DNA from: a virus | IMG/VR virus record: IMGVR_UViG_3300029305_006221 | Location: 64,001 to 128,000 of that record | DNA length: 64,000 nt | Strand: one strand, 5' to 3' | Shown here: in pieces, positions 1-64,000 of the stretch | How the letters are laid out: each line of letters starts with the position of its first letter | Numbering within the stretch: the first letter of the stretch is position 1 | The notes under the pieces: model-generated | Databases searched by the model: none | What the model was told of the DNA's origin: nothing | The model's input: only the letters and a program-made list of their open reading frames with translations | Translations under genes and position numbers: made by a program

Positions 1-110
1 TATGGAATTACATAACCGCCAATCTCTTTGGCTCTTTTTTCCGCCTCTTTTTTATTGGTAAACAAATCCTCAAAAGCGCAAGTATAATCTTCACATACTA
101 CATAGACTTT
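1..110 (-). CDS. hypothetical small protein. N-terminal part only; the ORF runs off the window start
   Basis: ATG at 110-108 preceded by an AGGAGAAG RBS. Reads MKVYVVCEDYTCAFEDLFTNKKEAEKRAKEIGGYVIP with no stop before position 1. Confidence 0.4.
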
Positions 111-140
111 CATTTTTTCTTCTCCTTATATTTTTTATGA

Positions 141-161
141 GAGAGGGCTTTGCGCCCTCTC
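141..161. other. GC-rich inverted repeat GAGAGGGC-TTTGC-GCCCTCTC that overlaps the TGA stop of the 160..513 gene
   Basis: Perfect 8-bp stem. Same core as the hairpin at 778-797. One of a family of GGGCGC/GCGCCC hairpins between early genes. Confidence 0.5.
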
Positions 162-513
162 AATAAGTGTCATAGCCAAGTATCTCAGCGGTTTCTCCGT
201 CTACAAGACCAAGAAATATTGCATTGTCAAAGTTGTCATCAGCAATCTCTTGACATTTTGCTATAAAGTCTTCCATTTCTTCTCCGTCTTCTTTCTTGAG
301 TTCTACAAAGAAGACTTCTCCGCTTTCTTCGTCTACAAAGTTGCTATCAAGCCACTCGCCAACCTCTGTGATATCCCATATTGCTTTGTTTGTGTCTAAC
401 ATTGTTTTTACCTCTCTTTTATGTATTTGTATCAAGAGCAAGTTGTCTGTCTGCTCTAAACTACTCAATGGTTTCGGGTATCTCAACCGTGCGTTCTCCG
501 AGTTTTCGTTCAT
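160..513 (-). CDS. hypothetical acidic protein, 117 aa
   Basis: Intact ORF with no in-frame TAG. Sits directly downstream of the consensus promoter at 546-574. Confidence 0.6.
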   Translation of the reverse strand: MNENSENARLRYPKPLSSLEQTDNLLLIQIHKREVKTMLDTNKAIWDITEVGEWLDSNFVDEESGEVFFVELKKEDGEEMEDFIAKCQEIADDNFDNAIFLGLVDGETAEILGYDTY

Positions 514-545
514 CGTTTCCGAGCCTTGCTCTTGATTACATACAT

Positions 546-574
546 ATTATATCATAAATAAATCTATTTGTCAA
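546..574 (-). promoter_or_regulatory. sigma-70 consensus promoter (TTGACA-17-TATAAT) on the minus strand
   Basis: Minus strand reads cacTTGACAaatagatttatttatgaTATAATatg. -35 = plus 569-574, -10 = plus 546-551, spacer 17 nt. Confidence 0.7.
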
Positions 575-610
575 GTGTTTTTGCAAAAGTTTTTTTGAAA
601 TATCGAACAA

Positions 611-728
611 GTTTACAAAAGGTTCATAATTTAATAGTAGGTGTTAAACTATTGCCTTTACGGGTAACAAATTTGAAATGAATGGTTCATAATTTTGTGT
701 AAAAAAGTTTACAAACTGTTCACAATTG
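611..728. repeat. cluster of operator-like repeats GTTTACAAA-n3-GTTCA(C/T)AATT upstream of the promoter at 546-574
   Basis: Three copies: 611-632 GTTTACAAAAGGTTCATAATTT, 684-696 GGTTCATAATTTT, 707-728 GTTTACAAACTGTTCACAATTG. Related copies at 1425-1455 and 1963-2054. Confidence 0.5.
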
Positions 729-761
729 CGCAAAGCGGCTCGCGCGCGATTGTGTGCGAGC

Positions 762-797
762 CGGCAAAGAAAAGAAGAGGGCGCAAAGCCCTCTATA
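762..797 (-). terminator. rho-independent terminator on the minus strand
   Basis: Minus strand reads AGAGGGCTTTGCGCCCTCT then TCTTTTCTTTGCC, immediately after the stop of the 798..974 gene. Confidence 0.6.
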
Positions 798-974
798 TTA
801 GTTTATCGCTTGAATACAAACTACATCATCTGATGTTTCGTATATTTCAACGTCAGGATTGTCTGTTGAAGTCTTGACCTCTACATATCCGACATAGCCA
901 CTCATAACCTCAAGCATAATAGGTGCGTCTTGAGGCATTTCTTCAAGTTTCTTTATAAGTTCTCTTACTGTCAT
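798..974 (-). CDS. hypothetical small protein, 58 aa. Below the 60-aa cut-off of the ORF track
   Basis: AGGAAAGGAGA RBS, then ATG at 974. Reads MTVRELIKKLEEMPQDAPIMLEVMSGYVGYVEVKTSTDNPDVEIYETSDDVVCIQAIN and ends at TAA. Confidence 0.45.
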   Translation of the reverse strand: MTVRELIKKLEEMPQDAPIMLEVMSGYVGYVEVKTSTDNPDVEIYETSDDVVCIQAIN

Positions 975-1003
975 ATGTATCTCCTTTCCTTATGGGGATT
1001 GCC

Positions 1004-1279
1004 TTAGCAATCCCCCGTGTAGCAACCCATATAGGGGTCAAAGCCGCTCTCATCAGCTTCATCGACGAAATCATCGTCCCACGCATCATTATAGATGAGG
1101 CTATTGGCGCCGTGGTCATAGATGATTTGCGCCATAGCGGTTGCGCGCTCTTTGTCGAGCATATCGTCTGCAACAAGGTCAACAAGTTGCGCGATTGCGA
1201 TAGTGTGAATATCCTCAAAGCCGAATTCCTGAACCGCCAAGTTCTGACAGTTATGAAGAGTAAGTTTGGTGTAGTCCAT
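1004..1279 (-). CDS. hypothetical acidic protein, about 91 aa. The ORF track shows 1004..1321
   Basis: An internal ATG at 1279 has a good AAGAGGT RBS. Asp/Glu-rich. The overlapping ORFs 943..1218(-) and 992..1417(+) are judged spurious. Confidence 0.5.
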   Translation of the reverse strand: MDYTKLTLHNCQNLAVQEFGFEDIHTIAIAQLVDLVADDMLDKERATAMAQIIYDHGANSLIYNDAWDDDFVDEADESGFDPYMGCYTGDC

Positions 1280-1385
1280 AGTGTACCTCTTGATTATGTA
1301 TTCAGTAAAAGAGCCTTGCAAGGTAGGAGTGCATATTGCGAGGGTGCTTTTTCAACCCTTATCTCCTCTCTCTTACTGTACCATT

Positions 1386-1414
1386 ATTATATCACATATC
1401 GGGATAGAAGTCAA
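1386..1414 (-). promoter_or_regulatory. sigma-70 consensus promoter (TTGACT-17-TATAAT) on the minus strand
   Basis: Minus strand reads ctaTTGACTtctatcccgatatgtgaTATAATaatgg. -35 = plus 1409-1414, -10 = plus 1386-1391. Confidence 0.7.
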
Positions 1415-1424
1415 TAGGCAGAAT

Positions 1425-1455
1425 GCACAAACTTTCAATCAAATATTTGTGTAAC
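1425..1455. repeat. operator-like repeat of the same family as 611-728, in inverted orientation
   Basis: Plus strand GCACAAACTTTCAATCAAATATTTGTGTAAC. Its reverse complement contains GTTACACAAAT and AAAGTTTGTGC. Confidence 0.4.
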
Positions 1456-1475
1456 CTATACAAATCGCGTAAAAC

Positions 1476-1535
1476 GTCGCGCCACGACCGCCGGCGCGAC
1501 GGCGAAAGGAAAAGCGCCTTGATGCTGCAAGGCGC
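1476..1535 (-). terminator. two rho-independent terminators in tandem on the minus strand, closing the GC-rich ncRNA
   Basis: Minus strand GCGCCTTG-cagcat-CAAGGCGC then TTTTCCTTTC (plus 1504-1535). Then GTCGCGCC-ggcggtcgt-GGCGCGAC then GTTTT (plus 1473-1500). Confidence 0.65.
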
Positions 1536-1899
1536 TTTATAGTCTACCTCTTGCAGGAGGACAGGAGGTAAGCCATCTGCAAGAGGTTGGTCATATGCTC
1601 GAATGAGGGTGGTTATACGCTACCTACCAAAACGCTCCCGACTATATGCCGTAGGCTCGGGTTATTGGTCGTGGTTTATGGAGAGCCACGCTCCGCTCCG
1701 ATATTGAACACAAGCCCTCGGAGTGGGGTAGGGTAGTCGTTGTTCGCCCCTTCGCTACCAATAGGGGGCGGCTACTTTGCAGTTGCCAAGCTGGACGGTG
1801 TTATCGACTATCCCAACTGTCGGTCAAGGGGCGGTCAGCCGTTACTCTCGTGTGGATTGGGTGCGATTGTCGAGGTCTGTCGCTCCGCTCTCCCTTTGA
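1504..1899 (-). ncRNA. unidentified structured GC-rich non-coding RNA, about 400 nt
   Basis: A GC-rich island sharply bounded within an AT-rich genome. No ORF apart from a spurious 62-aa one. Transcribed on the minus strand from the perfect extended -10 promoter at 1907-1935 and closed by tandem terminators. Long-range complementarity GGGAGAGCGGAGCG (5' end) with CGGAGCGGAGCGUGGCUCUCC, and an 11-bp stem ACCTCTTGCAG/CTGCAAGAGGT. No match I can recognise to tRNA, tmRNA, RNase P, 6S, group I or hammerhead motifs. Confidence 0.6.
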
Positions 1900-1906
1900 C
1901 ACTTAT

Positions 1907-1935
1907 ATTATACCACAATGGATACTAAATGTCAA
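1907..1935 (-). promoter_or_regulatory. sigma-70 consensus promoter with extended -10 (TTGACA-17-TGgTATAAT) on the minus strand, driving the ncRNA
   Basis: Minus strand reads cctaTTGACAtttagtatccattgtggTATAATataagtg. -35 = plus 1930-1935, -10 = plus 1907-1912, TGn at plus 1913-1915. Confidence 0.75.
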
Positions 1936-1962
1936 TAGGTTTTATAAATTTCTTTATGAATT

Positions 1963-2054
1963 TTTTGTAAACAGTATATGAATATTGGGATAAGTTTTGT
2001 TCATAAAATATTTACAATTTGGAAACAAATAATTTACAAATCGTTCACAAATTG
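1963..2054. repeat. cluster of operator-like repeats of the GTTTACAAA / GTTCACAA family upstream of the ncRNA promoter
   Basis: 1963-1985 TTTTGTAAACAGTATATGAAT (inverted copy), 1994-2020 GTTTTGTTCATAAAATATTTACAATTT, 2031-2054 AATTTACAAATCGTTCACAAATTG. Confidence 0.5.
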
Positions 2055-2109
2055 CTTTAGCGGCGCGTCGCGGGGGATGACGCGCCGCGCAGTCAATATT
2101 AAGCGGATA

Positions 2110-2129
2110 AGGGCGCACTCAGGCGCCCT
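2110..2129. other. GC-rich hairpin AGGGCGC-actca-GGCGCCCT with the TGA stop of the 2119..2439 gene in its loop
   Basis: Member of the hairpin family at 141-161, 778-797, 2656-2675 and 3119-3137. Confidence 0.45.
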
Positions 2130-2439
2130 CGTCATCAAGCTGTGACTCTATGAATGGTATAATAGTTTTAAGTATCTCAACCTCTTTGGCGGTCAACCCT
2201 ATAATATCATAGTAGGCTATCACTTCCCCAATATCCTTATAGATAGGATATACACTTGGGGGCAGATATTTATTAACCTCAATATATGGCTCACTGTCGC
2301 TGTCTCCCCACATTCTGCGCCCTTCTTTATCGTATATGGCGAGGACGTCACCAAAGTATCTTGCAAGGTATTCTGCCCACTGTGTAAACTCATTTTCGAT
2401 ATGTATTCTTTTCATTTGTTTAATTCTCCTTATACTCAA
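2119..2439 (-). CDS. hypothetical protein, 106 aa
   Basis: Intact ORF with no TAG. Confidence 0.55.
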   Translation of the reverse strand: MSIRRIKQMKRIHIENEFTQWAEYLARYFGDVLAIYDKEGRRMWGDSDSEPYIEVNKYLPPSVYPIYKDIGEVIAYYDIIGLTAKEVEILKTIIPFIESQLDDEGA

Positions 2440-2665
2440 ATTTAACTGTTACCTTTGTATAACCGTATTGCTCTAAGTGTCGAGGGGTTAGCGCCCTACT
2501 CTTGCATAATGACAGTATGGCGCGCTCTTGATAATACTTCTTATTTGCAATATAATCCTCTATGCTTTGTATCTCTACTCTGCGGGTAAGGGGTTGGCGC
2601 CCCTTATCGCTTAATAATATTATTCTTGCATATAACATAATCCTACCTCTTGAGTAGGGGCTCAT
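2420..2665 (-). CDS. hypothetical protein, 81 aa
   Basis: Its ATG (2665-2663) overlaps the TGA stop (2664-2662) of the upstream small ORF as ATGA. The overlap suggests translational coupling. Confidence 0.5.
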   Translation of the reverse strand: MSPYSRGRIMLYARIILLSDKGRQPLTRRVEIQSIEDYIANKKYYQERAILSLCKSRALTPRHLEQYGYTKVTVKFEYKEN

Positions 2666-2770
2666 TTGAGCCCCTTATGATATTTGTATTCTTGATATAT
2701 GGATATTACTATTGTCGGAATACTTGCAATGCCTATAACCAATATAAAACCCAACATTTCACCTAACATT
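2662..2770 (-). CDS. small hydrophobic peptide, 35 aa. Below the ORF-track cut-off
   Basis: GAAGGGAG RBS, then ATG at 2770. Reads MLGEMLGFILVIGIASIPTIVISIYQEYKYHKGLK. Its stop lies in the loop of the GC hairpin at 2656-2675. Confidence 0.35.
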
Positions 2771-2788
2771 GTTATATACTCCCTTCTT

Positions 2789-3094
2789 TTAAAATGTATT
2801 TGTAAATGCGTCAACACTTAATTCCACAGGTTTGTCGAATGAGTGCATATATATTTTAATTATTATAATGTCTCCCCTATTCCAGTCTTTTGTTATTTCA
2901 TAGCCGTGTTCATTCATAAGCTCGGTAAGATATTCATTGCTTGTTAAGAGGTCAAGCAACGTATTTTTATATGAGTAAACAGTTAAGGTATTATCATAAG
3001 AAATACCATACGCATATTTTTCAGATACTAAAACTGCTGTTGTGTTATAAGTGCAAAAATATTCATTGTTAAAGATTTTTACTGTTTTTTTCAT
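2789..3094 (-). CDS. hypothetical protein, 101 aa
   Basis: Intact ORF. RBS AAAAGGGGGAT upstream of ATG 3094. Confidence 0.55.
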   Translation of the reverse strand: MKKTVKIFNNEYFCTYNTTAVLVSEKYAYGISYDNTLTVYSYKNTLLDLLTSNEYLTELMNEHGYEITKDWNRGDIIIIKIYMHSFDKPVELSVDAFTNTF

Positions 3095-3125
3095 TTTTAA
3101 ATCCCCCTTTTATATAGCGGGGCGC

Positions 3126-3308
3126 TTATTGCGCCCCTATTAACTTTTGAGTGTTACCGATATTCGCTTTATATTCAAAGTATAGCGCCATTTCATCAAG
3201 CTCCTCATCTGTTGGAATATGTGGCTTTAATTCGTTTTCTAACTCTTGCAACGCTATCTCAAACTCAAGCTCTCTTTTATTGTCTATGTATCTGTCAATA
3301 ACTACCAT
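3126..3308 (-). CDS. hypothetical protein, 60 aa
   Basis: Intact ORF. Its TAA stop lies in the loop of the GGGGCGC-ttatt-GCGCCCC hairpin at 3119-3137. Confidence 0.5.
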   Translation of the reverse strand: MVVIDRYIDNKRELEFEIALQELENELKPHIPTDEELDEMALYFEYKANIGNTQKLIGAQ

Positions 3309-3311
3309 TAT

Positions 3312-3566
3312 TTAATCCCCCCTTGTATCAAACTCATCTTGAACATTATTAAAAAAGTATTCAACATTATTGACGTCAATTCTGTAATACTCACAAAACT
3401 CTTTTCTTGCTTGTTCGTCGGTGTTTAGCTTGTGGAGTCTTGCGTTATGGTTTTCTATATTATCAGAACCGTAACAAGCTAAAAAAGTATAGTGTTCTTG
3501 TTCCCAGCTTGTGCCTTTGTTATAAACGACGGGCTTTTTAAGTTTGTAGCATATTGTGTTAGCCAT
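3312..3566 (-). CDS. hypothetical protein, about 84 aa. The ORF track shows 3312..3614
   Basis: The internal ATG at 3566 (MANTICYKL...) is preceded by an AAAAAGGGGAT RBS. The 16 codons upstream are a poly-A read-through artefact. Confidence 0.45.
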   Translation of the reverse strand: MANTICYKLKKPVVYNKGTSWEQEHYTFLACYGSDNIENHNARLHKLNTDEQARKEFCEYYRIDVNNVEYFFNNVQDEFDTRGD

Positions 3567-3626
3567 TTTTTTTATCCCCTTTTTATTTTTTCTTTTTTTT
3601 GTTAAAGTGACCATTTTTAGATATTG

Positions 3627-3776
3627 TTAATTTATTGCAACCAATATCCATTCTTTACAGTCGCAACCATTGTTTTTCATTGCTTCCCATACATTAATAC
3701 CTTTAATGTGTTTTACTGTTCCATTGTACTTGTTTGCAATTCTGAAAGTTAAAAGATTGTTGTTTGTGTTCATCAT
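3627..3776 (-). CDS. hypothetical small Cys-containing protein, about 49 aa. The ORF track shows 3627..3878
   Basis: Internal ATGATG at 3776 with an AGAGAGGTAAAAAA RBS. The upstream part is a poly-A/poly-Lys artefact. Confidence 0.4.
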   Translation of the reverse strand: MMNTNNNLLTFRIANKYNGTVKHIKGINVWEAMKNNGCDCKEWILVAIN

Positions 3777-4077
3777 TTTTTTACCTCTCTTTTCTTTTTT
3801 TGTTTTTTGCTTGACTCTCTCAAGCTCTGTAAATATTATACCACTTTTAAAAATAATTGCAAGAGGTAAAATGCACAAAGTTTAAAATTTTTTTAGGTAT
3901 TTTTTTGTGCGTTTTGCCAAGACTACACAGAGATATTGGTAACATTTGGAAATGGTAAAAAATGGGAGGCTTTCAGGATAAATTTTCCAGAAATTGCCAA
4001 TACCCCTTTGCTCACGAAAACTCTCTCCTAGAAAATTCTTTTTATTCTAAAAAACGAAAATCATCCCCATTTCATCA

Positions 4078-4104
4078 AAAAAGAGGGATTTTAAATCCCT
4101 CTTT
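4078..4104. terminator. bidirectional hairpin terminator AAGAGGGATTT-taa-AATCCCTCTT
   Basis: Perfect palindrome with a T-run on the minus strand after the stop of the 4146..4457 gene. Confidence 0.55.
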
Positions 4105-4145
4105 CTCTTTTCTCATATTCACTCTATTTTTTACCCATGCGTATA

Positions 4146-4457
4146 TTAACCGCCAATTCGATCGTTTACGCACTCTCCCAAATCAAATAGATGCCAAACA
4201 TAAGGCCCATGTGTTAAACTTCCTATAAACTCCACTTGGCGCCCATTGCTTTTACTATACACGTTATCAAGCGGCCACCCTGTTCCTACACAAGCAACCA
4301 TGCGCGCGACCTTTGGCGCATTAGTGTTTACTCTTGCCCAAAAACACATATTATCTGCAGGATCCAATCCAAAGCTAACAATCTGCGCGCCCTCTGGCAA
4401 ATAATATTCCTGATTAATAATATTAGGCTCAACATTATATTTCCAAATACTATACAT
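4146..4457 (-). CDS. hypothetical protein, 103 aa. Last gene of the leftward early block
   Basis: Intact ORF with no TAG. Divergent from the late-operon promoter at 4529-4557. Confidence 0.6.
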   Translation of the reverse strand: MYSIWKYNVEPNIINQEYYLPEGAQIVSFGLDPADNMCFWARVNTNAPKVARMVACVGTGWPLDNVYSKSNGRQVEFIGSLTHGPYVWHLFDLGECVNDRIGG

Positions 4458-4528
4458 TTTTAAATCTCCTTTTTATTTTTATTATAACATTATTTTTTCT
4501 TAAAGTCAATCTAAAATACCACACTTTC

Positions 4529-4557
4529 TTGACAGGCGCAAAAAATTTTGGTATAAT
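4529..4557 (+). promoter_or_regulatory. sigma-70 consensus promoter (TTGACA-17-TATAAT) at the head of the rightward operon
   Basis: cTTGACAggcgcaaaaaattttggTATAATtta. -35 = 4529-4534, -10 = 4552-4557. Confidence 0.75.
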
Positions 4558-4589
4558 TTATTTAAAGATAGATGAAAGGAGCCAATAAC

Positions 4590-5759
4590 TTGGATTACGA
4601 TAATACTCAAGACCTTTTGGACATAGAAGACGAAGACTCGGCTCCTAACCAAGAGGCAGATATAATTGAAGACTAGATTGCGGCAGAGGATATTGAACAA
4701 ACTCTGCATTTAGACTATACTTTAAAAACTTGCGAAGAGCGCGCCGGTCTTGTTAATAAGATCGTAGAGCAAACTCCGGCGCAGAATCTTACAAATCGTT
4801 ATTTAGAAATATTAGGCGATTATATAATGGGCGGCATTACAAAAGAAGAAAAGAAGGGGCGCCAATACCTTACTACAAACCGCCTTATAACCATTAATAA
4901 GCGCGAAACCTCATACGAAGGATTAGCAGAAAAACTTGAAAATGGTGAAGATGGTATTTATAATTTAATCACTGATAATAAAAATATGTTTTTTCAATTA
5001 AAAGATCCTATTTCAGAGCGGGATATTGAAGAAATTCCTGGATTAAAAGAGCTGCGCGAAGAGATTGAAAAAGTAGAGGCGGCATGTAAAAGCGCCCGTG
5101 GCAAGAGAAAATATCTGTTAAAAAAACAATTAATTGAAATGCGTAAAGATCAATATATATTACGAAGTTCGGTGCGCCAGCCTGTGGTTGCGGCACCCTG
5201 CGCCAAAGGAGTAAATAAAATTGATTTGCACGTAGAATATTGGTTAGATGAAAATAGAATTCCACAAAGTAAAGGTGTAATATCTTTTTTTGATCCTAAG
5301 CATATTTCTGCAATTATGTGCAATTATAATGGATTAAAACTTGCTGTTAAAGATAAATTTTCTAGCGATTTTTATTTTCTTATGCTGGATTTTGATGAGC
5401 TATTGGACAAGGCGCTTAACAATGAACCTATATTTCGCGATATTGTCAATATGAAGTTTGATGGGATTCAGAATATTGATATACAAAAATATTTATTAAA
5501 AACATATAATAAAACCTACACCGTAGAATATATTTCAAACCTATGGCGCAATAAAATACCTAAATTAATAGCACAACAGGCGCAAATCGATTATGTTATA
5601 AAATACTATTAGTCACATAAAGGCGCCCGTTGGAAAAAATGTTCTTGTTGTGGGGTAACTAAACCCGCTCATACTTATTTCTATTCTAAAAATAGCAGTT
5701 CTAAAGATGGATGGTATAGTATGTGTAAAAAATGTCGTAATGCAAAGAATAAAAAATAA
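4590..5759 (+). CDS. hypothetical protein with a C-terminal zinc ribbon (CSCCG...CKKC), 389 aa with TAG as sense
   Basis: AAAGGAG RBS, then TTG at 4590 (ATG at 4572 also in frame). The frame is open to TAA 5757-5759 through two in-frame TAG codons (4683, 5610). This joins ORF-track ORF 4827..5612 to the downstream Cys-rich tail. Confidence 0.55.
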
Positions 5760-5845
5760 TTTAAACATATTATAAAAATTATTATAATAATATTTTTAAT
5801 TCTCTATAGAATAAATTATTTAATTAGAAAGGAGAATAAAATTGA

Positions 5846-7066
5846 ATGGCAACTTGTTTTTGTGATAAGTGTCAAAAGACAATGGATGAAGGATAGTTTT
5901 ATACCTATCATGATGGAACTAAAACTGAACTTTGTAAAAAATGTATGACACTTCATATTAATAATTTTGATGAGTCTACTTTTGTTTGGCTTTTAGAAAA
6001 AATGGATGTTCCTTACGTTCCTGGTGAATGGAATAGATTACGAGACAACGCAATGGCAAAAGCGAATGATGATCCTCGTAAATTAAATGGCATGTCTGTC
6101 TTTGGAAAATATTTATCTAAAATGAAACTGAAACAATTTAAAGATGCGCGCTGGGCGGATAGTGAGCGCCTATAGGCAGAGGCTGCGCAGAAAAAAGCTG
6201 CATCTGATGCAGAACTAGCAGAATTGGACGCAATGTATCAAGAGCAGTATGATAAAGGGGAAATTTCAGAAGCTTAGTATAGAACATTAGTAAGCACCAC
6301 TGCGCGAAATGCTAATTTTTATTCAAAGGCGCCATCTATAGCTTAGCCGATTGCGCCTGATACCAACTTTTTTGATGAAAATCAATTCTTAGATGATTCT
6401 GAGATCCCAGACCCCGCCGCGTCTTTAACATAGGAAGATAAAATAGCAATGGCTGTAAAATGGGGAAAGCTATACAAACCAAATGAATGGGTTATTCTTG
6501 AAACAGATTATACTAAAATGAAAAAATCATTTGATATTCAAGATGCGGACTCTGAAAATACCTTAATCCTTCTTTGTAAAACTAATTTAAAAGCTAATCA
6601 AGCTATTGACTGTGGAGATATTGAAGGTTATCAAAAACTTGCGAAAGTGGCAGAATCTTTGCGTAAAAGCGCAAAATTTACCGCTCAATAGAATAAAGAG
6701 GAAAAAGGAGATTTTGTTGACTCTGTTGGTGAATTAATAGCGTTATGCGAAAGAGATGGTTTTATTCCTAGATTCGCTACAGATATTCCTCAAGATAAAG
6801 TAGATATGACTTTAAAAGATATGAATGAATATGTGCGCAAATTGGTTACTCAAGACCTTGGTTTCGGACAGCAAATAGAAGATTCTTTAAAAAAGATTAT
6901 GCTTCAAAATGAAATGAATAAAGAGGCGGAAGAGCGTCAAATGGAAGAGGGCGACGATTATGATCCATATGCGCCAAATGAATTGGCTGATGAAGATTTA
7001 ATTGATTATTATGATGAAATTATGAGTCAAAAAATACAAGATAAAAATATTTATACTGAGGTATAA
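5846..7066 (+). CDS. hypothetical protein with an N-terminal zinc ribbon (CFCDKC...CKKC), 406 aa. Possibly a terminase small subunit or DNA-binding protein
   Basis: AAAGGAG RBS, then ATG 5846 with an in-frame TGA just upstream. Open to TAA 7064-7066 through about 7 in-frame TAG codons. Joins ORF-track ORFs 5945, 6449 and 6806, all in frame 2. Sits immediately upstream of terL. Confidence 0.55.
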
Positions 7067-7069
7067 GAT

Positions 7070-8815
7070 ATGGCGCTACAAGATTTATTAGACCTTACTC
7101 TTGATAGAGGTCAACAAAAAATAGGCTTATCAGAAGAACGCGTTAGGGCGCAATTACCTATAGTCCGCCAGTATGTTGCCTATTGGCGTGAATATCCAGA
7201 TATGTTTGTAGAGTTTCTTTGTGGTCCTAACCCAGAAAATTTTTAGCTTTTCTTTTATTAGCGTCTTTTCCTTAGAGCAGTGATGCGTCATAGATATGCC
7301 TATGCGACGTTTCCAAGAGCCTATTCAAAGAGCTTTTTATCAGTTCTTGTATTGATGCTTAGATGTATTTTATATCCAGGTAGTCATTTATTCGTCACTA
7401 CGGGCGGAAAAGAGCAAGCAGCAGGAATTGCTAAAGAGAAAAGTGATGAACTTTGCAAGCTAATTCCAGGCTTGCGAAACGAGTTAGATATGACAAGAGG
7501 TAAGACTAAAACAAGTAAAGATAACATTGAATTAATATTTAAAAATGGTTCAAAACTTGATATTATGGCAGCGCGCCAGTCTTCGAGAGGTAAGCGTGCT
7601 ACTGGCGGACTTATGGAGGAGTGTATCTTAATTGACTAGACGCTACTGAATGAAGTAATAATTCCCACCCTTAATGTCGACAGGCGATTGGCAGATGGTA
7701 GTCGTATAGAATCGGAAACTGTAAATAAGAGCTAGATCTACGTAACAACAGCGGGTTGGAAAAACAGCTTCGCATATGAAAAACTTATAGAGCTTCTTAT
7801 CCGTTAGATTATATACCCTGATGAAGCCGTTGTTATGGGCGGAACCTGGCGTATTCCAGTTATGGAAAAGCTACTGAAAAAGAGTTTTATTGATGAGCTA
7901 AAGCTTGACGGAACATATAATGATGCATCGTTCTCAAGAGAGTATGAGTCTGAGTGGAGCGGCGATGCTGAGAATGCATTTTTCTCAGCTGAAAAATTTG
8001 ATAAGCACAGGTCGCGCCTATTGCCCGAGTATGAGTATTCAGGCAAAATCTCAAAGAATGGATACTATGTCTTAGGTGTCGACGTAGGTAGATTTAAATG
8101 TACAACCGAGGTTTGTGTATTTAAGGTCTCGCCCCAGGCGCAAGGCGCCGCTATTAAGTCACTTGTTAATCTCTACTCTTATGAAGCAGAGGACTTTGAA
8201 GCACAAGCGATTAAGATTAAAAAATTATTTTACAAATATCGCGCGCGAGTAGCGGCAATCGACGCCAATGGTCTTGGCGCAGGATTAATAGACTTTATGA
8301 CCAAGGCGCAAGAGGATCCTGAATCAGGTGAGTACTTACCTCCTTTTGGAGTGGCTGGAGGAACTTCAGATGAATTCAATGAGCAATATAAGAAGATTAA
8401 AGGCGCAGGAGTGGAAGAGGATGCTATGTATTTAATTAAGGCTAATGCACCTATTAACACAGAAGCTCATACCTATGTACAAACCTAGCTTGTTGGTGGT
8501 AAAATTTAGTTCCTAATTGATGAAGTTACGGCTAAGAACAAGCTTATGACAACCAAGGTGGGACAGGAGATGGATGCTGATAAGCGTGCAGAATATTTAA
8601 AGCCATTTACTTTAACCACTATTTTGCGTGAGCAGCTTTTAAACCTTGTAGAAGACAACGAAGGAACTAATATTATTCTAAAACAATCTTCTCGTAGTAT
8701 TCCTAAGGATAAGTTTTCTGCTTTTGAGTATGGTTTGTATTATATTAAACAAGAAGAAGAGCGATCTAAAAAGAGAAAAAAGAGAAATATATCTCAAATG
8801 ATGTTCTACTCATAA
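7070..8815 (+). CDS. terL: terminase large subunit, 581 aa with 7 TAG codons read as sense
   Basis: MALQDLLDLTLDRGQQKIG... continues through TAG into ORF-track ORFs 7280, 7835 and 8546, all in frame 2. ATPase and nuclease regions typical of large terminases. No TAA or TGA until 8813-8815. Confidence 0.8.
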
Positions 8816-8889
8816 CTAAAATTTTAGGACATTTTTTAATAAAATCGTTATTACAATTTTTATATAACAATAGTAAAGGAGTGAGAAGT

Positions 8890-9246
8890 ATGAAAGCAAG
8901 TCGAGGAGAAATTAAAATATATGATATTTTAACAGCTGAAGGAGTTTCTTTTAAAGAAGAATATTCTTTTCCCGATCTTGTCAGTCATTCTAAAACACCA
9001 CTTCGTTTTGACTTTGCAGTGCTCGACGATGAGGGTGAGGTTGATTTTTTAATTGAGTTTCAAGGAATTCAACATTATGAACCCAAGTCTAAATTTGGTG
9101 GAATCGCTGGATTACGCACTTAGCAGTATTATGATATGCTTAAGAGGGAATACTGTAAAAAACACCGTATTCCCTTAGTTATAATTCCTTATACAGATGA
9201 AAGTATTATAACCTATGATTATATCTTTACTGCCGCGGGTTATTGA
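8890..9246 (+). CDS. DUF559/Vsr-like (PD-(D/E)xK) endonuclease-domain protein, 118 aa. Free-standing homing-endonuclease-like gene between terL and portal
   Basis: AAAGGAG RBS, then ATG 8890. Motif RFDFAVLDDEGEVDFLIEFQGIQHY. One in-frame TAG (9121). Ends at TGA 9244-9246. Confidence 0.5.
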
Positions 9247-9271
9247 CAAAGTTTAAAATTTAAAATATAAT
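9243..9271 (+). promoter_or_regulatory. sigma-70 consensus promoter (TTGACA-17-TATAAT) upstream of portal
   Basis: taTTGACAaagtttaaaatttaaaaTATAATatt. -35 = 9243-9248, -10 = 9266-9271. Confidence 0.7.
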
Positions 9272-9298
9272 ATTAGAAGAAAGAAGAGGTGCTTAAAC

Positions 9299-10891
9299 TT
9301 GGACAGAATGGAAGAAATTCGTAAAAAAGGTTTTGACATGAGCACCCCAAGAAGTATCCCAGTCGAAGGAAATGTTATCCCAGAAATGGAATATGCTAAA
9401 ATGAAAGTTGGAATTAAATCTCTTAATGATGCGGTTATGAATTTAGGCGCATATAAGAAAATTAATCCACAAATGACTAAAGAAAATATTCTGCAGGCGA
9501 TAGCGCGCGGAGATATTGAAACTATGCGAAGCGCCTCAGAGTTTTACTTTAAAATTAGTGGTATTTATTCTAGACTTTGTAAACATTTAGCTAATTTTTA
9601 TAGATATGACTGGACAATTACTCCTTTTACTCCATCAGATAAAGTTACACCAGATAAAATAATTGACGGCTTTAATAAAAGTAGTTATTATTTAAATGAA
9701 TTTGGAGTAAAAGAATTTTTTAGTGAAGTAGCTTTAAAAGTAATGCGCAGAGGATGCTATTATGGATATATTATTCAAGATGGCGATACGGCGCAAATTT
9801 AGGAGCTATTGCCTAAATACTGTAGAGTAAGATATAGCATTAAAGGTAGACCTGCAGTAGAATTCAATATGAAATTCTTTGATGATGAATTTAAAAATGT
9901 TGATTATCGAATGAGAGTCTTGGCAATGTGGCCAAAAGACTTTTAGAAAGGTTATATTGCTTTTAAAGAGGGAAAATTGATACCCGATTTTCCTGGGGAT
10001 ACAGCGGGATGGTATTTGCTTGATATTGAGCATACTTTTAAATTTAATATTAATAATGAAGATTATCCGCCTTTTGTTTCGGTAATTCCACATATTATAG
10101 ATTTGGATGCTGCACAAGAGTTAGATAGAAAAAGAATGGCGTAGAAACTATTAAAAATTATCATTCAAAAAATGCCATTAGATAAAAATGGTGAATTGAT
10201 ATTTGATGTGGATGAAGCGCAAGAACTTCATAATAATGCAGTTAAGATGCTGGGCAAAGCAATTGGTATTGACGTACTTACAACTTTTGCAGATGTTGAA
10301 GTTGCAGATATGGCAGATACTCAAGCCGCAGCAAGTATGGATGAATTGGAAAAAGTTGAAAGATCTGTTTACAATGAATCTGGTACTGCACAAAATTTAT
10401 TTAATACTGATGGCAATATTGCGTTAGAAAAAAGTATTCTTGATGATGAGGCAAATATTTATGGACTCATTCTTCAATTTGAAACATTTTTAAATTATCT
10501 TATTAAACCTTTTAATAAAAATCCAAAAAAGTTGTATTATAAAGTAAATATACTTCCTACAACTATTTATAATTATAAAGATATGTCAAAACTTTATAAA
10601 GAACTTAGCGCAACTGGTGGCTCAAAACTACTTTCAAGTGTTGCTTTAGGGCAGTCTCAAGCTGGTGTAATTGCAACTGCTAAGTTTGAAAATGAAGTTC
10701 TTGATGTAACTGGATTATTCACTTCTAAATAGGCGCAAGAAGAACATAAGGCTAAGATATAGCCTGCTAACACCTAGCCTTCAGGCGCACAATAGGATAA
10801 ACCTGTTGAAAAAAAGAAAACCGGTCGTCCAGAAAAAGCGGATGATCAAAAGTCTGAAAAGACTATTCAAAACAGAGAAGCTATGAGCTGA
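9299..10891 (+). CDS. portal protein, 530 aa with about 8 TAG codons read as sense
   Basis: TTG start at 9299 (next in-frame ATG at 9308). ORF-track ORFs 9299..9802 and 10172..10732 are joined in frame 2 through TAGs. Ends at TGA 10889-10891. Size and position (after terL, before scaffold and capsid) fit a portal. Confidence 0.6.
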
Positions 10892-10907
10892 GGAGAGGAG
10901 AAACATT

Positions 10908-12314
10908 ATGCACAAATCTGTTGCAACGATAAACTCTCCTGAGTTTATCAACTTAACCCCACTTGATATCAATCCTCTTATGAGCGCTTGCGAAATCAAG
11001 GTTCTTTATATTGGTGAAAATAGGAATAGATCCTATATTACCAAAGAAGTAGCCACAGATATGGCGAAAACGCTTAGAGGCGCGCCAATTGTTGGCTATT
11101 ATAAAGAAGAAAAAGAAGATTTTCGAGATCATGGAAAAGAAGTCATCATTGATGATGAGGGTATCAAGTTTAATTGCAAAACTGTTCCTTACGGTTTTGT
11201 AGCTCCAGATGCAAAGGTATGGTTCCAAGAGTTCCAAGATACCAATGATTTTGGAGAAAATATTTTGAGAGAATATCTAATGACTACTGGATATTTGTGG
11301 ACTGGTCAATTTGAAGAATGTAAGTCTGCCGTTGAGAGTGATGGCAAGCCGCAATCAATGGAATTAGATGAAGATTCTTTACAAGGACACTGGGAAACAA
11401 ATACTCGTGGCATGGATTTCTTTATTATAAATGACGCAATTTTTTCAAAACTTTGCATTTTAGGTGATGACATTAAGCCTTGTTTTGAGGGAGCTAGTGT
11501 AACAGCACTAAATGTTAGTGCGTCTTTTACTAAAGTTGATGATAACTTTAGACAAACATTATTTACGATGATGCAGGATTTAAAAACTGCATTAGAAGGA
11601 GGTCAGCAAATGATAGACACAATCGTCGATCCTGTTGTTGTCGAAGAGCCGGTTGTTGAGCCTGCTGCAGAACCTGTAGTTGAGTCAGTAACTGAGCCCA
11701 TTGATGGCGCAGAACCTTCATCTGCTGCATCTGAAGAGCCTGTTGTTGAAGAAGCGCCTATCGCTGTTGAAGAACCGGTAGCTGAGCCTGTTGCTGAGGA
11801 GCCTGTAGCTGAACCAGCGGTTGAGCCAGAGCCTATTGTAGAACCTACTCCAATAGATCCTGAACCAACTCCCGCGCCTTCTATTGAAGAACAGTATACG
11901 GCATTGCAAGAAACTCTTGAAACAGTAAGAGCTGAATATTCTGCTCTTGAGTCTCAGTATAGTGAGCTTCAATCTAGATACACAGAGCTTGAAACTGCAC
12001 ATGCAGAACTTGTTGAATTTAAAAGACAAAGTGACGATGCAAAGAAAGATGAAATGATTAATAAATTCTATATGCTTAGCGATGAAGATAAGGCAGAAGT
12101 CATTTCTAACAAAGCTAATTACACTGTAGAAGATATTGAAGAAAAACTTTCTGTAATTTGTTTCAGAAAAAAGGTCAATTTTGATTTAGAGGATTCCTCT
12201 AAAAATAATAATAAAATAGAGCAGCCAGCTGTGACATTTAATGTGTCTGATCCTGGTGCTTCAAAACCTGAGTGGCTTATTGCAGTTGAAAATGTAATGG
12301 CTAAAAATATTTAA
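10908..12314 (+). CDS. scaffolding-like or minor head protein with a Glu/Pro/Val-rich repeat linker and a C-terminal coiled coil, 468 aa
   Basis: Intact ORF with no TAG. Repeats of the EPVVEPAAEPVVE type followed by heptad-like ALESQYSELQSRYTELE. Confidence 0.5.
   Translation: MHKSVATINSPEFINLTPLDINPLMSACEIKVLYIGENRNRSYITKEVATDMAKTLRGAPIVGYYKEEKEDFRDHGKEVIIDDEGIKFNCKTVPYGFVAPDAKVWFQEFQDTNDFGENILREYLMTTGYLWTGQFEECKSAVESDGKPQSMELDEDSLQGHWETNTRGMDFFIINDAIFSKLCILGDDIKPCFEGASVTALNVSASFTKVDDNFRQTLFTMMQDLKTALEGGQQMIDTIVDPVVVEEPVVEPAAEPVVESVTEPIDGAEPSSAASEEPVVEEAPIAVEEPVAEPVAEEPVAEPAVEPEPIVEPTPIDPEPTPAPSIEEQYTALQETLETVRAEYSALESQYSELQSRYTELETAHAELVEFKRQSDDAKKDEMINKFYMLSDEDKAEVISNKANYTVEDIEEKLSVICFRKKVNFDLEDSSKNNNKIEQPAVTFNVSDPGASKPEWLIAVENVMAKNI
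11627..11880 (+). repeat. imperfect tandem ~15-nt coding repeats (GAGCCTGTTGTTGAA-like) encoding the EP(V/A)VE linker
   Basis: Visible as reiterated gagcctgt(t/a)g(t/c)tga(a/g) units. Confidence 0.6.
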
Positions 12315-12338
12315 GTTTAATTAAGGAGGACATATAGC

Positions 12339-12869
12339 ATGGCTACTATTAAGCGTATTGGATTTGGTCAGGTAGAGCCTAACCATCTATCCGCTCAAAG
12401 AAACGGTCAGGTTTACGCATCTCTCCCTTGTAACAAGGATATTAAGATCCTTGAGAATGGTCAGTTCGTAAAATATGACTATGCTACAAACGGTGGCGAA
12501 ATTAACTTTACTGGCAAGGGCGAGTGGATGCTCGTTATGAATGAAGTAAAGCTTTATGATGATTCTTGGAGAGAGTCTTACAAGGATTTTGCTCTTCAAG
12601 CTGATAATTTTAATGGTGGTGTAATGGCGCCAAGAGTTCTTAAGACTATGCCTGGTGACATTTATACTACAAACTGCCTTGAGGGCGCAAATACCTCTGG
12701 CAAGGCTGTTTTTGAAGGTACTGAGGAAATCGACGTTGGTACTGAGCTTAAGATCAATGATGAAGGATTCCTTTCTACTGCAGGAACTAGCGATATCGTA
12801 TTCCAAGTTGTTAAAGTTTACACAATGCCTGACGGTCAACAGGGCGTTAAGGTAATGCGTATTAAATAA
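12339..12869 (+). CDS. head protein, possibly a decoration or minor capsid protein, 176 aa
   Basis: Intact ORF with no TAG. Strong AAGGAGG RBS. Lies between the scaffold-like gene and the major capsid gene. Confidence 0.45.
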   Translation: MATIKRIGFGQVEPNHLSAQRNGQVYASLPCNKDIKILENGQFVKYDYATNGGEINFTGKGEWMLVMNEVKLYDDSWRESYKDFALQADNFNGGVMAPRVLKTMPGDIYTTNCLEGANTSGKAVFEGTEEIDVGTELKINDEGFLSTAGTSDIVFQVVKVYTMPDGQQGVKVMRIK

Positions 12870-12886
12870 TAAGGGAGGGAATAATA

Positions 12887-13939
12887 ATGGCATTAAATAG
12901 AAATAGTTTATTTACATTAGCACACAAAGTTGCTGACGCTAATCCTTCTGCTCCCGTTGCTTATTCTTTCGAGAATAAGAACTATAGTTATGCAGATCTT
13001 GATAACACTCTTCGTGAAGAGCTTAATAGTCTTATTGGAACGTATGCTCTTTGGAGAGAGAATCACAATATTGTATTCGCACTTATGGAGGAAATTATCA
13101 CAGATAAGCTTCCTGCTAAGGTAATGCAGCAATATGGCGCATTTGCTGAAGTTAAAACATATAGACAAGGCGAAAAACCAATCTTTACACAGAAGATCAC
13201 AGAAGCTTCTCGCAGACGTGCAAAGCAGTTTATTGCAATGCCTGCAGGACTTGCTGGTCGTTACGAAGTATTCAAACTTGATGGACGTAGCTACGAAGTT
13301 AAGACTTCTGCTATGGCTGCTGCTTGTCAGATCGCTATCGAGGAATATCTTGATGGACGTGTTGACATGGCTACTCTTATCGACATCGTTATGGAAGGTA
13401 TGGATGATAGAATCTATGCTGAGATAGCAAGTTGTCTAATTGCTGCTGTTGATACAATTCAGCCTGCAAACAAGTTTGAAGGCGCAAGTTTCATCGAAGC
13501 TGAAATGGATTCTCTTCTTGCCGTAGCTGACTCTTATGGAAATGGTAGATCTACAATTTATTGCACTTTTGAGTTTGCTTCGCAAATGCTTCCTGATAAT
13601 GCTTGGGAAAAGGGCAAGATGTCTGACTCTATGAAGGACGAGTACTGGGCAAATGGTAGACTTGCAGGTTATAAGGGTCACCAAGTAATTGTTCTTCGCC
13701 AGTCTTATGTTGACGAGACCAACTCGAAGAAAGTTATTGATCCTGCATACGCATGGATTATTCCTGGCGGAGCTGAGAAGCCTATTAAGATTGCCTTTGA
13801 AGGCGATACAATGATTAAAGAAGAGGACAATGACGACTGGTCTAAGAGCATCCATTTCTATAAGAAAGTCGGAGTTGCCACAATGATTAATAATGATATT
13901 TGTGTTTATAAGAACACATCTCTCACTATTGATAGATAA
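12887..13939 (+). CDS. major capsid protein, 350 aa
   Basis: Intact ORF with no TAG. GGGAGGG RBS. Typical size and position. Followed by a strong terminator. Confidence 0.6.
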   Translation: MALNRNSLFTLAHKVADANPSAPVAYSFENKNYSYADLDNTLREELNSLIGTYALWRENHNIVFALMEEIITDKLPAKVMQQYGAFAEVKTYRQGEKPIFTQKITEASRRRAKQFIAMPAGLAGRYEVFKLDGRSYEVKTSAMAAACQIAIEEYLDGRVDMATLIDIVMEGMDDRIYAEIASCLIAAVDTIQPANKFEGASFIEAEMDSLLAVADSYGNGRSTIYCTFEFASQMLPDNAWEKGKMSDSMKDEYWANGRLAGYKGHQVIVLRQSYVDETNSKKVIDPAYAWIIPGGAEKPIKIAFEGDTMIKEEDNDDWSKSIHFYKKVGVATMINNDICVYKNTSLTIDR

Positions 13940-13959
13940 TTAATAAACTGAACTTTAAC

Positions 13960-13995
13960 GAGGGAAGTGAAGGAAACTTCCTTCCCTCTTAATTT
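13960..13995 (+). terminator. rho-independent terminator after the capsid gene
   Basis: GAGGGAAG-tgaaggaaacttc-CTTCCCTC then TTAATTT. Confidence 0.6.
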
Positions 13996-14022
13996 CAAAA
14001 GGAGATAAAAGGAGATTATTAT

Positions 14023-14598
14023 ATGATAGCTAACACAGATAAAATTAGAGTTGAAAATAGGGCTAATGCAATTGTTGCATATGTAGTTCCAGAGTCTAAT
14101 ATAATTAGACGTTTTGTTCCAGGAGAAACTAAAGAGATTACTATGAATGAATTGCGCCAAGCTGTTCAAATACCTGGAATTTATCGTTTAATTGAAAGCA
14201 ATTTAATTATTCACAGTAAGGAAGCGGCTGATGAACTTCTTCCTGGAGTAGAGCCTGAGTATTTTTATAATGCAAAAGATGTAGATTATCTACTTGAGCG
14301 CGCAACCCTTGATCAATTAAGAGATGCTCTTGATTTTGCGCCTGAAGGCGTTGTTGAACTTATTAAGGAAAGAGCTGTAAAAACTAAACTTAATGACGTT
14401 CGTAAAAGAGAAATTATTCTTGAGCAAACTAATTTCGATGTAACAAAAGCAATAGAAATTCAACATCTAAGTGAAACAGAAATAAAAACAGAAACTAGAA
14501 CAAGACGTGCTGCGCCTTTGACAGAAGAGGCTCAAAATAACGAGCCTGAGATGCCGGTTAGACGCGCTGCCGCACCTAAATATACCGTTATAAAATAA
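14023..14598 (+). CDS. hypothetical head-associated protein, 191 aa
   Basis: Intact ORF with no TAG. Ends at TAA 14596-14598. Confidence 0.5.
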   Translation: MIANTDKIRVENRANAIVAYVVPESNIIRRFVPGETKEITMNELRQAVQIPGIYRLIESNLIIHSKEAADELLPGVEPEYFYNAKDVDYLLERATLDQLRDALDFAPEGVVELIKERAVKTKLNDVRKREIILEQTNFDVTKAIEIQHLSETEIKTETRTRRAAPLTEEAQNNEPEMPVRRAAAPKYTVIK

Positions 14599-14615
14599 AA
14601 ATAGGAGGTGTTATT

Positions 14616-15092
14616 ATGCCAATAGCATCAACACCTTTTTCCGCAGTATATGATAAATTTTTATCAAAAGTAACTGATGATATGTATATGGAGCTTACTG
14701 TTGAAGAAACTAACAATCTTCTTTTTGAGTTGCTTCAAAGTGCATTACCTTGGTTTGAGTTTCCACGTGTAGATTTGAGTGCTAGAACTGATACTGAATT
14801 TTTAGTTTAGCTATCAGAAGAAGAGCTGAATATTATTGCTACTTATATGATTGTTGAATGGATGGGTCAATAGTTAGCAACTATTGAATTAATTCGAATG
14901 AAATATAGCGGTAGTGATTTTAAGTTTACATCTTAGGCAAATCATATGCATAAGCTTAAAGATTTGCAAAAAGAATATGAAAGAAAAGGATTTCATTTAC
15001 AAAGATTATACAAGCGGAGAAAAGCAGATAGTAAAGGTATTATGAGATCTACTTTTGGTAGTATTATGGAGTCTTCTTTTAAGGGGGACTAA
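14616..15092 (+). CDS. head-tail connector or adaptor-like protein, 158 aa with 3 TAG read as sense
   Basis: AGGAGG RBS, then ATG 14616. Open through TAG at 14808, 14871 and 14934 to TAA 15090-15092. Confidence 0.45.
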
Positions 15093-15095
15093 TTA

Positions 15096-15407
15096 ATGAT
15101 ACTAAAATATGGATTTGATATAGAATTAGAGGCGATTAAAGCCAATCTTGCTCGTCTTACTAATTAGATATATAAGTTATTGCCATTACGCGAAGAGGGA
15201 CATGATTGGCAAAAACCTCTTGAAACGATAATGGAAGAGCTTGCAGGAATGGATAGGTTATTTCTCGATCAATAGTCTAATCTTTATAAATTAACCTGTA
15301 AGTTAGAAGGATTGTTTTCCCTTGAAGCAAAAAGTGATTTTATGCTATATCGCGGAGTTATTTTTGAATGCTTGGGAATAATAGGAGAATTATAGAAATG
15401 TCTTTGA
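15096..15407 (+). CDS. hypothetical structural protein, 103 aa with 3 TAG
   Basis: ATG 15096 four nt after the upstream stop. Ends at TGA 15405-15407. Confidence 0.4.
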
Positions 15408-16342
15408 ATAATTTGAAAGCTAGACTTAATTATTATGGCGGCAAGTAGTAGGTAGATCGAATGATTGAGGATAAAGAGCGTAGTTTTAGAAATTCTCTAT
15501 GGCGCGCTTATCAATCAGCCACTGCAGTATTACAAGATGGTAGAGAGTTTAGATGTTTAATAAATCCAAATAAACTTAGCATGGAACTAGATGATAAAAT
15601 GTTGTCTATTCCATTTAAAGATATATGTTTAAATAAGGCGCCGGGCGCCGATGGTAAAACTTCAGTTGCCAAAGAAGATATAGGAGTAAAATGTGGAGAT
15701 GTTATTACTTGGAAAGAAAATAATACACATTGGATCGTGTATTCATAGTATTTACAAGAAGTAGCATATTTCAGAGGACTAATGAGAGAATGTGAGAATG
15801 AGCCATTAACTATTAATGGTAAAGATTATTACTATTATCTTAAAGGACCTGATGAAAAAGGTATCGATTGGCAAAAAACTAAGCATTTTGTTTTTAATGA
15901 ACTTAATTATAATATAGAAATTTATATTTCTAATGATTAGATAACAAATTAGTTCTTTCAAAGATTTAAAAAATGTAATATAAAAGGAAAACCTTATGAA
16001 GTATAGGCAGTAGATAGACTTACTACAGAAGGTATTTTAACAATTTACTTAAAAGAAGATTTTGGCAATAATTGGGAGCAAACAGATATTATTGAAGAGC
16101 CAGATGATTCTTTAATTATTGGTCCTAAAGAAGTTTATCCTTTTGATATAGTTTCATATTCTATTCAAGATTAGAGTGATGGAACTTGGTCGATTAGTAA
16201 TAAACGAGCGTCAATTATTGAATAGGATGGTTCTTTTGTAAAAATTGAAATCATCACTGGAAAAAGTGGAGATTTTAGTTTAATATATAAAAAAGACGGT
16301 ATTGAAGATATTGTAAAAAATATTAAAATACTATCATTGTGA
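15398..16342 (+). CDS. hypothetical structural protein, 314 aa with about 8 TAG
   Basis: ATG 15398 overlaps the upstream gene. Frame 2 is open through ORF-track ORF 15461..15748 to TGA 16340-16342. Confidence 0.45.
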
Positions 16343-16359
16343 GATAAAAGGAGCGTATT

Positions 16360-16944
16360 ATGAAGAGAGATTTAGTTTTAACATAGCCTATTACATCTTC
16401 ATTTTTATCTTGTGAAAAAGACACTGAATTGATATTGCGAAAACTTTTTGTTGAAAGCAGACCTTATAGCGATATTTTAAAAAGATTATTAGTGCTACCG
16501 GTTAAAGATTGTATTAGTAATTTTGAAAATATTGAATATAAGCAAAAAATTGATTCTATGTCCGTAGCAAAGCTAAGAGAAGATGGATATATAGTTCTTG
16601 AACCTCGTCTACCTTTTTACGAACATGAAGAAATAAAGTCTTATATTATATTAAGTTTTGATCATTTTACACCTAACGCAAACAATCCTGAATTTAGAGA
16701 TTGTACTGTAAATTTTGATATTATATGTCATACCAAGCATTGGGATTTAGGAAATTTTCAAATGCGTCCTTTAAAGATAGCTGGCTATATAGATGGTATT
16801 TTAAATAGAAGCAAGCTTTCTGGAATAGGAGAGTTTAATTTTCTAGGATGTAAAGAATTAGTTATTAATCAAGACTTTTCTGGATATTTATTATCATATA
16901 GGGCTATTCATGGATCAGATGACTAGATAATAAATGAAAAATAA
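16360..16944 (+). CDS. hypothetical structural protein, 194 aa with 2 TAG
   Basis: AAAAGGAG RBS, then ATG 16360. Includes ORF-track ORF 16429..16926. Ends at TAA 16942-16944. Confidence 0.5.
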
Positions 16945-17683
16945 TTTACTTTTACTCTCTGGAGCAGATATCCCTTTTATCGAAGGTACCGCAACAATTC
17001 ATTAGCCCACTATTTATGAAATTTCATTAATTGGAGAAGAAGCATTATTTTCAGGCTGTGAATTATTACGGTTTTCAAAAGATATATTATCAACTGAGGA
17101 CAAAACTAGATTATCTAATTATACAGATTTTAATATATTAATGTCAATAATGAATGATAACAGTGCCTCAGTTAAATCTAATGTATCTGATGCAAAACAA
17201 GTATTATAGTTAATTTTTCCGCAATATGAAGTAGTGATTAATCAAAAAGAAATTTTACTACTTGATGTAAATGATAAATTTACGCTATGTGGACAAATTA
17301 ATGATATTAATTTTCTTTAGTTTAAAGAAGTCATTTCAGAGATATTTTGTTTGAAATAGACTTCTTCTACACAAGATTATAATGTGTAGGGAGAATTAGC
17401 GAAAAAGATTGCAGAAAAGTTTAAACGCAGACAACAATAGCTTGCCGAGTTATCTCCAAAGTCTGATAAAAAAATCTCAATCTTTAGTAGATATATTTCT
17501 ATACTAACAGTTGGAGAGCATAAAGATATGAATTCTTTTATGAAGTACACTGTTTATCAACTTTTTGACGAGTTCTAGCGTTTTTAGCTTAAAATGGGTT
17601 ATGATATTTATTTTAAAGCGCGAATGGCTGGGGCAAAAGATATGAAAGAGCCTGAAGATTGGATGAAAGACATCCATGAATAA
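16934..17683 (+). CDS. hypothetical structural protein, 249 aa with about 8 TAG
   Basis: ATG 16934 overlaps the upstream stop. Frame 2 is open to TAA 17681-17683. Confidence 0.45.
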
Positions 17684-17732
17684 GGTTTATAGTATTTTAC
17701 TTAAAAAATAACTTTAAGGAGGACACAAACAT

Positions 17733-18635
17733 ATGAAGTTTGGTGTACGCGAAATATGCGATGTCGTATTTAAGGCTAAAGCAAAAGTCAAAATTGGTGG
17801 AATTGAGTTCCAACCTGGACAACCTGTTCTTTATATTGACTCTGCTAAGACATCTACAATTGAGGGCGCAGCTACTACAGTATATGCTCAGGGTGGCCGC
17901 GGAAATACTCGTTTAATTGCTTGGGAAGGCGAAAAAACTCTTACATTTACTGTTGAAGATGCACTTCTTTCTCCTATGGGATTTGCAATTCTTTCTGGAG
18001 CTGGTCTTTTAAAAGGAACAGATGCAGAGAAGGTAAATGTTCATACCACAACTATGGCTTATGCAGATGATGATGGTAAGATTGATCTTGCTGATGCTCT
18101 TGGCGCAGATAGCTTTAGTTCTGATCCAGATGCGAAGATTTATGTTCTTCCTGTTGCAGCAGATGGATCTTTAAATGGTAAACCTGTTCTTGGTGTTAAA
18201 GGAGAGGAAGCAGATGCTAAAACTGTTACTGCTACTGGCGTAAAGGGAGCTTGTTTTGTAGATTATTATATTGAGAAGACAAGCGATAAGGTTTCTGAGC
18301 TTCAAATAGATGCGGAAAACTTTGCTGGTTACTACTACGTAGAGGCTAGTACGCTCTTTAGACGTCAAGACAATGGTAAGGATATGCCTGCTGAAATTAC
18401 ATTCCCTAATGTTAAGATTCAGTCTAACTTTACATTCTCTATGGCTTCTACGGGAGATCCTTCAACATTTACATTCACAATGGATGCAATGCCTGGATAT
18501 ACCTATTTTGAACCTACTCGTAAAGTTCTTTGCGCAATTCAGATCGTTGAAGATACTTCTGATATCGAGGATATTAAGACAGTATTCCCTGTTAATAGTG
18601 AAGATAACTTTGCAGACGATAACTCAATAGTATAA
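17733..18635 (+). CDS. major tail protein (tail tube), 300 aa
   Basis: Intact ORF with no TAG. AAGGAGG RBS. Followed by a strong terminator and then by genes leading into the tape measure. Confidence 0.55.
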   Translation: MKFGVREICDVVFKAKAKVKIGGIEFQPGQPVLYIDSAKTSTIEGAATTVYAQGGRGNTRLIAWEGEKTLTFTVEDALLSPMGFAILSGAGLLKGTDAEKVNVHTTTMAYADDDGKIDLADALGADSFSSDPDAKIYVLPVAADGSLNGKPVLGVKGEEADAKTVTATGVKGACFVDYYIEKTSDKVSELQIDAENFAGYYYVEASTLFRRQDNGKDMPAEITFPNVKIQSNFTFSMASTGDPSTFTFTMDAMPGYTYFEPTRKVLCAIQIVEDTSDIEDIKTVFPVNSEDNFADDNSIV

Positions 18636-18659
18636 TTATTAAATAATTAATGGTAGGAA

Positions 18660-18689
18660 GGCGGCGCCAATCGGTGCCGCCTTTTATTT
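18660..18689 (+). terminator. rho-independent terminator after the major tail gene
   Basis: GGCGGCGCC-aatc-GGTGCCGCC then TTTTATTT. Confidence 0.7.
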
Positions 18690-18701
18690 AAGGAGGTAAA
18701 A

Positions 18702-20381
18702 ATGAGTGCATTAAGTGATTACATTCATTTACATAGAGAAAACTATTTAGAGCATGGTACTTTTAGAAATACCGATAATAATAGTAATGATGGAAAAGAA
18801 GCTTTTTAGAGGTTTGCTAATCAAATTTAGAATCGTGCAACTCATTATTTAAATGATGAAACAAGATTGCGTTAGCTTGAAGAAACTTTTAATGAAGAAA
18901 GAAAAAGAAAAATAGAAGCTTTAAAAATTTTAGCTAAAACTCCTGCAGACTATACTAAGTTTATTGAAGCTGTTTTAAAAGCAGCAGAGCTAAAAAAATT
19001 TAATCCAAATGATATAGCAAAATGGCTCACAGTAAATGAAAACAATAATACTTTAAAATTAAATGAAATTTTTGAAAAAGCAGATACAACACAAAGAATT
19101 ACAATTCCTAATATTTCTAGTAAAATTAATTTTTCTTATATCGATACTCTTTTATCTCATATAAAGATTGGTCATCAAATGATAAAAATGCTACAAGATT
19201 AGAATACAAAAAATCTTTTAAGAGATAGATTAAATTTTTTAGCTGCTTCTTTATATCGTATAAAATAGCAGGCTTTAAAAGAAGGAAATAGTTTACGATC
19301 TTTTTATTCAATTAACGATAATAAAATTACTGGTTTATTAGGAGAAGGACAAGTTTTTTTAGACAAAGGTAAAGTAGCAATAAGCGCACCTATGAATAGA
19401 ATTATTAATAATGAAATTATTTCAATTTCTAAAACCGCAAGACTAAGTTCTGTTATGAGTAATATCTTGGGAGCAACAGAAGAAGTTCTGGGAACAATTG
19501 GCGCACCGCTTTTATAGGATATAGCAAATGAAACAATGGATGGGTTTTTAAACAATATAAAATATATATTGAATAATTAGAATATTACTAAAGGCTAGTC
19601 CACTTCATCTATGAACTTTAAAATAGATGATATTGTTTTTAATAAATACGAATTACAAAAAGATAAATATAAAAATTATGTTACAAAACTTGCTGATGGC
19701 ACTCTTACATTGGAGTTAAATTATGATACTAAAAACAAAGCTGACTTTTCTATAAGTGTAGATGGCAATAATATAGGGGTAAGTTCAAAAGCTATTGATT
19801 TAAGTAAAACAGGATACACTAATAAAAAAGGAGAGTATATTCCCGCATAGGTAACTTTACAAAGTGGAACTAATTTATTGGCTTACTTATTAAAAGCCCA
19901 AGAAATTATAGATAAAACTGGAACCCATTTTTTAAATGCTTATGCGACAGGATCCTTAACCGATGAAGCAGACAAGGCCTTAACTATCTTCTTGGTCTAT
20001 ACTGCATTAACAGGAGATATTCTAAAAAAAGAAGGCAATGCTGGATTACTATATATTTATGATACCAGTAATAAATTACCTGATGGTAGTAATAGGGTTC
20101 ATTTTTTTAGCATTGGTTCAATTATATAGTCATTATTAAAAAATGAAAATCCAGAAGATGTGGTATTATTTTCTCCGTCTTTGCAAAGTATATCTTAGGA
20201 ATTACAAAAAGCAAACGAAGAAGTAGATCCAAAAGACTGGGAGTTAGAAGAGAAGAGTAAGATTGGCGCAGCAATTTCTGCTCGTCATACAAAAGTCTTA
20301 GGAGAAGCTAGATTAACAATTTTAAGTATAGCTTTAACTAATGATCATATAAGAAGTTTAATTAATAATAAAATTACTTGA
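18702..20381 (+). CDS. hypothetical tail protein, 559 aa if all 11 in-frame TAG are read as sense
   Basis: AAGGAGG RBS, then ATG 18702. Frame 0 is free of TAA and TGA up to TGA 20379-20381. Joins ORF-track ORFs 19611 and 19878. Confidence 0.45.
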
Positions 20382-20406
20382 CTTCTTAAAAATTTTTTAT
20401 TATAAT
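20378..20406 (+). promoter_or_regulatory. sigma-70 consensus promoter (TTGACT-17-TATAAT)
   Basis: acTTGACTtcttaaaaattttttatTATAATata. -35 = 20378-20383, -10 = 20401-20406. Confidence 0.65.
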
Positions 20407-20447
20407 ATAATTAAGAAAACTAAGTCGAGATAAAAGGAGATAATAAT

Positions 20448-20981
20448 ATGAATTTTACAGAAATGAATTTATCTATTAATAATAATGTTAATACTATTAA
20501 TTTTAATGATAATATTATTATTAATGTATTAAATTATTTACCAATTAAAGATAAGAATGACCTTATTTCAATAGCTCTTTAGAATAGCGAAGAGAATGGA
20601 GTATATAATTTAATTAAATTACATATGTATTTTAATATGTATTTAACTATACTTTATACAGATATTGAATTTGATAATGAAATGCTTGAAAATAATATGG
20701 ATGAAGTTTATAATATTCTTAAGAGTGCTGGCATTATTGATGCAGTTAGAAATGCTATTCCTGAAAGCGAGCTTACTTATCTTGAGTCAACTCTTGATCA
20801 AACAATGTGGAATAAAATGAATCACAAGAATACCTTGGCTTCCGTTATCAATAATTTTATTGAGAATTTGCCAGTTAATGCGGAGACTGCTAAGGGTATT
20901 ATAGAGAACTTTGATCCTGCACAATTTCAAAAAATAATGGAATTTGTTCAAGCGGCGAATGGAAATAGACCTATTAATTAA
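20448..20981 (+). CDS. possible tail assembly chaperone, 177 aa with 1 TAG
   Basis: AAAAGGAG RBS, then ATG 20448. Includes ORF-track ORF 20625..20981. Lies directly upstream of the tape-measure gene. Confidence 0.4.
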
Positions 20982-21084
20982 TTGGACTAAATAAGAAAAT
21001 ATATTTACCCTTATTATTATATTAATAATAAGGGTATTTCTATAGGTATGGAAATACAAAAGAGAAACAAGGAGGAATATTTAA

Positions 21085-24000
21085 ATGGCTAATTAGGGAA
21101 GAATTACTTTTGGCATTGGTTTTAATGTAGATTAGTCTGGTTTAAATTAGCTTAAGGCTTCTTTAGCAAGTTTATAGAATATGCAAACTAGAGATTTAGT
21201 AAATGTAGATTCTAAAGGGAAAGCATAGGCTAAATTACGTGAAATTAAAGAAATGGCTGGCCAAGTAGAAGCTGCTCTTTAGCAAAGTTTTAACCCTGCA
21301 TTAAACACCTATAATATTGATACTTTTAAAAAGAAATTAAATGAAAATGTAGGAACTTTATCTTAGGTAAAAGCAAAAATGGCAGAGGCTGGCGCTGAAG
21401 GTACAATAGCGTTTAGAAATTTAGCTACTGCAATTTCTTCAACGAAATTACCTTTAAGAGAATCTCATGATTTACTTAAGGCAATGGGCACCACCTTAAT
21501 GAACACTGTAAAATGGAGTATTGCATCAAATGCAATTAATACTGTAACAGGTTCTGTTCAAAAAGCTTGGAGCTATACAAAGTAGCTTGATGAATCATTA
21601 AATAATATAATGATAGTAACCGATAAAAGCGCGGATTCGATGGCATAGTTTGCGCGCTAGGCAAATAAAGCCGCAAAAGAGTTAGGTAAAAGCACTAGAG
21701 ATTATACGGATGCTTCTCTTATTTACTATCAATAGGGTCTTGATGATGCATAGGTAAAATCTAGAACCGAAACGACATTAAAGGCGGCAAACGTAACGGG
21801 TTAGTCTGCAGATGTTGTATCTGAATAGTTAACTGCCGTTTGGAATGGTTACAAGGTATAGGCGCAAGAAGCTGAGTTATATGTAGATAAACTTGCGGCC
21901 GTTGCTGCAACTACGGCGGCCGACCTTGAAGAACTTTCAACTGGTATGTCAAAAGTTGCTTCTGCAGCTAATACAATGGGAGTAGATATTGACCAGTTAA
22001 ATGCAATGTTAGCAACTGCTGTTTCTGTAACGCGTCAGGCGCCTGAGTCAGTTGGTACTGCATTTAAAACTGTATTTGCGCGTATTGGCGATATTGAAGC
22101 TGGCATAAGCGATGAAGCTACTCTTGGTGAGTATACGAAATAGATGCAATCAATGGGTATAAATGTCCTTGATACAAATGGCAAACTTCGTGATCAAGGA
22201 GACGTAATTGAGGAAATTGGTAATAAATGGAATCAAATGTCTCGTGAGCAACAAATTGCTCTTTCTCAGACTATGGCTGGTACCAGACAATATAATAATC
22301 TTTTAGCGCTGTTTGATAACTGGAATATGTATGAGCAAGCAATGAAAACCTCTGTAAATGCAGCTGGAACATTGCAGAAACAATAGGACACTTATATGGA
22401 ATCTATTGAAGCGCATATGGAGCAACTTAGAACTGCCGGCGAGCGCGTTTATCAAGCATTGTTAGATCCTGATAGTGCCAATGACTTACTTGATGTATTA
22501 ACTGAAATAGTTGATAAATTTGGTAGCTTTATAGAGTCTATTGGCGGCGGTGGTAATTTATTGATGTCGCTTATTCCTATTTTAACTAGAGTATTTTCAG
22601 GTTCTATTGCAACAGGCTTAACAACTTTTGTAACAAACCTTAAAAATGCAGGCCAAGAAGCAACAACATTAAAATCGGTGCTCTAGGGGATAAATGAAAT
22701 AGGATCCTTAGACAGTTTGACCGAAGCTGATAAAAAAATTAATGATTTAAGACGCACTTTGGTGCTTTTGCGACAACAAGGTGTTATAACAATAGAAGAA
22801 TTTAATTCAATGTCTGCAAGTGTTACAGAGTATGGAGATGCGATTTCAGAAATTGAAAGAAAAAAAGAAAATAGAGAAAAAACTAAAGATAGATTAGGAG
22901 TTTTAACAGATGCAGGCTTAGCAGAAAAAGGTAATCATAATATAGCTAAAGATAAAGCGAAAAGAGAAAAATATTTCGACAGAGTCTATACTTTTGGAGA
23001 TGAGTTAAGCTCCAAAGGATTATCGGAAGAAGCCATTAAATCTTCTATCGGAGATAAAAACGCAGCTCTTGCAAAGAGTGGTGCAGCAAATGCTTATAAA
23101 GAAATTAATGACGCATTGATTTCAATTAAAAATAATATAGATGATATTGATAATAAAAATAAAGAATTTACTAAGGGTATTTAGACCACTATTGCTAATT
23201 AGGAAAAATATAGTAGAACCATTATAGATTCTAAGCGATAGTTTGAGAAACTTGTGGAAAAAACAGAATCTTTAAAAACTTTTTACACTGATACGACTGA
23301 AGGAAAAAAATTTGAAAATTATGAAGCTAGAATTTCTAAATTATTATCAAAAGAACATCTTGACTCTGAAGAAATGGCGATATTGCAAAAATTGCAAAAT
23401 GAATATAGTAGTTTTATTAACAGTCATTTACAAGAAGTGTCGTCTTTAGGCAGTAAAGAGGAACTAGAATCTATTGATATTAAAATTAAAGAATTAACTG
23501 CTTCATCAAATAAGTTTAAACAGTCTATTGAAGATATAAATAAAGCTCATAGTAATCAAGAAGATTAGATTGAAAAAATTAAGTCGAAGTTTGAAGAACT
23601 TGATAAAGAAGCTAAAAAATTAGAAGATGCAAATTTACTTGGCGGAGCAAGCAGAGGAGATTTAACTAAAAGAGCTAATAGCATTAGAAATTTACTTGAT
23701 GACACTAGTAAAAGAGGAGAGCTCTTAAAAGATCCAGAAAAATTATCACATTTATATGAAGAATATGAGGCGACACTGCAAAAAGCAATAGCAGAAGGTA
23801 GAAAAGAAGTTAAAAATTTATCTACTGATATAGATAAGGGTATAACTGATGGAGTTGGAAAAGCAAAGGCTCAAGCAGAAGGTCTTGGAGAGGCTTTAAG
23901 AAATGCTCTTTCAAAAGCTTAGCTAGAGTTAAAGATAAAATAGTTTGTTAATTTAACTTCCAATATTGCAATGGCTGGTAATGCACTTCGAAATTTAATT

Positions 24001-27000
24001 AATTTAGGAGACATTTGGAATAATCAAGATTTAGAACTAGGGGAAAAAATATTTTAGACAATAACCAATGTAGGCTCCTCTTTAAGTATGCTTCTTCCTA
24101 CCATTACAATGATAACAGCTGCAATTTCTAAGAAAACTGCTGCAACTACTGCTTCAACAGGCGCTACAGCCGCTTCTGCGATAACTGATATGTTTTATGC
24201 TAAAACACAGGACGAAGTTACCGAAGAAATGACTGACTAGGCATTTTGGTTAAAATCACTAAAAAGTCTTTAGAACGATCTTAATGATGAACAGAGAAAA
24301 GCAATTGCAAACACATTGAAGGAAGCTGCGGCAAGAAAAAAGAATAATGAAGAGCTTGCTAAAGAAGCTTTGCTTAAAGATACTGAGCAAAATATAAACG
24401 ATAATAAAAAATCTTTTAATCTCTTTAAATCAAAAAAAGCTCCAACAACAGCAGCAGGTAAAGTTTTAAATGTTGGTGGAGGCGCCTTAGCGGCGGCCGC
24501 CGCAGCATATATAGGAGCAACTTTAACTTCTAAGCTTGTTACCTCTTTGTATGATTAGCAAGAAGCCAATTTTAAAGCGGCTTCAGAAGCAGCAAAATAG
24601 GCCGAGTCTAATTTAAACAAAGTAACCGAAGCCTATGACAATTTATCAAATTCACTTTCTAATATTTCTTCTTTAAAGGATTCTTTAAAGGATTTAACAG
24701 AAGGTAGTGTTGAATGGGAAAAAGCGGTTGCTGATATTAATGCTGAAACTAGGTAGCTTATTGAAACATACCCAGAAATAGCTAAAAATGGCTATTATGA
24801 AAATGGAGTATTAACCCTAGACTCAGAAAGTTAGTTAAAAGTTGAAAGAGAATTGTTAAACCAAAGATATAAAGCTCAAAACTCTAAAATAGTAGCAGAT
24901 GAGACTAAATAGGCAGCAGAAATTGCTGCAAAACAAGAAAGTCTTGCAGGCGAGCTTAATTATTTGAATGAACTTTCAGAATTGGGGACTGGGGCAACAG
25001 TAGCAATTTCTCTTGCGCTGGGTGGTATTTTTGGGTTAGCAACTGGTGGATTAGCAGTTCCAATTATTGCTGGATTAGGACTTGGAGCCTTTGGAGGAGG
25101 ATTTTCTACATACCTTGAAGAAGAAGAAGAAAATGATACAGAAGAGGCTTTAATAAAAGTAGTAAACAAATTAGCAGAGTCAGAAGAGAAAGACTTAAAT
25201 GGATATTTACAGAATAGCTCTAAGCATCTCGCAGAATTGTTAGACAAGAATGTTGAAGAGTTAACAAATGCAGAAAGAGCCTTATTGAGTAATACCAGTG
25301 AAATAAATGCTTTAGCTTAGGAGATAAGAAAAGCAAATGAGTTAAAGCTCATGCAAGATACTGAGTTTTATCGTCAAAGATATTTGTCTCAAGGATATTC
25401 TGTAGAAGATGCGGCTGCAATGGGAGGTATGACTGCATCAGCTACCGATTATGCTGCAGAAGAAGAGGCGATAAGTAAACGCGCCGAATAGATAATGAAA
25501 AAGAAGGGGAATAATAAAGATCTCATTATCTAGTGGGCAGAATCTTAGGGAATTACTTTAACCAAGGACGATATTAAAGAAACAGGCGGAGCTAATTTTA
25601 AATATAAAAACGCTAATGGCGAATGGGTATCAATGAGCTATGAAACAATAGCTCGCCAATAGGCCACCACAGAAGTAAAAAATACTGCCTCTAGTGAAGT
25701 AAATGCATTAGAATACAAGAAATAGCTTAACGCAATTGTAAAAGGTATTTCTTTAGAAGGAACAGATATTTTAAAATCACTTTTGGCTTCTAATAAAGAA
25801 ATTTTAGCTGAAAATATTGAAGAGTTTAATAATGCCACTATTGATGAACTACAAAAGATATGGGAAAGGGCTGATGAATTAAATTTATCAAGTGAGGCAA
25901 AAAAAGCGCTTGGAAAAACTATTGAGGAAGCTAAAATATATTAGGAAAATATTGCCACAGTAGAAAACTGGGGTGAAAGCACTTATGATGCTATTAATAA
26001 GATTTTCAATGATAATGGCGAATGGTCTAACATTTGGAATAATTTTAGTGCCTCTTAGATTAGAGCTTTTGGTAAAGCATTAACTAAAATCGAATTATTC
26101 GGTGGAAAACAAGCAGCTAAAGCAGCAGAGTCTATATTTAGTAAGATGACTGATGCAGATGCAGAATCTGTGCTTACTAATATGAACTGGGAATCAGAGA
26201 CTTTACTTGCAGACTTTTCTGCAGAAATGGAAAAAGTTGGTAAAGTTTTAGATTATACTAGTGGAGAAGGTTTTGCGATTGCGTATGCTTTATCTCGTGC
26301 TAATGATTAGATGGTGATTTCCAAGGAAGCGTGGAAAGAAACTGCAAGCATTCTTGAGTCATTAAATGAAGAGCAAGCATCGTTAGATATGGATAATTAT
26401 TAGCATCTTATTGAGATGTATGGAACAGCTATCTCTAAGTATTTTACTCAAATGGAAGATGGCACTTATAGATTGATAACTGCCTCTACTGATTTTGCTA
26501 AGACTATTGATGACTTGGAAGAAAGAAAAATAGAAGCAGCTATTAAGACTGAAATTGAGTCTATTAGGACTTTTGACGAAGAGTATGATAAAATTTTAAA
26601 TGATTTTGTTTTTAATACGATACCTGATTCCGACGATGGAATTTCTGCTTCTAAAATTAAAACGCTTGATGAAATAATTAAGGTAAAAGGATATGAAAAT
26701 GCTAGTTTAACAGGAAAAGATCTTAATAAAACTGAAGGTTTTTCTGAATCACAAACTCATGCGGTGTTATAGGGAGCACTTACTCTTGATGAATATAAAG
26801 GATTAAATAAAGTAATAGATTTTGTTTATACTAAAACATATGGCGATAACTGGCGAGATAATGGTGATGCTTGGAATGATATGACGGAATAGGTTGGCGG
26901 AAAGAATTTTATCATTGATTTAGACCCCGCTGGAGATTCAACATCATTTACTTATGATGAATTACAATAGGAATTTACAGAAGAAGAAATAAAAAAATGG

Positions 27001-30000
27001 TTTAAAAATACGACATCATCTGGAGGATATTATGCAAATAATGTTGAAGCTAACTATGCACAGCTTACTAACGCAATCGCTAATCAAGCAGCCAAAGAAC
27101 GAAATGAAGCTCTTGGAGTCGATAATAAATATGTAAAAAAATCTGATATTGCTCAATGGTTATATTAGTTATCTGCTATTGGCGCGTTAAATAGTGAGCT
27201 TTATACCAAATATTCACAAGAATTAGACGGACTTCCCCCAGAGTCGGAATCATTAAAAGTGCCAGAAGATGGTGGAGATTGCGCTTTTGTTGCTGATGTT
27301 AAAAAAGACCTTGAATCAAGTGATGTTAAACCAGATACTGAAAAATTAAACGAATATATTGATCAGTGGATTAGAAGCGCAGATTCTCAAGAAGAGTTTG
27401 ATGAACGAGTAGCAGAAGCTCAAGGACTAGCTTCAACAGTTTTAGGAGACGAGTTTGATGAAAAAGCCTTTAAAGATACGGTAAAAGAATTACAAATTTC
27501 ATTAGGAGTAAAACTCGAAACTAAGGCGCTTGAAAACTTCAAAACTGAGATGGATCAAATCTCTAATTTAATTTCTAATTTAGATAGTAAACTATCACAC
27601 TTATCATCTGTGGCAGATTCCTTGTATGGACAAGATAGACTAGATTATATTGAGGAATAGAATAAGGTTATTCAACAATAGATAAAGCTTCTTGAACGTC
27701 AAGCTAAGATTGAGTAGCTAGAACTCAATAGGCAAAGAACGTTTACCCCTGGAGAAAACAACACTACTTATGAGGCTGCGTTAAAAGATCTTGCTCGATT
27801 AGCAGGCTATGCAAATGCTGATATTATGAGTGAAGCTGAGCTTTGGAACGCACTCGGTATTACAGATGTAACAACTCAAGAAGGTGCTTAGAATTCTCTT
27901 TTAAATATAAGAGAAATGTTTGCTCAGCGTGGAATAGCTGCTGATGAAAATCTTAATAAGTTATACCTTGCAGCGATTGGTAATCTAGAAACTATTTTGG
28001 AGCCAGTTACTTCTGGAAAAACAAAGTATGCTATAGATGAAAAGAAAGCTCAAGAGTTAGCTAATAATCTTGTTAGTTTTGAACATAAAATTGAATTTAC
28101 TTTAGATGAAGGTGAATTAAAAAGAGAGTTTGAGGCACTAAAACGAGAAGTATTTATTGATGAAGAAGATTTTTCAGAAATAACTAAATCTTATATTACA
28201 GATTATCAAACCGCAATTAGTGATCTTACAACTATTGAAGATGCTCTTAAAGAAATTGATAGTTTAAACATTTCTGCAGAAGCAAAGCTTGAGAAAAGAA
28301 AAGAATTAACTTCTCAATACGGAGAAAAGTTAAAAGAGATTTAGTAGATTGAAGAATCTATTGATCAATAGAGACTTGCAGCTTTAAATAAAATTTCTGA
28401 GGGATATGAAAAACAAATTTCTTATCTTGAAGAAATTAATGGTCTTTTAGATACTCAAAGAAGCATGATAGAGCTTATTTATGGCGAAGATGCGTATGAG
28501 ATGTTAAATTCTTATTATAGTTCTTCTCTTGATAATGCATTAGCTATTCAAGAAAGCACTCAATAGAGATTTGCAGCAGCTGCTTCAAACTATAGCAGAA
28601 TTAACGATACTACAATGAGTGACGAAGAACGCGAAGCTATTATTGAAGAATATACTGCAGCAGGACAGGCAAGCGCAGAAGCGATGTATTCGGTAATGGA
28701 AGCGCGCCGTGATAAATATCTGAATGATACAGAGATTGCTATAAAGAATTTTAATAAGAGTGTTTATGGTAGTTTAGATACAGAGCTATTTACCAGTGAA
28801 TGGGATTGGACTAAATCTCAAATGGATAAATACTATGATTCTGTATAGAGCTTGTTCGAAAAAGATAAACTTGCTGTTCAATTTGATACTGCGGCTAATG
28901 AAGCTACTTCACTTCGTGCACAAGAGCAGATTAATAAACTTAAGAGAGAAGAATTGGCGCAACTTGAAGAAATTGAGAAATTAAGTGAGTATGATGTGCA
29001 ACATGCACAAAAGAAGCTTGATATCCTTTAGGCCGAAATTGCGCTTCGTGAAGCTCAAGAGAATAAAACTCAAATGCGCTTAATGAGGGGCGCAGATGGC
29101 TCTTATAGTTATCAATATGTTGCTGATTAGGCGGCAATTGTTGAAGCTTAGAATAAACTAACAGAAGCTCAAGATGCTTTATATAATATGGAACTAGATG
29201 AATACACTTCTTCTATTGATGAATTTTAGGGCGCAATGTAGGATTTAGCGGATGTAATTCGCAAATTCGGAGAAGATGGTATTTACACCACAGAAGAATT
29301 AGCATTGATTGAGAAGCGTAAAAAAGAAATTTAGAATTTAGCAGAGAGAAGCATAAGAATTAGAACCAATGTTTTTGAATCTGCTGAGTTAGCGGCTTCA
29401 ACTTTTGGTAAAGATCTTTCTGAGCTGACCCAAGGAACTGTTCTTTAGATGACTAAAGATATCGATGCTATTATTAATGAGGTAGCAAAAAATGGTATTG
29501 ATAATAGTTATCAAAGTTTAATGGATACAATGCTTACTATTTCTAATAAATATTTAGATAAATAGAAAACTGGAGCAGAAGAATTGGCCACTGTAATTGG
29601 TTCTGCTGATCCAAGTTCTGGATTAATCGGCTCTTATTAGACATTATCAGAAAAATAGGATGCGGTTATTAAACAATATTAGACTGAATATTCAGAGGTA
29701 TCTATTCTTGCTGGACAATATGATATCCTTAAAGCTTCTCTTGAGCGAGTTAGGGATATGTATATTGCAATTGCAAACGCAAGAAAATTAAGCAATAAAG
29801 AAGAGGAAGAAGAGATTTCTGGACCTGGTCCTGACAATACTAGAACTGGTGGACTACGAAAAACTAATAAAACAAGTAGTGAGGTTGCTAGTTTATTTAA
29901 TCAAGAAGTTTATTTGTATTCAGAAAGAAGCCGATTCGATGAAGAGGGAAATAGAGTAGCAAGCTGGAGAACAGGAAATATTCATACCTATAATAGTTCT

Positions 30001-30588
30001 GGTGAATTAGATATTATTACTGTTTCTGATCATACTGGTAAAGATATGAAGAACACTAAATATACGGTTATAAGTTCAGATATATGGACAGATGCAGAAG
30101 GTTGGGGATATGTGCAAGTGCGAGATAAAGATGGAGAAATTTTTTATCTTCCAATTGAATTTTTAAAAAATGAGAATAAGAATTCAGAGAACGGCCATTG
30201 GGCAGTATTAAATTCTGGATTATTTGATGGTCTAGAAAAATATGATACTGGTGGATACACTGGTGAATGGGGCACAGATGGTCGTATGGCAATGCTTCAT
30301 GAAAAGGAATTGGTTCTTAATAAAAAAGATACTGAGAATTTCTTAGACGCACTTTCAATTCTTCGTGAGCTTAACCTTTCAATGATGGCGCAAATCGGCC
30401 GCTTTGGAATGCCATTTAGCAATTCACAAAATTCTATCTTATAGCAATTAGCTTCTCAACCAATTGAGCAAAATGTTACAATTCAAGCAGAGTTCCCGAA
30501 TGCGACAGACAAAGATGAGATTAAAGAGGCGTTTAATGACCTTATTAATCTAGCTACTTAGTATGTGCATTAGGATGATAAATTTTAA
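21085..30588 (+). CDS. tail tape measure protein, 3167 aa with dozens of TAG codons read as sense
   Basis: AAGGAGG RBS, then ATG 21085. Thirteen ORF-track fragments from 21379 to 29758, all in frame 1, are joined only by TAG. No in-frame TAA or TGA until TAA 30586-30588 across the inter-fragment gaps I checked by hand (23568-24316, 24558-24964, 25320-26416). TP901-family core motif IGNKWNQMSREQQIALSQTMAGTRQYNNLLALFDNW at about 22200. Long Ala/Gly-rich and coiled-coil regions. Confidence 0.8.
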
Positions 30589-30593
30589 TAATA

Positions 30594-30620
30594 AGAGGGT
30601 GGGTTTCACCCACCCTCTTA
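30594..30620 (+). terminator. strong hairpin AGAGGGTGGG-tttca-CCCACCCTCT immediately after the tape-measure gene. Weak T-tail
   Basis: Shares its GGGTGGG/CCCACCC core with the terminator at 43707-43736. Confidence 0.5.
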
Positions 30621-30642
30621 AAGAGAGAAAAGGAGAGATAAT

Positions 30643-33600
30643 ATGAGTAATATAGTTGAAAATTTATTTTCAGCGGTTGATATTCAAATTGATAGTAAAT
30701 TGCGCCAAACGGACTATACGCGCACCATAATAGGAACTGTCATTGGATGCATTGACCCAGAATAGCGTATTTATAAGATAAACTATCAAGATACTATATT
30801 TGAAGCTTAGGCGCCGACTGGAGAATATGGTAAAGATGAGAAAGTTAAGATACTTACCACCAATGTTGAAGATGAGTCACTTAAAGTGATTGTTGGGCGC
30901 ACCTCAGTTAGTGATTTAACCACTTTAAAAGAGAGCTCTTTATATACCTCTTTAGGCTCTTCTATTGTAGAGGATAATGAAGAGGATGATATTGTTGAAT
31001 ATACTCTTTCTGATTCTAAAACAATACTTTATGAAAAAGGCGAGTCTAATAACCTTTTGAAAGTGAATGAGACTTTATTAGAAAAGCATCTTAAAGAGTC
31101 TATGATGTTTTCTATTGGCGCAGAAGTTTTAGCTGAACTAAGTTCTGGAAGTATAGATTTAGTTTTTGAATTAAGTTACAAAGGATAGCTTGTTAAATCT
31201 GCTGTAAAAATAGAAATTACTCAAAATAGCTTTGATTTTAAATCTTATCAAAGTTATTTTAAAGATTATGAATTTGATACTATTGAATCTATTTATTTGG
31301 AAAAAATAAATGAATTATCTAATTCAGAAGTATTAAAAATTAAAAATATAACCTTTAATATTATAAAAGAAAACGAAAGTGCCAATCGTATGTAGGCGGT
31401 TATCCATGGATATGAAGGAGATACTCTTCACGATAAAGTAGAGCAGATTACGATTGAGGCAAGAATGATGTAGGGCGCCACTTTTATAGATCCTGATTTA
31501 TGTGGTTTTTAGTGGTATATTGAGGATCCTTGGGAAGAGAGCGGCTGGAAAAAATTGGAAACGGCGCGCTGGTAGAGACCTATTGTATAGCTTACTTCAG
31601 AAGATATATATTATTCTCCAATGAAATATAAGGTAGAAATTACTTATGGAGAAATGATTTTTGAAGCTAATACTATTTTAAAGAATTTAACCCCTTCTTA
31701 TTCTGGTTTATATATCTCATAGCAAACAGTAGACTCTTATGAAAAAGTTCTTATTGCAATGAATGAAAATGAAAAAGAGTGTCAATATAAATGGGAACAC
31801 ATAGATGTTTATGGTCAAAAAGACACATCCTATTCTACTGAACAATAGATATCAGTGTTCTTAGATAGTAATTATAATCTTTGGAAATGCCATTACAGAG
31901 ATGGTGACAAGTATATTGGATATGCTTCTATAGTTATTAATAATGATGATTTATTATACTTGCCTGAATAGACTGTGGAATTCGCTTTTAGCGATAATGA
32001 AGATCATGCACCTTTTGATGGACCTTGGGCACCTCGTATAGGAGAAATAAGTAATATTGATAAACCAATACTTTGGAAGCGAGTTACTAAAAATATAGAA
32101 GAAGGTAAAAATACAATAGTAATAAGTTCGTGTAAAGAAAGAAATATTGCTTATATAGAGACTAAACAACAAGATCTTTATCGTATTTGGAGAGTATATT
32201 ATACTAATGGTTTTATTGAATATAATGATATGTTAATTTCAGAATAGGATGATGGATACTAGTATATTCTCTATGGAGAGAAAGATGGGTTGATTGATAT
32301 TGATAAGAAAAAAGAAGCAACTTTAGAATCGGATATAAATACTGATTATCCATATCTCTGTTATGAAAAAACAAATACTGAAACAAGGATGGTATTAGCA
32401 AAACTAGGAACCGCTGACTATACTGGAATTCCTTCATTAACCTTCTATTGGATTGGTAATAATTATCCTTATGTAGGAGTTGAAAATAGCAAGGTTTATT
32501 TTGGGAAGCCTGATAAAGAATATGACGTATGGACGACAGAGGCTTTAGAAATTGATAATGAATATAAAAATAGATATAGAACTGAATGTCCTTATAACTA
32601 GCTTGGTAAGCTACACTATAACGAAAATACTAAAGATTGGAGTAATTTCGTTTTAGATGGTAACTATTCAGTAGATGGTCTTCCAGGAGCGCCCGGCGCG
32701 CCAGGAGAGCCCGGTAAAGCCGCTAAAAGCTTTCGATTAAAAACGGATGCTTTAATTTATAAAAAATCTTCTCCAGAATATATTGCTTTTTCAATAGAAA
32801 TAAGCGGATATGAAACTTCTGAATGGGAAATTAAAGCGGAAGTTCTTAAGGATAGCATTTGGACATCTGTAAATGATTTGGGTTTTGGAATAGTTTTAAA
32901 TCCAGATTCTAAAATTTTAACATTAGAGCATATTTCATCATTATATTCTGAAATTCGCTGCACTGCAGAATTAACCTCCAAAGAAGCGGTTGATGTTGTT
33001 ACACTTACTCGAATTGAAGATGGAGAAGCTGGTTTTAATGTTATTATTTCTAATCCGAATATTATTTTTGATAAAATTAATAATACTGCAATAGAAGTTG
33101 CAGATATTGAAGTATACCAAGGGAAAGAAAAAATTGAATGCTATGACACTAAGCCTATAACAAACGATTCTTCTAAGCGCTATGTCGCAGTAGTATCAAA
33201 CAAATATCAAAAAGAAAGTTTAAATAAACCTGACAATGCTTTAATTTAGAATTTAGTATTTTAGAAATCAGCGCCAGAAGAAGAAAAGTTGACAGCAATG
33301 ATTTCTAACCCAGGCGAGTCAGGTAAATATTATTTGCAAATTGAGATATATGATAACACAATTGTAGCAAACGAAGGATCTGTCCCAGAAATAATCTTGG
33401 ACTCTAGTATTAATTGTTTGGTTATCGATAATGGTCTTCGAATTAATATTTATAGTGAAAACTACTCTTTTTAGAATGCAGAAAAAAAATCAGTTCCTTT
33501 AGAGATTGCTGTTTAGCAAGGTCTTGCAACAGTAGTAGATAGGACAGGCACAATTTTAACAAATGTTGGCTATGAATTTTAGTTTTTTCAAGAAGGTTAT

Positions 33601-35592
33601 ATTACAAAAGATGGAGAGGAAGTAAAGGATGAGACCTTTATTTAGAATATCCTAACAAAGCAAGAAGGAGCCTATTATCAAATAGAGAATCCTTGGGGAT
33701 TAGGGCTAGAGTTAGAATATACCATTTATAAGATTAAATTAAATTTTATGATTTATCTTGATGGAAAACAAATTGGAGAGAATATTTAGTGGATTTATAT
33801 CTATTATAATACAAAAGGGGAAAATTCTATTCCTTATTTAGAACTAAGCTCTTCTAATGAAACAATAATGATTGATGAAAGCTTTAATCCTATTAATAGT
33901 TTTGTTAATTATTTTAATTATTATATCAATGAAGAAAAGCAAATAATAGATATTGAAAGGTTGTCAATTTCTCCCAAATCTAATGATACCTGGGCTTATG
34001 AATATAAAAAGCTGGGCAATGATCAAGTAATTTTCACATTGTTAGATTTTCCAAAATATAACGGTGCGGAATAGTTGTTTAATATAATATATACCCCTGA
34101 AACTGGAAATCCAGTAAGAGGAATGTTTACTTTAAGAGTAGCGTAGAAAGATTTTTAGTATTAGATACTTTTTAATGAACACCCTAATGGTATTATTGAT
34201 ACAACAAATTCAAAAGCAACTGATATCTTTTTAGAAACCATATCTATAAGTTTTAAAGATGATGAAAACATATAGCAGGTTTACACTACTCCCGATTCAT
34301 TACCAAGTGGGTATTAGTTATCTTACCTAAAAAATAATGAAGAAGAAGTTATTTTTACAGGAAATGAAGAATTTTCTGTAGAACTAGGATTAACAGATAC
34401 AGTAATATTTAATTTTAAAAAATTAGATACTTCTTATGGAAATTTAATAATTTTATCAAAAACATTAAGAAGTATTTTTAATGGATCAGAACTAACTACT
34501 TATAAGGCTTTTAATACTTTGACCAATAATGGAGAAAATACTGGTATCATTTATTTAGCTAAAAATCTTGTAACAGATGGGGGAGATTATGATATTGAAG
34601 ATATGAATGGATCAAAGTATCGATATGTTCAAGTATACCCTCGTCCTATTTTTGAAGATTTTGACGGGTCTAATAAATTCTCTACCATTCCAAATGATAT
34701 TGGAGGAATAGGTATTCTTTATAATGCAGATTCTGTTGAGCTTTTTATTAATGCAAGTATGATTAAAACTGGAATTCTTAATGCAGACCTGATTAGTGCA
34801 GGAGCAATAAAGATTGGAGATAAATTCTATGCTAATGCAGATAAAACAGCGATTGATCCAGAAGTAAAAATAGGTGGTTTTAAAGTTGCAGAGACCTATT
34901 TATATTCAGGAGAACGCACCAGTGTATGGGATACTCAAGCAGAGGGCGCATATTTTGGAACTAACGGAATTTCAGTTGGAAGTGGATCCTCTGGTATGAC
35001 TGCCTCTTTTGCAGTTGACACAACAGATAAAGGCATTGTTGGAGGATGGTATTTTACTGGATAGGGTTTTTAGACTAAAGATGTATATAATCAAACTTAT
35101 GCAAATTAGTCTAGCTCTATTGATGCATTTGGGCTTGGACCGGCGCCAAGCGATCAATCAAAAGGATATTATATTTTAAACGACGGAACTGCATTTTTAA
35201 AATATCTATTATTAGAAGAATATGCTGTAACAAGTTCTGATGAAAAATATAAAAATTCTATTTCTGCTAATTTAGAAAAATATTCTATTTTATTTGATTA
35301 GCTACAGCCAGTTAGTTATAAATATAATAAAGATGAATCATAGTAGACTCATTTTGGTTTTACAGTATAGAAAACACAATAGGCTTTCTCAAAAGCTAAC
35401 TTAAATTCATAGGACTTTGCTATTGTGCAATGTTCAAACGATATAAATGGTTTAGTGTATACTGAATTCATTGCACTTAATACCTATGAAATTTAGAAAC
35501 TTAAGAAATAGGTTTCTGAATTAGAAACTCAAAACAGCAAATTGGAAGAACGTATTGCTGCACTTGAAAAAATTATTATCAATTCTAATTAA
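30643..35592 (+). CDS. giant multidomain tail protein (distal tail, tail-associated or fibre type), 1649 aa with a short collagen-like G-x-y run and a C-terminal coiled coil
   Basis: AAAGGAGAG RBS, then ATG 30643. Frame 1 is continuous through ORF-track ORFs 30886, 31975, 32290, 32878, 33289, 33868 and 34519 via TAG only. GLPGAPGAPGEPGKA at about 32680-32725. Ends at TAA 35590-35592. Confidence 0.55.
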
Positions 35593-35680
35593 TTGATTTT
35601 AAATAAAAATAATATAATTATAGGAGTTAAGAAGTGCTATATTTCTTAACTCCTAGTATTGGAAGACAGGAGGATATATA

Positions 35681-36010
35681 ATGGTAATTCAAAAAAACCT
35701 GAACTTTGTTTCAAATACTACAATTCCTGTTTTATCAAAGACATTTATTAATGCTTCAGGAGACGTATTATCTTTAGAGATAAAGGGTAATGGAGTTATT
35801 TACATTGATGGGCGCCTATAGGATGACTCAGATTGGTTCTCAATTGCGGGAATCAATTTAAGTGATTTTTCAGTGTCTAAAGATGGATTCACTAAACCTG
35901 GACTTTATGAGATAGGCGTCATTGGCATTAGACAACTTCGCGCGCGTGTTGAGGCTGTTCAAGACAATGTCTCTGTTCATGGTTAGATAATCAGCTCGGA
36001 GGAAACTTGA
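35681..36010 (+). CDS. hypothetical tail protein, 109 aa with 2 TAG
   Basis: GGAGGA RBS, then ATG 35681. Ends at TGA 36008-36010. Confidence 0.45.
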
Positions 36011-36011
36011 T

Positions 36012-36896
36012 ATGGCGATAGATACGATTGCAAGAGGCTTAGCCACTTCTATTTATGGGCCAGACGGCAGAATTGCCGCAAATAAAATGCCTAAAGTTGA
36101 AATTACAGATACTACTGGATTCACTTCGATAGGTAAGTTAACAGATCCTAATTTAGTTGCTGGTAAAACCTCAGAGGAAATTTTATTAATGATGCTCTTT
36201 GGTATCGTAACGCCTGCGCTTAAGGCGCCTAGCGTGCGCCTCGTATTAAATGAAGAAATTTCTTATTTAATAGTTGGAGAAAAGAAGACTATTAATGGAG
36301 TTGTTTAGTTTGATCGAGGATCGATTGAACCAGCTTATGGCACATCTGGCAAGCGCGCAGGTCTTCCTACTTCTTATCAGGTAAATGAAAGTGCTTATTC
36401 ATCAAATGATTTATCACTTTCTTTTTCTATTGATATAATTCCCGTTCCTGGAGAGAATATTCTTTCTTACGCAGTATTTTATAACGCCGGAGAATAGCCT
36501 CTTAATAGTATTGGTTAGCCTTTTGAGGCGCCATTGCCTGCAGGAATGGTATCTGGATCAATTTCTGTTGATGGGGTTTATTAGCTTTATTCGGCCGACC
36601 ACGTCCCAATGAGTTTTAATTGGTTTGAAGATACTGATGGAGAAGGATATCAATCGATTTTCTTATCTGAAGGAAGCGGAACAAAGCAAGCTTTCGCGCT
36701 CGATTCAAGTGTTTCTGTTATAGGCTTTAAAGCTATTGATCCTATTACGAAAGAATGGATTTGGTTAGGCGGAGAAGGACCAGAAGTTTCACTATCTTTC
36801 TTTGATATTGCAGAAGACAAAGAAAAAAATCGTAAAATCTATACTCATAACTATTTTACAGTTGGAGAAAGAGAATTACGAATTTATGTAGCTTAA
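36012..36896 (+). CDS. hypothetical tail protein, 294 aa with 4 TAG
   Basis: Joins ORF-track ORFs 36012..36308 and 36609..36896 in frame 0. Confidence 0.5.
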
Positions 36897-36907
36897 GGAG
36901 GTAAAAT

Positions 36908-37453
36908 ATGGCTAGATATAAAGGTATTTTTAAGGCTGCCGCAAACTACGAGCCATAGATTGCTGCACCTTTTGATGCAAGAATGTTAGTTGATGCGAAA
37001 GCAGATCTAACAGATAGGAGCATTTGGCAATAGAGTAATGGAGATGTCTGGGTTTACTCAGGCATGATCGTAGCTGTTGCGAATGATGAAAATAGCGAAA
37101 ATAATGGCATTTATATGCTATTAAATAGCGCGCGCTTTGAAGAAGAGTCATCTTGGCGAAAGATGTCAGATGATAGTAGTATTGCCGCGCTTGATGCTGC
37201 TATTAAAGAATTACAAGAACAGATTAAGAATATTGAAATCTCTGGAGAAGGTAGTGTATCTATTGAAGTAGATACAATGGATGATCTTCCTAAAATTGGA
37301 GATAGCGATACTACTTATTATGTTAAAGAAAACTTAAGTATCCAAAGATGGAACGAAGCTACACAATCTTATTTAGCTTTTGGCGGATAGGGTAGCGCGC
37401 CTGAATTGGATATAAAAATTATTTACGGAGGAAATGCAAATGTCACAGATTAA
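36908..37453 (+). CDS. hypothetical tail protein, 181 aa with 3 TAG
   Basis: AAGGAGG RBS, then ATG 36908. Includes ORF-track ORF 37064..37390. Ends at TAA 37451-37453. Confidence 0.45.
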
Positions 37454-38786
37454 TACTAGAATTGTATTAAGAAATGATACCAAGGCGAATTGGGAAGCAG
37501 TCAAAGATACTGCTACTCTTAAACCTGGTGAGTTTGGTGTTGAGACCGATACTGGTTTATTCAAAATCGGTAAAGAAAAGTCTGAAGGGGTTCTTTGCAC
37601 TTGGGCAGAACTTGAGTATGCAAATGATATTCCTGAGATTGATCTTTCTGACGTAACCAACGATGTTCAAGTCGTTGAAGGCACTATTGACAATCTTGTT
37701 GCTGGCAAGGTTGTTGGAGATATGGGTATTGTTAAAACTCCTCTTTATGAAGGAGCTACAACTTATACCTACACAGCTTATGTATGGAATGGCGAAGCAT
37801 GGGCGGCAATGGATGGAAACTACAATGCAGCTAATGTTTATTTTGACCAAGATTTAACTTATACTACTTCCGTAGGTGCGCTTAAACTTGCAAGCGGAAA
37901 GAACTCTGATACTTATGCGGCTAAGGGTAAATCTTTAGAGGAAGTTATTAGACGTATTATGGCAGAGACTATTGCGCCTACAATTACCCAGGCTTCCTAT
38001 GGAATGAGCGCAAGCTACACTGCAGATAATGGCACTGAGGTTGGTAGTAAAATCACTGCTCTTAAGTGGGATGGTACATTTACAGATGGTAGCTATAGCT
38101 ATGGTAGATCTTCTACTGCAGATGGTGGCGCTGGCAATGTTTCTACAACAAAAGGTGCAGGATGTACTGCAACTTATTCAATGGAATGTGATCAAGCTGG
38201 AACTACATCAACCCCTGCTACAGTAGATGGAACTTGGACTCTTACAACTCCTTTCTAGATAACTTCTACTTCAGAAGCTACTGTTGGTAAGATTACAACT
38301 CATTGTGTTATTAGTGATGCTAAATATTGGCCTATTAATAATATAAATGAAGTTGTCGATGGTAAGCTTAGTGGCAAGACTGTTGATAAGGAAAGCACTG
38401 TTAAAGTTACTGGATTCCGTGGATGGTTCTGCGGCTGGAAGAATGGAACAAACGCACTTGCTGATCCTACTGCTATTACAAGTGATCAAGTTCGTGCACT
38501 TACTAAGAAAAATGGCTCTTGGGAGAGCTCAATGAATGTATCACAAATGAAACAGATGTTCTTCTTGGCGCCTGCTGGTAAGGGTTATAAACCTGCTATT
38601 AAAGACTCTAAGACAGACGCGCCTCAGACAGTTGAAGGACCTGTTACAGTATATGTAAAGGGTGCTAATAACTATGTAGCTGCAGGTGATGAGACCACTA
38701 ATGGCGGTATGGCTTATGATATGTGGTATGTAAACAACGCAGCTGCTGCTTCTGGTAGCGCTACGCTTAATATAACAAAGGCTTAA
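37434..38786 (+). CDS. tail fibre protein with a HylP/tail-fibre-type N-terminal domain, 450 aa with 1 TAG
   Basis: N-terminus MSQINTRIVLRNDTKANWEAVKDTATLKPGEFGVETDTGLFKIGKE. ORF-track ORFs 37434..38258 and 38532..38786 are joined in frame 0. Confidence 0.6.
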
Positions 38787-38799
38787 GGAGGAATAAATA

Positions 38800-41691
38800 A
38801 TGTCGATTAGAGATGATTTTTTTGCGGCTCAAGCTAAGGCTTCTTTATGGGACGTAGCCGTCTCGATAAAGAGAGGTAATCCGCTTCCTCTTGATGCGAA
38901 TTCGGTATTCAAGGCTTACGGAACAGTAGGCGGAGCAGATTACGCTGGTTCATTACTTGAATATGTAACCGATAATCCTGTTGCTTATCCTGGTCAGATT
39001 TGCGCAGTTGTAGGAGCAGACGCTACTACTATTTATTACTTAGACCAAAATCTTGCTATTCAACCCGTTGGAATTATTCCTACTGGCGATGGTAAATCTA
39101 TTGATGTTGCTGAGGGTGGAGAAATTTCTCTTCATGGTTTTGGCGATTTAACCGCTTCTCACGTTGGATACCTTCCTCGTGTAAAGAAAGTTGTAGATGT
39201 AGCTGCGGCTGAGGATGTTGAAGAGGTATTTCATCTTGAAATTGAATGGGCGCCTGTTTCCGCGATCGTTGAAGGTGATGGTAATAGCGTAACTGAGGTT
39301 GCTGCTGGTTGCCCTTGCATTAACGTTGAAGATAAGGCAGAGGAAGATTTTGAAGGTCATAAATATGAAATTTCTCTTAACCTTTCTGCCGAAGAAGGCA
39401 ATATCCTTAAGGAAAAAGAAGACGGACTTTATGCAGAGGTTATTATTCCTGATGTCCCTGAGTATGCTGTAAAAGCAGATGAAAGAGCTGAAGGCGCGAC
39501 TGAAACTACTTATCACTTAACAAAAGACGGTACCAATGTTGATGTTGCAATTGTAGTTCCTGATGCTTATAATGATGAGGCGCTTGCAGGACGCGTTGGC
39601 GCACTTGAAGGAAAAGTAGATACTGGCGATAAGAAAGTTAGTGTTTATGTTGCTGAGCAAATTGCAAATGCAGAAGTCGGTAAATTAACAAAGATTATTA
39701 TTGATTCTGTTACTGAAGATGGCAAGGTAGTAATTGATGGAGAGACAACTGACCCTATTGAGCATATTATCTATATGCTTAAGGTTGAATCTGCTACTGG
39801 CGACATGTATAAGGAATACATGGTTATTGGCGGAGAGCTTGTTCAAACTGGCGACACAACTACAGATTTAAGCGGATATGTTACTAAGACTACTAAGATT
39901 AATGGTAAGGCGCTTGAAAGTGATATTACACTTGAATCTGATGATATTAACGTTTCAGAAAATGCTGAAACTCCAAATGCATTTGAAGGCTAGACACTTA
40001 CACAAGCTCTTAATTCTCTTTCTGAGACTGCCAATACGGCAAATAGCAAAACTGCTGAAGATATTATTGTTGAGACTGAGTCTAATGGAACTATAAAAGA
40101 TGCGATTGTTGCATTAAAAAATTCTACTATTAATGGAAAAACATTTAACGATAATCTTGGTATCGGCTCCATTTGGAGTGAAGATTAGACTAATGGAGTA
40201 ATTCTTTACGGAACGGATATTACAGTTGACGAAAACAATGATACTCGTACTATTGCAAAAGCTATCGAAGATGCAGAAGGAGCCGTTGAAACTTTAGCAA
40301 CAAATGTTGAAAGAGACTATGCCAAGAAAGCGACTACTCTGGCTGGTTATGGTATAACAGATGCTTATACTAAAACTGAAATTGATAATAAGATCGGTAC
40401 TCCTGGAGTTCCTGAGCTTAAAGATGGTGAAGGCAATACTACTCAAGAAGCTGTAGATGGTACAGGTATCTTTGCTTCTGCGTACTCTAAAGCAGAAGTT
40501 AATGCATTGCTTGATGCAGTAAGCGGAGGATCTTCTGAAACTGCCGCATCTGTTAAGAGACAATTGGATGAATATAAGACATCTAATAATGAACGCGTTT
40601 CGAATATTGAAAACCAGGTTGGTCATGATGTAAATGGTGAAACTCCTGCAACAGGACTCTTCCTTGAAGTAGATCAGGCGCGCGCTCAGGCTGATACAGC
40701 GCTTAATAATGCGCAAGCTGCTAACCAAGCAGTAACTCAACTTGCTGAAGGTCAGGTTGCAACAAATAAGTCCAATATTGAAAATCTTCAGGCACTTGTC
40801 GGTGCAATTGGAGACGGAAAAGATACCACTCTCGCAGGAAAGATTGGCGCCCTTGAGGCACACGATCAAGCTCATACTGCAGAATTTAATCTTCTTTCTG
40901 GTAAGGTAAATCAAAATAGTGAGGACATTGGTAAGAGAGCTCTTGCAGATAATGTTTATACAAAGGGTGAAGTTGATGCTAAACTTGTTCCTCTTGCACT
41001 TGCGGCAAATGTATATAGCAAGACTGACGCAGATGATAAGTTCCTTGCAAAAGCTGACGCGTATGATGATACTGCAGTTAGAGGTTTAATTACAGCTGAA
41101 GAAAACCGTGCTAAGGGAGAAGAAAATAAGCTTCAATTAGCAATAGATCATATCTATAAGGCTGGAAATGAAGAGCTTGGAACTCAAGATGAAGGTCTTC
41201 TTGCAACTGCTATTGACGATATTAAACAAAATAGTGCAAATATTACTACGCTTGTTGGCGCCGATCAAGCAAAATCAGTAAGAACAATTGCTCAAGAAGA
41301 GATTGCTTCTCAACTTGCAACAGCACCTGAAGCATTCGATACTCTACTTGAAATGGCGGAATGGCTCGGCACTCATAGCACAGATGCAGTTAATATGGAT
41401 AACCGTATTAAGGCTAATGAGGATAAGCTCGTTGGTATCGGCGGAGAAGATTAGCCTGCTACCGTACTCGATGCCATTAGAGCTGCTGAGTACACTCTTC
41501 CCGTAGCAACAGCTGAAGCACTTGGTGGTATCAAGTCTGCGGCTGATGTTGATGGCGTAGCAGTTGTTAATACGGTTTATGTAGCTAACGACGGTAAGGC
41601 AGATGTTAAGGCAATTAGTACTGATATTCTTGTTAACGGCGAGGCTGAACTCGTCCTTAATGGTGGTAATGCAGCAGGCGCAACAGCTTGA
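38800..41691 (+). CDS. long fibrous tail fibre protein, 963 aa with 3 TAG. Extended coiled-coil and Ala-rich regions
   Basis: AAGGAGG RBS, then ATG 38800. ORF-track ORFs 38800..39993 and 40507..41454 are joined in frame 1. Ends at TGA 41689-41691. Confidence 0.6.
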
Positions 41692-41794
41692 TTGTAAACA
41701 CCTAATATAAACAATAACAGGCGCCTTTGGGCAACCCTGGGCGCCTGATAACCATAAATTAAAAAATTTTAATTACGAAAAGGAGAAAATTATT

Positions 41795-43693
41795 ATGGCA
41801 TTTGCTGATAATATTCTTAATGTAAGACTTCAACTTAAGTATGACTCTCTTGAAAATTGGGCAAGAGAAAATCCCCTTCTTAAAGCCGGTGAGGTTGCGA
41901 TTGCATATCTTCCTCCTAAGGGCAATGGAGAAGCTCCTGCTGCTACTTCTGAAGCAGTATTAATGAAGGTTGGTCCTGGTAACTTTAACAGTCTTCCTTT
42001 CACAAGCGCTCTTGCAGCTGATGTTTATGGATGGGCTAAGGAGAACGAACTTAAGTTCTCTAAAGCAGGCACAGGTAATGTTGTTTCTGGCATCGAATGG
42101 GACGCTACTCTTAATGGAAACAAGGGTGGTATTAAATTTACGACTGCTTCTGTTGCAACCTCTGAAGGATTAGAAGAAGTTCAAAATGATATCGCTGCAA
42201 TTGAAAAAGATATTTCTGATAATCGCGCAGCTTGGGCAAAGGATGATAATACAACTTATACTTTTGCTAAATCTGCAGATGGCAAGGGAATTACAATTAC
42301 TCCTTCTGAAGGTAATGGTTCTACAATTTCTTTTGCTTTCTTAACGCAAGCAGAAATTGAAGCTCTTAATTATCTTGTAAAAGCAGATATTACAACCGGT
42401 AGTGCTAATGGTACAATCGCTGTTGAAGGTGCTGATGTTGCAGTTAAGGGTCTCCAGGACGCTGCTTATACCACAGTATCTGCGCTTAATGCAACAGCTA
42501 AGGGATATGCTGATGCAGTTGAAGCTAAGATTCCTACCGAACTTGGCGTTATGTCTGTTGCTGAAGGTAATGATACAATCACTATTGGTGGTACAGCTGC
42601 TAATCCCACTATTGTGGTAACAGCGAATAAGTTTGATGCATACGGTGCAGCAGCGGCAGTTCAAACTGGTGTTGAAAATGGAACAGTTAAAGCTAAAGTT
42701 GCAGAAACGGCAGATAAAGTTGCCAACTCTTTAACTGTAGGTAGTAAAACTTATAATGGTTCTGAAGCAATTTCAATTACTGCAGCAGACCTTGGCTTAT
42801 CCAATGCTCTTCACTTTGTTGGCACATCTTATCCTTCAAACCCTGTCGCAGGTGATGTAGTTCTTGATGGTAATAAGGAATATGTTTATGATGGCTCTAA
42901 GTGGATTGAACTTGGAGATGAAAGTAGTCATGCTTTGAATACCATCACTATCACTGGAACAGATGGTCTTGAAGGCGGAGGTAATCTTACTGAAAATAGA
43001 ACTTTAAAAATTGCGGATAGCGGTGTAACTACTGTTAAGATTGCAAATGATGCAGTAACCGCTGATAAACTCGCCGATGCTATTAATACAGATATCGCCA
43101 AAGGTGTAACTGCTCATGGCTGGGGTAACCATGCCAATGCAGGTTATGCTAAGACTGCTGATCTTGGTGATCTTGCAACTCTTGATACAATTACTTCTGA
43201 AAAAGTAACTGATTTTGAAAATGCCGTCAACAACACTAACATAGGCGGAACTAATGAGGGTGTAACTGTTGCTAGCGGCCTTAACAATGCTCTTGACAGA
43301 GTTACTACTCTTGAAAGCAACAAGGTTGATAAGACAACTACTGTAAACGGTAAGGCACTTTCTGAGAGCATAAATATTTATGCAGAAAATATTCATGTTG
43401 AGTCTGATTCAGTTATGGATAGAGGCGTTACAGTTTATGACTCTCTTGAGGCAATTGCTAAAACAACGATTAATGGTGAAACAATTCTTGAAAACTTTAG
43501 TGCTGGTGATTATGCTACATCTAGACAGTTTGTTCTTAATGGTGAAACTCTTAAGATGTCTGGAACAGATACAACAACTCTTAATGCGGCAATTACTGCT
43601 CGTCAGACAGAGGCTCAGGTTAATGCTCTTATCGAGGCAGCACTTGGCGCAATTACAACAATTAACTGTGGTTCTTCTACAGAGGTTATATAA
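41795..43693 (+). CDS. tail fibre protein with a HylP-type N-terminal domain, 632 aa with no TAG
   Basis: Intact ORF. N-terminus MAFADNILNVRLQLKYDSLENWARENPLLKAGEVAIAY. Confidence 0.6.
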   Translation: MAFADNILNVRLQLKYDSLENWARENPLLKAGEVAIAYLPPKGNGEAPAATSEAVLMKVGPGNFNSLPFTSALAADVYGWAKENELKFSKAGTGNVVSGIEWDATLNGNKGGIKFTTASVATSEGLEEVQNDIAAIEKDISDNRAAWAKDDNTTYTFAKSADGKGITITPSEGNGSTISFAFLTQAEIEALNYLVKADITTGSANGTIAVEGADVAVKGLQDAAYTTVSALNATAKGYADAVEAKIPTELGVMSVAEGNDTITIGGTAANPTIVVTANKFDAYGAAAAVQTGVENGTVKAKVAETADKVANSLTVGSKTYNGSEAISITAADLGLSNALHFVGTSYPSNPVAGDVVLDGNKEYVYDGSKWIELGDESSHALNTITITGTDGLEGGGNLTENRTLKIADSGVTTVKIANDAVTADKLADAINTDIAKGVTAHGWGNHANAGYAKTADLGDLATLDTITSEKVTDFENAVNNTNIGGTNEGVTVASGLNNALDRVTTLESNKVDKTTTVNGKALSESINIYAENIHVESDSVMDRGVTVYDSLEAIAKTTINGETILENFSAGDYATSRQFVLNGETLKMSGTDTTTLNAAITARQTEAQVNALIEAALGAITTINCGSSTEVI

Positions 43694-43706
43694 TTAAATA
43701 CACATA

Positions 43707-43736
43707 AGGGTGGGTAATTCTACCCACCCTCTTTTA
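43707..43736 (+). terminator. rho-independent terminator
   Basis: AGGGTGGGTA-attc-TACCCACCCT then CTTTT. Confidence 0.7.
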
Positions 43737-43800
43737 AAAGCCACTTGAGTTTGAAAGTGATAACTCAAGAATTTAATACTTGAAAAGGAGATAGTATATT

Positions 43801-44589
43801 ATGGCTACAACTGAAGCATTAAAATTTCGTATTGTGCATAAGCACGATACCGAAGAGAATTGGCTTAAAGCCACAAACTTTATCCCTAAGCAGGGAGAAA
43901 TAATTATTTATGATATTGACGCGAATTACAATTATGAGCGTTTTAAAATAGGTGATGGCACTAGTAATGTAAATGCATTGCCTTTTGCTAATAATGGTTC
44001 TAGTGAAACTACAGAAATATATGGAGACGCTCCAAATCTTCCTCTTTTAGATGAGCAAACTTATGACCAAGCTTGTATTGTTCCATTAAAAATTAGGGTT
44101 AAAAACAATACTATTAATTATAGCGGTACTGGAAATCTTCCTTATTACCAGTATTTTGATAGAACTTTAGAAGTACCCGCATACACTATGGAAGGAACCT
44201 TTTACTCAGAGACCTTTACCGTTAGTAATTATTCTGGAGGAATGGAAGATACGACTACTTATACTGTTAGTATAACTTTTAATAGAGGAAATTGGACGAT
44301 TAATAATGATTCTAATGGTATAATTACCTTTTTAATGGATGAAGAATTAACAACGGTAGGCGCAGGTAGGGCGCTAAGAGAAACATCCGATAGATTTAGT
44401 GTTACGACAGCATGGGATGGATCAAATGATGTTCCAGCTATTAAGGTAGGTAATACAGTTCTTACCGAAACAAAACTTAGTCAATTAATTGCGTACATTG
44501 ATGGTTTAGCAAGCGGTGATCCTGCAGTAGTTGAACCTATTGCGCAGAACTATCTTGACACGACAGTAGCAGAGGAGGCGACTTGGTAA
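43801..44589 (+). CDS. tail fibre or receptor-binding protein with a HylP-type N-terminal domain, 262 aa with no TAG
   Basis: Intact ORF. N-terminus MATTEALKFRIVHKHDTEENWLKATNFIPKQGEIIIYDID. Confidence 0.55.
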   Translation: MATTEALKFRIVHKHDTEENWLKATNFIPKQGEIIIYDIDANYNYERFKIGDGTSNVNALPFANNGSSETTEIYGDAPNLPLLDEQTYDQACIVPLKIRVKNNTINYSGTGNLPYYQYFDRTLEVPAYTMEGTFYSETFTVSNYSGGMEDTTTYTVSITFNRGNWTINNDSNGIITFLMDEELTTVGAGRALRETSDRFSVTTAWDGSNDVPAIKVGNTVLTETKLSQLIAYIDGLASGDPAVVEPIAQNYLDTTVAEEATW

Positions 44590-45689
44590 TGGGATTTAAT
44601 GAAAAAATGACTACATTAGCAGATGAAGTGAGAACGCTAAGTGGCGCTACTGAGGAAAAGAGTCTTGATGATTTAATATCTGATACTACTGCGGCTAATA
44701 GTGAGGTTGATGCGCAGACCGAGTTAATTGAACAGATTATGACTGCGCTTGATGGTAAGGCTGGCGGCTCAGGAGGAACAGTTCTTCCTACTCTTGATAA
44801 TCCTGCAAGTGCTACAGACATTCTTAGTGGAAAAGAAGCTATTGATGGTGAAGGTAATAAGATTACTGGTTCAATTGCTACTAAAACATCAAGTGATTTA
44901 ACTGCAAGCGGTTCTACGGTTACGGTTCCCGCAGGATATTATGCAAGTAACGCAAGTAAGTCTGTAGCTACTGTTACTCAAGCAACTCCTACAGTGTCGG
45001 TTAGCGCCAGTGGTTTAATTACAGCAAGTGCCACACAGAGCGCGGGATATGTAGCTTCAGGAACTAAGAGTGGAACTAAACAATTGACCACTAAAACAGC
45101 GACCACTTATACTCCTACTACTTCGAATCAAACAATATCAAGTGGAATTTATTTAACTGGCACTCAGACTATTAAAGGCGATGCAAATCTTAAAGCTGAA
45201 AATATTGCTTCTGGAGTTAGCATTTTTGGAGTAGCTGGAACTCATAGCGGAAGTGAAAATCTTGATACTGAATTAACTGAACAAGAAAGTTTAATTTCAG
45301 AGTTAAGCACTATCTTAGATAGTAAAGCAAGCGGAGGCTCTGGTGGAGGGAGCATAGAGACTTGCACTGTAACTATAAGCAGCAATTCATCATTTAATGG
45401 TATTTGGATTATATTTTATAATTCTTTAGAAAATAATTCCATTATAGGAAAAAAAAGTGACTTCCTTCTTAATTCTACATCTACAATAACTGTTAATGCG
45501 CTACAAGGCTCTGTAATTACCATAGTTGCTTTCGACATAGGGGTTTTTAACGACTATGGTATGAGTAATTGTAGTGTTTCCAATGGAGGCAATTTGTTAC
45601 ATGTGATGCAAGATTCTGTAAATATTGTAAATGTCGGTCTTGTAATCCAACTACCAAATGAAAACGATTGTACTATAACCTGTAGTTAA
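44583..45689 (+). CDS. receptor-binding-protein paralogue A, 368 aa with no TAG. Contains GGSGG linkers
   Basis: Intact ORF. The module ATQATPTVSVSASGLITASATQSAGYVASGTKSGTKQL...TIKGDANL is paralogous to the 46096..47151 gene. Confidence 0.5.
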   Translation: MVMGFNEKMTTLADEVRTLSGATEEKSLDDLISDTTAANSEVDAQTELIEQIMTALDGKAGGSGGTVLPTLDNPASATDILSGKEAIDGEGNKITGSIATKTSSDLTASGSTVTVPAGYYASNASKSVATVTQATPTVSVSASGLITASATQSAGYVASGTKSGTKQLTTKTATTYTPTTSNQTISSGIYLTGTQTIKGDANLKAENIASGVSIFGVAGTHSGSENLDTELTEQESLISELSTILDSKASGGSGGGSIETCTVTISSNSSFNGIWIIFYNSLENNSIIGKKSDFLLNSTSTITVNALQGSVITIVAFDIGVFNDYGMSNCSVSNGGNLLHVMQDSVNIVNVGLVIQLPNENDCTITCS

Positions 45690-45707
45690 TAAGGAGGTAA
45701 ATAAATA

Positions 45708-46076
45708 ATGTCAAATAAAACAAGATTACAAACAAATAACACCAACCTCCAAGCACTTATAGATAAGGCAAACGCACTTCCTGATGCTGGCGGAGGTTCT
45801 GGCGGAGGAGGAGACTTGGAAACTTGTACTCTTACATTATCCAGTATGGGCGTACCCACGGGCGACGAAATAGTTTATTATATAGATGACACTTTAACGC
45901 TTCAACAATCTAGTTTTCCCGCCTTTAGACAGAGTAAATCTGTAATCGTTATGAAAAATAGTATAATTTTTGTTGAATATGCGTCTGAGATCTCTGGAAG
46001 CATCGCTTCAATTGGTACTGGTACAAGTCATCAAGGATTTTTTATTTCGGGTGATGCAACTTTATCGAAAGGATAA
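45708..46076 (+). CDS. receptor-binding-protein paralogue B (short), 122 aa with no TAG
   Basis: N-terminus MSNKTRLQTNNTNLQALIDKANALPDAGGGSGGGG resembles the N-terminus of 46096..47151. Confidence 0.5.
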   Translation: MSNKTRLQTNNTNLQALIDKANALPDAGGGSGGGGDLETCTLTLSSMGVPTGDEIVYYIDDTLTLQQSSFPAFRQSKSVIVMKNSIIFVEYASEISGSIASIGTGTSHQGFFISGDATLSKG

Positions 46077-46095
46077 TGTAAAGGGGGATTAACAA

Positions 46096-47151
46096 ATGTC
46101 AAATTATAATACGCAATTACAAGCAAACAATTCCTCTTTGGAGGAAATTATAACACAGCTTAATGAGTTGCCCGATGTGGGAGGTACCGACCCTATTCTT
46201 CAAGATAAAACAGTAACTCCTTCAACGAGTCAGCAAACGGTAACTGCAGATAGCGGATATGATGGATTAGATACGGTAACTGTTAATGCAATGCCTACGG
46301 CTACACAGGCAACACCGAGTATTACTGTTAATTCAAGTGGACTGATTACTGCAACTGCAACTCAGACTGCTGGTTATGTGGCGGCAGGTACTAAATCTGC
46401 AACTAAACAGTTAGCATTTCAAGCTGCGCAAACCATTATCCCTGGTACAACTAATCAGACAATTGCATCTGGACAGTATTTAACTGGGGTGCAAACTATT
46501 AAAGGCGATGCTAATTTAGTAGCGAGCAATATCGTAAGTGGCAAGAGTATTTTTGGAGTGGTTGGTACTGCTAATAGTGGAGGTGGAAGTAGTGGCGGAG
46601 ATACAAGTGCAGAAGATGGACTAGTAACTAGAACTTTGACGACTTATACAAATGATAGAGTAACAACTATTGGAAATTATGCGTTTTATTCTTGCTCAAG
46701 CCTTACAAGCGTAAGTTTTCCACAATGTACAACTATTGGAGACTATGCGTTTCGATATTGCTCAAGCCTTACAACTGTAAATTTTCCAGCGGTTACAACT
46801 ATTGGTGCTTCTGCCTTTGTAGGTTGTTTAAAACTTGCGGGAGTGAGCTTTCCAGCAGTTACAGCTATTAACCTCGCTGCATTCCAAAACTGTTCAAACC
46901 TTACGACTGTAAGTTTTCCAAAAATTACAAATATTAGTTCTTACGCATTCCTACGTTGTTCAAAACTTGCTTCTATTTATCTTGCTGCATCTACAGTATG
47001 TTTTTTAGAAGGCTCAGACGCTTTTTCACAAACTAGTATCTGGTCAAACAAAGGCTCAATCTTCGTTCCGGCCTCCTTACTTGCTTCTTATAAAGCTGCA
47101 ACTAACTGGGTTTTCTTTTCAAATAGAATTTTTTCATATAACTTCACATAA
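46096..47151 (+). CDS. receptor-binding-protein paralogue C with a C-terminal BspA-type leucine-rich repeat domain, 351 aa with no TAG
   Basis: Intact ORF. Five or more tandem LRR units of the type TIG(N/D)YAF..CS.LT.V.FP. Shared module with 44583..45689. Confidence 0.55.
   Translation: MSNYNTQLQANNSSLEEIITQLNELPDVGGTDPILQDKTVTPSTSQQTVTADSGYDGLDTVTVNAMPTATQATPSITVNSSGLITATATQTAGYVAAGTKSATKQLAFQAAQTIIPGTTNQTIASGQYLTGVQTIKGDANLVASNIVSGKSIFGVVGTANSGGGSSGGDTSAEDGLVTRTLTTYTNDRVTTIGNYAFYSCSSLTSVSFPQCTTIGDYAFRYCSSLTTVNFPAVTTIGASAFVGCLKLAGVSFPAVTAINLAAFQNCSNLTTVSFPKITNISSYAFLRCSKLASIYLAASTVCFLEGSDAFSQTSIWSNKGSIFVPASLLASYKAATNWVFFSNRIFSYNFT
46680..46960 (+). repeat. tandem ~69-nt coding repeats encoding the BspA-like LRR units
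   Basis: Reiterated ...tgctcaagccttacaa(g/c)(c/t)gtaa(g/a)ttttcca.. units. Confidence 0.6.
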
Positions 47152-47183
47152 TATTTAAAAGAGATAAAAGGAGATAAAAGGAA

Positions 47184-48164
47184 ATGAAATTACAAATTTT
47201 AGTACCTCAGTATAAAGAAACGGAAGATATTATTAAACCATTACTTGATAGTATTGAGGTTCAACAAAATGTAAACCTAAAAGAAGATGTTGGTGTCATT
47301 ATAGTAAATGATGGCACTGATGTCCATCTATCAGAAGACTTCTTTAAGAGATATTCTTTCCCAATTGAGTATCATCTCAATGAACATAAAGGTGTTTCTG
47401 CAACTCGTAATGCTTGTCTTGATAAAGCAACTGCAGATTATGTAATGTTCTGTGATGCAGATGATATGTTCTACAATGCTTGCGGCTTATACATCATCTT
47501 CCGTGAAATAGAGAATGGTGGCTTTGATAGTTTAGTATCTGCATTCATTGAAGAGTCTCATATTCCAGATACTAAAGAACCGCTTTATATCAATCACGAT
47601 ATGGATTCTACTTTTGTGCATGGAAAAGTGCATCGTAGACAATACCTTATTGATAATAATATTCGTTGGAATGATAAGTTGACGATTCACGAGGATAGTT
47701 ATTTTAATTGTCTATGTCAGAGACTTGCAAAAGAGTTGAAGTATTCTCAGACTTCATTCTATTTGTGGCGTTGGCGCGATGCTTCGGTTTGCCGCCATGA
47801 TCCAAAGTATATTTTAAAAACCTATAACAATATGCTTGATAGTAATGATGCTCTTGTAACTCAATTCTTAAATCGCAAGAGAAAAGAGGATGCTCAATTC
47901 TATGTAGTAGGCATGATTTATGATGCATATTTCACAATGAATAAAGACGAGTGGCTAAATCAAGAGAATAAAAATTATCGTTATGCAACGGAGAGACGCT
48001 TTAAGGAGTATTGGCTAAAGTATAAAAAGTTGCATGATGAAATTCCTCAAGATATAAAAGCTCAGATTATTATGGGAATTAAGAATCGGATGTATGCTGA
48101 AGGTATGGTACTTGAAACGCTTACTTTTAACGAGTGGATTAAGCAAGTTGAAGCAATGGTGTAA
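47184..48164 (+). CDS. family-2 (GT-A fold) glycosyltransferase, 326 aa with no TAG
   Basis: Motifs VGVIIVNDGTD, CDADD (DxD) and ATRNACL. AAAGGAG RBS. Confidence 0.7.
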   Translation: MKLQILVPQYKETEDIIKPLLDSIEVQQNVNLKEDVGVIIVNDGTDVHLSEDFFKRYSFPIEYHLNEHKGVSATRNACLDKATADYVMFCDADDMFYNACGLYIIFREIENGGFDSLVSAFIEESHIPDTKEPLYINHDMDSTFVHGKVHRRQYLIDNNIRWNDKLTIHEDSYFNCLCQRLAKELKYSQTSFYLWRWRDASVCRHDPKYILKTYNNMLDSNDALVTQFLNRKRKEDAQFYVVGMIYDAYFTMNKDEWLNQENKNYRYATERRFKEYWLKYKKLHDEIPQDIKAQIIMGIKNRMYAEGMVLETLTFNEWIKQVEAMV

Positions 48165-48205
48165 AAACAAGATTTAACAGAACCCCAATTTTTTACAATG
48201 GAGGG

Positions 48206-48520
48206 ATGATAATGACTACAACTATTATATTATTGATAATAACGTCCATTTTTAACATAATTGATTATTGCCAAACAGCATACGCCATAGGACTTTTTGG
48301 ACTTGGCGTTGAGCTCAATCCAATAGGGCGCCTTATGTTTGCAGCCGATTGTGGATGGCTAAAATTAATTATTATGCCAATTTTATTGTTAGCTCTTGGC
48401 CTTATTATTAAAGCTGATAAGAGGCTGTCTTGGGAGGCTTGGCTTGTGACAATATTGTATCTTATAGTTATTATAAATAATTTTTATATGTTAATACGAG
48501 CGGGAGTATTTTTCTTCTAA
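48206..48520 (+). CDS. small polytopic membrane protein, 104 aa with 3-4 predicted TM helices. GtrA/flippase-like or holin-like
   Basis: Hydrophobic segments IILLIITSIFNII, IIMPILLLALGLII and LVTILYLIVIINNFYML. Immediately downstream of the GT2 gene. Confidence 0.45.
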   Translation: MIMTTTIILLIITSIFNIIDYCQTAYAIGLFGLGVELNPIGRLMFAADCGWLKLIIMPILLLALGLIIKADKRLSWEAWLVTILYLIVIINNFYMLIRAGVFFF

Positions 48521-48550
48521 AATAAAAATTCTATATTGGAGGATTAGATT

Positions 48551-48670
48551 ATGATGTGTTTTACCTGTCCTATATGTATCGCTTGTGCGATTATTACAGC
48601 AGTTTCTACTATGACTATGGGCGCCTTATGTGCGTGCTATAAGCATTTGAAGAAGAAAAACAAAGTATAA
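48551..48670 (+). CDS. small Cys-rich single-pass membrane peptide, 39 aa
   Basis: GGAGGA RBS. Reads MMCFTCPICIACAIITAVSTMTMGALCACYKHLKKKNKV. Followed by a terminator. Confidence 0.35.
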   Translation: MMCFTCPICIACAIITAVSTMTMGALCACYKHLKKKNKV

Positions 48671-48687
48671 TCAAGCTATGTTTCAGA

Positions 48688-48722
48688 TAGCAGGCCTTAG
48701 CCGCCTGCTATCTATTTTATTT
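48688..48722 (+). terminator. rho-independent terminator
   Basis: TAGCAGGC-cttagcc-GCCTGCTA then TCTATTTTATTTAATTT. Confidence 0.6.
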
Positions 48723-48787
48723 AATTTATTTATAACATTTTTTATATATAAATAGAAAACATTTATGCAAAGGAGGATTTGACAACA

Positions 48788-49282
48788 ATGGTCGAATTAT
48801 TAACAACCTATGGTGTGACTGGCATCATTGTTATTTTACTTATAGCTATTCCATCCATAGTTAATTTTATCTCTTGGTGTAAAAAGCTTTGGAAACAAAG
48901 ATAGGCTTTTGCACAAGAGAATGAACAAAGGGGATATCAGGAAGGTGTTGAAGCTGAAGAAGAGCAATTTGAAAAAAGTAAACTTGAAGAAAGAGTTAAA
49001 AAAATGGAATCTGATATCGTTGATTTAAAGGTAATTGTTTCTCAATAGAAAGAATTAATTGAGCAATTGACAGAGTCAGATATGCTTAATACTAAAGCTT
49101 GGATAAAAGAGCAACATGAAAAGTGGATTGCGCTTCAATGCATTGACAGCTAGAGTTTAGACCTGATTTTACAGCGCTATAAAATATATAATAAAGAAGG
49201 CGGCAATGGATGGGCGAAAAAAATGGTAGAAGAGATTAGTGCACTTCCTACTATTACTGTAATCCCAGTTCATAAAGACTGA
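48788..49282 (+). CDS. protein with an N-terminal TM helix followed by a coiled coil, 164 aa with 3 TAG. Holin-like or a lysis regulator
   Basis: AAAGGAGGA RBS, then ATG 48788. TM segment GVTGIIVILLIAIPSIVNFISW. Ends at TGA 49280-49282. Confidence 0.4.
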
Positions 49283-49319
49283 TATAAAGAATTTATAAAG
49301 AGATAAAAGGAGTGATTAT

Positions 49320-51005
49320 ATGATAGATACAAAAATTTTGTATCCTCCAATAATAGATGAAACATATTCTTGCACTAGCAGTATCGTTCCTATTGAATTT
49401 TTGCATACTGTTAATGTCGACACAGGTCGAATAATAGTAAAATTATAGACGTGGAATAAAGACGAAAACAAATGGGAAACCAATATTGCGTTATAGAACG
49501 TATCTAATAATAGTATAACCTTGCAAGATGGTAAAATAAGAATTTAGGCAATAACTATTGCGAAAAACTAGGATATTTCAGATGTATAGCAATGGCTTGA
49601 AGATTCCAATAACAAGCAATATCATTCAGTATGGAGTGATACTATAGAAAAGATTATTATCGACGGAATATATCTTGCTGGAGAAAATTATATGCCAGCT
49701 GATTCAACTCTTGATATATCTTCTTATTTATCAAATTAGGTGGAAGGATTAACTGATGTGCTCTATCAAGAGATTTCATTATATTCATATGCAGAAGACA
49801 AGTATCTAATTGAACCAGAAACTCGATACTATGAAGCAGAAGTCTGGACACATGTTTTAGATACTACTCCAATTGATAAAATGGAATATCTCTTTAAGAT
49901 AATGAGAAAATATGTGGCAAAATCAGGCTTTACTTTATCAAATACAACAACATGGTCGGAATATCCCGGAGAATGGTCACCAGAGAGTGAAGTAGCAAAA
50001 AAAGCAGAACAAGAATTAGATACTCTTAGCTTTATTAGTAAAATACAAAAATTTTATAGCTCTCCCTATGGGTCTGGTCAATACGGCGATATTTCTGGGA
50101 TAATAAGCTTTATATCTAATAATATTAAATTTTCATCTATGAGATTTACATGGAATGAAGGTGGATCAGATTTAATCAAAGAGCTATATTATGATAATAC
50201 AATGGTTTATTATTATCATAATGCGTTTGGGACAACTGGAGAAATTGAGGAATATTGGATTGATGATACTTTTAAATCTATTGAAATTATTATCCCTTCA
50301 GATAATGAAGAGTTAACTCAATGGATTAAAGAAAATACTTATACGAATAAATTTTCTTTAGTAAGAAAAAATATACTTACAAATAAAATTGAGAGAGTTG
50401 CAAAAAACGTTAATGACTATATAGATAAAACACTTGAAATAGGTGTTCCTTATGAGTATTACTATAAAGAAAATGGCATTACTACTAAAGAATTAATATG
50501 TATTGATTATGATCATATGGTTCTTTGTACTAAAGATAAATCATTGCGTATTTAGTATGATCCAAAAGTATCTGGGTTAAAGAGAAATAGTATAGATAAG
50601 TTAACTCCAACTTTAGGCGCACGTTATCCCAAGGTAATGAGAAATGGTATTTAGGATTATAGAAGTTTTACTATAAATGGTTTAATAACACTTGGATTTA
50701 ATGATGAAGGAAATGAAGACTTTATTTCTACTGGGTTGAAAGAGCAATATTAGGCGGCTAACCTTGACCCTAAGGCGCTTGATTTTGCACTTGAAAAGAA
50801 TTTTAGAGACAATGTATTAGAATTCTTATATTCTCCTGATGTAAAACTTTTCAAATCTGCCCCAGAAGGAAATATTTTTGTTTATTTAACAAATATTTCT
50901 TTAACACCAAAAGAAGAGTTAGGTAGAATGATTTATTCATTTTCAGCTTTAGCTACTGAAGTAGCAGAAGCAAACGGTGTATCTTATCAAAAATACTTCT
51001 CTTAA
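49320..51005 (+). CDS. hypothetical structural protein (baseplate or tail type), 561 aa with about 9 TAG
   Basis: AAAAGGAG RBS, then ATG 49320. Frame 0 joins ORF-track ORF 49740..50555. Ends at TAA 51003-51005. Confidence 0.5.
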
Positions 51006-51019
51006 TAAAGGAGGGTATT

Positions 51020-52888
51020 ATGAGATATTATTATAATAAAGATATTTTAAACTATATAGACTCTTTATTAATTAAAGAATAGTATGTAAGACTTACTATT
51101 TTAAATGATAAAGATATTCCTTTAAAAAGTATCTCTGGATTGGCGACAGGAGGAAGTATCAATGTTAATGCAAAATCAGTGGTTAGACGAACTGGTTCCG
51201 TTTCACTTATTTCTATTGCTAATGATCCAGATGATGCAATTGCGCACGTGACCGATATTGAGAATCTTATATCAATTAATAAAAGGGTGAAGATAGAGAT
51301 TGGTTTGCGCAATACAGATAATCAATATTTAGATTATGATTACTTTTGGTTTAATCAAGGTGTTTTTGTAATTAAAAGCGCATCGGTATCAAACAACGCT
51401 TAGAATATTTCTATTTCAGTTTCTATAAGTGATAAAATGTCGTTGCTTAATGGAGATTGCGGCGGACGCTTCACAAGTGCACTCATACACTCGCCTATTG
51501 CTGTTGAAAACGGTGATGAAGAGCCTGTTTTATTTACTACTTTAATTCATGAATTGGTAAGTGAAATGGGTGGTATACCAGAAGATAAAATAATGATAGA
51601 AGATATTGAAGATGAATTTAAAGCTGTTGTAAGATGGACTGGTTTAGGAAATATTTTTATGATTCCTATCGAAAATGATAGATATAAATTAACTTCTATT
51701 CCTCAAGAAGGAGCTTTACTGTTTAAAAACCAAGAGAATTTAGGATATAAAAAAGAAAAGTTTACTTATCCTGGAACTCTTGAATCTAAAGCTGGAGAAA
51801 CAGTAACTTCAGTATTAGACAAGATTAAAAACGCTCTAGGTAATTATGAATATTACTTTGATGAAAATGGTATATTTCATTTTAAAGAAATCAAAAACTA
51901 TTTGAATGAAGGTAGTTCTATTGACGATTTAAATGAAGCTATTAATGAAAAGTATTTAAAGAATTTATCTAATGGTAAAGTGGAATATTCTTTTGAAAAC
52001 AATGCTTTAATTACGTCTTACAATAACTCACCTCAATATACAAATATTAAAAATGATATTATTATTTGGGGAAAGGCTGAAGATAAATAGGCGCCAGTGA
52101 GATATCATTTGATTATAGATACTCCTCCAGAGGAGCGAGACTGGTTTACTATTGATGATGTAGAGATTGACTATCTTGGCAATATCAAAGCAAAAAAAGT
52201 GACTAGATATTCTGCCAATGATAAACCTGAAAATGCAATTAAAGCATCTAACTGGCAATAGCAATATTATTTAAGCATTATTGCAGATAGTATTCAAACC
52301 AATCTTGCTAAAGAGTTTAAAGAAGAGTTCCCTAAGATATTTGATATTGGCTTTAATGGCGCGACGGCAAATGGAAAAACAGGATGGAAATATACTCTTA
52401 GTTCTAGTTCTATAAAATATTTCTTAGATATGCTAGATCCTAAATCTTTAGTTGGAGACAATATGATTAAGGATATGTCTGCTGAAAAGATAGGATAGAG
52501 AAATACAGTTATAAACGATAATGCTGTAAATTGTGTTTTTGAACCTAAGTTTGATGAAGTATTGTTTATTAATGAAGATGATGCTGCTCCAGTTGGTAAA
52601 AAATATATTGTTTTAACAGACGATATTAAGAATTATGTTTCAATAGGAGTAGCTTAGGTTTCTGCTTATGAAACTGTGCGCTCGGCGCTTCATACTTATA
52701 CAAGTTATGCAAATACAGTTTCTTTATAGACAATTCCCGTTTATCACTTAAAACCAAATTCAAGAATTTACATTAAAGACGATAATAGTGATATAGATGG
52801 AGAGTTTATGATAAACTCTATTACCATTCCTCTTGATGCAAGTGGTATGATGAATATTAGTGCTTCTAAAGCAGATGAACGAATATAA
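51020..52888 (+). CDS. hypothetical structural protein, 622 aa with about 8 TAG
   Basis: AAGGAGGG RBS, then ATG 51020. Frame 2 joins ORF-track ORFs 51140 and 51437. Ends at TAA 52886-52888. Confidence 0.5.
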
Positions 52889-52896
52889 AAAATAAA

Positions 52897-52923
52897 AAGA
52901 ACTCAGCGATGAGTTCTTTTTTT
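52897..52923 (+). terminator. rho-independent terminator. First of two ending the structural operon
   Basis: AAGAACTCA-gcga-TGAGTTCTT then TTTTT. Confidence 0.75.
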
Positions 52924-52972
52924 ATTGAAAGAAATAAAATATTAAAATTTTGAATAAAAATAGAAAAAATGA

Positions 52973-53003
52973 AGTTCTCATCATATTGATGAGAACTTTT
53001 TTT
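52973..53003 (+). terminator. rho-independent terminator. Second of the tandem pair
   Basis: AGTTCTCATCA-tatt-TGATGAGAACT then TTTTTT. Confidence 0.75.
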
Positions 53004-53099
53004 ATTACCTGCTAAATTTCAAAATTTATATCAAAATTTAATAAAAGCACTATTTAAATTTTCATATAATCTTGAACAAGAGTGAAAGGAGAATAAAAA

Positions 53100-53564
53100 A
53101 TGAATATGTTCAATAATCTACCTCAGTAGGCGCCAGCGTATTATTATGCGCCACAAACTTATCAAAGACAAGCTTCTTAGGTGGCAGAGATGACTGCTCC
53201 AGTTTAGCCAACCTACACGCAGCCTTTGATGATGCAACCAAATTATATTAAAGGTCGCCCAGTAGTTTCAATCGATGAAGCAAGAGCTAGTTAGATTGAT
53301 TTAGATGGCTCGCTCTATGTTTTTCCAGATCTGGGAAATAAGAAAATTTATACCAAACAGATAAATATGGATGGAACTGCGGCTTTTAATATTTTTGAAT
53401 TAAGCGGCGCCGGAGCCGATTAGAGCGCCTCGACTCCAGTATACGTTACTAAAGATGAGCTTGATGAAATATTAGCCAGATTTAAAGAAAGCTTAGTCTA
53501 GGAAAAGAATACTGAAGCTGGTCCCGCGCCTAAGCCACAAACTGTAAAAACATTTAATCTATAA
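53100..53564 (+). CDS. hypothetical protein with a Q/P/Y-rich low-complexity N-terminus, 154 aa with 6 TAG
   Basis: GGAGAA RBS, then ATG 53100. Frame 0 is open to TAA 53562-53564. Confidence 0.4.
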
Positions 53565-53575
53565 GGAGGTATATA

Positions 53576-53824
53576 ATGGCTTATAATGTAGATCCTGCAT
53601 ACTTATTAATGCAAATGCGTCAGGGTAAAAATCCTGAGCAACTTATGATTGATATTCTTGAAGGAGAAGCTTCACAGAACCCAATCATTGGCAACCTATT
53701 AACTATGGCAAAAGATAATCGTACGGCAGATATAGAAAAATTTGCGCGTAATCTTGCTAAGGAGTAGGGTATTGATTTCGATAAAGAATTCAGTAGATTC
53801 AAAAAGCAGTATTTTGGACTCTGA
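53576..53824 (+). CDS. hypothetical small protein, 82 aa with 1 TAG
   Basis: AAGGAGG RBS, then ATG 53576. Ends at TGA 53822-53824. Confidence 0.4.
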
Positions 53825-53861
53825 TTCTAAATAAATATTTTTTTATAAAGGAGGACATAAT

Positions 53862-53969
53862 ATGTTCAACACTTCAAACGGATATTCATTATCCGACATC
53901 GCTGCTGTAACAGGTGGCAACAGAGGAAACGGAGGATTCGGAGACGGCTTTGGAGAGAATGGATGGTAA
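53862..53969 (+). CDS. Gly-rich small peptide, 35 aa, with a double-glycine-leader-like N-terminus
   Basis: AAAGGAGGA RBS. Reads MFNTSNGYSLSDIAAVTGG then NRGNGGFGDGFGENGW. The LS..(D/E)(I/L)..V.GG pattern resembles class II bacteriocin/microcin leaders. Confidence 0.3.
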   Translation: MFNTSNGYSLSDIAAVTGGNRGNGGFGDGFGENGW

Positions 53970-54150
53970 ACCGATCTGCCATCTTTAAATCGCGGAATTA
54001 AGCTGGAACCCTGAAATGGGAATCAGAACCGAAGGCTATACTAAGTATAGTCAGGGGCAACGCATAGCGGGTGAAAAGATATAATCCCGCCACGAGGCCG
54101 CGACTATTAAAATTTTTTGGAAAAATTAATAGAAAAGATATGCTGACCTA

Positions 54151-54179
54151 TTACAAATAACAAGTAATAGAACTATAAG
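54151..54179 (+). promoter_or_regulatory. candidate promoter TTACAA-17-TATAAG
   Basis: ctaTTACAAataacaagtaatagaacTATAAGata. Sits 22 nt upstream of ATG 54201. Confidence 0.35.
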
Positions 54180-54200
54180 ATAAAAAGCTTATAGGATAAC

Positions 54201-54973
54201 ATGAAGGGATCATTCTTCTTTTCCTATTCACTGGATGGGGAAGAAACGGCTGGGGCAATGGAGGTTCCGAAGGAGGAAGTGGATACGTTCTTAATCCCTA
54301 CTTCTATGGATTTGGCTCTAGTTCGGGCGCTTGTGCAACTAAAGACGACGTTCGCGCGGCTGTTGATCAGCAAACCCTTATTTCTAAACTTGATAACCAA
54401 ACCTACGGTCTCGCTGATAGCACTTATTCATTAAGTAATGCTATCACATCTGGATTCCATGGAGTAGATAATGCAATCTGTACTCTTGGATACCAAAATC
54501 AGGCAGGCTTTACCGCACTTGGTAATCAACTTGCACAATGCTGCTGCGACACTCGTGCCGCTATCGCAGACGTAAAAACTCAGGGTGTAATTAACACTAA
54601 TGCCCTATCTAGCCAGTTAGCGGCTTGCTGCTGTGACATTGAGAAGGCTAATATGGAAAACCGTTTTGCTGCTCAAACCTATAATTGCAACACGCTTCAG
54701 GCTATTGACAAACTTGGTGATAGAATCATTGACTTCATGACGCAAGATAAGATCGCTTCTCTTACTGCGGAGAATCAATCTCTTAAGTTTGCGGCATCTC
54801 AAGCAAATCAGAATGCATTTATCACTGCTAACCAAGAGGCTCAAACAGCAGAACTTATTCGTAGACTTGGCAGAGATTGCCCAATTCCTGCGTATGTAGT
54901 TCCAAATCCTAATTGCTGCTATACCCCTCAGGTTCAGATCGCATCTTCTAACTGCGGCTGCGGTTGCTTCTAA
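54201..54973 (+). CDS. Cys-rich, Gly-rich secreted-like protein (CCCD repeats, C-terminal NCGCGCF), about 258 aa. The start codon and the body are in different frames
   Basis: ATG 54201 with an AGGAT RBS is in frame 0. The clearly coding frame is frame 2, stop-free from 54200 to TAA 54971-54973, and includes ORF-track ORF 54653..54973. That frame has no ATG, GTG or TTG before 54653. The two frames meet around the T4 run at 54218-54221. Confidence 0.4.
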
Positions 54974-54998
54974 TCTAAGAATGGAGGCTTGAAAAAGA

Positions 54999-55418
54999 AT
55001 GGAATTAATTGCTAATGCTTTACAAACAGTTGGTGCTGGCGAAAATGTTCAGTTTACAGATGAAGTTGTTAGTGGATGTAACTCGATTCTCCATCGAGCA
55101 GGAAGTGGCTTAATTACCTTGCGCGGCATTACCAATCAGTGTCGCGCAAGATTCAAGGTTTTCTTTAGCGGAAATATTGCTATTCCTGCAGATGGAACCG
55201 TAGAAGCCATTTCAATTGCCATCTCGGTAAATGGAGAGGCTATTGCTTCAACAACTATGATTCAAACTCCTGCTGCGGTAGAGGAATTTGCAAATGTGGC
55301 TAGCGCAGCTTATATTGATGTTCCAGCAGGTTGCTGCATTTCTGTTGCAGCAAGAAACACAAGTACACAAGATATCGATGTACAAAACGCAAATTTAATC
55401 ATAGAAAGGGTGGCATAA
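54999..55418 (+). CDS. BclA C-terminal-domain-like (C1q/TNF-fold) protein, 139 aa
   Basis: Intact ORF. Ends in NANLIIERVA (compare BclA ending ...SIIIEKVA). Internal ISIAISVNGEAIA resembles BclA LTIQVNGVPV. Confidence 0.5.
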   Translation: MELIANALQTVGAGENVQFTDEVVSGCNSILHRAGSGLITLRGITNQCRARFKVFFSGNIAIPADGTVEAISIAISVNGEAIASTTMIQTPAAVEEFANVASAAYIDVPAGCCISVAARNTSTQDIDVQNANLIIERVA

Positions 55419-55419
55419 T

Positions 55420-56124
55420 ATGGAAAATTTAAAGAAAATGAAAGAATGTCTTATTGGCGTTGCTGAAGGACAAGTTTATGGAAACCTTGAAAAAGTCAAT
55501 GCTGAAGAGCTTGGCGAAGTAATGGATATGATTAAAGACCTTTCTGAAGCTGTTTACTATTGCACTATAACAGAATCAATGGAAAAGCAAGCTAATGAAG
55601 AAAAAGGCAGTATGCCTATGTATTATTCTCCATACCCAGCAGAAATGTATGATCCTCGTTATGATGAGAGATATTATCCTGGCACTATGTATGCGCAAGG
55701 CGGCAATAGTGGTGGCAGAGGCTCTTCATCAAATGGTGGTAACGGCGGTCGTTCTTCTGGTGGAAACAATGCTCGCGGAGGCGGCACTAGAGGATATATG
55801 GATGGAATGATCAGACGCTATGATGACGGACAAACATCCTACTCTATGTATAATGATGGAGGAGCTTCTTCATATTCTATGTATCATGAACCTATGCCCT
55901 ATATTTATAGAGACGGTATGATGCAGGACCCAAGACATGCAATGATGCGCGACCCTAAAGAAGGAAGAAGCGGTGAGCGCCGCAAGATGTATATGGAAGG
56001 AAAAGGACATCATGACAAGTCCAAACAAATGCAGGAACTTGAATCTTATATGCAAGAGCTTGCAAATGATATGACTGAAATGATTCAAGATGCATCTCCA
56101 GAAGAGAAACAACTTCTTCAATAG
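55420..56124 (+). CDS. Tyr/Gly/Met-rich low-complexity protein, 234 aa. Spore-coat-like composition
   Basis: Intact ORF. Reads ...MYYSPYPAEMYDPRYDERYYPGTMYAQGGNSGGRGSSSNGGNGGRSSGGNNARGGGTRGYMDG... Confidence 0.5.
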   Translation: MENLKKMKECLIGVAEGQVYGNLEKVNAEELGEVMDMIKDLSEAVYYCTITESMEKQANEEKGSMPMYYSPYPAEMYDPRYDERYYPGTMYAQGGNSGGRGSSSNGGNGGRSSGGNNARGGGTRGYMDGMIRRYDDGQTSYSMYNDGGASSYSMYHEPMPYIYRDGMMQDPRHAMMRDPKEGRSGERRKMYMEGKGHHDKSKQMQELESYMQELANDMTEMIQDASPEEKQLLQ

Positions 56125-56156
56125 AAGATCTCTATGTTAGCATCTAAAGTAAAATA

Positions 56157-56480
56157 ATGTTTACTATTAATGGAGAATATTGGTAGATAGTTTTAGTTTA
56201 TCCATACGACGTTGCACTTTTAATGCCAAATGGTAGATATGCTTTAGGAGCGTGTAATGATACTACTAAAACTATCTATATCAGTAATGCGCTTCATAGT
56301 GAGATGTTTGAGCAGGTATTGTGTCATGAATTAGTACATGCCTCAATGTTTGCGTATAATGTCCTGTTAGAGCACGATGAAGAGGAGTTAATTGCAGAAA
56401 TTATTTCTGTGTTTGGAGAGGAGATTATAGACATTACTGATATGATGTTTGAAAGAATAAAAAGAGGAAGATATAGATAA
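56157..56480 (+). CDS. ImmA/IrrE-family-like zinc metallopeptidase (HEXXH) small protein, 107 aa with 1 TAG
   Basis: ATG 56157. An in-frame TAG at 56184 joins it to ORF-track ORF 56223..56480. Motif TIYISNALHSEMFEQVLCHELVHA. Confidence 0.45.
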
Positions 56481-56495
56481 TATATCTTCCTCTTT
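56461..56495. terminator. bidirectional palindromic terminator between two convergent genes
   Basis: AAAGAGGAAGATATA-gataa-TATATCTTCCTCTTT, with the TAA of the ImmA-like gene in its loop. Confidence 0.6.
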
Positions 56496-56498
56496 TGT

Positions 56499-57008
56499 TT
56501 ACCATTCCAAAGCTGCGGTATAATCTTTTTCTTTTTTAGGATTAAGATAGGCATGGCCTATGCATACGGCATCTGCTATATCATCATTGGTTAAAGATAG
56601 ATTATATGTTTTATTTGCGAAATCAATATCTTTTTGCTTTTTCTATTCTCGTTTAGAGCTGCGTCCATCTTCTATGCCACATACTGAGCGCCAAGAGCTA
56701 GGATAAATCATTTCAATCTATACCTCTGGATGTTTATCGTGCATTTCAATATGAATTAATGCCTATAAATACATTAATGCACGAAATGTATTTGTGTTTT
56801 TACTATGATCTGGAATAACTTCTTCCATTACAATCTAATTAATTCCTAGCTAATCTACGACAGCTAGAATATTGTCCACCATTTTATGTATTCTTTTATA
56901 TAGATCTGTAGATGAAGAGGTAATACAAGCCTATCCAATTAATTCTTTATCTTTAAAAATTGCAATTCCTGTTGCTTTAGTTGAAGCATCTAATGCCAAT
57001 AAGTACAT
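56499..57008 (-). CDS. RuvC-like Holliday-junction resolvase, 169 aa with 6 TAG read as sense. Absent from the ORF track
   Basis: GGAGGTG RBS, then ATG at 57008. Reads MYLLALDASTKATGIAIFKDKELIG(TAG)ACITSS... The LALDASTKATGIAIF segment resembles the RuvC catalytic N-terminal motif. No TAA or TGA until 56501-56499. Confidence 0.65.
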
Positions 57009-57050
57009 AAATGCACCTCCATTCTGGATATATTATATTTTAAATTTTTT

Positions 57051-57087
57051 AAAAAATCAAAAAGAGCGAGATTTAATCTCGCTCTTT
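57051..57087 (-). terminator. rho-independent palindromic terminator after dut
   Basis: AAAGAGCGAGAT-tta-ATCTCGCTCTTT then TTGATTTTTT on the minus strand. Confidence 0.7.
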
Positions 57088-57090
57088 AAA

Positions 57091-57576
57091 TTATTTATTT
57101 CCACTTGACCCAAAGCCACCATCTGCTCGAGCAGTAGTTCCAATTGATTTTACTTCGTTAAATTCAACACGTAAGAAAGGTTGAACAATTAGTTGCGCAA
57201 TACGTTCACCATGTTCTATTACTTGCATTTCATCAGAATCATTTTTAAGAGCCACTATGACGGCGCCTCTATAGTCTGCATCAATGATGCCAACAGTGTT
57301 TGCTAATACAAGACCTCTTTTTGTTGCCATTCCGCTTCGTGGATAGATTGCGCCAAAGGTGCCCCGAGGCAGCGCAATAGCAATGCCTGTAGAAATTTTT
57401 TTATAGGTGTGAGGTGGAATTACAATCTTATCTAATCCTTCTAGGTCAGCATGAAGATCCCAACCAGCTGCCTGTTCACTTCCTCTCACCGGCGCCTGTG
57501 CAGTAGATGTAAGCTTTACAAAATCGATTTCATTAGCGGGCTTCGGAGTAACTATATATCCATTTTTTATATTCAT
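57091..57576 (-). CDS. dut: dUTP diphosphatase (dUTPase), 161 aa
   Basis: Motifs AAGWDLHA, RSGMATKRGLVLANTVGIIDADYRG and FGSSG. Confidence 0.85.
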   Translation of the reverse strand: MNIKNGYIVTPKPANEIDFVKLTSTAQAPVRGSEQAAGWDLHADLEGLDKIVIPPHTYKKISTGIAIALPRGTFGAIYPRSGMATKRGLVLANTVGIIDADYRGAVIVALKNDSDEMQVIEHGERIAQLIVQPFLRVEFNEVKSIGTTARADGGFGSSGNK

Positions 57577-57578
57577 AA

Positions 57579-57830
57579 TTAAAACGCTCCTATCTTATAT
57601 TCTACTGAGGCTTCACCACAGGGTTGCTTAGGATCATCAAATCCTTTCACCAAGGTGACTATATAATATTCGTCTACTATTTCACCTTTTTGCTTTCTTT
57701 CTTTTTTTACAGAGGAATATTTTACAAGAATATAGCGTCCATCTGCTTTTGCTGCATTGATAAGCTCTGCCGCTTCATGCTCAGTATCTGCACGATGTTC
57801 TTCTGTTGTTTTTATTAGATATTTTCCCAT
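57579..57830 (-). CDS. hypothetical protein, 83 aa
   Basis: Intact ORF with no TAG. Confidence 0.5.
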   Translation of the reverse strand: MGKYLIKTTEEHRADTEHEAAELINAAKADGRYILVKYSSVKKERKQKGEIVDEYYIVTLVKGFDDPKQPCGEASVEYKIGAF

Positions 57831-57841
57831 ACACCTTCTCC

Positions 57842-58102
57842 TTAAACATATTTAAAAATAAGTTCCGTTTTTTCATAATCATTTATCTGTGCGTTTTTTA
57901 ACATATGCTCTATTCCTTCCATATAAAGGCGAGAACCTGATAAATCAATATGATTAATATTATAATTTTTTAGCAATGCAAAAACGACATCTTCTAAATT
58001 TTCTATTTGTATTCCTATTGACTCTACTTTCTTCCCATCTACATAAGCGTAAACATATTGAAAGGGTCCAACAGGCTCTCCACGAATTATAAGTTTATTC
58101 AT
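57842..58102 (-). CDS. hypothetical protein, about 86 aa. The ORF track shows 57842..58174
   Basis: The internal ATG at 58102 is preceded by a GAGGAGGA RBS. The longer version would overlap the upstream gene by 62 nt. Confidence 0.45.
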   Translation of the reverse strand: MNKLIIRGEPVGPFQYVYAYVDGKKVESIGIQIENLEDVVFALLKNYNINHIDLSGSRLYMEGIEHMLKNAQINDYEKTELIFKYV

Positions 58103-58112
58103 ATTATCCTCC

Positions 58113-58544
58113 TCAATACTCAAGCACTGCTTCACCATATGGGAAAAGGTAATAAGCAAAACATCCTTCAACAAGATCTTTAATCCAAAACTCCCATACT
58201 CCGTCTGGCTGTAATTCGGCTGAAAGTAAAGTTCCGCGGTTTGTTAAACATTCTATAATATCAAAGGCTGCGTCCATTACCATTTTATCTTGTGGTATTT
58301 TCCAAGAATTGGTTTTATCAAGATTAAATAGAGTATAATCTCTGCGCTCGTGACAGAGTAGCATAAAATATTTTTGTGCAAATAATTCTATGAGCCAGTT
58401 TTTAAGAGCGGTTTCAGTATTCATAATTTCATTATCTGTTAAAGCAATTTCTTTTTCCATAAGTTGCTTATTCATATCATAGAGATTTCCAAGAGCAACT
58501 TCAGAAGTTTTCTTTGGAATTTTATCTTCATAATTGGCTTTCAT
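58113..58544 (-). CDS. hypothetical protein, 143 aa
   Basis: Intact ORF downstream of the promoter at 58578-58606. Confidence 0.5.
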   Translation of the reverse strand: MKANYEDKIPKKTSEVALGNLYDMNKQLMEKEIALTDNEIMNTETALKNWLIELFAQKYFMLLCHERRDYTLFNLDKTNSWKIPQDKMVMDAAFDIIECLTNRGTLLSAELQPDGVWEFWIKDLVEGCFAYYLFPYGEAVLEY

Positions 58545-58577
58545 TAACTTTTCTTCTCCTTATCACTTTATAAAATA

Positions 58578-58606
58578 ATTATAACTTAATTTTTTATAAA
58601 ATTCAA
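58578..58606 (-). promoter_or_regulatory. sigma-70 near-consensus promoter (TTGAAT-17-TATAAT) on the minus strand
   Basis: Minus strand reads agaTTGAATtttataaaaaattaagtTATAATtat. Confidence 0.6.
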
Positions 58607-58797
58607 TCTTCTACTTTAATATATAAGCCACAGTTACATATCGTTCCTTTTGGCGCTTCACGAAATTCTTTACACATACATAAAGTATCTTGATTTCTAA
58701 AAGGCTCCAATACACAAGGGCAATGACCTTGAGATGCACGAATTGATGCGCGTATTTCCTGCGCAAGTTCTTCGCTTGCATATTTTTGAATTTTCAT
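58603..58797 (-). CDS. small triple-CxC protein (CPC...CMC...CNC), 64 aa. Resembles the ferredoxin-thioredoxin reductase catalytic subunit
   Basis: Reads ...QGHCPCVLEPFRNQDTLCMCKEFREAPKGTICNCGLY. The FTR catalytic chain has CPC/CPC/CHC at similar spacing. Confidence 0.35.
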   Translation of the reverse strand: MKIQKYASEELAQEIRASIRASQGHCPCVLEPFRNQDTLCMCKEFREAPKGTICNCGLYIKVED

Positions 58798-59279
58798 TAG
58801 CTAATCCTTTCTGCATATTGATTTGGACTAGCAAGTTTTACTCCAAGTATATCATCAAAGTGAGATTCCATATCTGGAATATAGCGTCCAAATTTTACAA
58901 TAATATTTGAAAAATGTTTTAATTGATTTAATTGATCTTCAATCTCATCATCATAATATCCTGTGTAAATAACAACATCATCTTCTATTAAATAACATTC
59001 TCTAAAAACAAAGAGAAAGTCATATAAGTCTTCAAAGGTATCAAAAGGCTCCAATCCTTGAAATACTATTGCATGTGTAAACGGAGTCTTTTGATATAGC
59101 TCAATAATAGAGTCTATTGAATAATCAAGAGTTGGCATATTTGCCAATGTACTATTTTGACACACTGGCATGCCGCATTCTCGATCACATTTAAAACCTT
59201 TGCAATAAGGAGTTTCTATTGTTAAAGAAGGAATTTTATAATTAACGAAATCTTCTGTTATAATTCCTTTGACTTTCAT
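58797..59279 (-). CDS. nrdG: anaerobic ribonucleotide reductase activating protein (small radical-SAM NrdG type), 160 aa
   Basis: Cys cluster YCKGFKCDRECGMPVC. Overlaps the nrdD stop. Typical nrdD-nrdG arrangement. Confidence 0.65.
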   Translation of the reverse strand: MKVKGIITEDFVNYKIPSLTIETPYCKGFKCDRECGMPVCQNSTLANMPTLDYSIDSIIELYQKTPFTHAIVFQGLEPFDTFEDLYDFLFVFRECYLIEDDVVIYTGYYDDEIEDQLNQLKHFSNIIVKFGRYIPDMESHFDDILGVKLASPNQYAERIS

Positions 59280-62200
59280 TTTTTATTTACTGGCTCCCAT
59301 TTTCTCATTTTATATTCATTTGTGCGCTCTTTTGACCAAGTTTTAATCGGTGTATAAAAGCCTACAATTCTTGTATATTCGGTTTCAACTGGACGACCAC
59401 AAACGGGGCATTCGTGACCATAAAACGCATGATTATTATCGCAAGCTTGGATTTTAGTATTAAAAGCAAAATATGTTACTCCAGCATCAGAAATATAGTT
59501 AACCATTTCCCAAGCTTTATCAAAATTGTCAAATGGAGCATCAATATTGGCGTGAAGAATTGAACCTCCATTGCAGTAGCCATCAAACTCCGCGGCAATT
59601 CTAACACGTTCCGCAAGAGTAGTTTGAATACCAAGAGGAATAAATTGATTGCCATATAAAGGAAGATCAAAGATATCAGAATCTGGATAGAAGAATTTAT
59701 CTTTACGCATTAGTTTGGCGGCGGCTGACTCTCCAGGGATCTGCTCTGTGTTAATATGATAGTCGGCACTCATATCTTCAATAAACTGATCAGCAACCTC
59801 ACGCATCGTTTGGAAAATTCTCTGACCAAGCGAAGACGCTTCTTCTGTATAGTATACATTTCCAAAATCATCTGTGCGAGTATAGCCAAAGCGCTTCATT
59901 GTTTCATAAACGCCAATAAAGCCAATAGTGTTATAGAGATGTTCAAAATCTACAAGCCCCATAGAGAAATTGGGGAGAAGTCCTTTTTCAACATTACGAC
60001 GAATAATATTTCTAACACAATGAAGAGCCTGAAGATTAAGTAAAGTGCGCTTTCTTAATTCCATTAGATATTCAAATTCACTATTCGTATCAAGCGCCAG
60101 GCGCGCAAGATTAATAGTAGATACTTTTACAGAACCAACTTTAAGCGCAGTACCTCCGATACTATTAAAATAACCCAGATCCTTAATATCGCTCTTTAAA
60201 CGGCAACAGTTGGAAAGTGAAGTCACAGAGTCATCAATAAACAAGTTACTATCTGACCAACGCATGTTATGCTTTACGGCCCAGCGCGCAAATTCCTCAT
60301 CTTGGAACTCTCCATCTTGTTTTAGCAAAGAGATTGAAAGCACTGGGAAAGTAAACATATTATGAGATCTAATTTCTGCAACTTCTTCCATGTACCATTT
60401 TTGAAACTCAATAATATCCTCTTCATAGTCAATCATAAAGCTGCCATCGGGAAATTCGCTACCGCCAAATAATGCTTCATAATAGGGGCGATCAAATACA
60501 CTTGTGTTAGTAAAAGCGCTTTGCGAACCATCACGAACATAAGGCTGATTTACGGCGTAGACAAAACGCTGAAAGTTCTGGCGCGCATATTTTTCAGCAT
60601 TGCCACTTGAAGCTAAGCCAAGGTAATCAGACTCAACGTCTTTATGCCAAAAATACCACATATAAGGAATAAGGTTAGGCAAACCGACGGCGCCTGATGA
60701 ACGATTAGATGCATAACTAATATATTCTTTAACGAAGTCTACAAAAGTTGTTAAATGTTTTGCAGGTTCGGGATTAAATGGAGCTCCTATAAAATAAAGT
60801 CCTTTTTCGGCTAAATCTTTTAGATCATAAGCAAAACAGTTATGAGATAGAATATTATTACAAATAAAATGACCTGTTTCTGTTGTTAAGTCATATACCT
60901 CAGGGCATTCATCAATATACTCTGAGTTATCAATAATTGAAACCCATCCATAGTTGTATTCATATTGTTTATTTTTAAAATTGCCTTTTCGAGTTAAAGG
61001 CGTATATTTTTCTTGAATTTTAACGCTTCCAATGTTTAAAAAATATTCCTCATTTGTAAGAGTAAAGCCGATACCGAACATTGGTAGCTTTTGTTCAAAG
61101 CTTCCAATTCTATTATATCTAAATGGTGTTCTATCTCCTACAAAGATTCCTTTTGAGTGCAAATACATGCTTAACTGGCGACAAAGAACTTCTGAAGCAA
61201 TACGGATATGACAATGTCTATTCTTATATCCATCAATAGTACCATCTCCATCAATCATTCCTGCAATAACCCCATCCATAAAATCTGATGGTAATTGCAT
61301 AAAATAAGAAGGCAAACATTTATTAACAGAAGTTTGTTTATTGAATAAAGAAATTAACCATTTTTGGAATTCACTGTTGTGCAGATAAAATTTTCTATCT
61401 CCACTTTCTGCAAAAGGAATTTCATGAGTATTTAAAATTTGTCTCATTTTCTCTGCTTGAATAGAATTTAATTTTTGTGCTATAACAAATTGTCTATTAT
61501 TTATAACATTGCCTTCAGATAAGGCCATGCCAGTGACCCATCCTAAATCTTTTAATTGATTTTGTTTAAAAGGCAATTCGCAATTGAATGAGCAAGAGGG
61601 TTGAATGGTAAAGACACGATATTCATCATTTACATCTTTTGCAGGAATGTCGCCACAATCTGTAATAATAGGATGGTCTTCAGTTACAATTTGCGATAAA
61701 CCATTTGCTAACTTAATAAAACGCATAGACTTATTATTTGTGTGTTTAACTGCGCGAGTAACCTTAGTCCAACATTTTTCTCCAGTTTCTTCATTAATAT
61801 CAAGTACCTCAATATTTTTTGGAAATAATGCTTTTTGCTCAATAGATACATCATAACGCTCTTCTGCTTCGGTATCCATTGCAAGAATATTGTCATATAA
61901 CTCTTTTAAAGCAAAAGTATATTCACGGTGTATTCTATCTCTTACTGTTACAAGCTCTTCACCTTTATAACAGTAGTGTTTAAAAGTGCTAGTATCAGCA
62001 TCATGCATGTAAAGCTGTCCTACCCATTCAGATTTTAACCATTCATTGGCTGTTTTAAATCCAAACTCTTTTTGCATTTCATAATGAATTTTATTATATG
62101 CCAATAATTTTCTATGTGGTTTTGGCATTTCATTAAGAAGTGTTACTATATCTTTTTTACTGACGTTACTATTGCCATCAATACTCGCATCCGCAACTAC

Positions 62201-62350
62201 TTTGGTATCAATAAAATTATCAATAAAATCAACATAGCTCAATTGATTATCGTCAAAGCCATTGAGTCTAGCAATATCTGTTCCATATTCAGCCTAAAGC
62301 TTATTATAGGCTGTGGTAAAATTCTTTTTTAGTCTAACATTAATGTCCAT
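59276..62350 (-). CDS. nrdD: anaerobic ribonucleoside-triphosphate reductase with an intein, 1024 aa from ATG 62350. One in-frame TAG at codon 19. The ORF track starts at TTG 62242
   Basis: Extein motifs LYMHDADTSTFKHY / CFAYDLKDL, and a C-terminal Zn ribbon and glycyl-radical region (CPVCG, RIVGFYTP). Upstream of TTG 62242 the frame stays open through TAG 62296-62294 to ATG 62350. That ATG overlaps the nrdH stop (ATGGACATTAATG). Encoded N-terminus MDINVRLKKNFTTAYNKL(TAG)AEYGTDIARLNGFDDNQ. Confidence 0.85.
60839..61972 (-). mobile_element. intein (378 aa) with a LAGLIDADG homing-endonuclease domain, inserted in nrdD
   Basis: N-terminal Cys (CYKGEELVTV), block B TEDHPIIT, LAGLIDADG-like motifs LGWVTGMALSEGNV and GVIAGMIDGDGTIDG, C-terminal ILSHN followed by +1 Cys. 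The extein junction HY|CFAYDL matches the conserved NrdD N-terminal region. Confidence 0.7.
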
Positions 62351-62573
62351 TTGGGTGCTCCTTTATCCAGTTATTTATCCATTTAATAGCGTTTGGTCCA
62401 ACAAAGGCTCCAACTTCTGTAACTAAAACAGGAGCTCCTTGATATCCAAGTGCTATAATAGCATCTATATCCTCAATATGAGTATATTGAATTCCTGCTG
62501 CGTCCATCTTCATTTTAAGAACTTTGCATTGAGGACACCCAGGCTTTGAGTAGAAAGTAAATTTCATTGTCAT
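62340..62573 (-). CDS. nrdH: NrdH-like glutaredoxin, 77 aa
   Basis: CPQC redox motif at the N-terminus. Adjacent to nrdD. Confidence 0.65.
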   Translation of the reverse strand: MTMKFTFYSKPGCPQCKVLKMKMDAAGIQYTHIEDIDAIIALGYQGAPVLVTEVGAFVGPNAIKWINNWIKEHPNGH

Positions 62574-62626
62574 TTTCTCCTTATCATTTGATTTTGCGTT
62601 TATATATAAAAATTATTATAAATAAA

Positions 62627-63295
62627 TTATTCAGCACTGCCCTCAATATCAGTTGATTCAGCTTTTTTCGACATTGAGCTCTCCCAGCGCTTAATGGTCT
62701 CGAACTGAGTATCTACATCGAGTGTCTGCCACATTGTTTCAAATTCTTCAATGCAACTATTGCAGTCTTCTAAAAGGTCAAGACTTGTGCCATCATAATT
62801 TTCAATATTATATCTATCAAAATCAAGGTCTGCAAAATCTTTTTCATCAGTAAAGTAGCGCCTGCACATTTCTGCACAATCGGGATATTCTTCTCTATTA
62901 AGATATCGCATTAATCGCTGCTTATCAGGCGCCACTATTTCAAATACTTTAACATTAAGGCGAGGATCTTCAAGTAGAGCTTCAACCCCTGCAGGATTAA
63001 ATACTCCAATATTGATTTTATCTTTTGCAAGAGAATCAAGAGTGGTTCCATAAAACCAATCTCTAAACTCTGTTGCTTCAAGCATATCTCCATTAAGTAC
63101 CTTGCGTGTAAACTCATTAAGTGAAATAAAGTGGTAATCTACTCCTTCTACTTCCCCCTCTCGCGCTGGACGTGTCGTGCAGCTAACAATAGGGTGAAAC
63201 ATGAGAGGGTGTAATTCGCAAGTTGCCTTTTGAATTGAATCTTTACCTGCGCCCGCTTTTCCAATGAGCGCGACTACTTGATATTTATTTTCCAT
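62627..63295 (-). CDS. guanylate-kinase-like nucleotide kinase, 222 aa
   Basis: P-loop IGKAGAGKDS and the guanylate-kinase signature CTTRPAREGEVEGVDYHFIS. Confidence 0.55.
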   Translation of the reverse strand: MENKYQVVALIGKAGAGKDSIQKATCELHPLMFHPIVSCTTRPAREGEVEGVDYHFISLNEFTRKVLNGDMLEATEFRDWFYGTTLDSLAKDKINIGVFNPAGVEALLEDPRLNVKVFEIVAPDKQRLMRYLNREEYPDCAEMCRRYFTDEKDFADLDFDRYNIENYDGTSLDLLEDCNSCIEEFETMWQTLDVDTQFETIKRWESSMSKKAESTDIEGSAE

Positions 63296-63467
63296 TTTTA
63301 TTTTCTCCTTTTGTAAATTTTCTTATCCAAGCTTTATATTCTTCTTGAGCTTGAACGAGATATTTTAAAATAATATCTCGTTCAATACTGCTATCTGTTC
63401 CTACTAAAATATGATACATAAACTCATTTTCATAAGTCTCTTCTGTATAGTTTTTTTGTATCATCAT
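63285..63467 (-). CDS. hypothetical small protein, 60 aa
   Basis: Intact ORF overlapping both neighbours by a few nt. Confidence 0.4.
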   Translation of the reverse strand: MMIQKNYTEETYENEFMYHILVGTDSSIERDIILKYLVQAQEEYKAWIRKFTKGENKNGK

Positions 63468-64000
63468 TCTTCTGCATCAACCCTTTCATGATTTAATTCC
63501 ATATTACGTCCATCGTTGCATAGAGTAATTTGGTAAACACTGTGTGTTGGAGTATGTTTATAGGTCTTTACTACAAACTGGTCTCCTCTGCGATAACCTG
63601 TGAACATAAGAAGATTTCCACGTTTAAACCATCCGCGCTCAACTATTTTTTTTGTCCCATCTTCTTGTTTTTCAGATATTTGTTTCTTAAATTTTGCATA
63701 TTGATCTTTTGTAAGTTTAACTGTTACAACTCCATTTGGAGTGAGTAAAGTTAAAGAAGCTTTATTATCATTCTTTGCGATTACAGTTCCAATAATTTTA
63801 TGCGTTTTCCAAATCGGAATCTGCTGACCATTTCGCTTAAAGTAGTAATCAACTTCTGGCTCTTCTGGAAGCGCAAAGAAGTTTGAAATACCATACTTAT
63901 GAGTGTCAACATTTGCTAACTCGTGCTCATGGTAATAGAAACATAAAGATTCCATTTCCCAAGAGGATAAAGATCCTTGAGCATATTTATTCCAAGTATC
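63464..64000 (-). CDS. C-terminal part of a larger protein whose ORF continues beyond the window end
   Basis: No stop upstream of ATG 63955 out to position 64000 (…DTWNKYAQGSLSSWEMES…). No in-frame TAG. Replication-module context. Confidence 0.45.
   Translation of the reverse strand, partial: DTWNKYAQGSLSSWEMESLCFYYHEHELANVDTHKYGISNFFALPEEPEVDYYFKRNGQQIPIWKTHKIIGTVIAKNDNKASLTLLTPNGVVTVKLTKDQYAKFKKQISEKQEDGTKKIVERGWFKRGNLLMFTGYRRGDQFVVKTYKHTPTHSVYQITLCNDGRNMELNHERVDAEE

Follow-up and report, generated by a model that had tools for sequence, protein, structure and literature searches.

At positions 56,499 to 57,008 of the window (the whole stretch of DNA analysed here, 64,000 nucleotides long and corresponding to positions 64,001 to 128,000 of the IMG/VR record IMGVR_UViG_3300029305_006221), the minus strand carries a 169-codon frame with six internal TAG codons that encodes a predicted RuvC-like Holliday-junction resolvase. 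The gene is flanked by dut and by a convergent gene harbouring an HExxH motif. The features referred to below are the following, with related loci designated by L and a number:

56157..56480, plus strand: HExxH gene, 107 aa, convergent with the RuvC-like gene
56460..56496, no strand assigned: terminator hairpin between the convergent RuvC-like and HExxH genes, positioned to serve both
56499..57008, minus strand: putative RuvC-like Holliday-junction resolvase CDS, 169 codons plus TAA, TAG read as Gln
56643..56645, minus strand: TAG codon 122, in frame, in the clade alignment
56718..56720, minus strand: TAG codon 97, in frame, in the clade alignment
56763..56765, minus strand: TAG codon 82, the family-invariant Gln of the LQA motif
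56835..56837, minus strand: TAG codon 58, aligned with CAA in L001
56850..56852, minus strand: TAG codon 53, aligned with CAA in L001 and L008
56931..56933, minus strand: TAG codon 26, where translation would first be blocked; relatives have S, C, Q or Y in this column
57016..57020, minus strand: ribosome-binding site GGAGG in the conserved block CAGAATGGAGGTGCAT, invariant in six lineages
57032..57060, minus strand: sigma-70-type promoter (TTGATT, 17-nt spacer, TATAAT); the hexamers are conserved and the spacer drifts
57061..57087, minus strand: intrinsic terminator hairpin after dut, conserved in five relatives, which insulates the RuvC-like gene from the upstream operon
57091..57576, minus strand: dut (PHROG dUTPase, 6.6e-56)
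62294..62296, minus strand: TAG codon 19 of NrdD (CDS 59276..62350), CAA in L001, L004, L006 and L008

The initial annotation had described a 169-codon minus-strand frame with a strong ribosome-binding site between an ImmA-like gene and dut, containing six in-frame TAG codons and neither TAA nor TGA. The frame, the GGAGG (57020-57016, separated from the ATG by a gap of 7 nt) and both neighbours were all verified, and the six TAGs were located at codons 26, 53, 58, 82, 97 and 122, with zero internal TAA or TGA. The HExxH gene itself scored 21.1 bits against Peptidase_M78 (ImmA/IrrE), below the cutoff of 22. The N-terminus of the RuvC-like protein is MYLLALDASTKATGIAIF. Under the standard code no ORF of at least 30 aa was found in the frame, and a TAG-blind ORF track therefore misses the gene, as had been anticipated; this is a clear case in which standard-code annotation would delete a functional enzyme from a phage genome. 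Searches with the protein returned 328 homologues, one of them 100% identical. This identical 169-aa protein, which is unnamed, is already present in public databases together with hundreds of full-length relatives, indicating that earlier gene callers had read the TAG codons of the gene as Q. No close relative of the window was found among the annotated phages searched at the DNA level. The phage is a TAG-to-Gln recoded phage of gut Bacillota, of about 130 kb, belonging to the Agate/phAss-like group.

Translated with TAG as Gln, the gene matched several PHROG resolvase families (phrog_159, 2e-18; phrog_827, 6.6e-17; phrog_1770, 2.8e-11) and the lactococcal phage RuvC-like family PF07066, with 23.4 bits for a cutoff of 22.1, a score that dropped to 20.1 bits when TAG was translated as X. 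The score obtained with PF02075 (RuvC) was 19.3 bits, under the cutoff of 22.2. In the HMM check suggested in the initial annotation, the matches were therefore strong for PHROG, marginal for PF07066 and below the cutoff for PF02075. A single-protein sequence search of the PDB produced RuvC matches only at noise level and a profile search reached E. coli RuvC at E = 0.015; compared with a PDB search by sequence only, the fold search was the informative step in establishing the identity of the protein. The AlphaFold model, built on 61 homologues (pLDDT 91.7, pTM 0.87), showed an RNase H-like fold whose order of strands and helices, E-E-E-H-E-H-E-H-H-H, is as in solved RuvC structures, and the 14 best PDB fold matches were all RuvC (TM 0.72-0.82, E down to 1e-9). 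The resolvase identity proposed earlier was thus upheld by both the PHROG and the fold matches. As for the catalytic D/E residues, D7, E62, D142/D143 and D146 are all present, and the 61 sequences show no variation at D7, S9, T10, E62, E63, D142, D143 and D146. D7 and E62 align by sequence with D7 and E66 of E. coli RuvC, and the C-terminal catalytic pair (D142/D143 and D146) was assigned from the motif and its place in the helix, and not from a superposition at residue level. The catalytic sets reported are D7/E66/D138/D141 for E. coli RuvC and D8/E71/D145/D149 for the RuvC of phage bIL67, whose S10 and T11 constitute a signature invariant among phage RuvCs (PMC3864405). The window protein has equivalents of all the listed catalytic residues and, in S9/T10, of the Ser-Thr signature. 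Judging from sequence conservation and the predicted fold, the frame is a genuine RuvC-family Holliday-junction resolvase gene, and the best explanation for its product is a predicted dimeric, Mg-dependent enzyme that would cut Holliday junctions and other branched DNA.

To escape the circularity of proteins that had been pre-translated with TAG as Q, the DNA of the relatives was examined. Nine related loci carry 4-5 TAGs each in the RuvC-like gene and are devoid of other stops, and TAG and CAA exchange at three columns of the alignment (54, 59 and 73). The code comparison set comprised 76 unique RuvC-like copies from phage contigs of about 100-150 kb, 25 of which lack any in-frame stop (standard-code relatives). 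At the column of codon 82, TAG was found in 9 of the 10 unique clade copies and CAA or CAG (Gln) in 25 of 25 standard-code relatives. Moreover, the TAG at codon 19 of NrdD falls within a conserved N-terminus, and in the other flanking genes Gln was the commonest TAG partner (42 of 221 sites). On the basis of codon 82, the TAG/CAA exchanges, NrdD codon 19 and the flanking-gene partners, the reading of TAG as Gln in the phage of the window is well supported by sequence comparison. Taken overall, the window is plainly recoded: two further frames, of 3167 and 1649 codons, contain 69 and 38 TAGs, respectively, and no other stops. Selection for TAG at codon 82 specifically was rejected: other invariant two-codon residues share the major codon in 79% of copies on average, and 9 of 29 invariant two-codon columns have their major codon in at least 90% of the copies. 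Since synonymous codons at other invariant sites are conserved to the same degree as the TAG of codon 82, no claim of site-specific selection is made.

Within the RuvC-like family there are standard-code copies, TGA copies, the TAG clade of the window, a third TAG clade and, outside the window, a clade B (for example L059-L088 and L089-L114; its contigs include IMGVR_UViG_3300021431_000004 and IMGVR_UViG_3300032038_000025). The TGA copies carry TGA at invariant Trp columns and, in the third TAG clade, TAG pairs with Gln as it does in the clade of the window. Of the 21 clade-B copies, 9 have TAG in the invariant column of the catalytic Glu62 and 12 have Glu, which is also the residue there in 25 of 25 standard-code copies. 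Two more Glu positions, Glu63 and the one in DDEADA, also carry TAG in clade B, the invariant Gln82 being encoded by CAA or CAG. At conserved TAG sites of other clade-B genes the partner was Glu 53 times and Gln 0 times, and the same procedure applied to the third clade as an internal control yielded Gln 46 times and Glu twice. The GH25 lysin of L064 has a TAG at the catalytic D-x-E glutamate, which corresponds to E in the LytC entry 2ww5 and to Q in its companion 2wwc. The Q at the catalytic Glu of 2wwc is presumably a standard inactivating substitution. A search extending 10 kb from the clade-B genes yielded no suppressor tRNA. From these alignments, clade B appears to read TAG as Glu, catalytic Glu residues included. 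Only TAG-to-Gln and TGA-to-Trp have been described in phages with a code unlike that of their host (Borges et al., 10.1101/2021.08.26.457843), and our search of the literature for TAG-to-Glu in phages found no report, UAR-to-Glu being found only in eukaryotes. If true, the generalisation that phages use only TAG-Gln and TGA-Trp would fail, and the clade-B proteins would currently be mistranslated in databases.

The initial annotation had held that TAG usage is not strand-specific, and this was corroborated: the RuvC-like gene and NrdD carry TAG on the minus strand, and the plus strand has large TAG-free blocks. The accompanying statement that the minus strand is otherwise TAG-free proved wrong, since NrdD carries its TAG at codon 19. 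TAGs are present in the terminase, portal, tail and giant genes of the window, and 38% of the Gln codons of the TAG-bearing late-module genes are TAG. The minus-strand nucleotide module is nearly free of them, with none in dut, NrdG, grx, gmk, a polIII-alpha fragment and small ORFs, and one in NrdD. The RuvC-like gene, whose TAG density is the second-highest in the window, encodes its Gln residues by 6 TAG and 1 CAA, versus 2 TAG and 76 CAA/CAG in the neighbouring minus-strand module (Fisher p = 4e-7, which, as with all the bias statistics given here, conveys direction and not exact significance).

The same bias was observed in relatives, with gene calls at the loci made by a simple longest-ORF heuristic. 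When Gln codons were pooled for clade A, the clade of the window, TAG accounted for 27 of 35 (77%) in the RuvC-like gene versus 190 of 1323 (14%) in other ORFs, and the RuvC-like gene ranked first in TAG share among 17-22 ORFs in all six clade A genomes (20 kb context, about 10 kb on each side). In a second TAG clade its TAG share was 0.41 versus 0.17, with the same direction in 23 of 23 loci, and in a further TAG clade 0.50 versus 0.25, again in the same direction in 8 of 8 loci. The p-values overstate independence, because the loci are related and a locus was assigned to its class on having one or more in-frame stops in the RuvC-like gene itself. The RuvC-like gene of the TGA-to-Trp clade was not enriched (0.57 versus 0.51), and some of its copies lack TGA altogether (L020 and L021). 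A coding-length ratio for spotting recoded genomes with a clean RuvC-like gene was dropped, as any read-through made spurious ORFs longer in loci of 6 kb. Within the module of the relatives, polIII-alpha, gmk, grx, NrdG and dut have zero TAGs, and the only other TAG-rich genes are homing-endonuclease-like inserts, the inserts found being GIY-YIG (5-7 TAGs), NUMOD3 (2) and two unnamed ones (3 and 5). The consistent top rank of the RuvC-like gene in TAG share is a modest new observation in a published framework. The resolvase and the homing endonucleases stand as outliers in a nearly TAG-free module, and the resolvase offers a concrete single-gene case for 'recoding as timer'.

Upstream of the RuvC-like gene, the same order is found in six lineages, namely a hairpin, TTGAC/tT, 17 nt, TATAAT and CAGAATGGAGGTGCAT followed by the ATG, and the promoter hexamers are kept in the window, L001, L002, L010, L012 and L014. 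A similar hairpin lies 3' of the RuvC-like stop codon in 9 of 9 relatives examined. Because terminator, conserved host-type promoter, gene and terminator recur in this order, the RuvC-like gene is a transcription unit of its own, insulated on both sides. Other lineages lack the promoter and have a homing endonuclease or a small gene directly against the RuvC-like start codon. The TTGAY-17-TATAAT class of promoter occurs at 10 sites in the window versus 1.2 expected (0 of 100 shuffles reached 10). Its sites lie ahead of early-looking genes and of the sigma-factor-like, portal, g29 and RuvC-like genes. Given that this one class precedes early-looking genes as well as portal and RuvC-like genes, the promoter type is uninformative on timing, and it was rejected as a timing marker for its failure to discriminate gene classes. 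A candidate late promoter motif, the 18-mer AAATTTAAAATATAATAT, has exactly two occurrences, upstream of the portal and RuvC-like genes; relaxed matches numbered 5 versus 1.8 expected (3 of 100 shuffles reached 5) and the motif was not found in 88 related loci, and we regard it as chance or a weak lead.

Amber suppressor tRNAs were sought with ARAGORN in the window and in over 80 loci, by Rfam tRNA scanning and with a custom stem-loop pattern. None with a CUA anticodon emerged from the window or from the 10 kb past its left edge, nor from the tRNA arrays of three clade relatives (about 10 kb each, from partial genomes), which hold 20, 17 and 12 tRNAs plus several seen by Rfam alone. Borges et al. 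(10.1101/2021.08.26.457843) detected suppressors in no more than 35-40% of such phages.

If TAG were decoded as a stop, translation would end at codon 26 and release a 25-aa peptide without three of the four catalytic positions (E62, D142/D143 and D146). Full-length product requires six amber read-throughs and hence active enzyme would be made only while amber suppression operates, presumably by means of a phage suppressor tRNA encoded outside the window. Phage RuvC enzymes are promiscuous, nicking replication forks and breaking chromosomes when expressed, and the role proposed for them is the clearance of branches ahead of packaging (PMC3864405). A temporal model of recoding has been published, including the case of a recoded homing endonuclease in an early gene (Borges et al., 10.1101/2021.08.26.457843). 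A selected TAG load could keep a promiscuous nuclease off or low during replication of the phage DNA, and the RuvC-like enzyme would be released together with the products of other TAG-bearing genes (terminase, portal and tail), when packaging requires the removal of branches. We consider it probable, on the strength of the sequence comparisons described, that the gene encodes a functional, suppression-dependent RuvC-family resolvase whose TAG load has been selected to gate the nuclease until packaging. If so, tying resolvase synthesis to suppression would be a simple protection of replicating DNA until packaging. A wider proposal, that in this phage group the gating of DNA-cutting enzymes (the RuvC-like resolvase and homing endonucleases) by recoded stops is selected and has evolved repeatedly, is put forward more tentatively and we would sooner doubt than affirm it; it draws on the resolvase being top-loaded in three TAG clades, one of them apparently TAG-Glu. 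On this view the RuvC-like family would mark at least three reassignments (TAG-Gln, TAG-Glu and TGA-Trp) that arose among related phages. Our search of the literature found no paper linking a resolvase to recoding.

The initial annotation had gone further in stating that recoding is temporal and that a resolvase is a late function. Both statements stand in part, and the gene does not confirm temporal recoding. TAGs in terminase, portal and tail genes and their lack in dut, NrdG, gmk and grx agree with a temporal pattern; the TAG of NrdD, the TAG-free virion genes and a TAG-free homologue in phage phAss-1 (see below) do not. NrdD, a nucleotide-metabolism gene, requires TAG read-through in 3 of 6 lineages, within its conserved N-terminus. 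On the other side, the late-module genes g18 (scaffold-like), g20 (a capsid candidate by position), g21, g27 and the fibre-like g37-g43 are without TAG. The clearest of them is g27, whose homologues are annotated as virion structural protein, and consequently a TAG-free gene is not necessarily an early one. As to lateness, a resolvase acts on branched DNA before packaging (PMC3864405), but genes of this kind usually lie in DNA-metabolism modules, as the present one does.

The main rival to gating until packaging is that the TAG load reflects dosage or relaxed selection and not timing: TAG, being slow or leaky, would be avoided in abundant proteins and tolerated, or even used as a throttle, in low-copy enzymes such as the RuvC-like protein and homing endonucleases. 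The TAG-free late-module genes g18, g20 and g27 likely encode the most abundant products, NrdD tolerates one TAG, and the host-type promoter of the RuvC-like gene resembles those of early-looking genes, all as this explanation would have it. It also accommodates the shifting of the RuvC-like TAG positions among lineages, Q82 alone being common to them and its codon not exceptionally conserved. Nevertheless, in 6 of 6 clade genomes the RuvC-like gene is not simply high in the ranking but at its top, in two other TAG clades with two different amino-acid meanings it exceeds its neighbours at 31 of 31 loci, and the adjacent dut, NrdG, gmk and grx, presumably low-copy too, have no TAGs. Six successive read-throughs would, in addition, cut the yield so steeply that the arrangement looks like an on/off dependence and not like fine tuning. 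Overall, we regard dosage or relaxed selection as unlikely. Lower still do we rate the possibility that this RuvC-fold nuclease has another main job, such as degrading the host chromosome at forks for nucleotide supply. Phage RuvC does cut forks and branches, the breakdown of host DNA has been proposed as its second role (PMC3864405), and the module around the gene, with dut, NrdD/NrdG, gmk and grx, serves nucleotide supply. Such an activity would be expected early, which fits poorly with a heavy TAG load if suppression is late, and it makes an improbable main function, although host degradation and junction resolution are not mutually exclusive.

That the TAG richness reflects ancestry and not function, with a mobile RuvC-like cassette circulating among TAG-recoded phages, is, in our estimate, slightly less credible again. 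The unit is insulated and self-contained, GIY-YIG or other inserts lie immediately upstream of it in L004 and L008, and the dut/RuvC-like slot differs among genomes, features all compatible with mobility. However, the position by dut and the convergent HExxH gene is kept across copies that are 60-86% identical, and the flanking terminator, promoter and ribosome-binding site co-diverge with the gene. Furthermore, members of the family are found at a comparable place in genomes with the standard code, with TGA and with TAG recoding, and carry in each the recoded codon of that genome, which favours in-place adaptation to each code. Finally, six stop codons under the standard code might denote a decaying pseudogene in which the TAGs are real stops. 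The stops are exclusively TAG, never TAA or TGA, every catalytic residue is retained, one TAG falls on a Gln that is invariant in standard-code relatives, and 73 amino-acid columns are invariant in 10 clade copies with codons differing at 34-52% of the identical-residue columns. The whole late module uses TAG likewise, up to the 3167-codon frame with its 69 TAGs. Conserved catalytic residues, the Gln column and the invariant amino-acid columns effectively refute the pseudogene, to which we attach a very small residual probability.

Among the closest known systems is the RuvC of Lactococcus phage bIL67 (67RuvC, PDB 4KTW, PF07066/DUF3882), likewise a small single-domain protein of 160-170 aa, with the same fold as the RuvC-like model (Foldseek E 1.9e-8, TM 0.72-0.76, 23% identity). 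Both proteins have the D-x-S-T start and four carboxylates, D8/E71/D145/D149 in 67RuvC and D7/E62/D142/D146 in the window. The window protein is nonetheless barely above the PF07066 cutoff and of low sequence identity. The code of bIL67 is the standard one, and six TAG sense codons together with a conserved promoter and terminators of its own set the window gene apart. The best structural matches (TM up to 0.82) are bacterial RuvCs (E. coli 1HJR, T. thermophilus 4LD0, D. radiodurans 7XHJ and P. aeruginosa 6LW3), which share with the window protein an acidic pair in the last helix and are just 10-17% identical to it. Bacterial RuvC acts strictly on junctions, together with RuvAB, in contrast to the promiscuous phage enzymes (PMC3864405). 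T4 endonuclease VII (gp49) and T7 endonuclease I (gp3) are functional analogues that clear branched DNA before packaging (PMC3864405). The folds of both are unrelated to that of the RuvC-like protein. Expression of gp49 and gp3 is controlled by transcription, not by codon reassignment.

With respect to recoding, the phages studied by Borges et al. (10.1101/2021.08.26.457843) are of the same kind, of about 127-135 kb and with standard-code, TGA and TAG relatives. Their recoded stops are likewise concentrated in structural genes and rare in the replication module and, in their Agate phages as well, recoding favours a DNA-cutting enzyme (the homing endonuclease) lodged among the early genes. [quoted passage not shown] Its RuvC-like homologue, WIC39629.1, still annotated as 'hypothetical protein', lies downstream of nrdD/nrdG at the same position as the window gene, but it lacks the S-T motif and its gene has 0 TAG and 8 CAA/CAG. 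This TAG-free gene contradicts a universal gating of resolvases. The RuvC-like gene of the window belongs to known kinds, the phage RuvC family on the one hand and the code-15 genes of Agate/phAss-like gut phages on the other.

TAG appears to be read as glutamate, and not as glutamine, in a sister clade of phages of roughly 100-140 kb that likewise bear the RuvC-like resolvase gene. In the RuvC-like alignment, the position of the invariant catalytic Glu is occupied by TAG in this clade, and in one GH25 lysin TAG stands at the Glu of the catalytic D-x-E. At conserved TAG sites outside the RuvC-like gene the partner residue was Glu in 53 cases and never Gln; at those of the third TAG clade, which served as control, it was Gln in 46 cases and Glu in 2. 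A literature search found no report of TAG-to-Glu reassignment in phages, and Borges et al. (10.1101/2021.08.26.457843) saw TAG-Gln and TGA-Trp as the sole phage reassignments. The same RuvC-like family is also present in a TGA-to-Trp clade, where two invariant Trp columns hold TGA in 16/20 and 11/20 copies, and both standard-code genomes and the third clade, where TAG means Gln, have it too. Stop-codon reassignment has therefore arisen in several different forms among related phages. The loci concerned (L-numbers denote related loci or contigs) are:

TAG-to-Glu sister clade: L040, L059-L088 (subset) and L089-L114; examples L064:3536-5140, L097 and L099
TGA-to-Trp clade with RuvC-like gene: L016, L019, L022-L037, L044-L050, L069 and L081
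Third TAG-to-Gln clade with RuvC-like gene: L115 and L138-L166

Within the window, the late module contains blocks entirely free of TAG:

10908-14598 (+), TAG-free block
17733-18635 (+), TAG-free block
41795-48520 (+), TAG-free block
54653-55418 (+), TAG-free block

The TAG-free genes of this module comprise the scaffold-like g18, the capsid candidate g20, g21, the virion protein g27, the fibre-like g37-g41, g42 (a family-2 glycosyltransferase match, 5.5e-14), g43, g51 and g52. Absence of TAG therefore does not necessarily mark an early gene. Possible explanations for these blocks are avoidance of TAG in abundant proteins or a recent exchange of cassettes. In relatives, the otherwise TAG-free replication module harbours inserts resembling homing endonucleases: GIY-YIG genes, NUMOD3 and two that are unnamed. 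They have 2-7 TAGs each, the exception being a GIY-YIG gene (L001:747-1589) with 0 TAGs. The TAG-bearing inserts are:

L001:3199-3993
L002:1886-2614
L004:588-1349 and 9265-9999
L008:9262-10008 and 745-1692

The NrdD gene (59276-62350, minus strand) encodes 1024 aa, versus 644-646 aa in relatives with an uninterrupted gene. The extra segment, at approximately residues 136-505, has Cys as its first residue and SHN as its last three, with a Cys next in line; it contains a DGDG motif and scored 31.8 bits against Pfam Intein_splicing, under the cutoff of 35.8. The segment is probably an intein that includes a homing-endonuclease domain. A TnsA-like ORF interrupts nrdD instead in L008 and L009. Codon 19 of the window gene (62294-62296, minus strand), in the conserved N-terminus, is TAG where relatives have CAA, and standard-code calling would place the start at TTG 62242, 36 codons late.

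Near-consensus host-type promoters (TTGAY, 17-19 nt, TATAAT) were predicted at 10 sites in the window, against 1.2 expected:

Minus strand: 546-574, 1386-1414, 1907-1935, 4481-4509, 17118-17147 and 57032-57060
Plus strand: 2528-2556, 4529-4557, 9243-9271 and 20378-20406

Because minus-strand sites lie at 1386 and 1907, the plus-strand ORFs picked in 992-2476 may be wrong. A divergent predicted pair separates g12 from g13 (4572-5759, plus strand). A search of PHROG linked g13 to a 'sigma factor' family (1.4e-38); Pfam gave no match. This gene opens the late module, contains 2 TAGs, has a predicted textbook TTGACA-17-TATAAT promoter and ends in a Cys-rich, HNH/endonuclease VII-like C-terminal tail. 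The 18-mer AAATTTAAAATATAATAT, identical at 9256-9273 (plus) and 57030-57047 (minus), covers the -10 region of the portal promoter and that of the RuvC-like promoter. The match is not significant for an AT-only sequence and not conserved in relatives, and was taken as chance or a weak lead.

The tRNA array of L174, a clade relative, holds a gene whose anticodon loop carries an insertion of ~80 nt. This insertion looks like a nested tRNA, since it has its own T-arm-like GTTAGTTCGAATCTAAC and CCA end. ARAGORN overlooked the atypical tRNA genes of L174 or left them untyped:

L174:15868-16018, tRNA with insertion, 151 nt
L174:14146-14245 and L174:13764-13854, atypical tRNA-like genes close to it

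Leftward of the window, the JGI 3300024269 contig L169 reaches ~10 kb past window position 160 and shows ~20 small same-strand genes in a row. One is homologous to PemK-family toxins, another is a tRNA-Thr(AGU), and the run looks like an early region.

In phAss-1, the published TAG-to-Gln gut phage related through its structural genes, the RuvC-like homologue (L177, OQ749652:57681-58190) is annotated as 'hypothetical protein', and the ORF directly upstream as a 92-aa ThyX fragment. Unlike the TAG-bearing gene of the window, the phAss-1 homologue contains 0 TAG codons.

Follow-up and report, generated by a model that had tools for sequence, protein, structure and literature searches.

An in-frame TAG at codon 19 of the anaerobic ribonucleotide reductase gene in a Phassvirus-like phage with TAG reassignment

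The DNA analysed here (the 'window') is a stretch of 64,000 nucleotides from IMG/VR virus record IMGVR_UViG_3300029305_006221 (positions 64,001 to 128,000 of that record), and it carries on its minus strand an operon in which a gene for an nrdH-like glutaredoxin, the class III anaerobic ribonucleotide reductase gene nrdD, and an nrdG-like activase gene follow one another (Table 1). The start codon of the nrdG-like gene overlaps the stop codon of nrdD (as ATGA), and the gene is kept next to nrdD in relatives (146 ORF hits). A terminator-like hairpin further downstream is the probable end of the nrdD transcription unit; terminator-like sites of this kind number 9, against 3.2 expected, and a corresponding scan for promoters was uninformative (35 sites against 35.9 expected).

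Table 1. Features of the nrdD locus, in coordinates of the window.
Feature	Coordinates	Strand	Details and basis
RuvC-like/DUF3882 ORF	56499-57008	-	Next minus-strand gene after the hairpin; six in-frame TAGs
Terminator-like hairpin and T run	57061-57087	-	Just past dUTPase; 12-bp stem, then TTGATTTTTT
nrdG-like activase gene	58797-59279	-	ORF list; weak Pfam Fer4_12; 160 aa, Cys-rich
Complete nrdD ORF (class III anaerobic ribonucleotide reductase)	59276-62350	-	1024 codons including the intein, plus TGA 59278-59276
Intein	60839-61972	-	378 residues (aa 127-504), Cys1 to His-Asn, then Cys+1; boundaries from alignment to 645-aa homologues that lack it
TTG, start codon in the standard-code ORF track	62240-62242	-	Leu37; no Shine-Dalgarno motif; conserved Leu codon
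In-frame TAG, nrdD codon 19	62294-62296	-	Sense codon, most likely Gln; codon alignment of relatives
nrdH-like glutaredoxin gene	62340-62573	-	ORF list; Pfam Glutaredoxin E 2.2e-05
ATG, strongly supported nrdD start	62348-62350	-	Homologue starts and 4COI alignment
Shine-Dalgarno-like AAGGAG	62358-62363	-	7 nt 5' of the nrdD ATG; read from the sequence

The nrdD product matches the Pfam family NRDD (PF13597; E 4.9e-86) and the NrdD protein of Thermotoga maritima (PDB 4COI; E 2.2e-148), with residues 5-639 of the query corresponding to residues 5-642 of the chain. The motifs SNCCRL, C..H..C..C (CDNNHAFYGHECPVCG) and TRIVGFY are present and aligned to that structure, and we take them to represent, respectively, the catalytic cysteine pair, the Zn-ribbon, and (as the C-terminal RIVGF) the glycyl-radical site. 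The protein is colinear, from its N-terminus to the C-terminal Zn-ribbon region, with both T. maritima NrdD (PDB 4COI/4U3E) and the CST076 protein of Clostridium phage c-st. The surroundings are also comparable: the NrdG-like gene of the window lies directly 3' of nrdD, and in c-st a glutaredoxin gene is found near nrdD, two genes upstream of it. The intein of the window follows residue 126, whereas that of c-st occupies the catalytic CC site. The intein itself gave a weak match to Pfam Intein_splicing (31.8 bits, under the cut-off of 35.8), contains a GMIDGDG motif that is presumably of the LAGLIDADG type, and has a counterpart at the same insertion in the nrdD of one relative (P0014/L086).

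At the 5' end of the gene, the ATG, the TAG and the TTG listed in Table 1 share a single minus-strand frame, which reads MDINVRLKKNFTTAYNKL-TAG-AEYGTDIARLNGFDDNQ-L(TTG)SYVDF... from the ATG onward and contains its only TAG at codon 19. A first-pass annotation had described this frame as remaining open upstream of the TTG through one TAG to the ATG at 62350, with coordinates that proved correct. It had also described that ATG as overlapping the TAA of nrdH in a 'TAATG' arrangement, of which only the first part stood: the two ORFs do overlap (the last 11 nt of nrdH, ending in TAA 62342-62340, are shared with the start of nrdD), but the ATG of the TAATG junction (62340-62338) lies in a different frame, and the nrdD ATG is found 8 nt upstream of the TAA. 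An identical 11-nt overlap occurs in a syntenic relative, L083 (nrdH 9787-10011, nrdD from 10001), and because the genes overlap in this manner they are probably translationally coupled. The Shine-Dalgarno-like site of nrdD falls within the 3' end of nrdH, and GGAG-type motifs are present at the equivalent place in most relatives.

That the ATG at 62350 is the start of nrdD is strongly supported by comparison with homologues. The 36 codons that precede the TTG align without gaps with the NrdD protein of phage c-st, beginning at its annotated methionine (residue 1), and the T. maritima protein aligns with that of the window from residue 5 to residue 5. An alignment of homologues, as the first-pass annotation had proposed, found the 36-residue extension to be conserved, with 118 of the 120 closest homologues beginning at that point with the N-terminus M[EDNQK][IV]N..L.KNF..YNKLQ, and the column of the TAG to be almost invariably glutamine. 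The earlier proposal that the extension is coding was thereby upheld, the homology that it shares with many NrdD N-termini being beyond chance, and on the evidence of these alignments the 36 codons form the genuine N-terminus of NrdD rather than an extension of it.

The presence of a TAG within that N-terminus is in keeping with the use of this codon elsewhere in the window. When TAG is read as sense, long ORFs cover 60.1 kb in place of 32.8 kb, and two of the ORFs so obtained, with 3168 and 1657 codons, hold 69 and 38 TAGs, respectively; in total, the called genes of the window contain 220 in-frame TAGs. CAG has almost given way to TAG in the TAG-rich genes (TAG 190, CAG 25, CAA 193), and in TAG-free genes CAG is found 59 times and CAA 110 times. 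The first-pass annotation had held the other early and replication genes to be free of TAG, which is true of the operon that ends at the hairpin, where codon 19 of nrdD is the only TAG within the window, and is not true beyond it, where the RuvC-like ORF has six in-frame TAGs (Table 1).

The window is derived from a Phassvirus-like phage in which TAG is reassigned from stop to sense, almost certainly to glutamine (genetic code 15). The described members of that group (phAss-1, BK046881_ctckW2 and BK025033_ct6IQ4) are gut phages of approximately 135 kb with Clostridia-type hosts; phAss-1 has a genome of 135,976 bp and a tape-measure protein of 3149 aa, and the group carries two to three tRNA-Sup-CTA genes, predicted to be charged with glutamine, and TAG in 37-41 ORFs, including many structural genes and some DNA-metabolism genes (PMC10607447). 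The 3168-codon ORF of the window, with its 69 TAGs, is likened to the tape-measure ORF of approximately 3150 aa on the basis of that published description, and a Clostridia-type host is consistent with the Shine-Dalgarno sites of the window and with its nearest match in a phage collection, a Clostridium phage NrdD. The nearest contigs that were compared with the window are only about 75% identical to it in DNA, and a megablast search of the region against the phage collection, which is without Phassvirus genomes, returned no match.

The state of codon 19 was followed through relatives at the level of DNA. Across 80 IMG/VR loci the codon is CAA in 49, CAG in 23 and TAG in one, and among 108 unique sequences the column holds glutamine in 100, leucine in three and TAG in five; at codon 36, all 106 sequences without TAG have glutamine. 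TAG at codon 19 recurs in L002, L085, L086/L087 and L108, which represent at least four independent assemblies from different samples. Among the closer carriers (the window, L002, L085 and L086), codons 2-36 differ mainly by synonymous changes (for L002 and L085, 15 synonymous and one nonsynonymous), a pattern that comparisons with the more distant L108 lack; the upstream 36 codons are under purifying selection in the closer carriers. Glutamine in 116 database proteins at this position had been considered a sign of TAG-free relatives, and that use of it was withdrawn: the DNA of one of them (P0014) has TAG at codons 19 and 36, and translating that DNA with the standard code does not yield the database protein. 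Because protein databases mix standard-code and code-15 translations, a database glutamine can hide a TAG, and conclusions on codon states are drawn from DNA-level counts only. The NrdD protein of the window, in either start version, had no exact match in the protein collection, and a metagenome scan added no close relatives (among the matches listed, all were at 81% identity or less).

Comparative evidence of this kind strongly supports translation of the UAG at codon 19, and alignments, codon usage and the literature together indicate that the residue inserted is almost certainly glutamine. Other TAG sites in the nrdD genes of relatives (codons 21, 25, 195 and 278) align mostly to glutamate or aspartate, not to glutamine, which would fit a tolerated glutamate-to-glutamine change without proving glutamine. 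In a Sak4-like ATPase, TAG at codon 10 aligns to glutamine and TAG at codon 13 to glutamine or lysine. Codon 19 of nrdD is itself occupied by arginine in c-st and by leucine in T. maritima. Because the TAG lies within a real N-terminus and the genome reads TAG as sense, full-length NrdD must depend on amber suppression, as the first-pass annotation had suggested.

The 64-kb window contains no tRNA genes, and a tRNA with the anticodon CUA was absent both from approximately 80 loci around nrdD and, in relatives, from the 10 kb past each end of the window; two walking steps further, such a tRNA was found. It lies at L229:500-575, on the contig of L002 (the closest IMG/VR relative, with TAG at nrdD codon 19), approximately 29.5 kb upstream of nrdD and on the same strand. 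It scores 48.2 bits against the Rfam tRNA model and has its own promoter-like site (TTGATT-17-TATAAT) and a terminator hairpin; similar tRNAs are found in L231 and L233. The best explanation overall, and a very likely one, is that the window belongs to a code-15 phage whose nrdD is translated from the ATG at 62350, with the UAG at codon 19 read by a phage tRNA(CUA). The TAG most likely would have arisen from CAG by a single C-to-T change, and it would be decoded by a phage-encoded amber suppressor located outside the window. How much is made of a protein whose gene has an early UAG is set by the balance between suppressor tRNA and release factor 1. Before enough of the suppressor had accumulated, release factor 1 of the host would release a peptide of 18 residues, and the supply of NrdD would then follow suppressor availability.

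Whether the TAG serves any such purpose is a separate matter, and its role as a temporal switch is unproven. An even chance is given to a neutral explanation, in which a synonymous CAG-to-TAG change has no regulatory role and UAG is read as glutamine whenever nrdD is expressed. Several observations agree with it: (i) close relatives differ at codon 19 (TAG, CAG or CAA), and because L083, with in-frame TAGs in its late genes, has an nrdD that is free of TAG and reads CAG at codon 19, a TAG in this gene is not required; (ii) given its own promoter-like site and terminator hairpin, the suppressor tRNA of the L002 contig could be made early; and (iii) the guanylate kinase-like, dUTPase and RuvC-like genes of the early module carry TAGs along their full length in some lineages. 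What a purely neutral origin accounts for less readily is the placement of the TAGs. In the close clade, TAG is found only at codons 19 and 36, the two most 5' of the conserved glutamine codons tabulated, and at approximately 18 other glutamine sites, which alternate between CAA and CAG, TAG never occurs. More broadly, a TAG falls within codons 1-50 in 30 of the 33 nrdD genes that carry any, 11 of 14 TAG-bearing clusters (at 90% amino-acid identity) have one at codon 19, 21, 25, 36 or 49, and 5' sites have more carriers than downstream ones (one-sided Mann-Whitney P 0.0018). The 5' excess has a binomial P of 0.0003-0.03 depending on the null, for a codon-50 cut-off chosen after seeing the data; counted by sites alone, approximately 5 of 17 are 5'-proximal against an expected fraction of 0.17, which by our own arithmetic is weak.

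A 5' bias of TAG common to all genes was considered and rejected, the mean relative position in the window being 0.49 for TAGs and 0.51 for glutamine codons (P 0.46); where late-strand genes contain few TAGs, these lie at codons 275, 398, 463 and 885. The 5' TAGs of an early ORF at L229:17259-18713 were likewise set aside as an artefact of taking the first ATG (its real start is the ATG at 17604, which has a Shine-Dalgarno site), and those of L223:9407-11200 are probably of the same origin.

The 5' pattern in nrdD argues against pure neutrality, and not against a version of it in which cost is minimised: the concentration at the 5' end may reflect purifying selection, a stop that at times escapes suppression costing least when it comes early, or it could reflect the general tendency of gene starts to be enriched in rare, A/T-rich codons. 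The 5'-proximal nrdD TAGs suggest gating or tolerance, and the repeated placement of ambers in codons 19-49 in several lineages keeps a gating or attenuating role plausible. That selection has kept the TAG at codon 19 to dampen or gate the synthesis of NrdD, as opposed to its being tolerated since a 5' stop wastes little, is possible, and on balance doubted. A broader proposal, somewhat less likely again and offered tentatively, is that throughout the group selection has preserved ambers near the 5' end (approximately codons 1-50) of certain early or middle genes as cheap translational gates or attenuators, at which ribosomes would abort after a short peptide before phage tRNA(CUA) accumulates. 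Enzyme output would then be coupled to the code switch, apart from the recoding of late genes that is already well known. The sites cited in this connection are nrdD codons 19, 21, 25, 36 and 49 and Sak4-like ATPase codons 10 and 13.

Explanations in which codon 19 is not an ordinary sense codon fare much worse. A nonsense mutation in a decaying nrdD, or an error of assembly or sequencing, might be suspected of a TAG that is the only one of its operon within the window; such an origin is very improbable for a codon that recurs in independent assemblies from different samples, in a gene whose remaining 1005 codons are open, whose catalytic CC, Zn-ribbon cysteines and C-terminal RIVGF are kept and whose product matches 4COI end to end, and in a genome where approximately 220 further TAGs stand in frame within genes that are clearly functional. 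No more credible is a reading in which the TAG is a true stop and NrdD begins at TTG 62242 without its first 36 residues, as the first-pass annotation had offered in the alternative. TTG is a permitted bacterial start codon, and this one is the first past the TAG in the nrdD frame, but no Shine-Dalgarno-like motif precedes it in the sequence, and the codon is a conserved leucine that is TTA, TTA, CTC or CTA in the other codon-19 TAG carriers (in L084, whose TAG is at codon 36, it is TTA), and so is unable to start translation in them; the next in-frame start, as called in such carriers, is Met75 (P0117). Both the purifying selection apparent upstream and the membership of the 36 codons in the conserved N-terminus stand against this reading as well, and the TTG start is an artefact of standard-code ORF calling. 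Site-specific recoding at codon 19 (programmed readthrough, or insertion of pyrrolysine through a local RNA signal) is the least credible of all, since the 'tRNA-Pyl' label that ARAGORN gives the tRNA(CUA) of relatives derives from the anticodon only, the 181 nt around the TAG have no unusual RNA structure (fold z -0.43), the aligned residue is glutamine, general Pfam and PHROGs scans and precomputed Pfam hits revealed no pyl genes among the window and locus genes that they covered, and the use of TAG approximately 220 times across the window indicates a genome-wide reassignment and not a local event.

Amber suppression by a tRNA-Gln(CUA) is familiar from E. coli supE and from the conditional amber mutants of phages; here, by contrast, the phage would itself provide the suppressor, and ambers are a fixed part of its wild-type genome. 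Gut phages in which TAG encodes glutamine (code 15) have been described as combining standard-code early genes with TAG-rich structural and lysis genes and with a phage-encoded suppressor tRNA, an arrangement proposed to time translation (Borges et al., bioRxiv 10.1101/2021.08.26.457843; Peters et al., PMC9523058), and for two crAss-like phages glutamine has been demonstrated to be inserted at UAG (PMC9523058). The window differs in having a TAG in a gene for nucleotide metabolism whose operon is otherwise free of TAG, and its comparison with relatives shows a preference for codons 19-49; term searches of the code-15 work returned no discussion of the position of recoded stops within genes. 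The description of the Phassvirus group reports TAG in the nrdG of one member, and makes no mention of nrdD or of TAG positions within genes (PMC10607447). The TAG-bearing nrdD of the window is ordinary for phages that read TAG as glutamine, except for the repeated TAGs within the first 50 codons in its relatives.

The annotation of TAG-reassigned phages requires code 15: gene calling with the standard code truncates the NrdD of the window by 36 residues, and that of one relative by 74. As nrdD shows, reassigned stops in these phages reach beyond the late genes. With a single amber at codon 19 that varies naturally between TAG, CAG and CAA, nrdD provides a testable case for the tuning of translation by recoding, and if the 5'-proximal bias is indeed selected, a positional rule would be added to the model of regulation by recoding.

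The nrdD reading frame, encoding the class III anaerobic ribonucleotide reductase, remains open upstream of the TTG at 62242 (codon 37), through one TAG at codon 19, to an ATG, as the first-pass annotation had stated. That ATG does not belong to the 'TAATG' junction proposed at the time; it sits 8 nt upstream of the nrdH TAA, giving an overlap of 11 nt. Alignment to NrdD homologues showed the 36-residue extension to be conserved: the protein of Clostridium phage c-st (CST076) was matched from query residue 1 by tblastn against a phage collection, its annotated start coinciding with the aligned start and the two N-termini running without gaps (MNIEITLNKGFETKLEELRAKYGEDM versus MDINVRLKKNFTTAYNKL*AEYGTDI); residue 5 of the solved Thermotoga maritima enzyme (4COI) aligned to residue 5, in a match (E 2.2e-148) that extends as far as the Zn-ribbon region at the C-terminus; and of the 120 homologues ranking highest in the database, at 77-94% identity, 118 start at the equivalent Met. 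These comparisons support the view that the extension is the genuine N-terminus of NrdD. Initiation at TTG 62242, the start in the standard-code ORF list and the alternative raised earlier, is rejected: inspection of the sequence revealed no AAGGAG-like motif before it, and the other genomes that carry TAG at codon 19 have TTA, TTA, CTC and CTA at codon 37. No conserved start was found downstream of the TAG in these carriers, in one of which the standard-code gene call begins only at Met75. The window's nrdD also corrects a mis-called start.

Features of the nrdD region
Feature	Coordinates	Strand	Details
nrdD start ATG	62350-62348	minus	opens frame MDINVRLKKNFTTAYNKL-TAG-AEYGTDIARLNGFDDNQ-TTG
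In-frame TAG, nrdD codon 19	62296-62294	minus	between MDINVRLKKNFTTAYNKL and AEYGTDIARLNGFDDNQ
nrdD stop TGA	59278-59276	minus	no interruption from TTG 62242 onward
nrdH stop TAA	62342-62340	minus	
AAGGAG	62363-62358	minus	7 nt 5' of nrdD ATG
nrdD intein, 378 residues (aa 127-504)	60839-61972	minus	CYKGEE...ILSHN then Cys; GMIDGDG motif
Gene block		minus	order: DNA polymerase III alpha (C-terminal end), guanylate kinase-like, nrdH, nrdD, nrdG, small ORFs, dUTPase
Terminator-like hairpin	57087-57061	minus	after dUTPase
RuvC-like/DUF3882 gene	56499-57008	minus	Pfam DUF3882, weak match; six in-frame TAGs, no CAG, one CAA
Terminator-like hairpin	56496-56460		other flank of RuvC-like gene

In the protein database, the position of the TAG is occupied by Gln in 116 and by Leu in 2 of the 118 homologues sharing the equivalent Met, part of that database having been translated with TAG as Gln. 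Since such a 'Q' may mask a TAG, DNA-level data were relied upon. Standard-code calls and code-15 translations that show TAG as Q stand side by side in the large protein collection (entries P0014, P0098 and P0117), so that residue-level conclusions on recoded sites need DNA: P0014 could not be reproduced under the standard code from its own DNA (loci L086/L087), which carries TAG at codons 19 and 36, and N-truncated standard-code NrdD entries begin at residue 52 or 75. Across 80 IMG/VR loci, codon 19 is CAA in 49, CAG in 23 and TAG in 1, and the corresponding alignment column among 108 unique nrdD sequences holds Q in 100, L in 3 and TAG in 5. Besides the window, four independent assemblies (L002, L085, L086/L087 and L108) have TAG at codon 19. 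Codons 2-36 differ mostly synonymously among the closer carriers (the window, L002, L085 and L086); between L002 and L085, for instance, 15 of the differing codons are synonymous and 1 is nonsynonymous. This pattern is not seen in comparisons with the more distant L108; in the close carriers, it is the signature of a peptide that is translated and constrained on both sides of the TAG. No unusual RNA structure was found around that codon (z -0.43). That the TAG is translated, most likely as Gln, is highly probable.

When TAG is treated as sense throughout the window, ORFs of 150 codons or more cover 60.1 kb instead of 32.8 kb, and ORFs of 3168 and 1657 codons appear, with 69 and 38 TAGs, respectively; the called genes contain 220 in-frame TAGs. 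TAG-rich genes use TAG 190, CAG 25 and CAA 193 times, such that CAG is nearly replaced, and TAG-free genes use CAG 59 and CAA 110 times; TAG seems to substitute specifically for the Gln codon CAG, giving two codon 'dialects'. The longest ORF (21085-30588, plus strand) is presumably the tape-measure protein, given its likeness in length to that of phAss-1 (3149 aa), and so high a count as 69 TAGs implies that suppression is nearly complete late in infection. TAG use is mosaic on the plus strand too, because several structural genes there (10908-14598 and 17733-18635) are TAG-free. These blocks and a third (41795-48164, plus strand) lie amid TAG-rich genes, and hold a PHROG 'virion structural protein', a weak PHROG tail assembly match, an LRR_5 protein and a glycosyltransferase.

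No tRNA gene was found within the 64-kb window. Following the closest IMG/VR relative along its contig (IMGVR_UViG_3300029305_004519), which has TAG at its own nrdD codon 19, revealed a CTA-anticodon tRNA at L229:500-575 (Rfam tRNA score 48.2 bits), on the nrdD strand and approximately 29.5 kb upstream of that gene. It forms a stand-alone unit (L229:440-620), preceded by a TTGATT-17-TATAAT promoter-like site and followed by a terminator hairpin; Rfam at gathering score returned only the tRNA family over L229:1-1500, and no adjacent ribozyme family. Its mismatched 1:72 pair, G73, G2-C71 and G3-C70 fit what we take to be the GlnRS identity elements of tRNA-Gln. Similar CTA-anticodon tRNAs occur in loci L231 and L233.

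Codon 19 of nrdD is the sole TAG in the unit running from the end of DNA polymerase III alpha to the hairpin after dUTPase. The earlier claim that TAG is absent from every other early or replication gene holds within that unit, and fails for the RuvC-like gene with its six TAGs; a TTGATT-17-TATAAT promoter-like site lies upstream of that gene, directly after the hairpin, and the gene appears to be its own unit. Directly 3' of nrdG lies a 64-aa Cys-rich ORF (58603-58797, minus strand), the equivalent of which has a TAG at codon 14 in 20 loci of relatives; in c-st, by comparison, a small ORF directly downstream of nrdD is annotated as weakly ferredoxin-thioredoxin-reductase-like. In locus L082, a GIY-YIG endonuclease ORF (6528-7370) interrupts the DNA polymerase III alpha gene (3796-8883), probably as a mobile intron or free-standing homing endonuclease insertion; in the near-identical L083 (4963-8883) it is one 1306-aa gene. 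The nrdD intein, whose GMIDGDG motif we read as LAGLIDADG-type, is absent from most relatives (NrdD of 643-653 aa) and present at the same site in L086/L087, whereas that of c-st occupies a different site, the catalytic CC loop.

Because the extension is real and the TAG lies inside the translated frame, full-length NrdD depends on amber suppression. The proposed recoding-dependent switch, with temporal control of NrdD, is plausible but unproven; it agrees with what Borges et al. propose in general, and their text describes alternative-code use as variable in replication genes (bioRxiv 10.1101/2021.08.26.457843). The syntenic L083 (92% NrdD identity) argues against a necessary role: its late genes have up to 13 in-frame TAGs, yet its nrdD has CAG at codon 19 and TAG nowhere.

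The nrdD TAGs lie strongly towards the 5' end. In the close clade they are confined to codons 19 and 36, which of the conserved Gln codons tabulated are the two nearest the gene start, and some 18 other Gln sites alternate between CAA and CAG and never carry TAG. TAG occurs in 33 of 108 unique nrdD genes, 30 of which have one within codons 1-50 (16 there only, 3 elsewhere only); in clusters at 90% identity, 14 of 49 carry TAG, 11 of them at codon 19, 21, 25, 36 or 49. Parsimony on a neighbour-joining tree gave 17 state changes at those five codons and 15 at 13 downstream sites, most of them singletons. The binomial P lies between 0.0003 and 0.03 according to the null chosen, with a cut-off set post hoc and lineages that are not independent; these sequence comparisons are suggestive of a bias beyond drift. 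It is not a general genome property, because TAG and Gln codons are equally placed across the window (mean relative positions 0.49 versus 0.51, hence no general 5' bias) and in those late-strand genes that have few TAGs they fall mid-gene. Relatives provide a second early gene whose amber codons are exclusively 5', a Sak4-like ATPase (L229:13694-14728 and L230); its TAGs, confined to codons 10 and 13 of 344, align to Q or K, and it has a Walker A motif (GDAKTGKTT) and an SD site before its ATG. In relatives, core replication proteins never contain TAG; in some lineages TAG is spread along the whole length of the guanylate kinase-like, dUTPase and RuvC-like genes. These data fit two readings: selection for a cheap 5' gate or attenuator, which we regard as plausible but less likely than not, and selection that merely tolerates amber codons at sites where an aborted round of translation is least costly, to which the usual rare-codon enrichment at gene starts may add.

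The relatives compared are syntenic with the window at approximately 75% DNA identity, and the genome type matches the published Phassvirus group (PMC10607447): approximately 135 kb, a tape-measure protein of approximately 3150 aa, a probable Clostridia host, 2-3 tRNA-Sup-CTA genes predicted to carry Gln, and TAG in 37-41 ORFs. Term searches of the available text of that paper and of Borges et al. found no discussion of 5' amber placement in genes. Reassignment of TAG to Gln with a phage suppressor tRNA is a known mechanism, and this phage type has been described, such that the window's nrdD is a further instance; the one potentially new element is that amber codons sit close to the 5' end of nrdD and, in relatives, of at least one further early gene.

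Follow-up and report, generated by a model that had tools for sequence, protein, structure and literature searches.

A LAGLIDADG-type intein predicted directly before the active-site cysteine of a phage anaerobic ribonucleotide reductase

The nrdD locus and its reading frame

The window analysed here is the 64,000-nucleotide stretch covering positions 64,001 to 128,000 of the IMG/VR virus record IMGVR_UViG_3300029305_006221. Three overlapping genes lie side by side on its minus strand (Table 1): a glutaredoxin-like gene, whose end overlaps the nrdD start codon (ATG, 62348-62350), nrdD itself, and an nrdG-like activase gene, whose start overlaps the nrdD stop codon (TGA, 59276-59278). Within nrdD, an initial annotation had placed an intein at 60839-61972; these coordinates proved exact to the base, while the strand, which had been left unspecified, is the minus strand. 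This assignment was made because the plus-strand translation of the interval contains many stops, whereas the minus-strand translation yields 378 codons with zero stops, running from CYKGEELVTV to ICNNILSHN. As had been described, the segment begins with a Cys and ends in ILSHN; it is preceded by ...HDADTSTFKHY, and the C-extein that follows directly starts with CFAYDLKDLAEKG (CFAYDL...). The GC content of the intein is 31.3%, compared to 36.8% in the exteins.

Table 1. Features of the nrdD locus in the window (aa, amino acids; tmNrdD, Thermotoga maritima NrdD)
Feature	Position	Strand	Basis
nrdG-like activase gene, 160 aa	58797..59279	-	Pfam Fer4_12, 22.5 bits (cut-off 22); position
nrdD precursor gene, 1024 codons + TGA (126-aa N-extein, 378-aa intein, 520-aa C-extein)	59276..62350	-	
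C-extein part, 520 codons + stop	59276..60838	-	Pfam NRDD E=4e-86; tmNrdD alignment
+1 Cys, first C-extein residue, putative transesterification nucleophile	60836..60838	-	4coi alignment
Intein, Cys1 to Asn378, 378 aa	60839..61972	-	translation, family, empty alleles, predicted structure
Blocks F and G, VYDLTTETGHFICNNILSHN; Asp361, His368, penultimate His377, terminal Asn378	60839..60898	-	family alignment
Predicted LAGLIDADG homing-endonuclease domain, residues ~126-330, within the Hint fold	60983..61597	-	AlphaFold2, Foldseek, Pfam
LAGLIDADG motif 2, IAGMIDGDG, residues 236-244; Asp243 putatively metal-binding	61241..61267	-	family alignment
LAGLIDADG motif 1, VTGMALSEG, residues 146-154; Glu153 putatively metal-binding	61511..61537	-	family alignment
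Block B TxxH, T97-E-D-H100	61673..61684	-	T97 and H100 invariant in 24 sequences
Cys1 (block A), TGT, putative N-S acyl shift nucleophile	61970..61972	-	family alignment
N-extein part, 126 codons, ending ...MHDADTSTFKHY; last Tyr corresponds to tmNrdD Tyr124	61973..62350	-	4coi alignment
In-frame TAG, nrdD codon 19, read as sense (probably Gln)	62294..62296	-	Q in relatives
Glutaredoxin-like gene, 77 aa, CPQC; candidate reductant partner	62340..62573	-	Pfam Glutaredoxin, 25.0 bits (cut-off 22.9)

The element is hosted by a tailed phage in which TAG is a sense codon. Two TAG read-through open reading frames in the window comprise 3167 codons (69 of them TAG) and 1656 codons (38 TAG), and a tblastn match to phAss-1 placed the phage as a relative of the TAG-to-Gln phAss-1 group. 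Since the phage reads TAG as sense, nrdD is read through its own in-frame TAG, and the column aligned to this codon is Q in 27 out of 30 related nrdD genes. A tRNA scan of the 64-kb window found no suppressor tRNA, and PHROGs assigned the structural open reading frames only the labels "unknown function", virion and tail. Under genetic code 11 the nrdD frame (59276-62242, 988 aa, TTG start) is truncated, the true start being the ATG at 62350. The public gene call (988 aa, TTG, with a weak Intein_splicing match) is wrong at its N-terminus, and it hides a 646-aa NrdD whose formation would depend on read-through of the TAG as well as on protein splicing. Neither this TAG nor the correct start of nrdD had been noticed in the initial annotation.

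Judged by its sequence, the host protein is a class III anaerobic ribonucleotide reductase (RNR) of the T. maritima-like NrdDh subclass. The predicted spliced NrdD contains the motifs HY/CFAY (the slash marks the junction), SNCCRL, a C-terminal Cys/His cluster CDNNHAFYGHECPVCG, which we take to be a Zn site, and the glycyl-radical motif TRIVGFY, aligned to YCFAY, SCCRL, CEDGHAFYGERCPVCG and MRIVGYL, respectively, in tmNrdD. The insertion lies in the N-terminal region of NrdD, as had been proposed, following residue 126 of the 646-aa mature protein, and in the alignment to 4coi the +1 Cys falls on chain residue 125, which is Cys125 of tmNrdD; its counterparts elsewhere are Cys79 in T4 and Cys175 in E. 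coli. The equivalent of Cys125 is conserved in all RNRs (PMC4493059), from which the roles of tmNrdD Tyr124 and of the other active-site and motif residues were also taken. Describing the gene as "essential" was an overstatement, as a phage-borne nrdD is an auxiliary gene of nucleotide metabolism.

Empty alleles, domain evidence and the same-site family

Among 75 related phage nrdD genes from IMG/VR the segment is absent in 71, and only four contigs are occupied. The closest intein-less alleles (L008-L011, 88-89% identical in the C-extein) present a junction peptide identical to that of the window, QLYMHDADTSTFKHY/CFAYDLKDLAEKGLY (...TSTFKHY/CFAYDL...), and in two of them (L008/L009) the DNA of the empty junction reads TTTAAACATTAC/TGTTTCGCTTATGA. 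Alignment of the exteins to intein-less NrdD, which had been suggested as a check, gives an uninterrupted junction at exactly the claimed boundaries, with ...TSTFKHYCFAYDLK... as the ligated peptide predicted after splicing. The claim that removing the segment restores a contiguous NrdD was borne out as well: the spliced product is gapless at the junction against T. maritima NrdD (4coi), the alignment being colinear over residues 3-603 (E=1.6e-144). Against NCBIfam PRK08271 the spliced 646-aa product (TAG as Gln) gives a single uninterrupted match (residues 3-641 to model positions 3-627 of 631) and the unspliced precursor two separate ones; the former scores 538 bits, just short (by 7 bits) of the 545 required by the strict equivalog cut-off. 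The initial annotation had named, as evidence that would count against an intein, homologues carrying the segment as an ordinary domain without Cys/His-Asn/Cys splice residues. What was found is its precise absence in the 71 genes mentioned above and the retention of these splice residues in the homologues that bear it.

A search for Hint and LAGLIDADG_3 domains, also proposed at the outset, succeeded at the level of the family, while the window sequence alone fell just below the thresholds. Its scores were 35.4 bits for Pfam Intein_splicing (E=1.2e-8; 0.4 under the curated cut-off of 35.8), 17.7 bits for LAGLIDADG_3 (cut-off 22.5) and 23.0 bits for TIGR01445 intein_Nterm (cut-off 24.5), and a single-sequence search of the PDB sequences with the intein returned non-significant matches only (E of at least 0.24). 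Across the family of inteins found at the same site, Intein_splicing was matched by 24 out of 24 members, LAGLIDADG_3 by 22 out of 24 (best E=1e-9) and Hom_end by three, and the family profile matched the solved TliVMA intein (E=2e-11) and the Pab PolC intein (E=7e-9). The case for an intein is therefore built on family-level, structural and empty-allele evidence.

Regarding structure, the AlphaFold2 model of the intein reached a pLDDT of 92.9 and a pTM of 0.92. In this model the N- and C-terminal segments of the intein together form a Hint fold, helix/beta repeats extend from residue 137 to approximately 322, and the endonuclease domain is confidently predicted as a complete double alpha-beta-beta-alpha-beta-beta-alpha fold. 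Foldseek searches with the predicted model retrieved the TliVMA intein (7qsu, 7e-19), PI-PfuI (5e-15) and PI-SceI (2e-12), other inteins and mini-inteins (Pho RadA, Pab PolII, TFIIB, NrdJ-1 and Ssp DnaB), and the stand-alone LAGLIDADG enzymes I-DmoI, I-OnuI, I-Tsp061I and I-SceI; for several of the intein matches the rmsd was 2.6-3.4 A over about 125 columns.

The block B T-x-x-H and the two LAGLIDADG-like motifs that had been pointed out are present (TEDH at intein residues 97-100, VTGMALSEG at 146-154 and IAGMIDGDG at 236-244), and comparison with 23 same-site homologues (33-80% identity) revealed that T97/H100, D361, H377/N378 and the +1 Cys are kept, the last being at least 90% conserved across the family. 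Of the 22 members covering position 1, the window included, 20 have Cys there; P0019 has Ser, and P0027 is unaligned at this point. In motif 1 G148 is invariant and E153 and G154 are nearly so, in motif 2 G238, D241 and G244 are invariant and D243 nearly so, and in blocks F and G V359, Y360, D361, T364, F369, N372, H377 and N378 are invariant, together with a nearly invariant C371. Taken as sequence features, the motifs in 60839-61972 form a set far beyond chance. The acidic LAGLIDADG residues have been lost in P0023 and P0024, indicating that endonuclease decay does occur within the family; nearly all members keep both, these two being the exceptions.

Profiles, fold, conserved splice residues and empty alleles thus support the description of this segment as a full-size intein with a homing-endonuclease domain, and each part of the earlier interpretation that is open to sequence analysis is supported. 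By type it is a canonical class 1 intein whose endonuclease carries two LAGLIDADG motifs, and we consider it probable that it splices and homes as proposed below, both activities being deduced.

Proposed mechanism, selection and competing explanations

By analogy to characterised inteins, a 1024-residue precursor would be translated, for which the TAG at codon 19 must be read as an amino acid, and the Hint domain would fold from intein residues ~1-125 and ~331-378. An N-S acyl shift at Cys1 would be followed by attack of the +1 Cys on the resulting thioester (transesterification), cyclisation of Asn378, with His377 assisting, would release the intein, and an S-N shift would leave a native Tyr126-Cys127 peptide bond. 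Since the insertion parts the universally conserved active-site Cys from the conserved Tyr beside it, the precursor is expected to be catalytically dead, and activity would be confined to the 646-aa NrdD formed by splicing. During co-infection, the excised intein would cut intein-less nrdD alleles at ...TTTAAACAYTAY/TGYTTYGC..., and repair of the break by recombination would insert a copy of the intein into the cut allele (homing). We see the intein primarily as a selfish passenger, which persists because the host gene can neither change its site nor delete it imprecisely.

Selection was estimated as dN/dS and dS against the intein of L003, which is 79% identical. For the intein dN/dS was 0.16 overall; the endonuclease part gave 0.19, and the splicing parts gave 0.04-0.10 (0.044 for the C-terminal one). 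The values of the exteins (0.03-0.06) indicate that the host gene is maintained, and purifying selection on both the splice blocks and the exteins lends indirect support to splicing. The dS of the intein (0.91) is less than half that of the exteins (2.0-2.2), which fits mobility, although an "intein younger than its host gene" can only be read semi-quantitatively from this comparison, since a dS near 2 is saturated. The patchy occupancy (four of 75 contigs) and the lower GC content of the intein are further signs of mobility, and occupancy, dS and the endonuclease dN/dS together give indirect support to homing.

The same data bear on a second explanation, in which the intein still splices but its endonuclease is inactive; such a relic would pass on by vertical inheritance alone and persist solely since imprecise loss destroys NrdD. 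Decay within the family (P0023 and P0024) and a degenerate second motif in the Lachnospiraceae MAG copy (L081) are in line with it, as are the amino acid identities to L003, which are lowest in the endonuclease part (70%, compared to 90-96% in the splicing parts), and the flanking extein DNA, where no obvious co-conversion tract is seen: by a hand count, the window and L003 share ~84% identity over the 45 nt adjoining the intein at either end. Nevertheless, the window copy retains both motifs with Glu153 and Asp243, the complete double endonuclease fold is modelled at high confidence, and the endonuclease dN/dS points to continuing purifying selection; furthermore, the lower dS of the intein and its patchy occupancy suggest recent lateral spread. 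We therefore regard a relic as unlikely and retain the reading of an intein with an intact endonuclease.

It has also been considered that the intein was co-opted as a redox-gated switch, in which Cys1, once oxidised to a disulfide with the +1 Cys or with a different Cys of the intein, would be unable to start splicing, so that the oxygen-sensitive NrdD would mature only under reducing, anoxic conditions. Redox-trapped inteins exist in other systems. Here both splice nucleophiles are Cys, a further near-invariant Cys (C371) is found in block F/G, the host enzyme is strictly anaerobic, and a glutaredoxin gene lies directly upstream, overlapping the nrdD start. These data do not discriminate between a switch and a plain selfish intein, however, and most relatives (71/75) manage without any intein. 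In addition, two same-site relatives, P0019 and L081, carry Ser at position 1, which makes a conserved disulfide function of Cys1 hard to reconcile with the family, and a glutaredoxin gene is also found beside NrdDs that are empty at this insertion site, for example in phage c-st. A redox gate at this locus is accordingly quite improbable. An extension of it, two-layer post-transcriptional control of NrdD by a redox-sensitive intein gate and TAG read-through at codon 19, is a long shot; the translationally coupled glutaredoxin might aid such a gate, one nucleophile of which would be the enzyme's own catalytic Cys, and the codon-19 TAG would, if this were true, tie NrdD production to the recoding state of the phage.

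That the 378 residues are an ordinary lineage-specific NrdD domain, or a dead intein retained in the mature protein, is barely credible: the window sequence is marginally under the Pfam and NCBIfam intein cut-offs, but nearly identical NrdDs precisely lack the segment, its splice residues are invariant (nearly so at position 1) in copies with only 33-80% identity, it splits the active-site neighbours equivalent to tmNrdD Tyr124 and Cys125, and the extein dN/dS would be odd for a permanently disrupted enzyme. A group I intron or other RNA element was rejected in view of the continuous frame and the lack of an Rfam match in the window.

Relation to known inteins and other elements in nrdD

The preferred reading, a selfish intein with a LAGLIDADG endonuclease, places the element among several solved inteins with the same Hint and double-motif LAGLIDADG layout, namely TliVMA/PhoVMA (7qsu, 7qss, 7qst), PI-PfuI (1dq3), PI-SceI (1vde) and PI-TkoII (2cw7). 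These share Cys1, TxxH, His-Asn and the +1 Cys with the intein of the window and match it best both in structure (E from 7e-19 to 2e-11, TM ~0.5-0.6) and in the profile search (E=2e-11). They are, however, only 11-18% identical to it and reside in archaeal or yeast hosts, in V-ATPase, class I/II RNR or DNA polymerase, whereas that of the window resides in a phage NrdD. With its 378 aa, the latter is shorter than PI-SceI or PI-PfuI (~454 aa), and a separate extra DNA-recognition region was not identified in it.

Phage nrdD genes are known to harbour other selfish homing elements in their conserved parts, namely group I introns and homing endonucleases that are either free-standing or borne by introns; examples are the T4 nrdD intron with I-TevII and the nrdD fragments of Jug phage. 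Relatives of the nrdD in the window also contain insertions with GIY-YIG and HNH open reading frames, and a group I intron confirmed by Rfam. Elements of the T4/Jug type are removed at the RNA level, whereas that of the window would be removed at the protein level, given its continuous frame, its Hint-domain motifs and the lack of an Rfam match.

An intein, annotated or putative, has been reported in the NrdD of Clostridium phage c-st / D-1873 (PMC3653736). It also interrupts a phage nrdD of the T. maritima-like subclass (exteins 42% identical), in a similar neighbourhood of glutaredoxin, nrdG, nrdD and dUTPase genes, although in c-st nrdG precedes nrdD. The two sites differ: that of c-st lies between the SCCR cysteines (...ALASC/CFDGQQ...ITHN/CRLTSS), and the intein of the window is inserted 212 extein residues upstream of it, before the Cys125 equivalent. 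The possibility that both are the same intein was rejected on the basis of this SC/CR site and of a tblastn comparison that detected no similarity. Inteins of the c-st type are present in some relatives of the window nrdD (L071, L073) and absent from the window itself. A tblastn search of the intein against isolated phages gave a single weak match, the NrdD intein of Eggerthella phage EL753P1 (26% identity), which was discarded as a same-site relative as it sits at the finger-loop Cys; a megablast search of the nrdD gene against the phage collection found no near-identical DNA. A census naming an NrdD intein site before the active-site Cys was not found in the open-access literature.

Earlier work has described inteins in RNR genes, phage nrdD among them, and MAGs of bacteria and archaea contain inteins at the very site used in the window; the intein of the window is an ordinary addition to a well-known class of selfish elements and opens no new biology. 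The result is chiefly one of annotation and bookkeeping. It adds a well-supported allelic intein family at the residue most conserved in RNRs, a Cys common to all their classes. The family is found in phages, in MAGs of Firmicutes, in Thermotoga and in one DPANN archaeon, and represents a clear case of inteins targeting residues that the host cannot alter. Once characterised, a compact 378-aa Cys1/Cys+1 intein with a new predicted LAGLIDADG specificity may serve protein-engineering or meganuclease work.

Among the closest known systems are the members of this family, found in metagenomic phages and cellular MAGs (P0001-P0027; L003-L007) with 24-80% identity and the same conserved blocks. One of them (P0006) had already been labelled "intein/homing endonuclease" by JGI, and the cellular copies include those of Lachnospiraceae (L081), Iainarchaeum (L082), Clostridia (L083) and a Thermotoga sp. 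MAG (P0027). All of these alleles are inserted directly before the conserved active-site Cys, as is that of the window. The latter is an allele in its own right, sharing 79-80% identity with its nearest relative, and some relatives differ from it by Ser at position 1 or a degenerate endonuclease.

The inserted segment and its empty alleles

Read on the minus strand, window positions 60839-61972 consist of 378 sense codons (CYKGEELVTV...HFICNNILSHN in the translation of the reverse complement), flanked by ...GQLYMHDADTSTFKHY on the N-terminal side and CFAYDLKDLAEKG on the C-terminal side; the plus-strand translation is stop-rich. The initial annotation had proposed a LAGLIDADG-type intein here, within the gene for the class III anaerobic ribonucleotide reductase (RNR) NrdD. 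Its coordinates were exact, the 378 codons are open and all the motifs it cited were found, but it named no strand, and the feature is on the minus strand.

As had been predicted, removal of the segment restores a contiguous NrdD, colinear with Thermotoga maritima NrdD (tmNrdD; PDB 4coi/4u3e, E=1.6e-144) and gap-free at the junction (...HDADTSTFKHY-CFAYDLKDLAEKGL in the window, ...HDRHHAALMPY-CFAYTLKPIVEKGL in tmNrdD). The alternative named at the outset, that the segment is an ordinary NrdD domain, was examined by scanning IMG/VR with C-extein peptides only as seeds, which returned 75 contigs. In 71 of these the C-extein match starts at the base right after the last one of the N-extein match, and four (L005, L007, L061, L065) carry a 79%-identical copy of the segment between the exteins. 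The closest empty alleles (L008-L011, C-extein 88-89% identical) share with the window's exteins an identical junction peptide of 30 residues. That most alleles are empty and that the junction peptide is the same rules out an ordinary NrdD domain.

About 30 homologues (29-80% identity) were found in the protein database, and all those with flanks lie in NrdD at the same site. In a 24-sequence alignment T97, H100, D361, H377 and N378 are invariant, as are the LAGLIDADG motif residues G148, D241 and G244, while E153, G154, D243, H368 and the +1 Cys reach at least 90% conservation. All 24 members matched Pfam Intein_splicing and 22 of them LAGLIDADG_3; the window sequence alone falls marginally below the curated cut-offs (35.4 vs 35.8 and 17.7 vs 22.5 bits, respectively). 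A profile of nine intein-only sequences, compared with solved structures, matched the TliVMA intein (E=2e-11), the Pab PolC intein (7e-9) and I-DmoI (about 3e-3). The AlphaFold2 model (24-row alignment; pLDDT 92.9, pTM 0.92) has beta-rich termini and a helix/strand domain in the centre. Its top Foldseek match in the PDB was again the TliVMA intein (E=7e-19, TM 0.62), followed by PI-PfuI, the PhoVMA intein, PI-SceI and PI-TkoII, and then by mini-inteins and stand-alone LAGLIDADG enzymes. Empty alleles, family conservation, profile and predicted structure support an intein with an endonuclease domain, and confidence that it is splicing-competent is high; the mechanistic steps beyond sequence and structural similarity we infer.

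The +1 Cys aligns to residue 125 of the tmNrdD chain. Tyr124, just before Cys125, does not vary within subclass NrdDh and is directed towards the substrate ribose (PMC4493059), so the intein splits two adjacent active-site residues. From the alignment, the catalytic Cys would double as the intein's +1 nucleophile. It is reasonable to expect, as had been suggested, that the unspliced precursor is inactive. To call the RNR gene essential overstates its role in a phage: phage nrdD is generally auxiliary, and the intein itself is dispensable, being absent from 71/75 relatives.

Extent of the host gene and TAG recoding

The standard bacterial code (code 11) gives a 988-aa, TTG-start ORF around the intein (59276-62242, minus strand). 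The public gene call for the nrdD locus (L085, 1038-4004) is such an ORF and lacks the first 36 NrdD residues. Relatives have an N-terminus about 37 residues longer, and the in-frame reading from the upstream ATG at 62350 gives MDINVRLKKNFTTAYNKL-TAG-AEYGTDIARLNGFDDNQLSYVDF...; this ATG and the stop of the preceding glutaredoxin gene overlap. When 30 related nrdD genes are aligned, 27 have Gln at this TAG column. Across the whole window, the longest stop-free frame has 1005 codons; with TAG read through it has 3167 (69 in-frame TAG), a second of 1656 codons (38 TAG) appears and the plus strand is nearly completely tiled. One of the window's structural proteins has 45% identity to phage phAss-1, founder of a gut phage group reading TAG as Gln (PMC10607447), and this group comprises the nearest described relatives of the window phage. 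The real nrdD therefore starts at the upstream ATG, and the phage uses TAG as a sense codon. Minus-strand nucleotide-metabolism genes contain 0-1 TAG each and the intein none; no suppressor tRNA was found within the 64-kb window.

In-frame TAG in the relatives' nrdD often falls in columns with Glu, Asp or Val elsewhere, not Gln (columns 21, 25, 195, 280); these columns are variable, so the alignment does not settle the amino acid there. Two intein homologues (P0001, P0002) stop at ...EPA, next to a position that is Q in relatives; this points to an in-frame TAG there.

Pfam NRDD matches the C-terminal 520 residues (E=4e-86). The 646-aa spliced product, with TAG as Gln, matches NCBIfam PRK08271 (anaerobic RNR) in one end-to-end stretch (538 bits), the unspliced precursor in two. 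The surrounding nucleotide-metabolism module (guanylate kinase, glutaredoxin, nrdD, an nrdG-like Fe-S protein, a small Cys-rich ORF and dUTPase) resembles the gene set of Clostridium phage c-st. The Cys-rich ORF (64 aa, HCPC...CMC...CNC), directly after nrdG, has no Pfam match; the annotation of c-st CST077, in the same position, notes a weak similarity to the ferredoxin-thioredoxin reductase catalytic chain. This ORF could be part of the reductant system for the window's NrdD subclass.

Coordinates of features in the window and in related nrdD loci (L063-L080)
Feature	Location	Strand	Details
nrdD precursor	62350-59276	-	126-aa N-extein, 378-aa intein, 520-aa C-extein
In-frame TAG	62294-62296	-	nrdD codon 19
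TEDH (block B)	61673-61684	-	intein residues 97-100
VTGMALSEG (LAGLIDADG 1)	61511-61537	-	intein residues 146-154
IAGMIDGDG (LAGLIDADG 2)	61241-61267	-	intein residues 236-244
SHN then Cys (block G)	60839-60847	-	intein residues 376-378
Cys-rich ORF	58603-58797	-	64 aa
TAG-read-through regions (examples)	21085-30588; 30622-35592	+	TAG read as sense
Second intein	L071 2966-4000; L073 2972-4000		SNC|CRL site
Out-of-frame insertions	L063 2843-4000; L064 922-2120; L072 3066-4000; L080 3048-4000		
Out-of-frame insertions	L074 3704-3981, 4226-5169; L067 2081-2355, 2542-4000; L077 1537-2485, 3296-3521		
HEARO RNA	L074 6580-6800	+	120 bits

Selection, mobility and further insertions

Comparison of the window with its closest intein-bearing relative (L003) shows purifying selection on every part of exteins and intein, which speaks for an intein able to splice, an endonuclease that still functions and an NrdD that is being maintained; confidence that the endonuclease is still active is moderate.

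Substitution rates, window vs L003
Part	dN/dS	dS
N-extein	0.058	2.0
Intein, N-terminal splicing part	0.095	0.76
Intein, endonuclease part	0.19	1.2
Intein, C-terminal splicing part	0.044	0.39
Intein, whole	0.16	0.91
C-extein	0.033	2.2

Synonymous sites have diverged less than half as much in the intein as in the exteins, although dS values near 2 are saturated and the argument is only indicative. Together with the 4/75 occupancy and the lower GC of the intein (31.3% vs 36.8% in the exteins), this fits lateral spread by homing after divergence of the host genes. By hand count, the window and L003 share about 84% identity in the 45-nt flanks, with no clear co-conversion tract.

Two relatives (L071, L073) carry a second, unrelated intein (CFDGSQ...MTHN|CRLKS) at a site that is empty in the window. 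Out-of-frame insertions occur in relatives' nrdD at no fewer than five sites besides the window's; several contain GIY-YIG-like ORFs (IYKITN..NKVYIGQS), one an HNH-like ORF, and three are short (226-275 nt). Rfam recognized a group I intron only in L074:3704-3981 (91 bits), and a HEARO RNA (HNH endonuclease-associated RNA and ORF) lies just 3' of nrdD in the same locus. Many intein-bearing database homologues (P0005-P0011, P0013, P0016, P0019 and P0022-P0024) stop soon past ...NR[ST]SG and carry a non-NrdD tail that is conserved among them (...FFSANQQGRICG or ...ANGEG), apparently from reading through into a conserved intron at SSG|AVG.

Comparison with known NrdD inteins

The window's nrdD lineage is a homing-element hotspot, and phage RNR genes with inteins and group I introns are well documented: a putative intein has been reported in nrdD of c-st and D-1873 (PMC3653736), and the nrdD genes of Jug phages are fragmented (PMC12880540). 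What the evidence shows is an intein of textbook type at the universal RNR cysteine, in a phage with a recoded stop codon; nothing in it requires new biology. No name for this insertion site was found in the open-access literature; one homologue bears the JGI label "intein/homing endonuclease".

The c-st intein lies elsewhere, in the SCCR motif between its two Cys, and has no detectable similarity to that of the window; it is homologous, in site and sequence, to the second intein of L071 and L073. The NrdD intein of Eggerthella phage EL753P1 also differs in site from the window's, lying at the finger-loop Cys. Homologous inteins at the window's site are found in MAGs of Thermotoga (P0027), Clostridia, Candidatus Iainarchaeum and a sheep-gut Lachnospiraceae, the last with Ser1 and a degenerate endonuclease, and the site is a recurrent intein target across domains.
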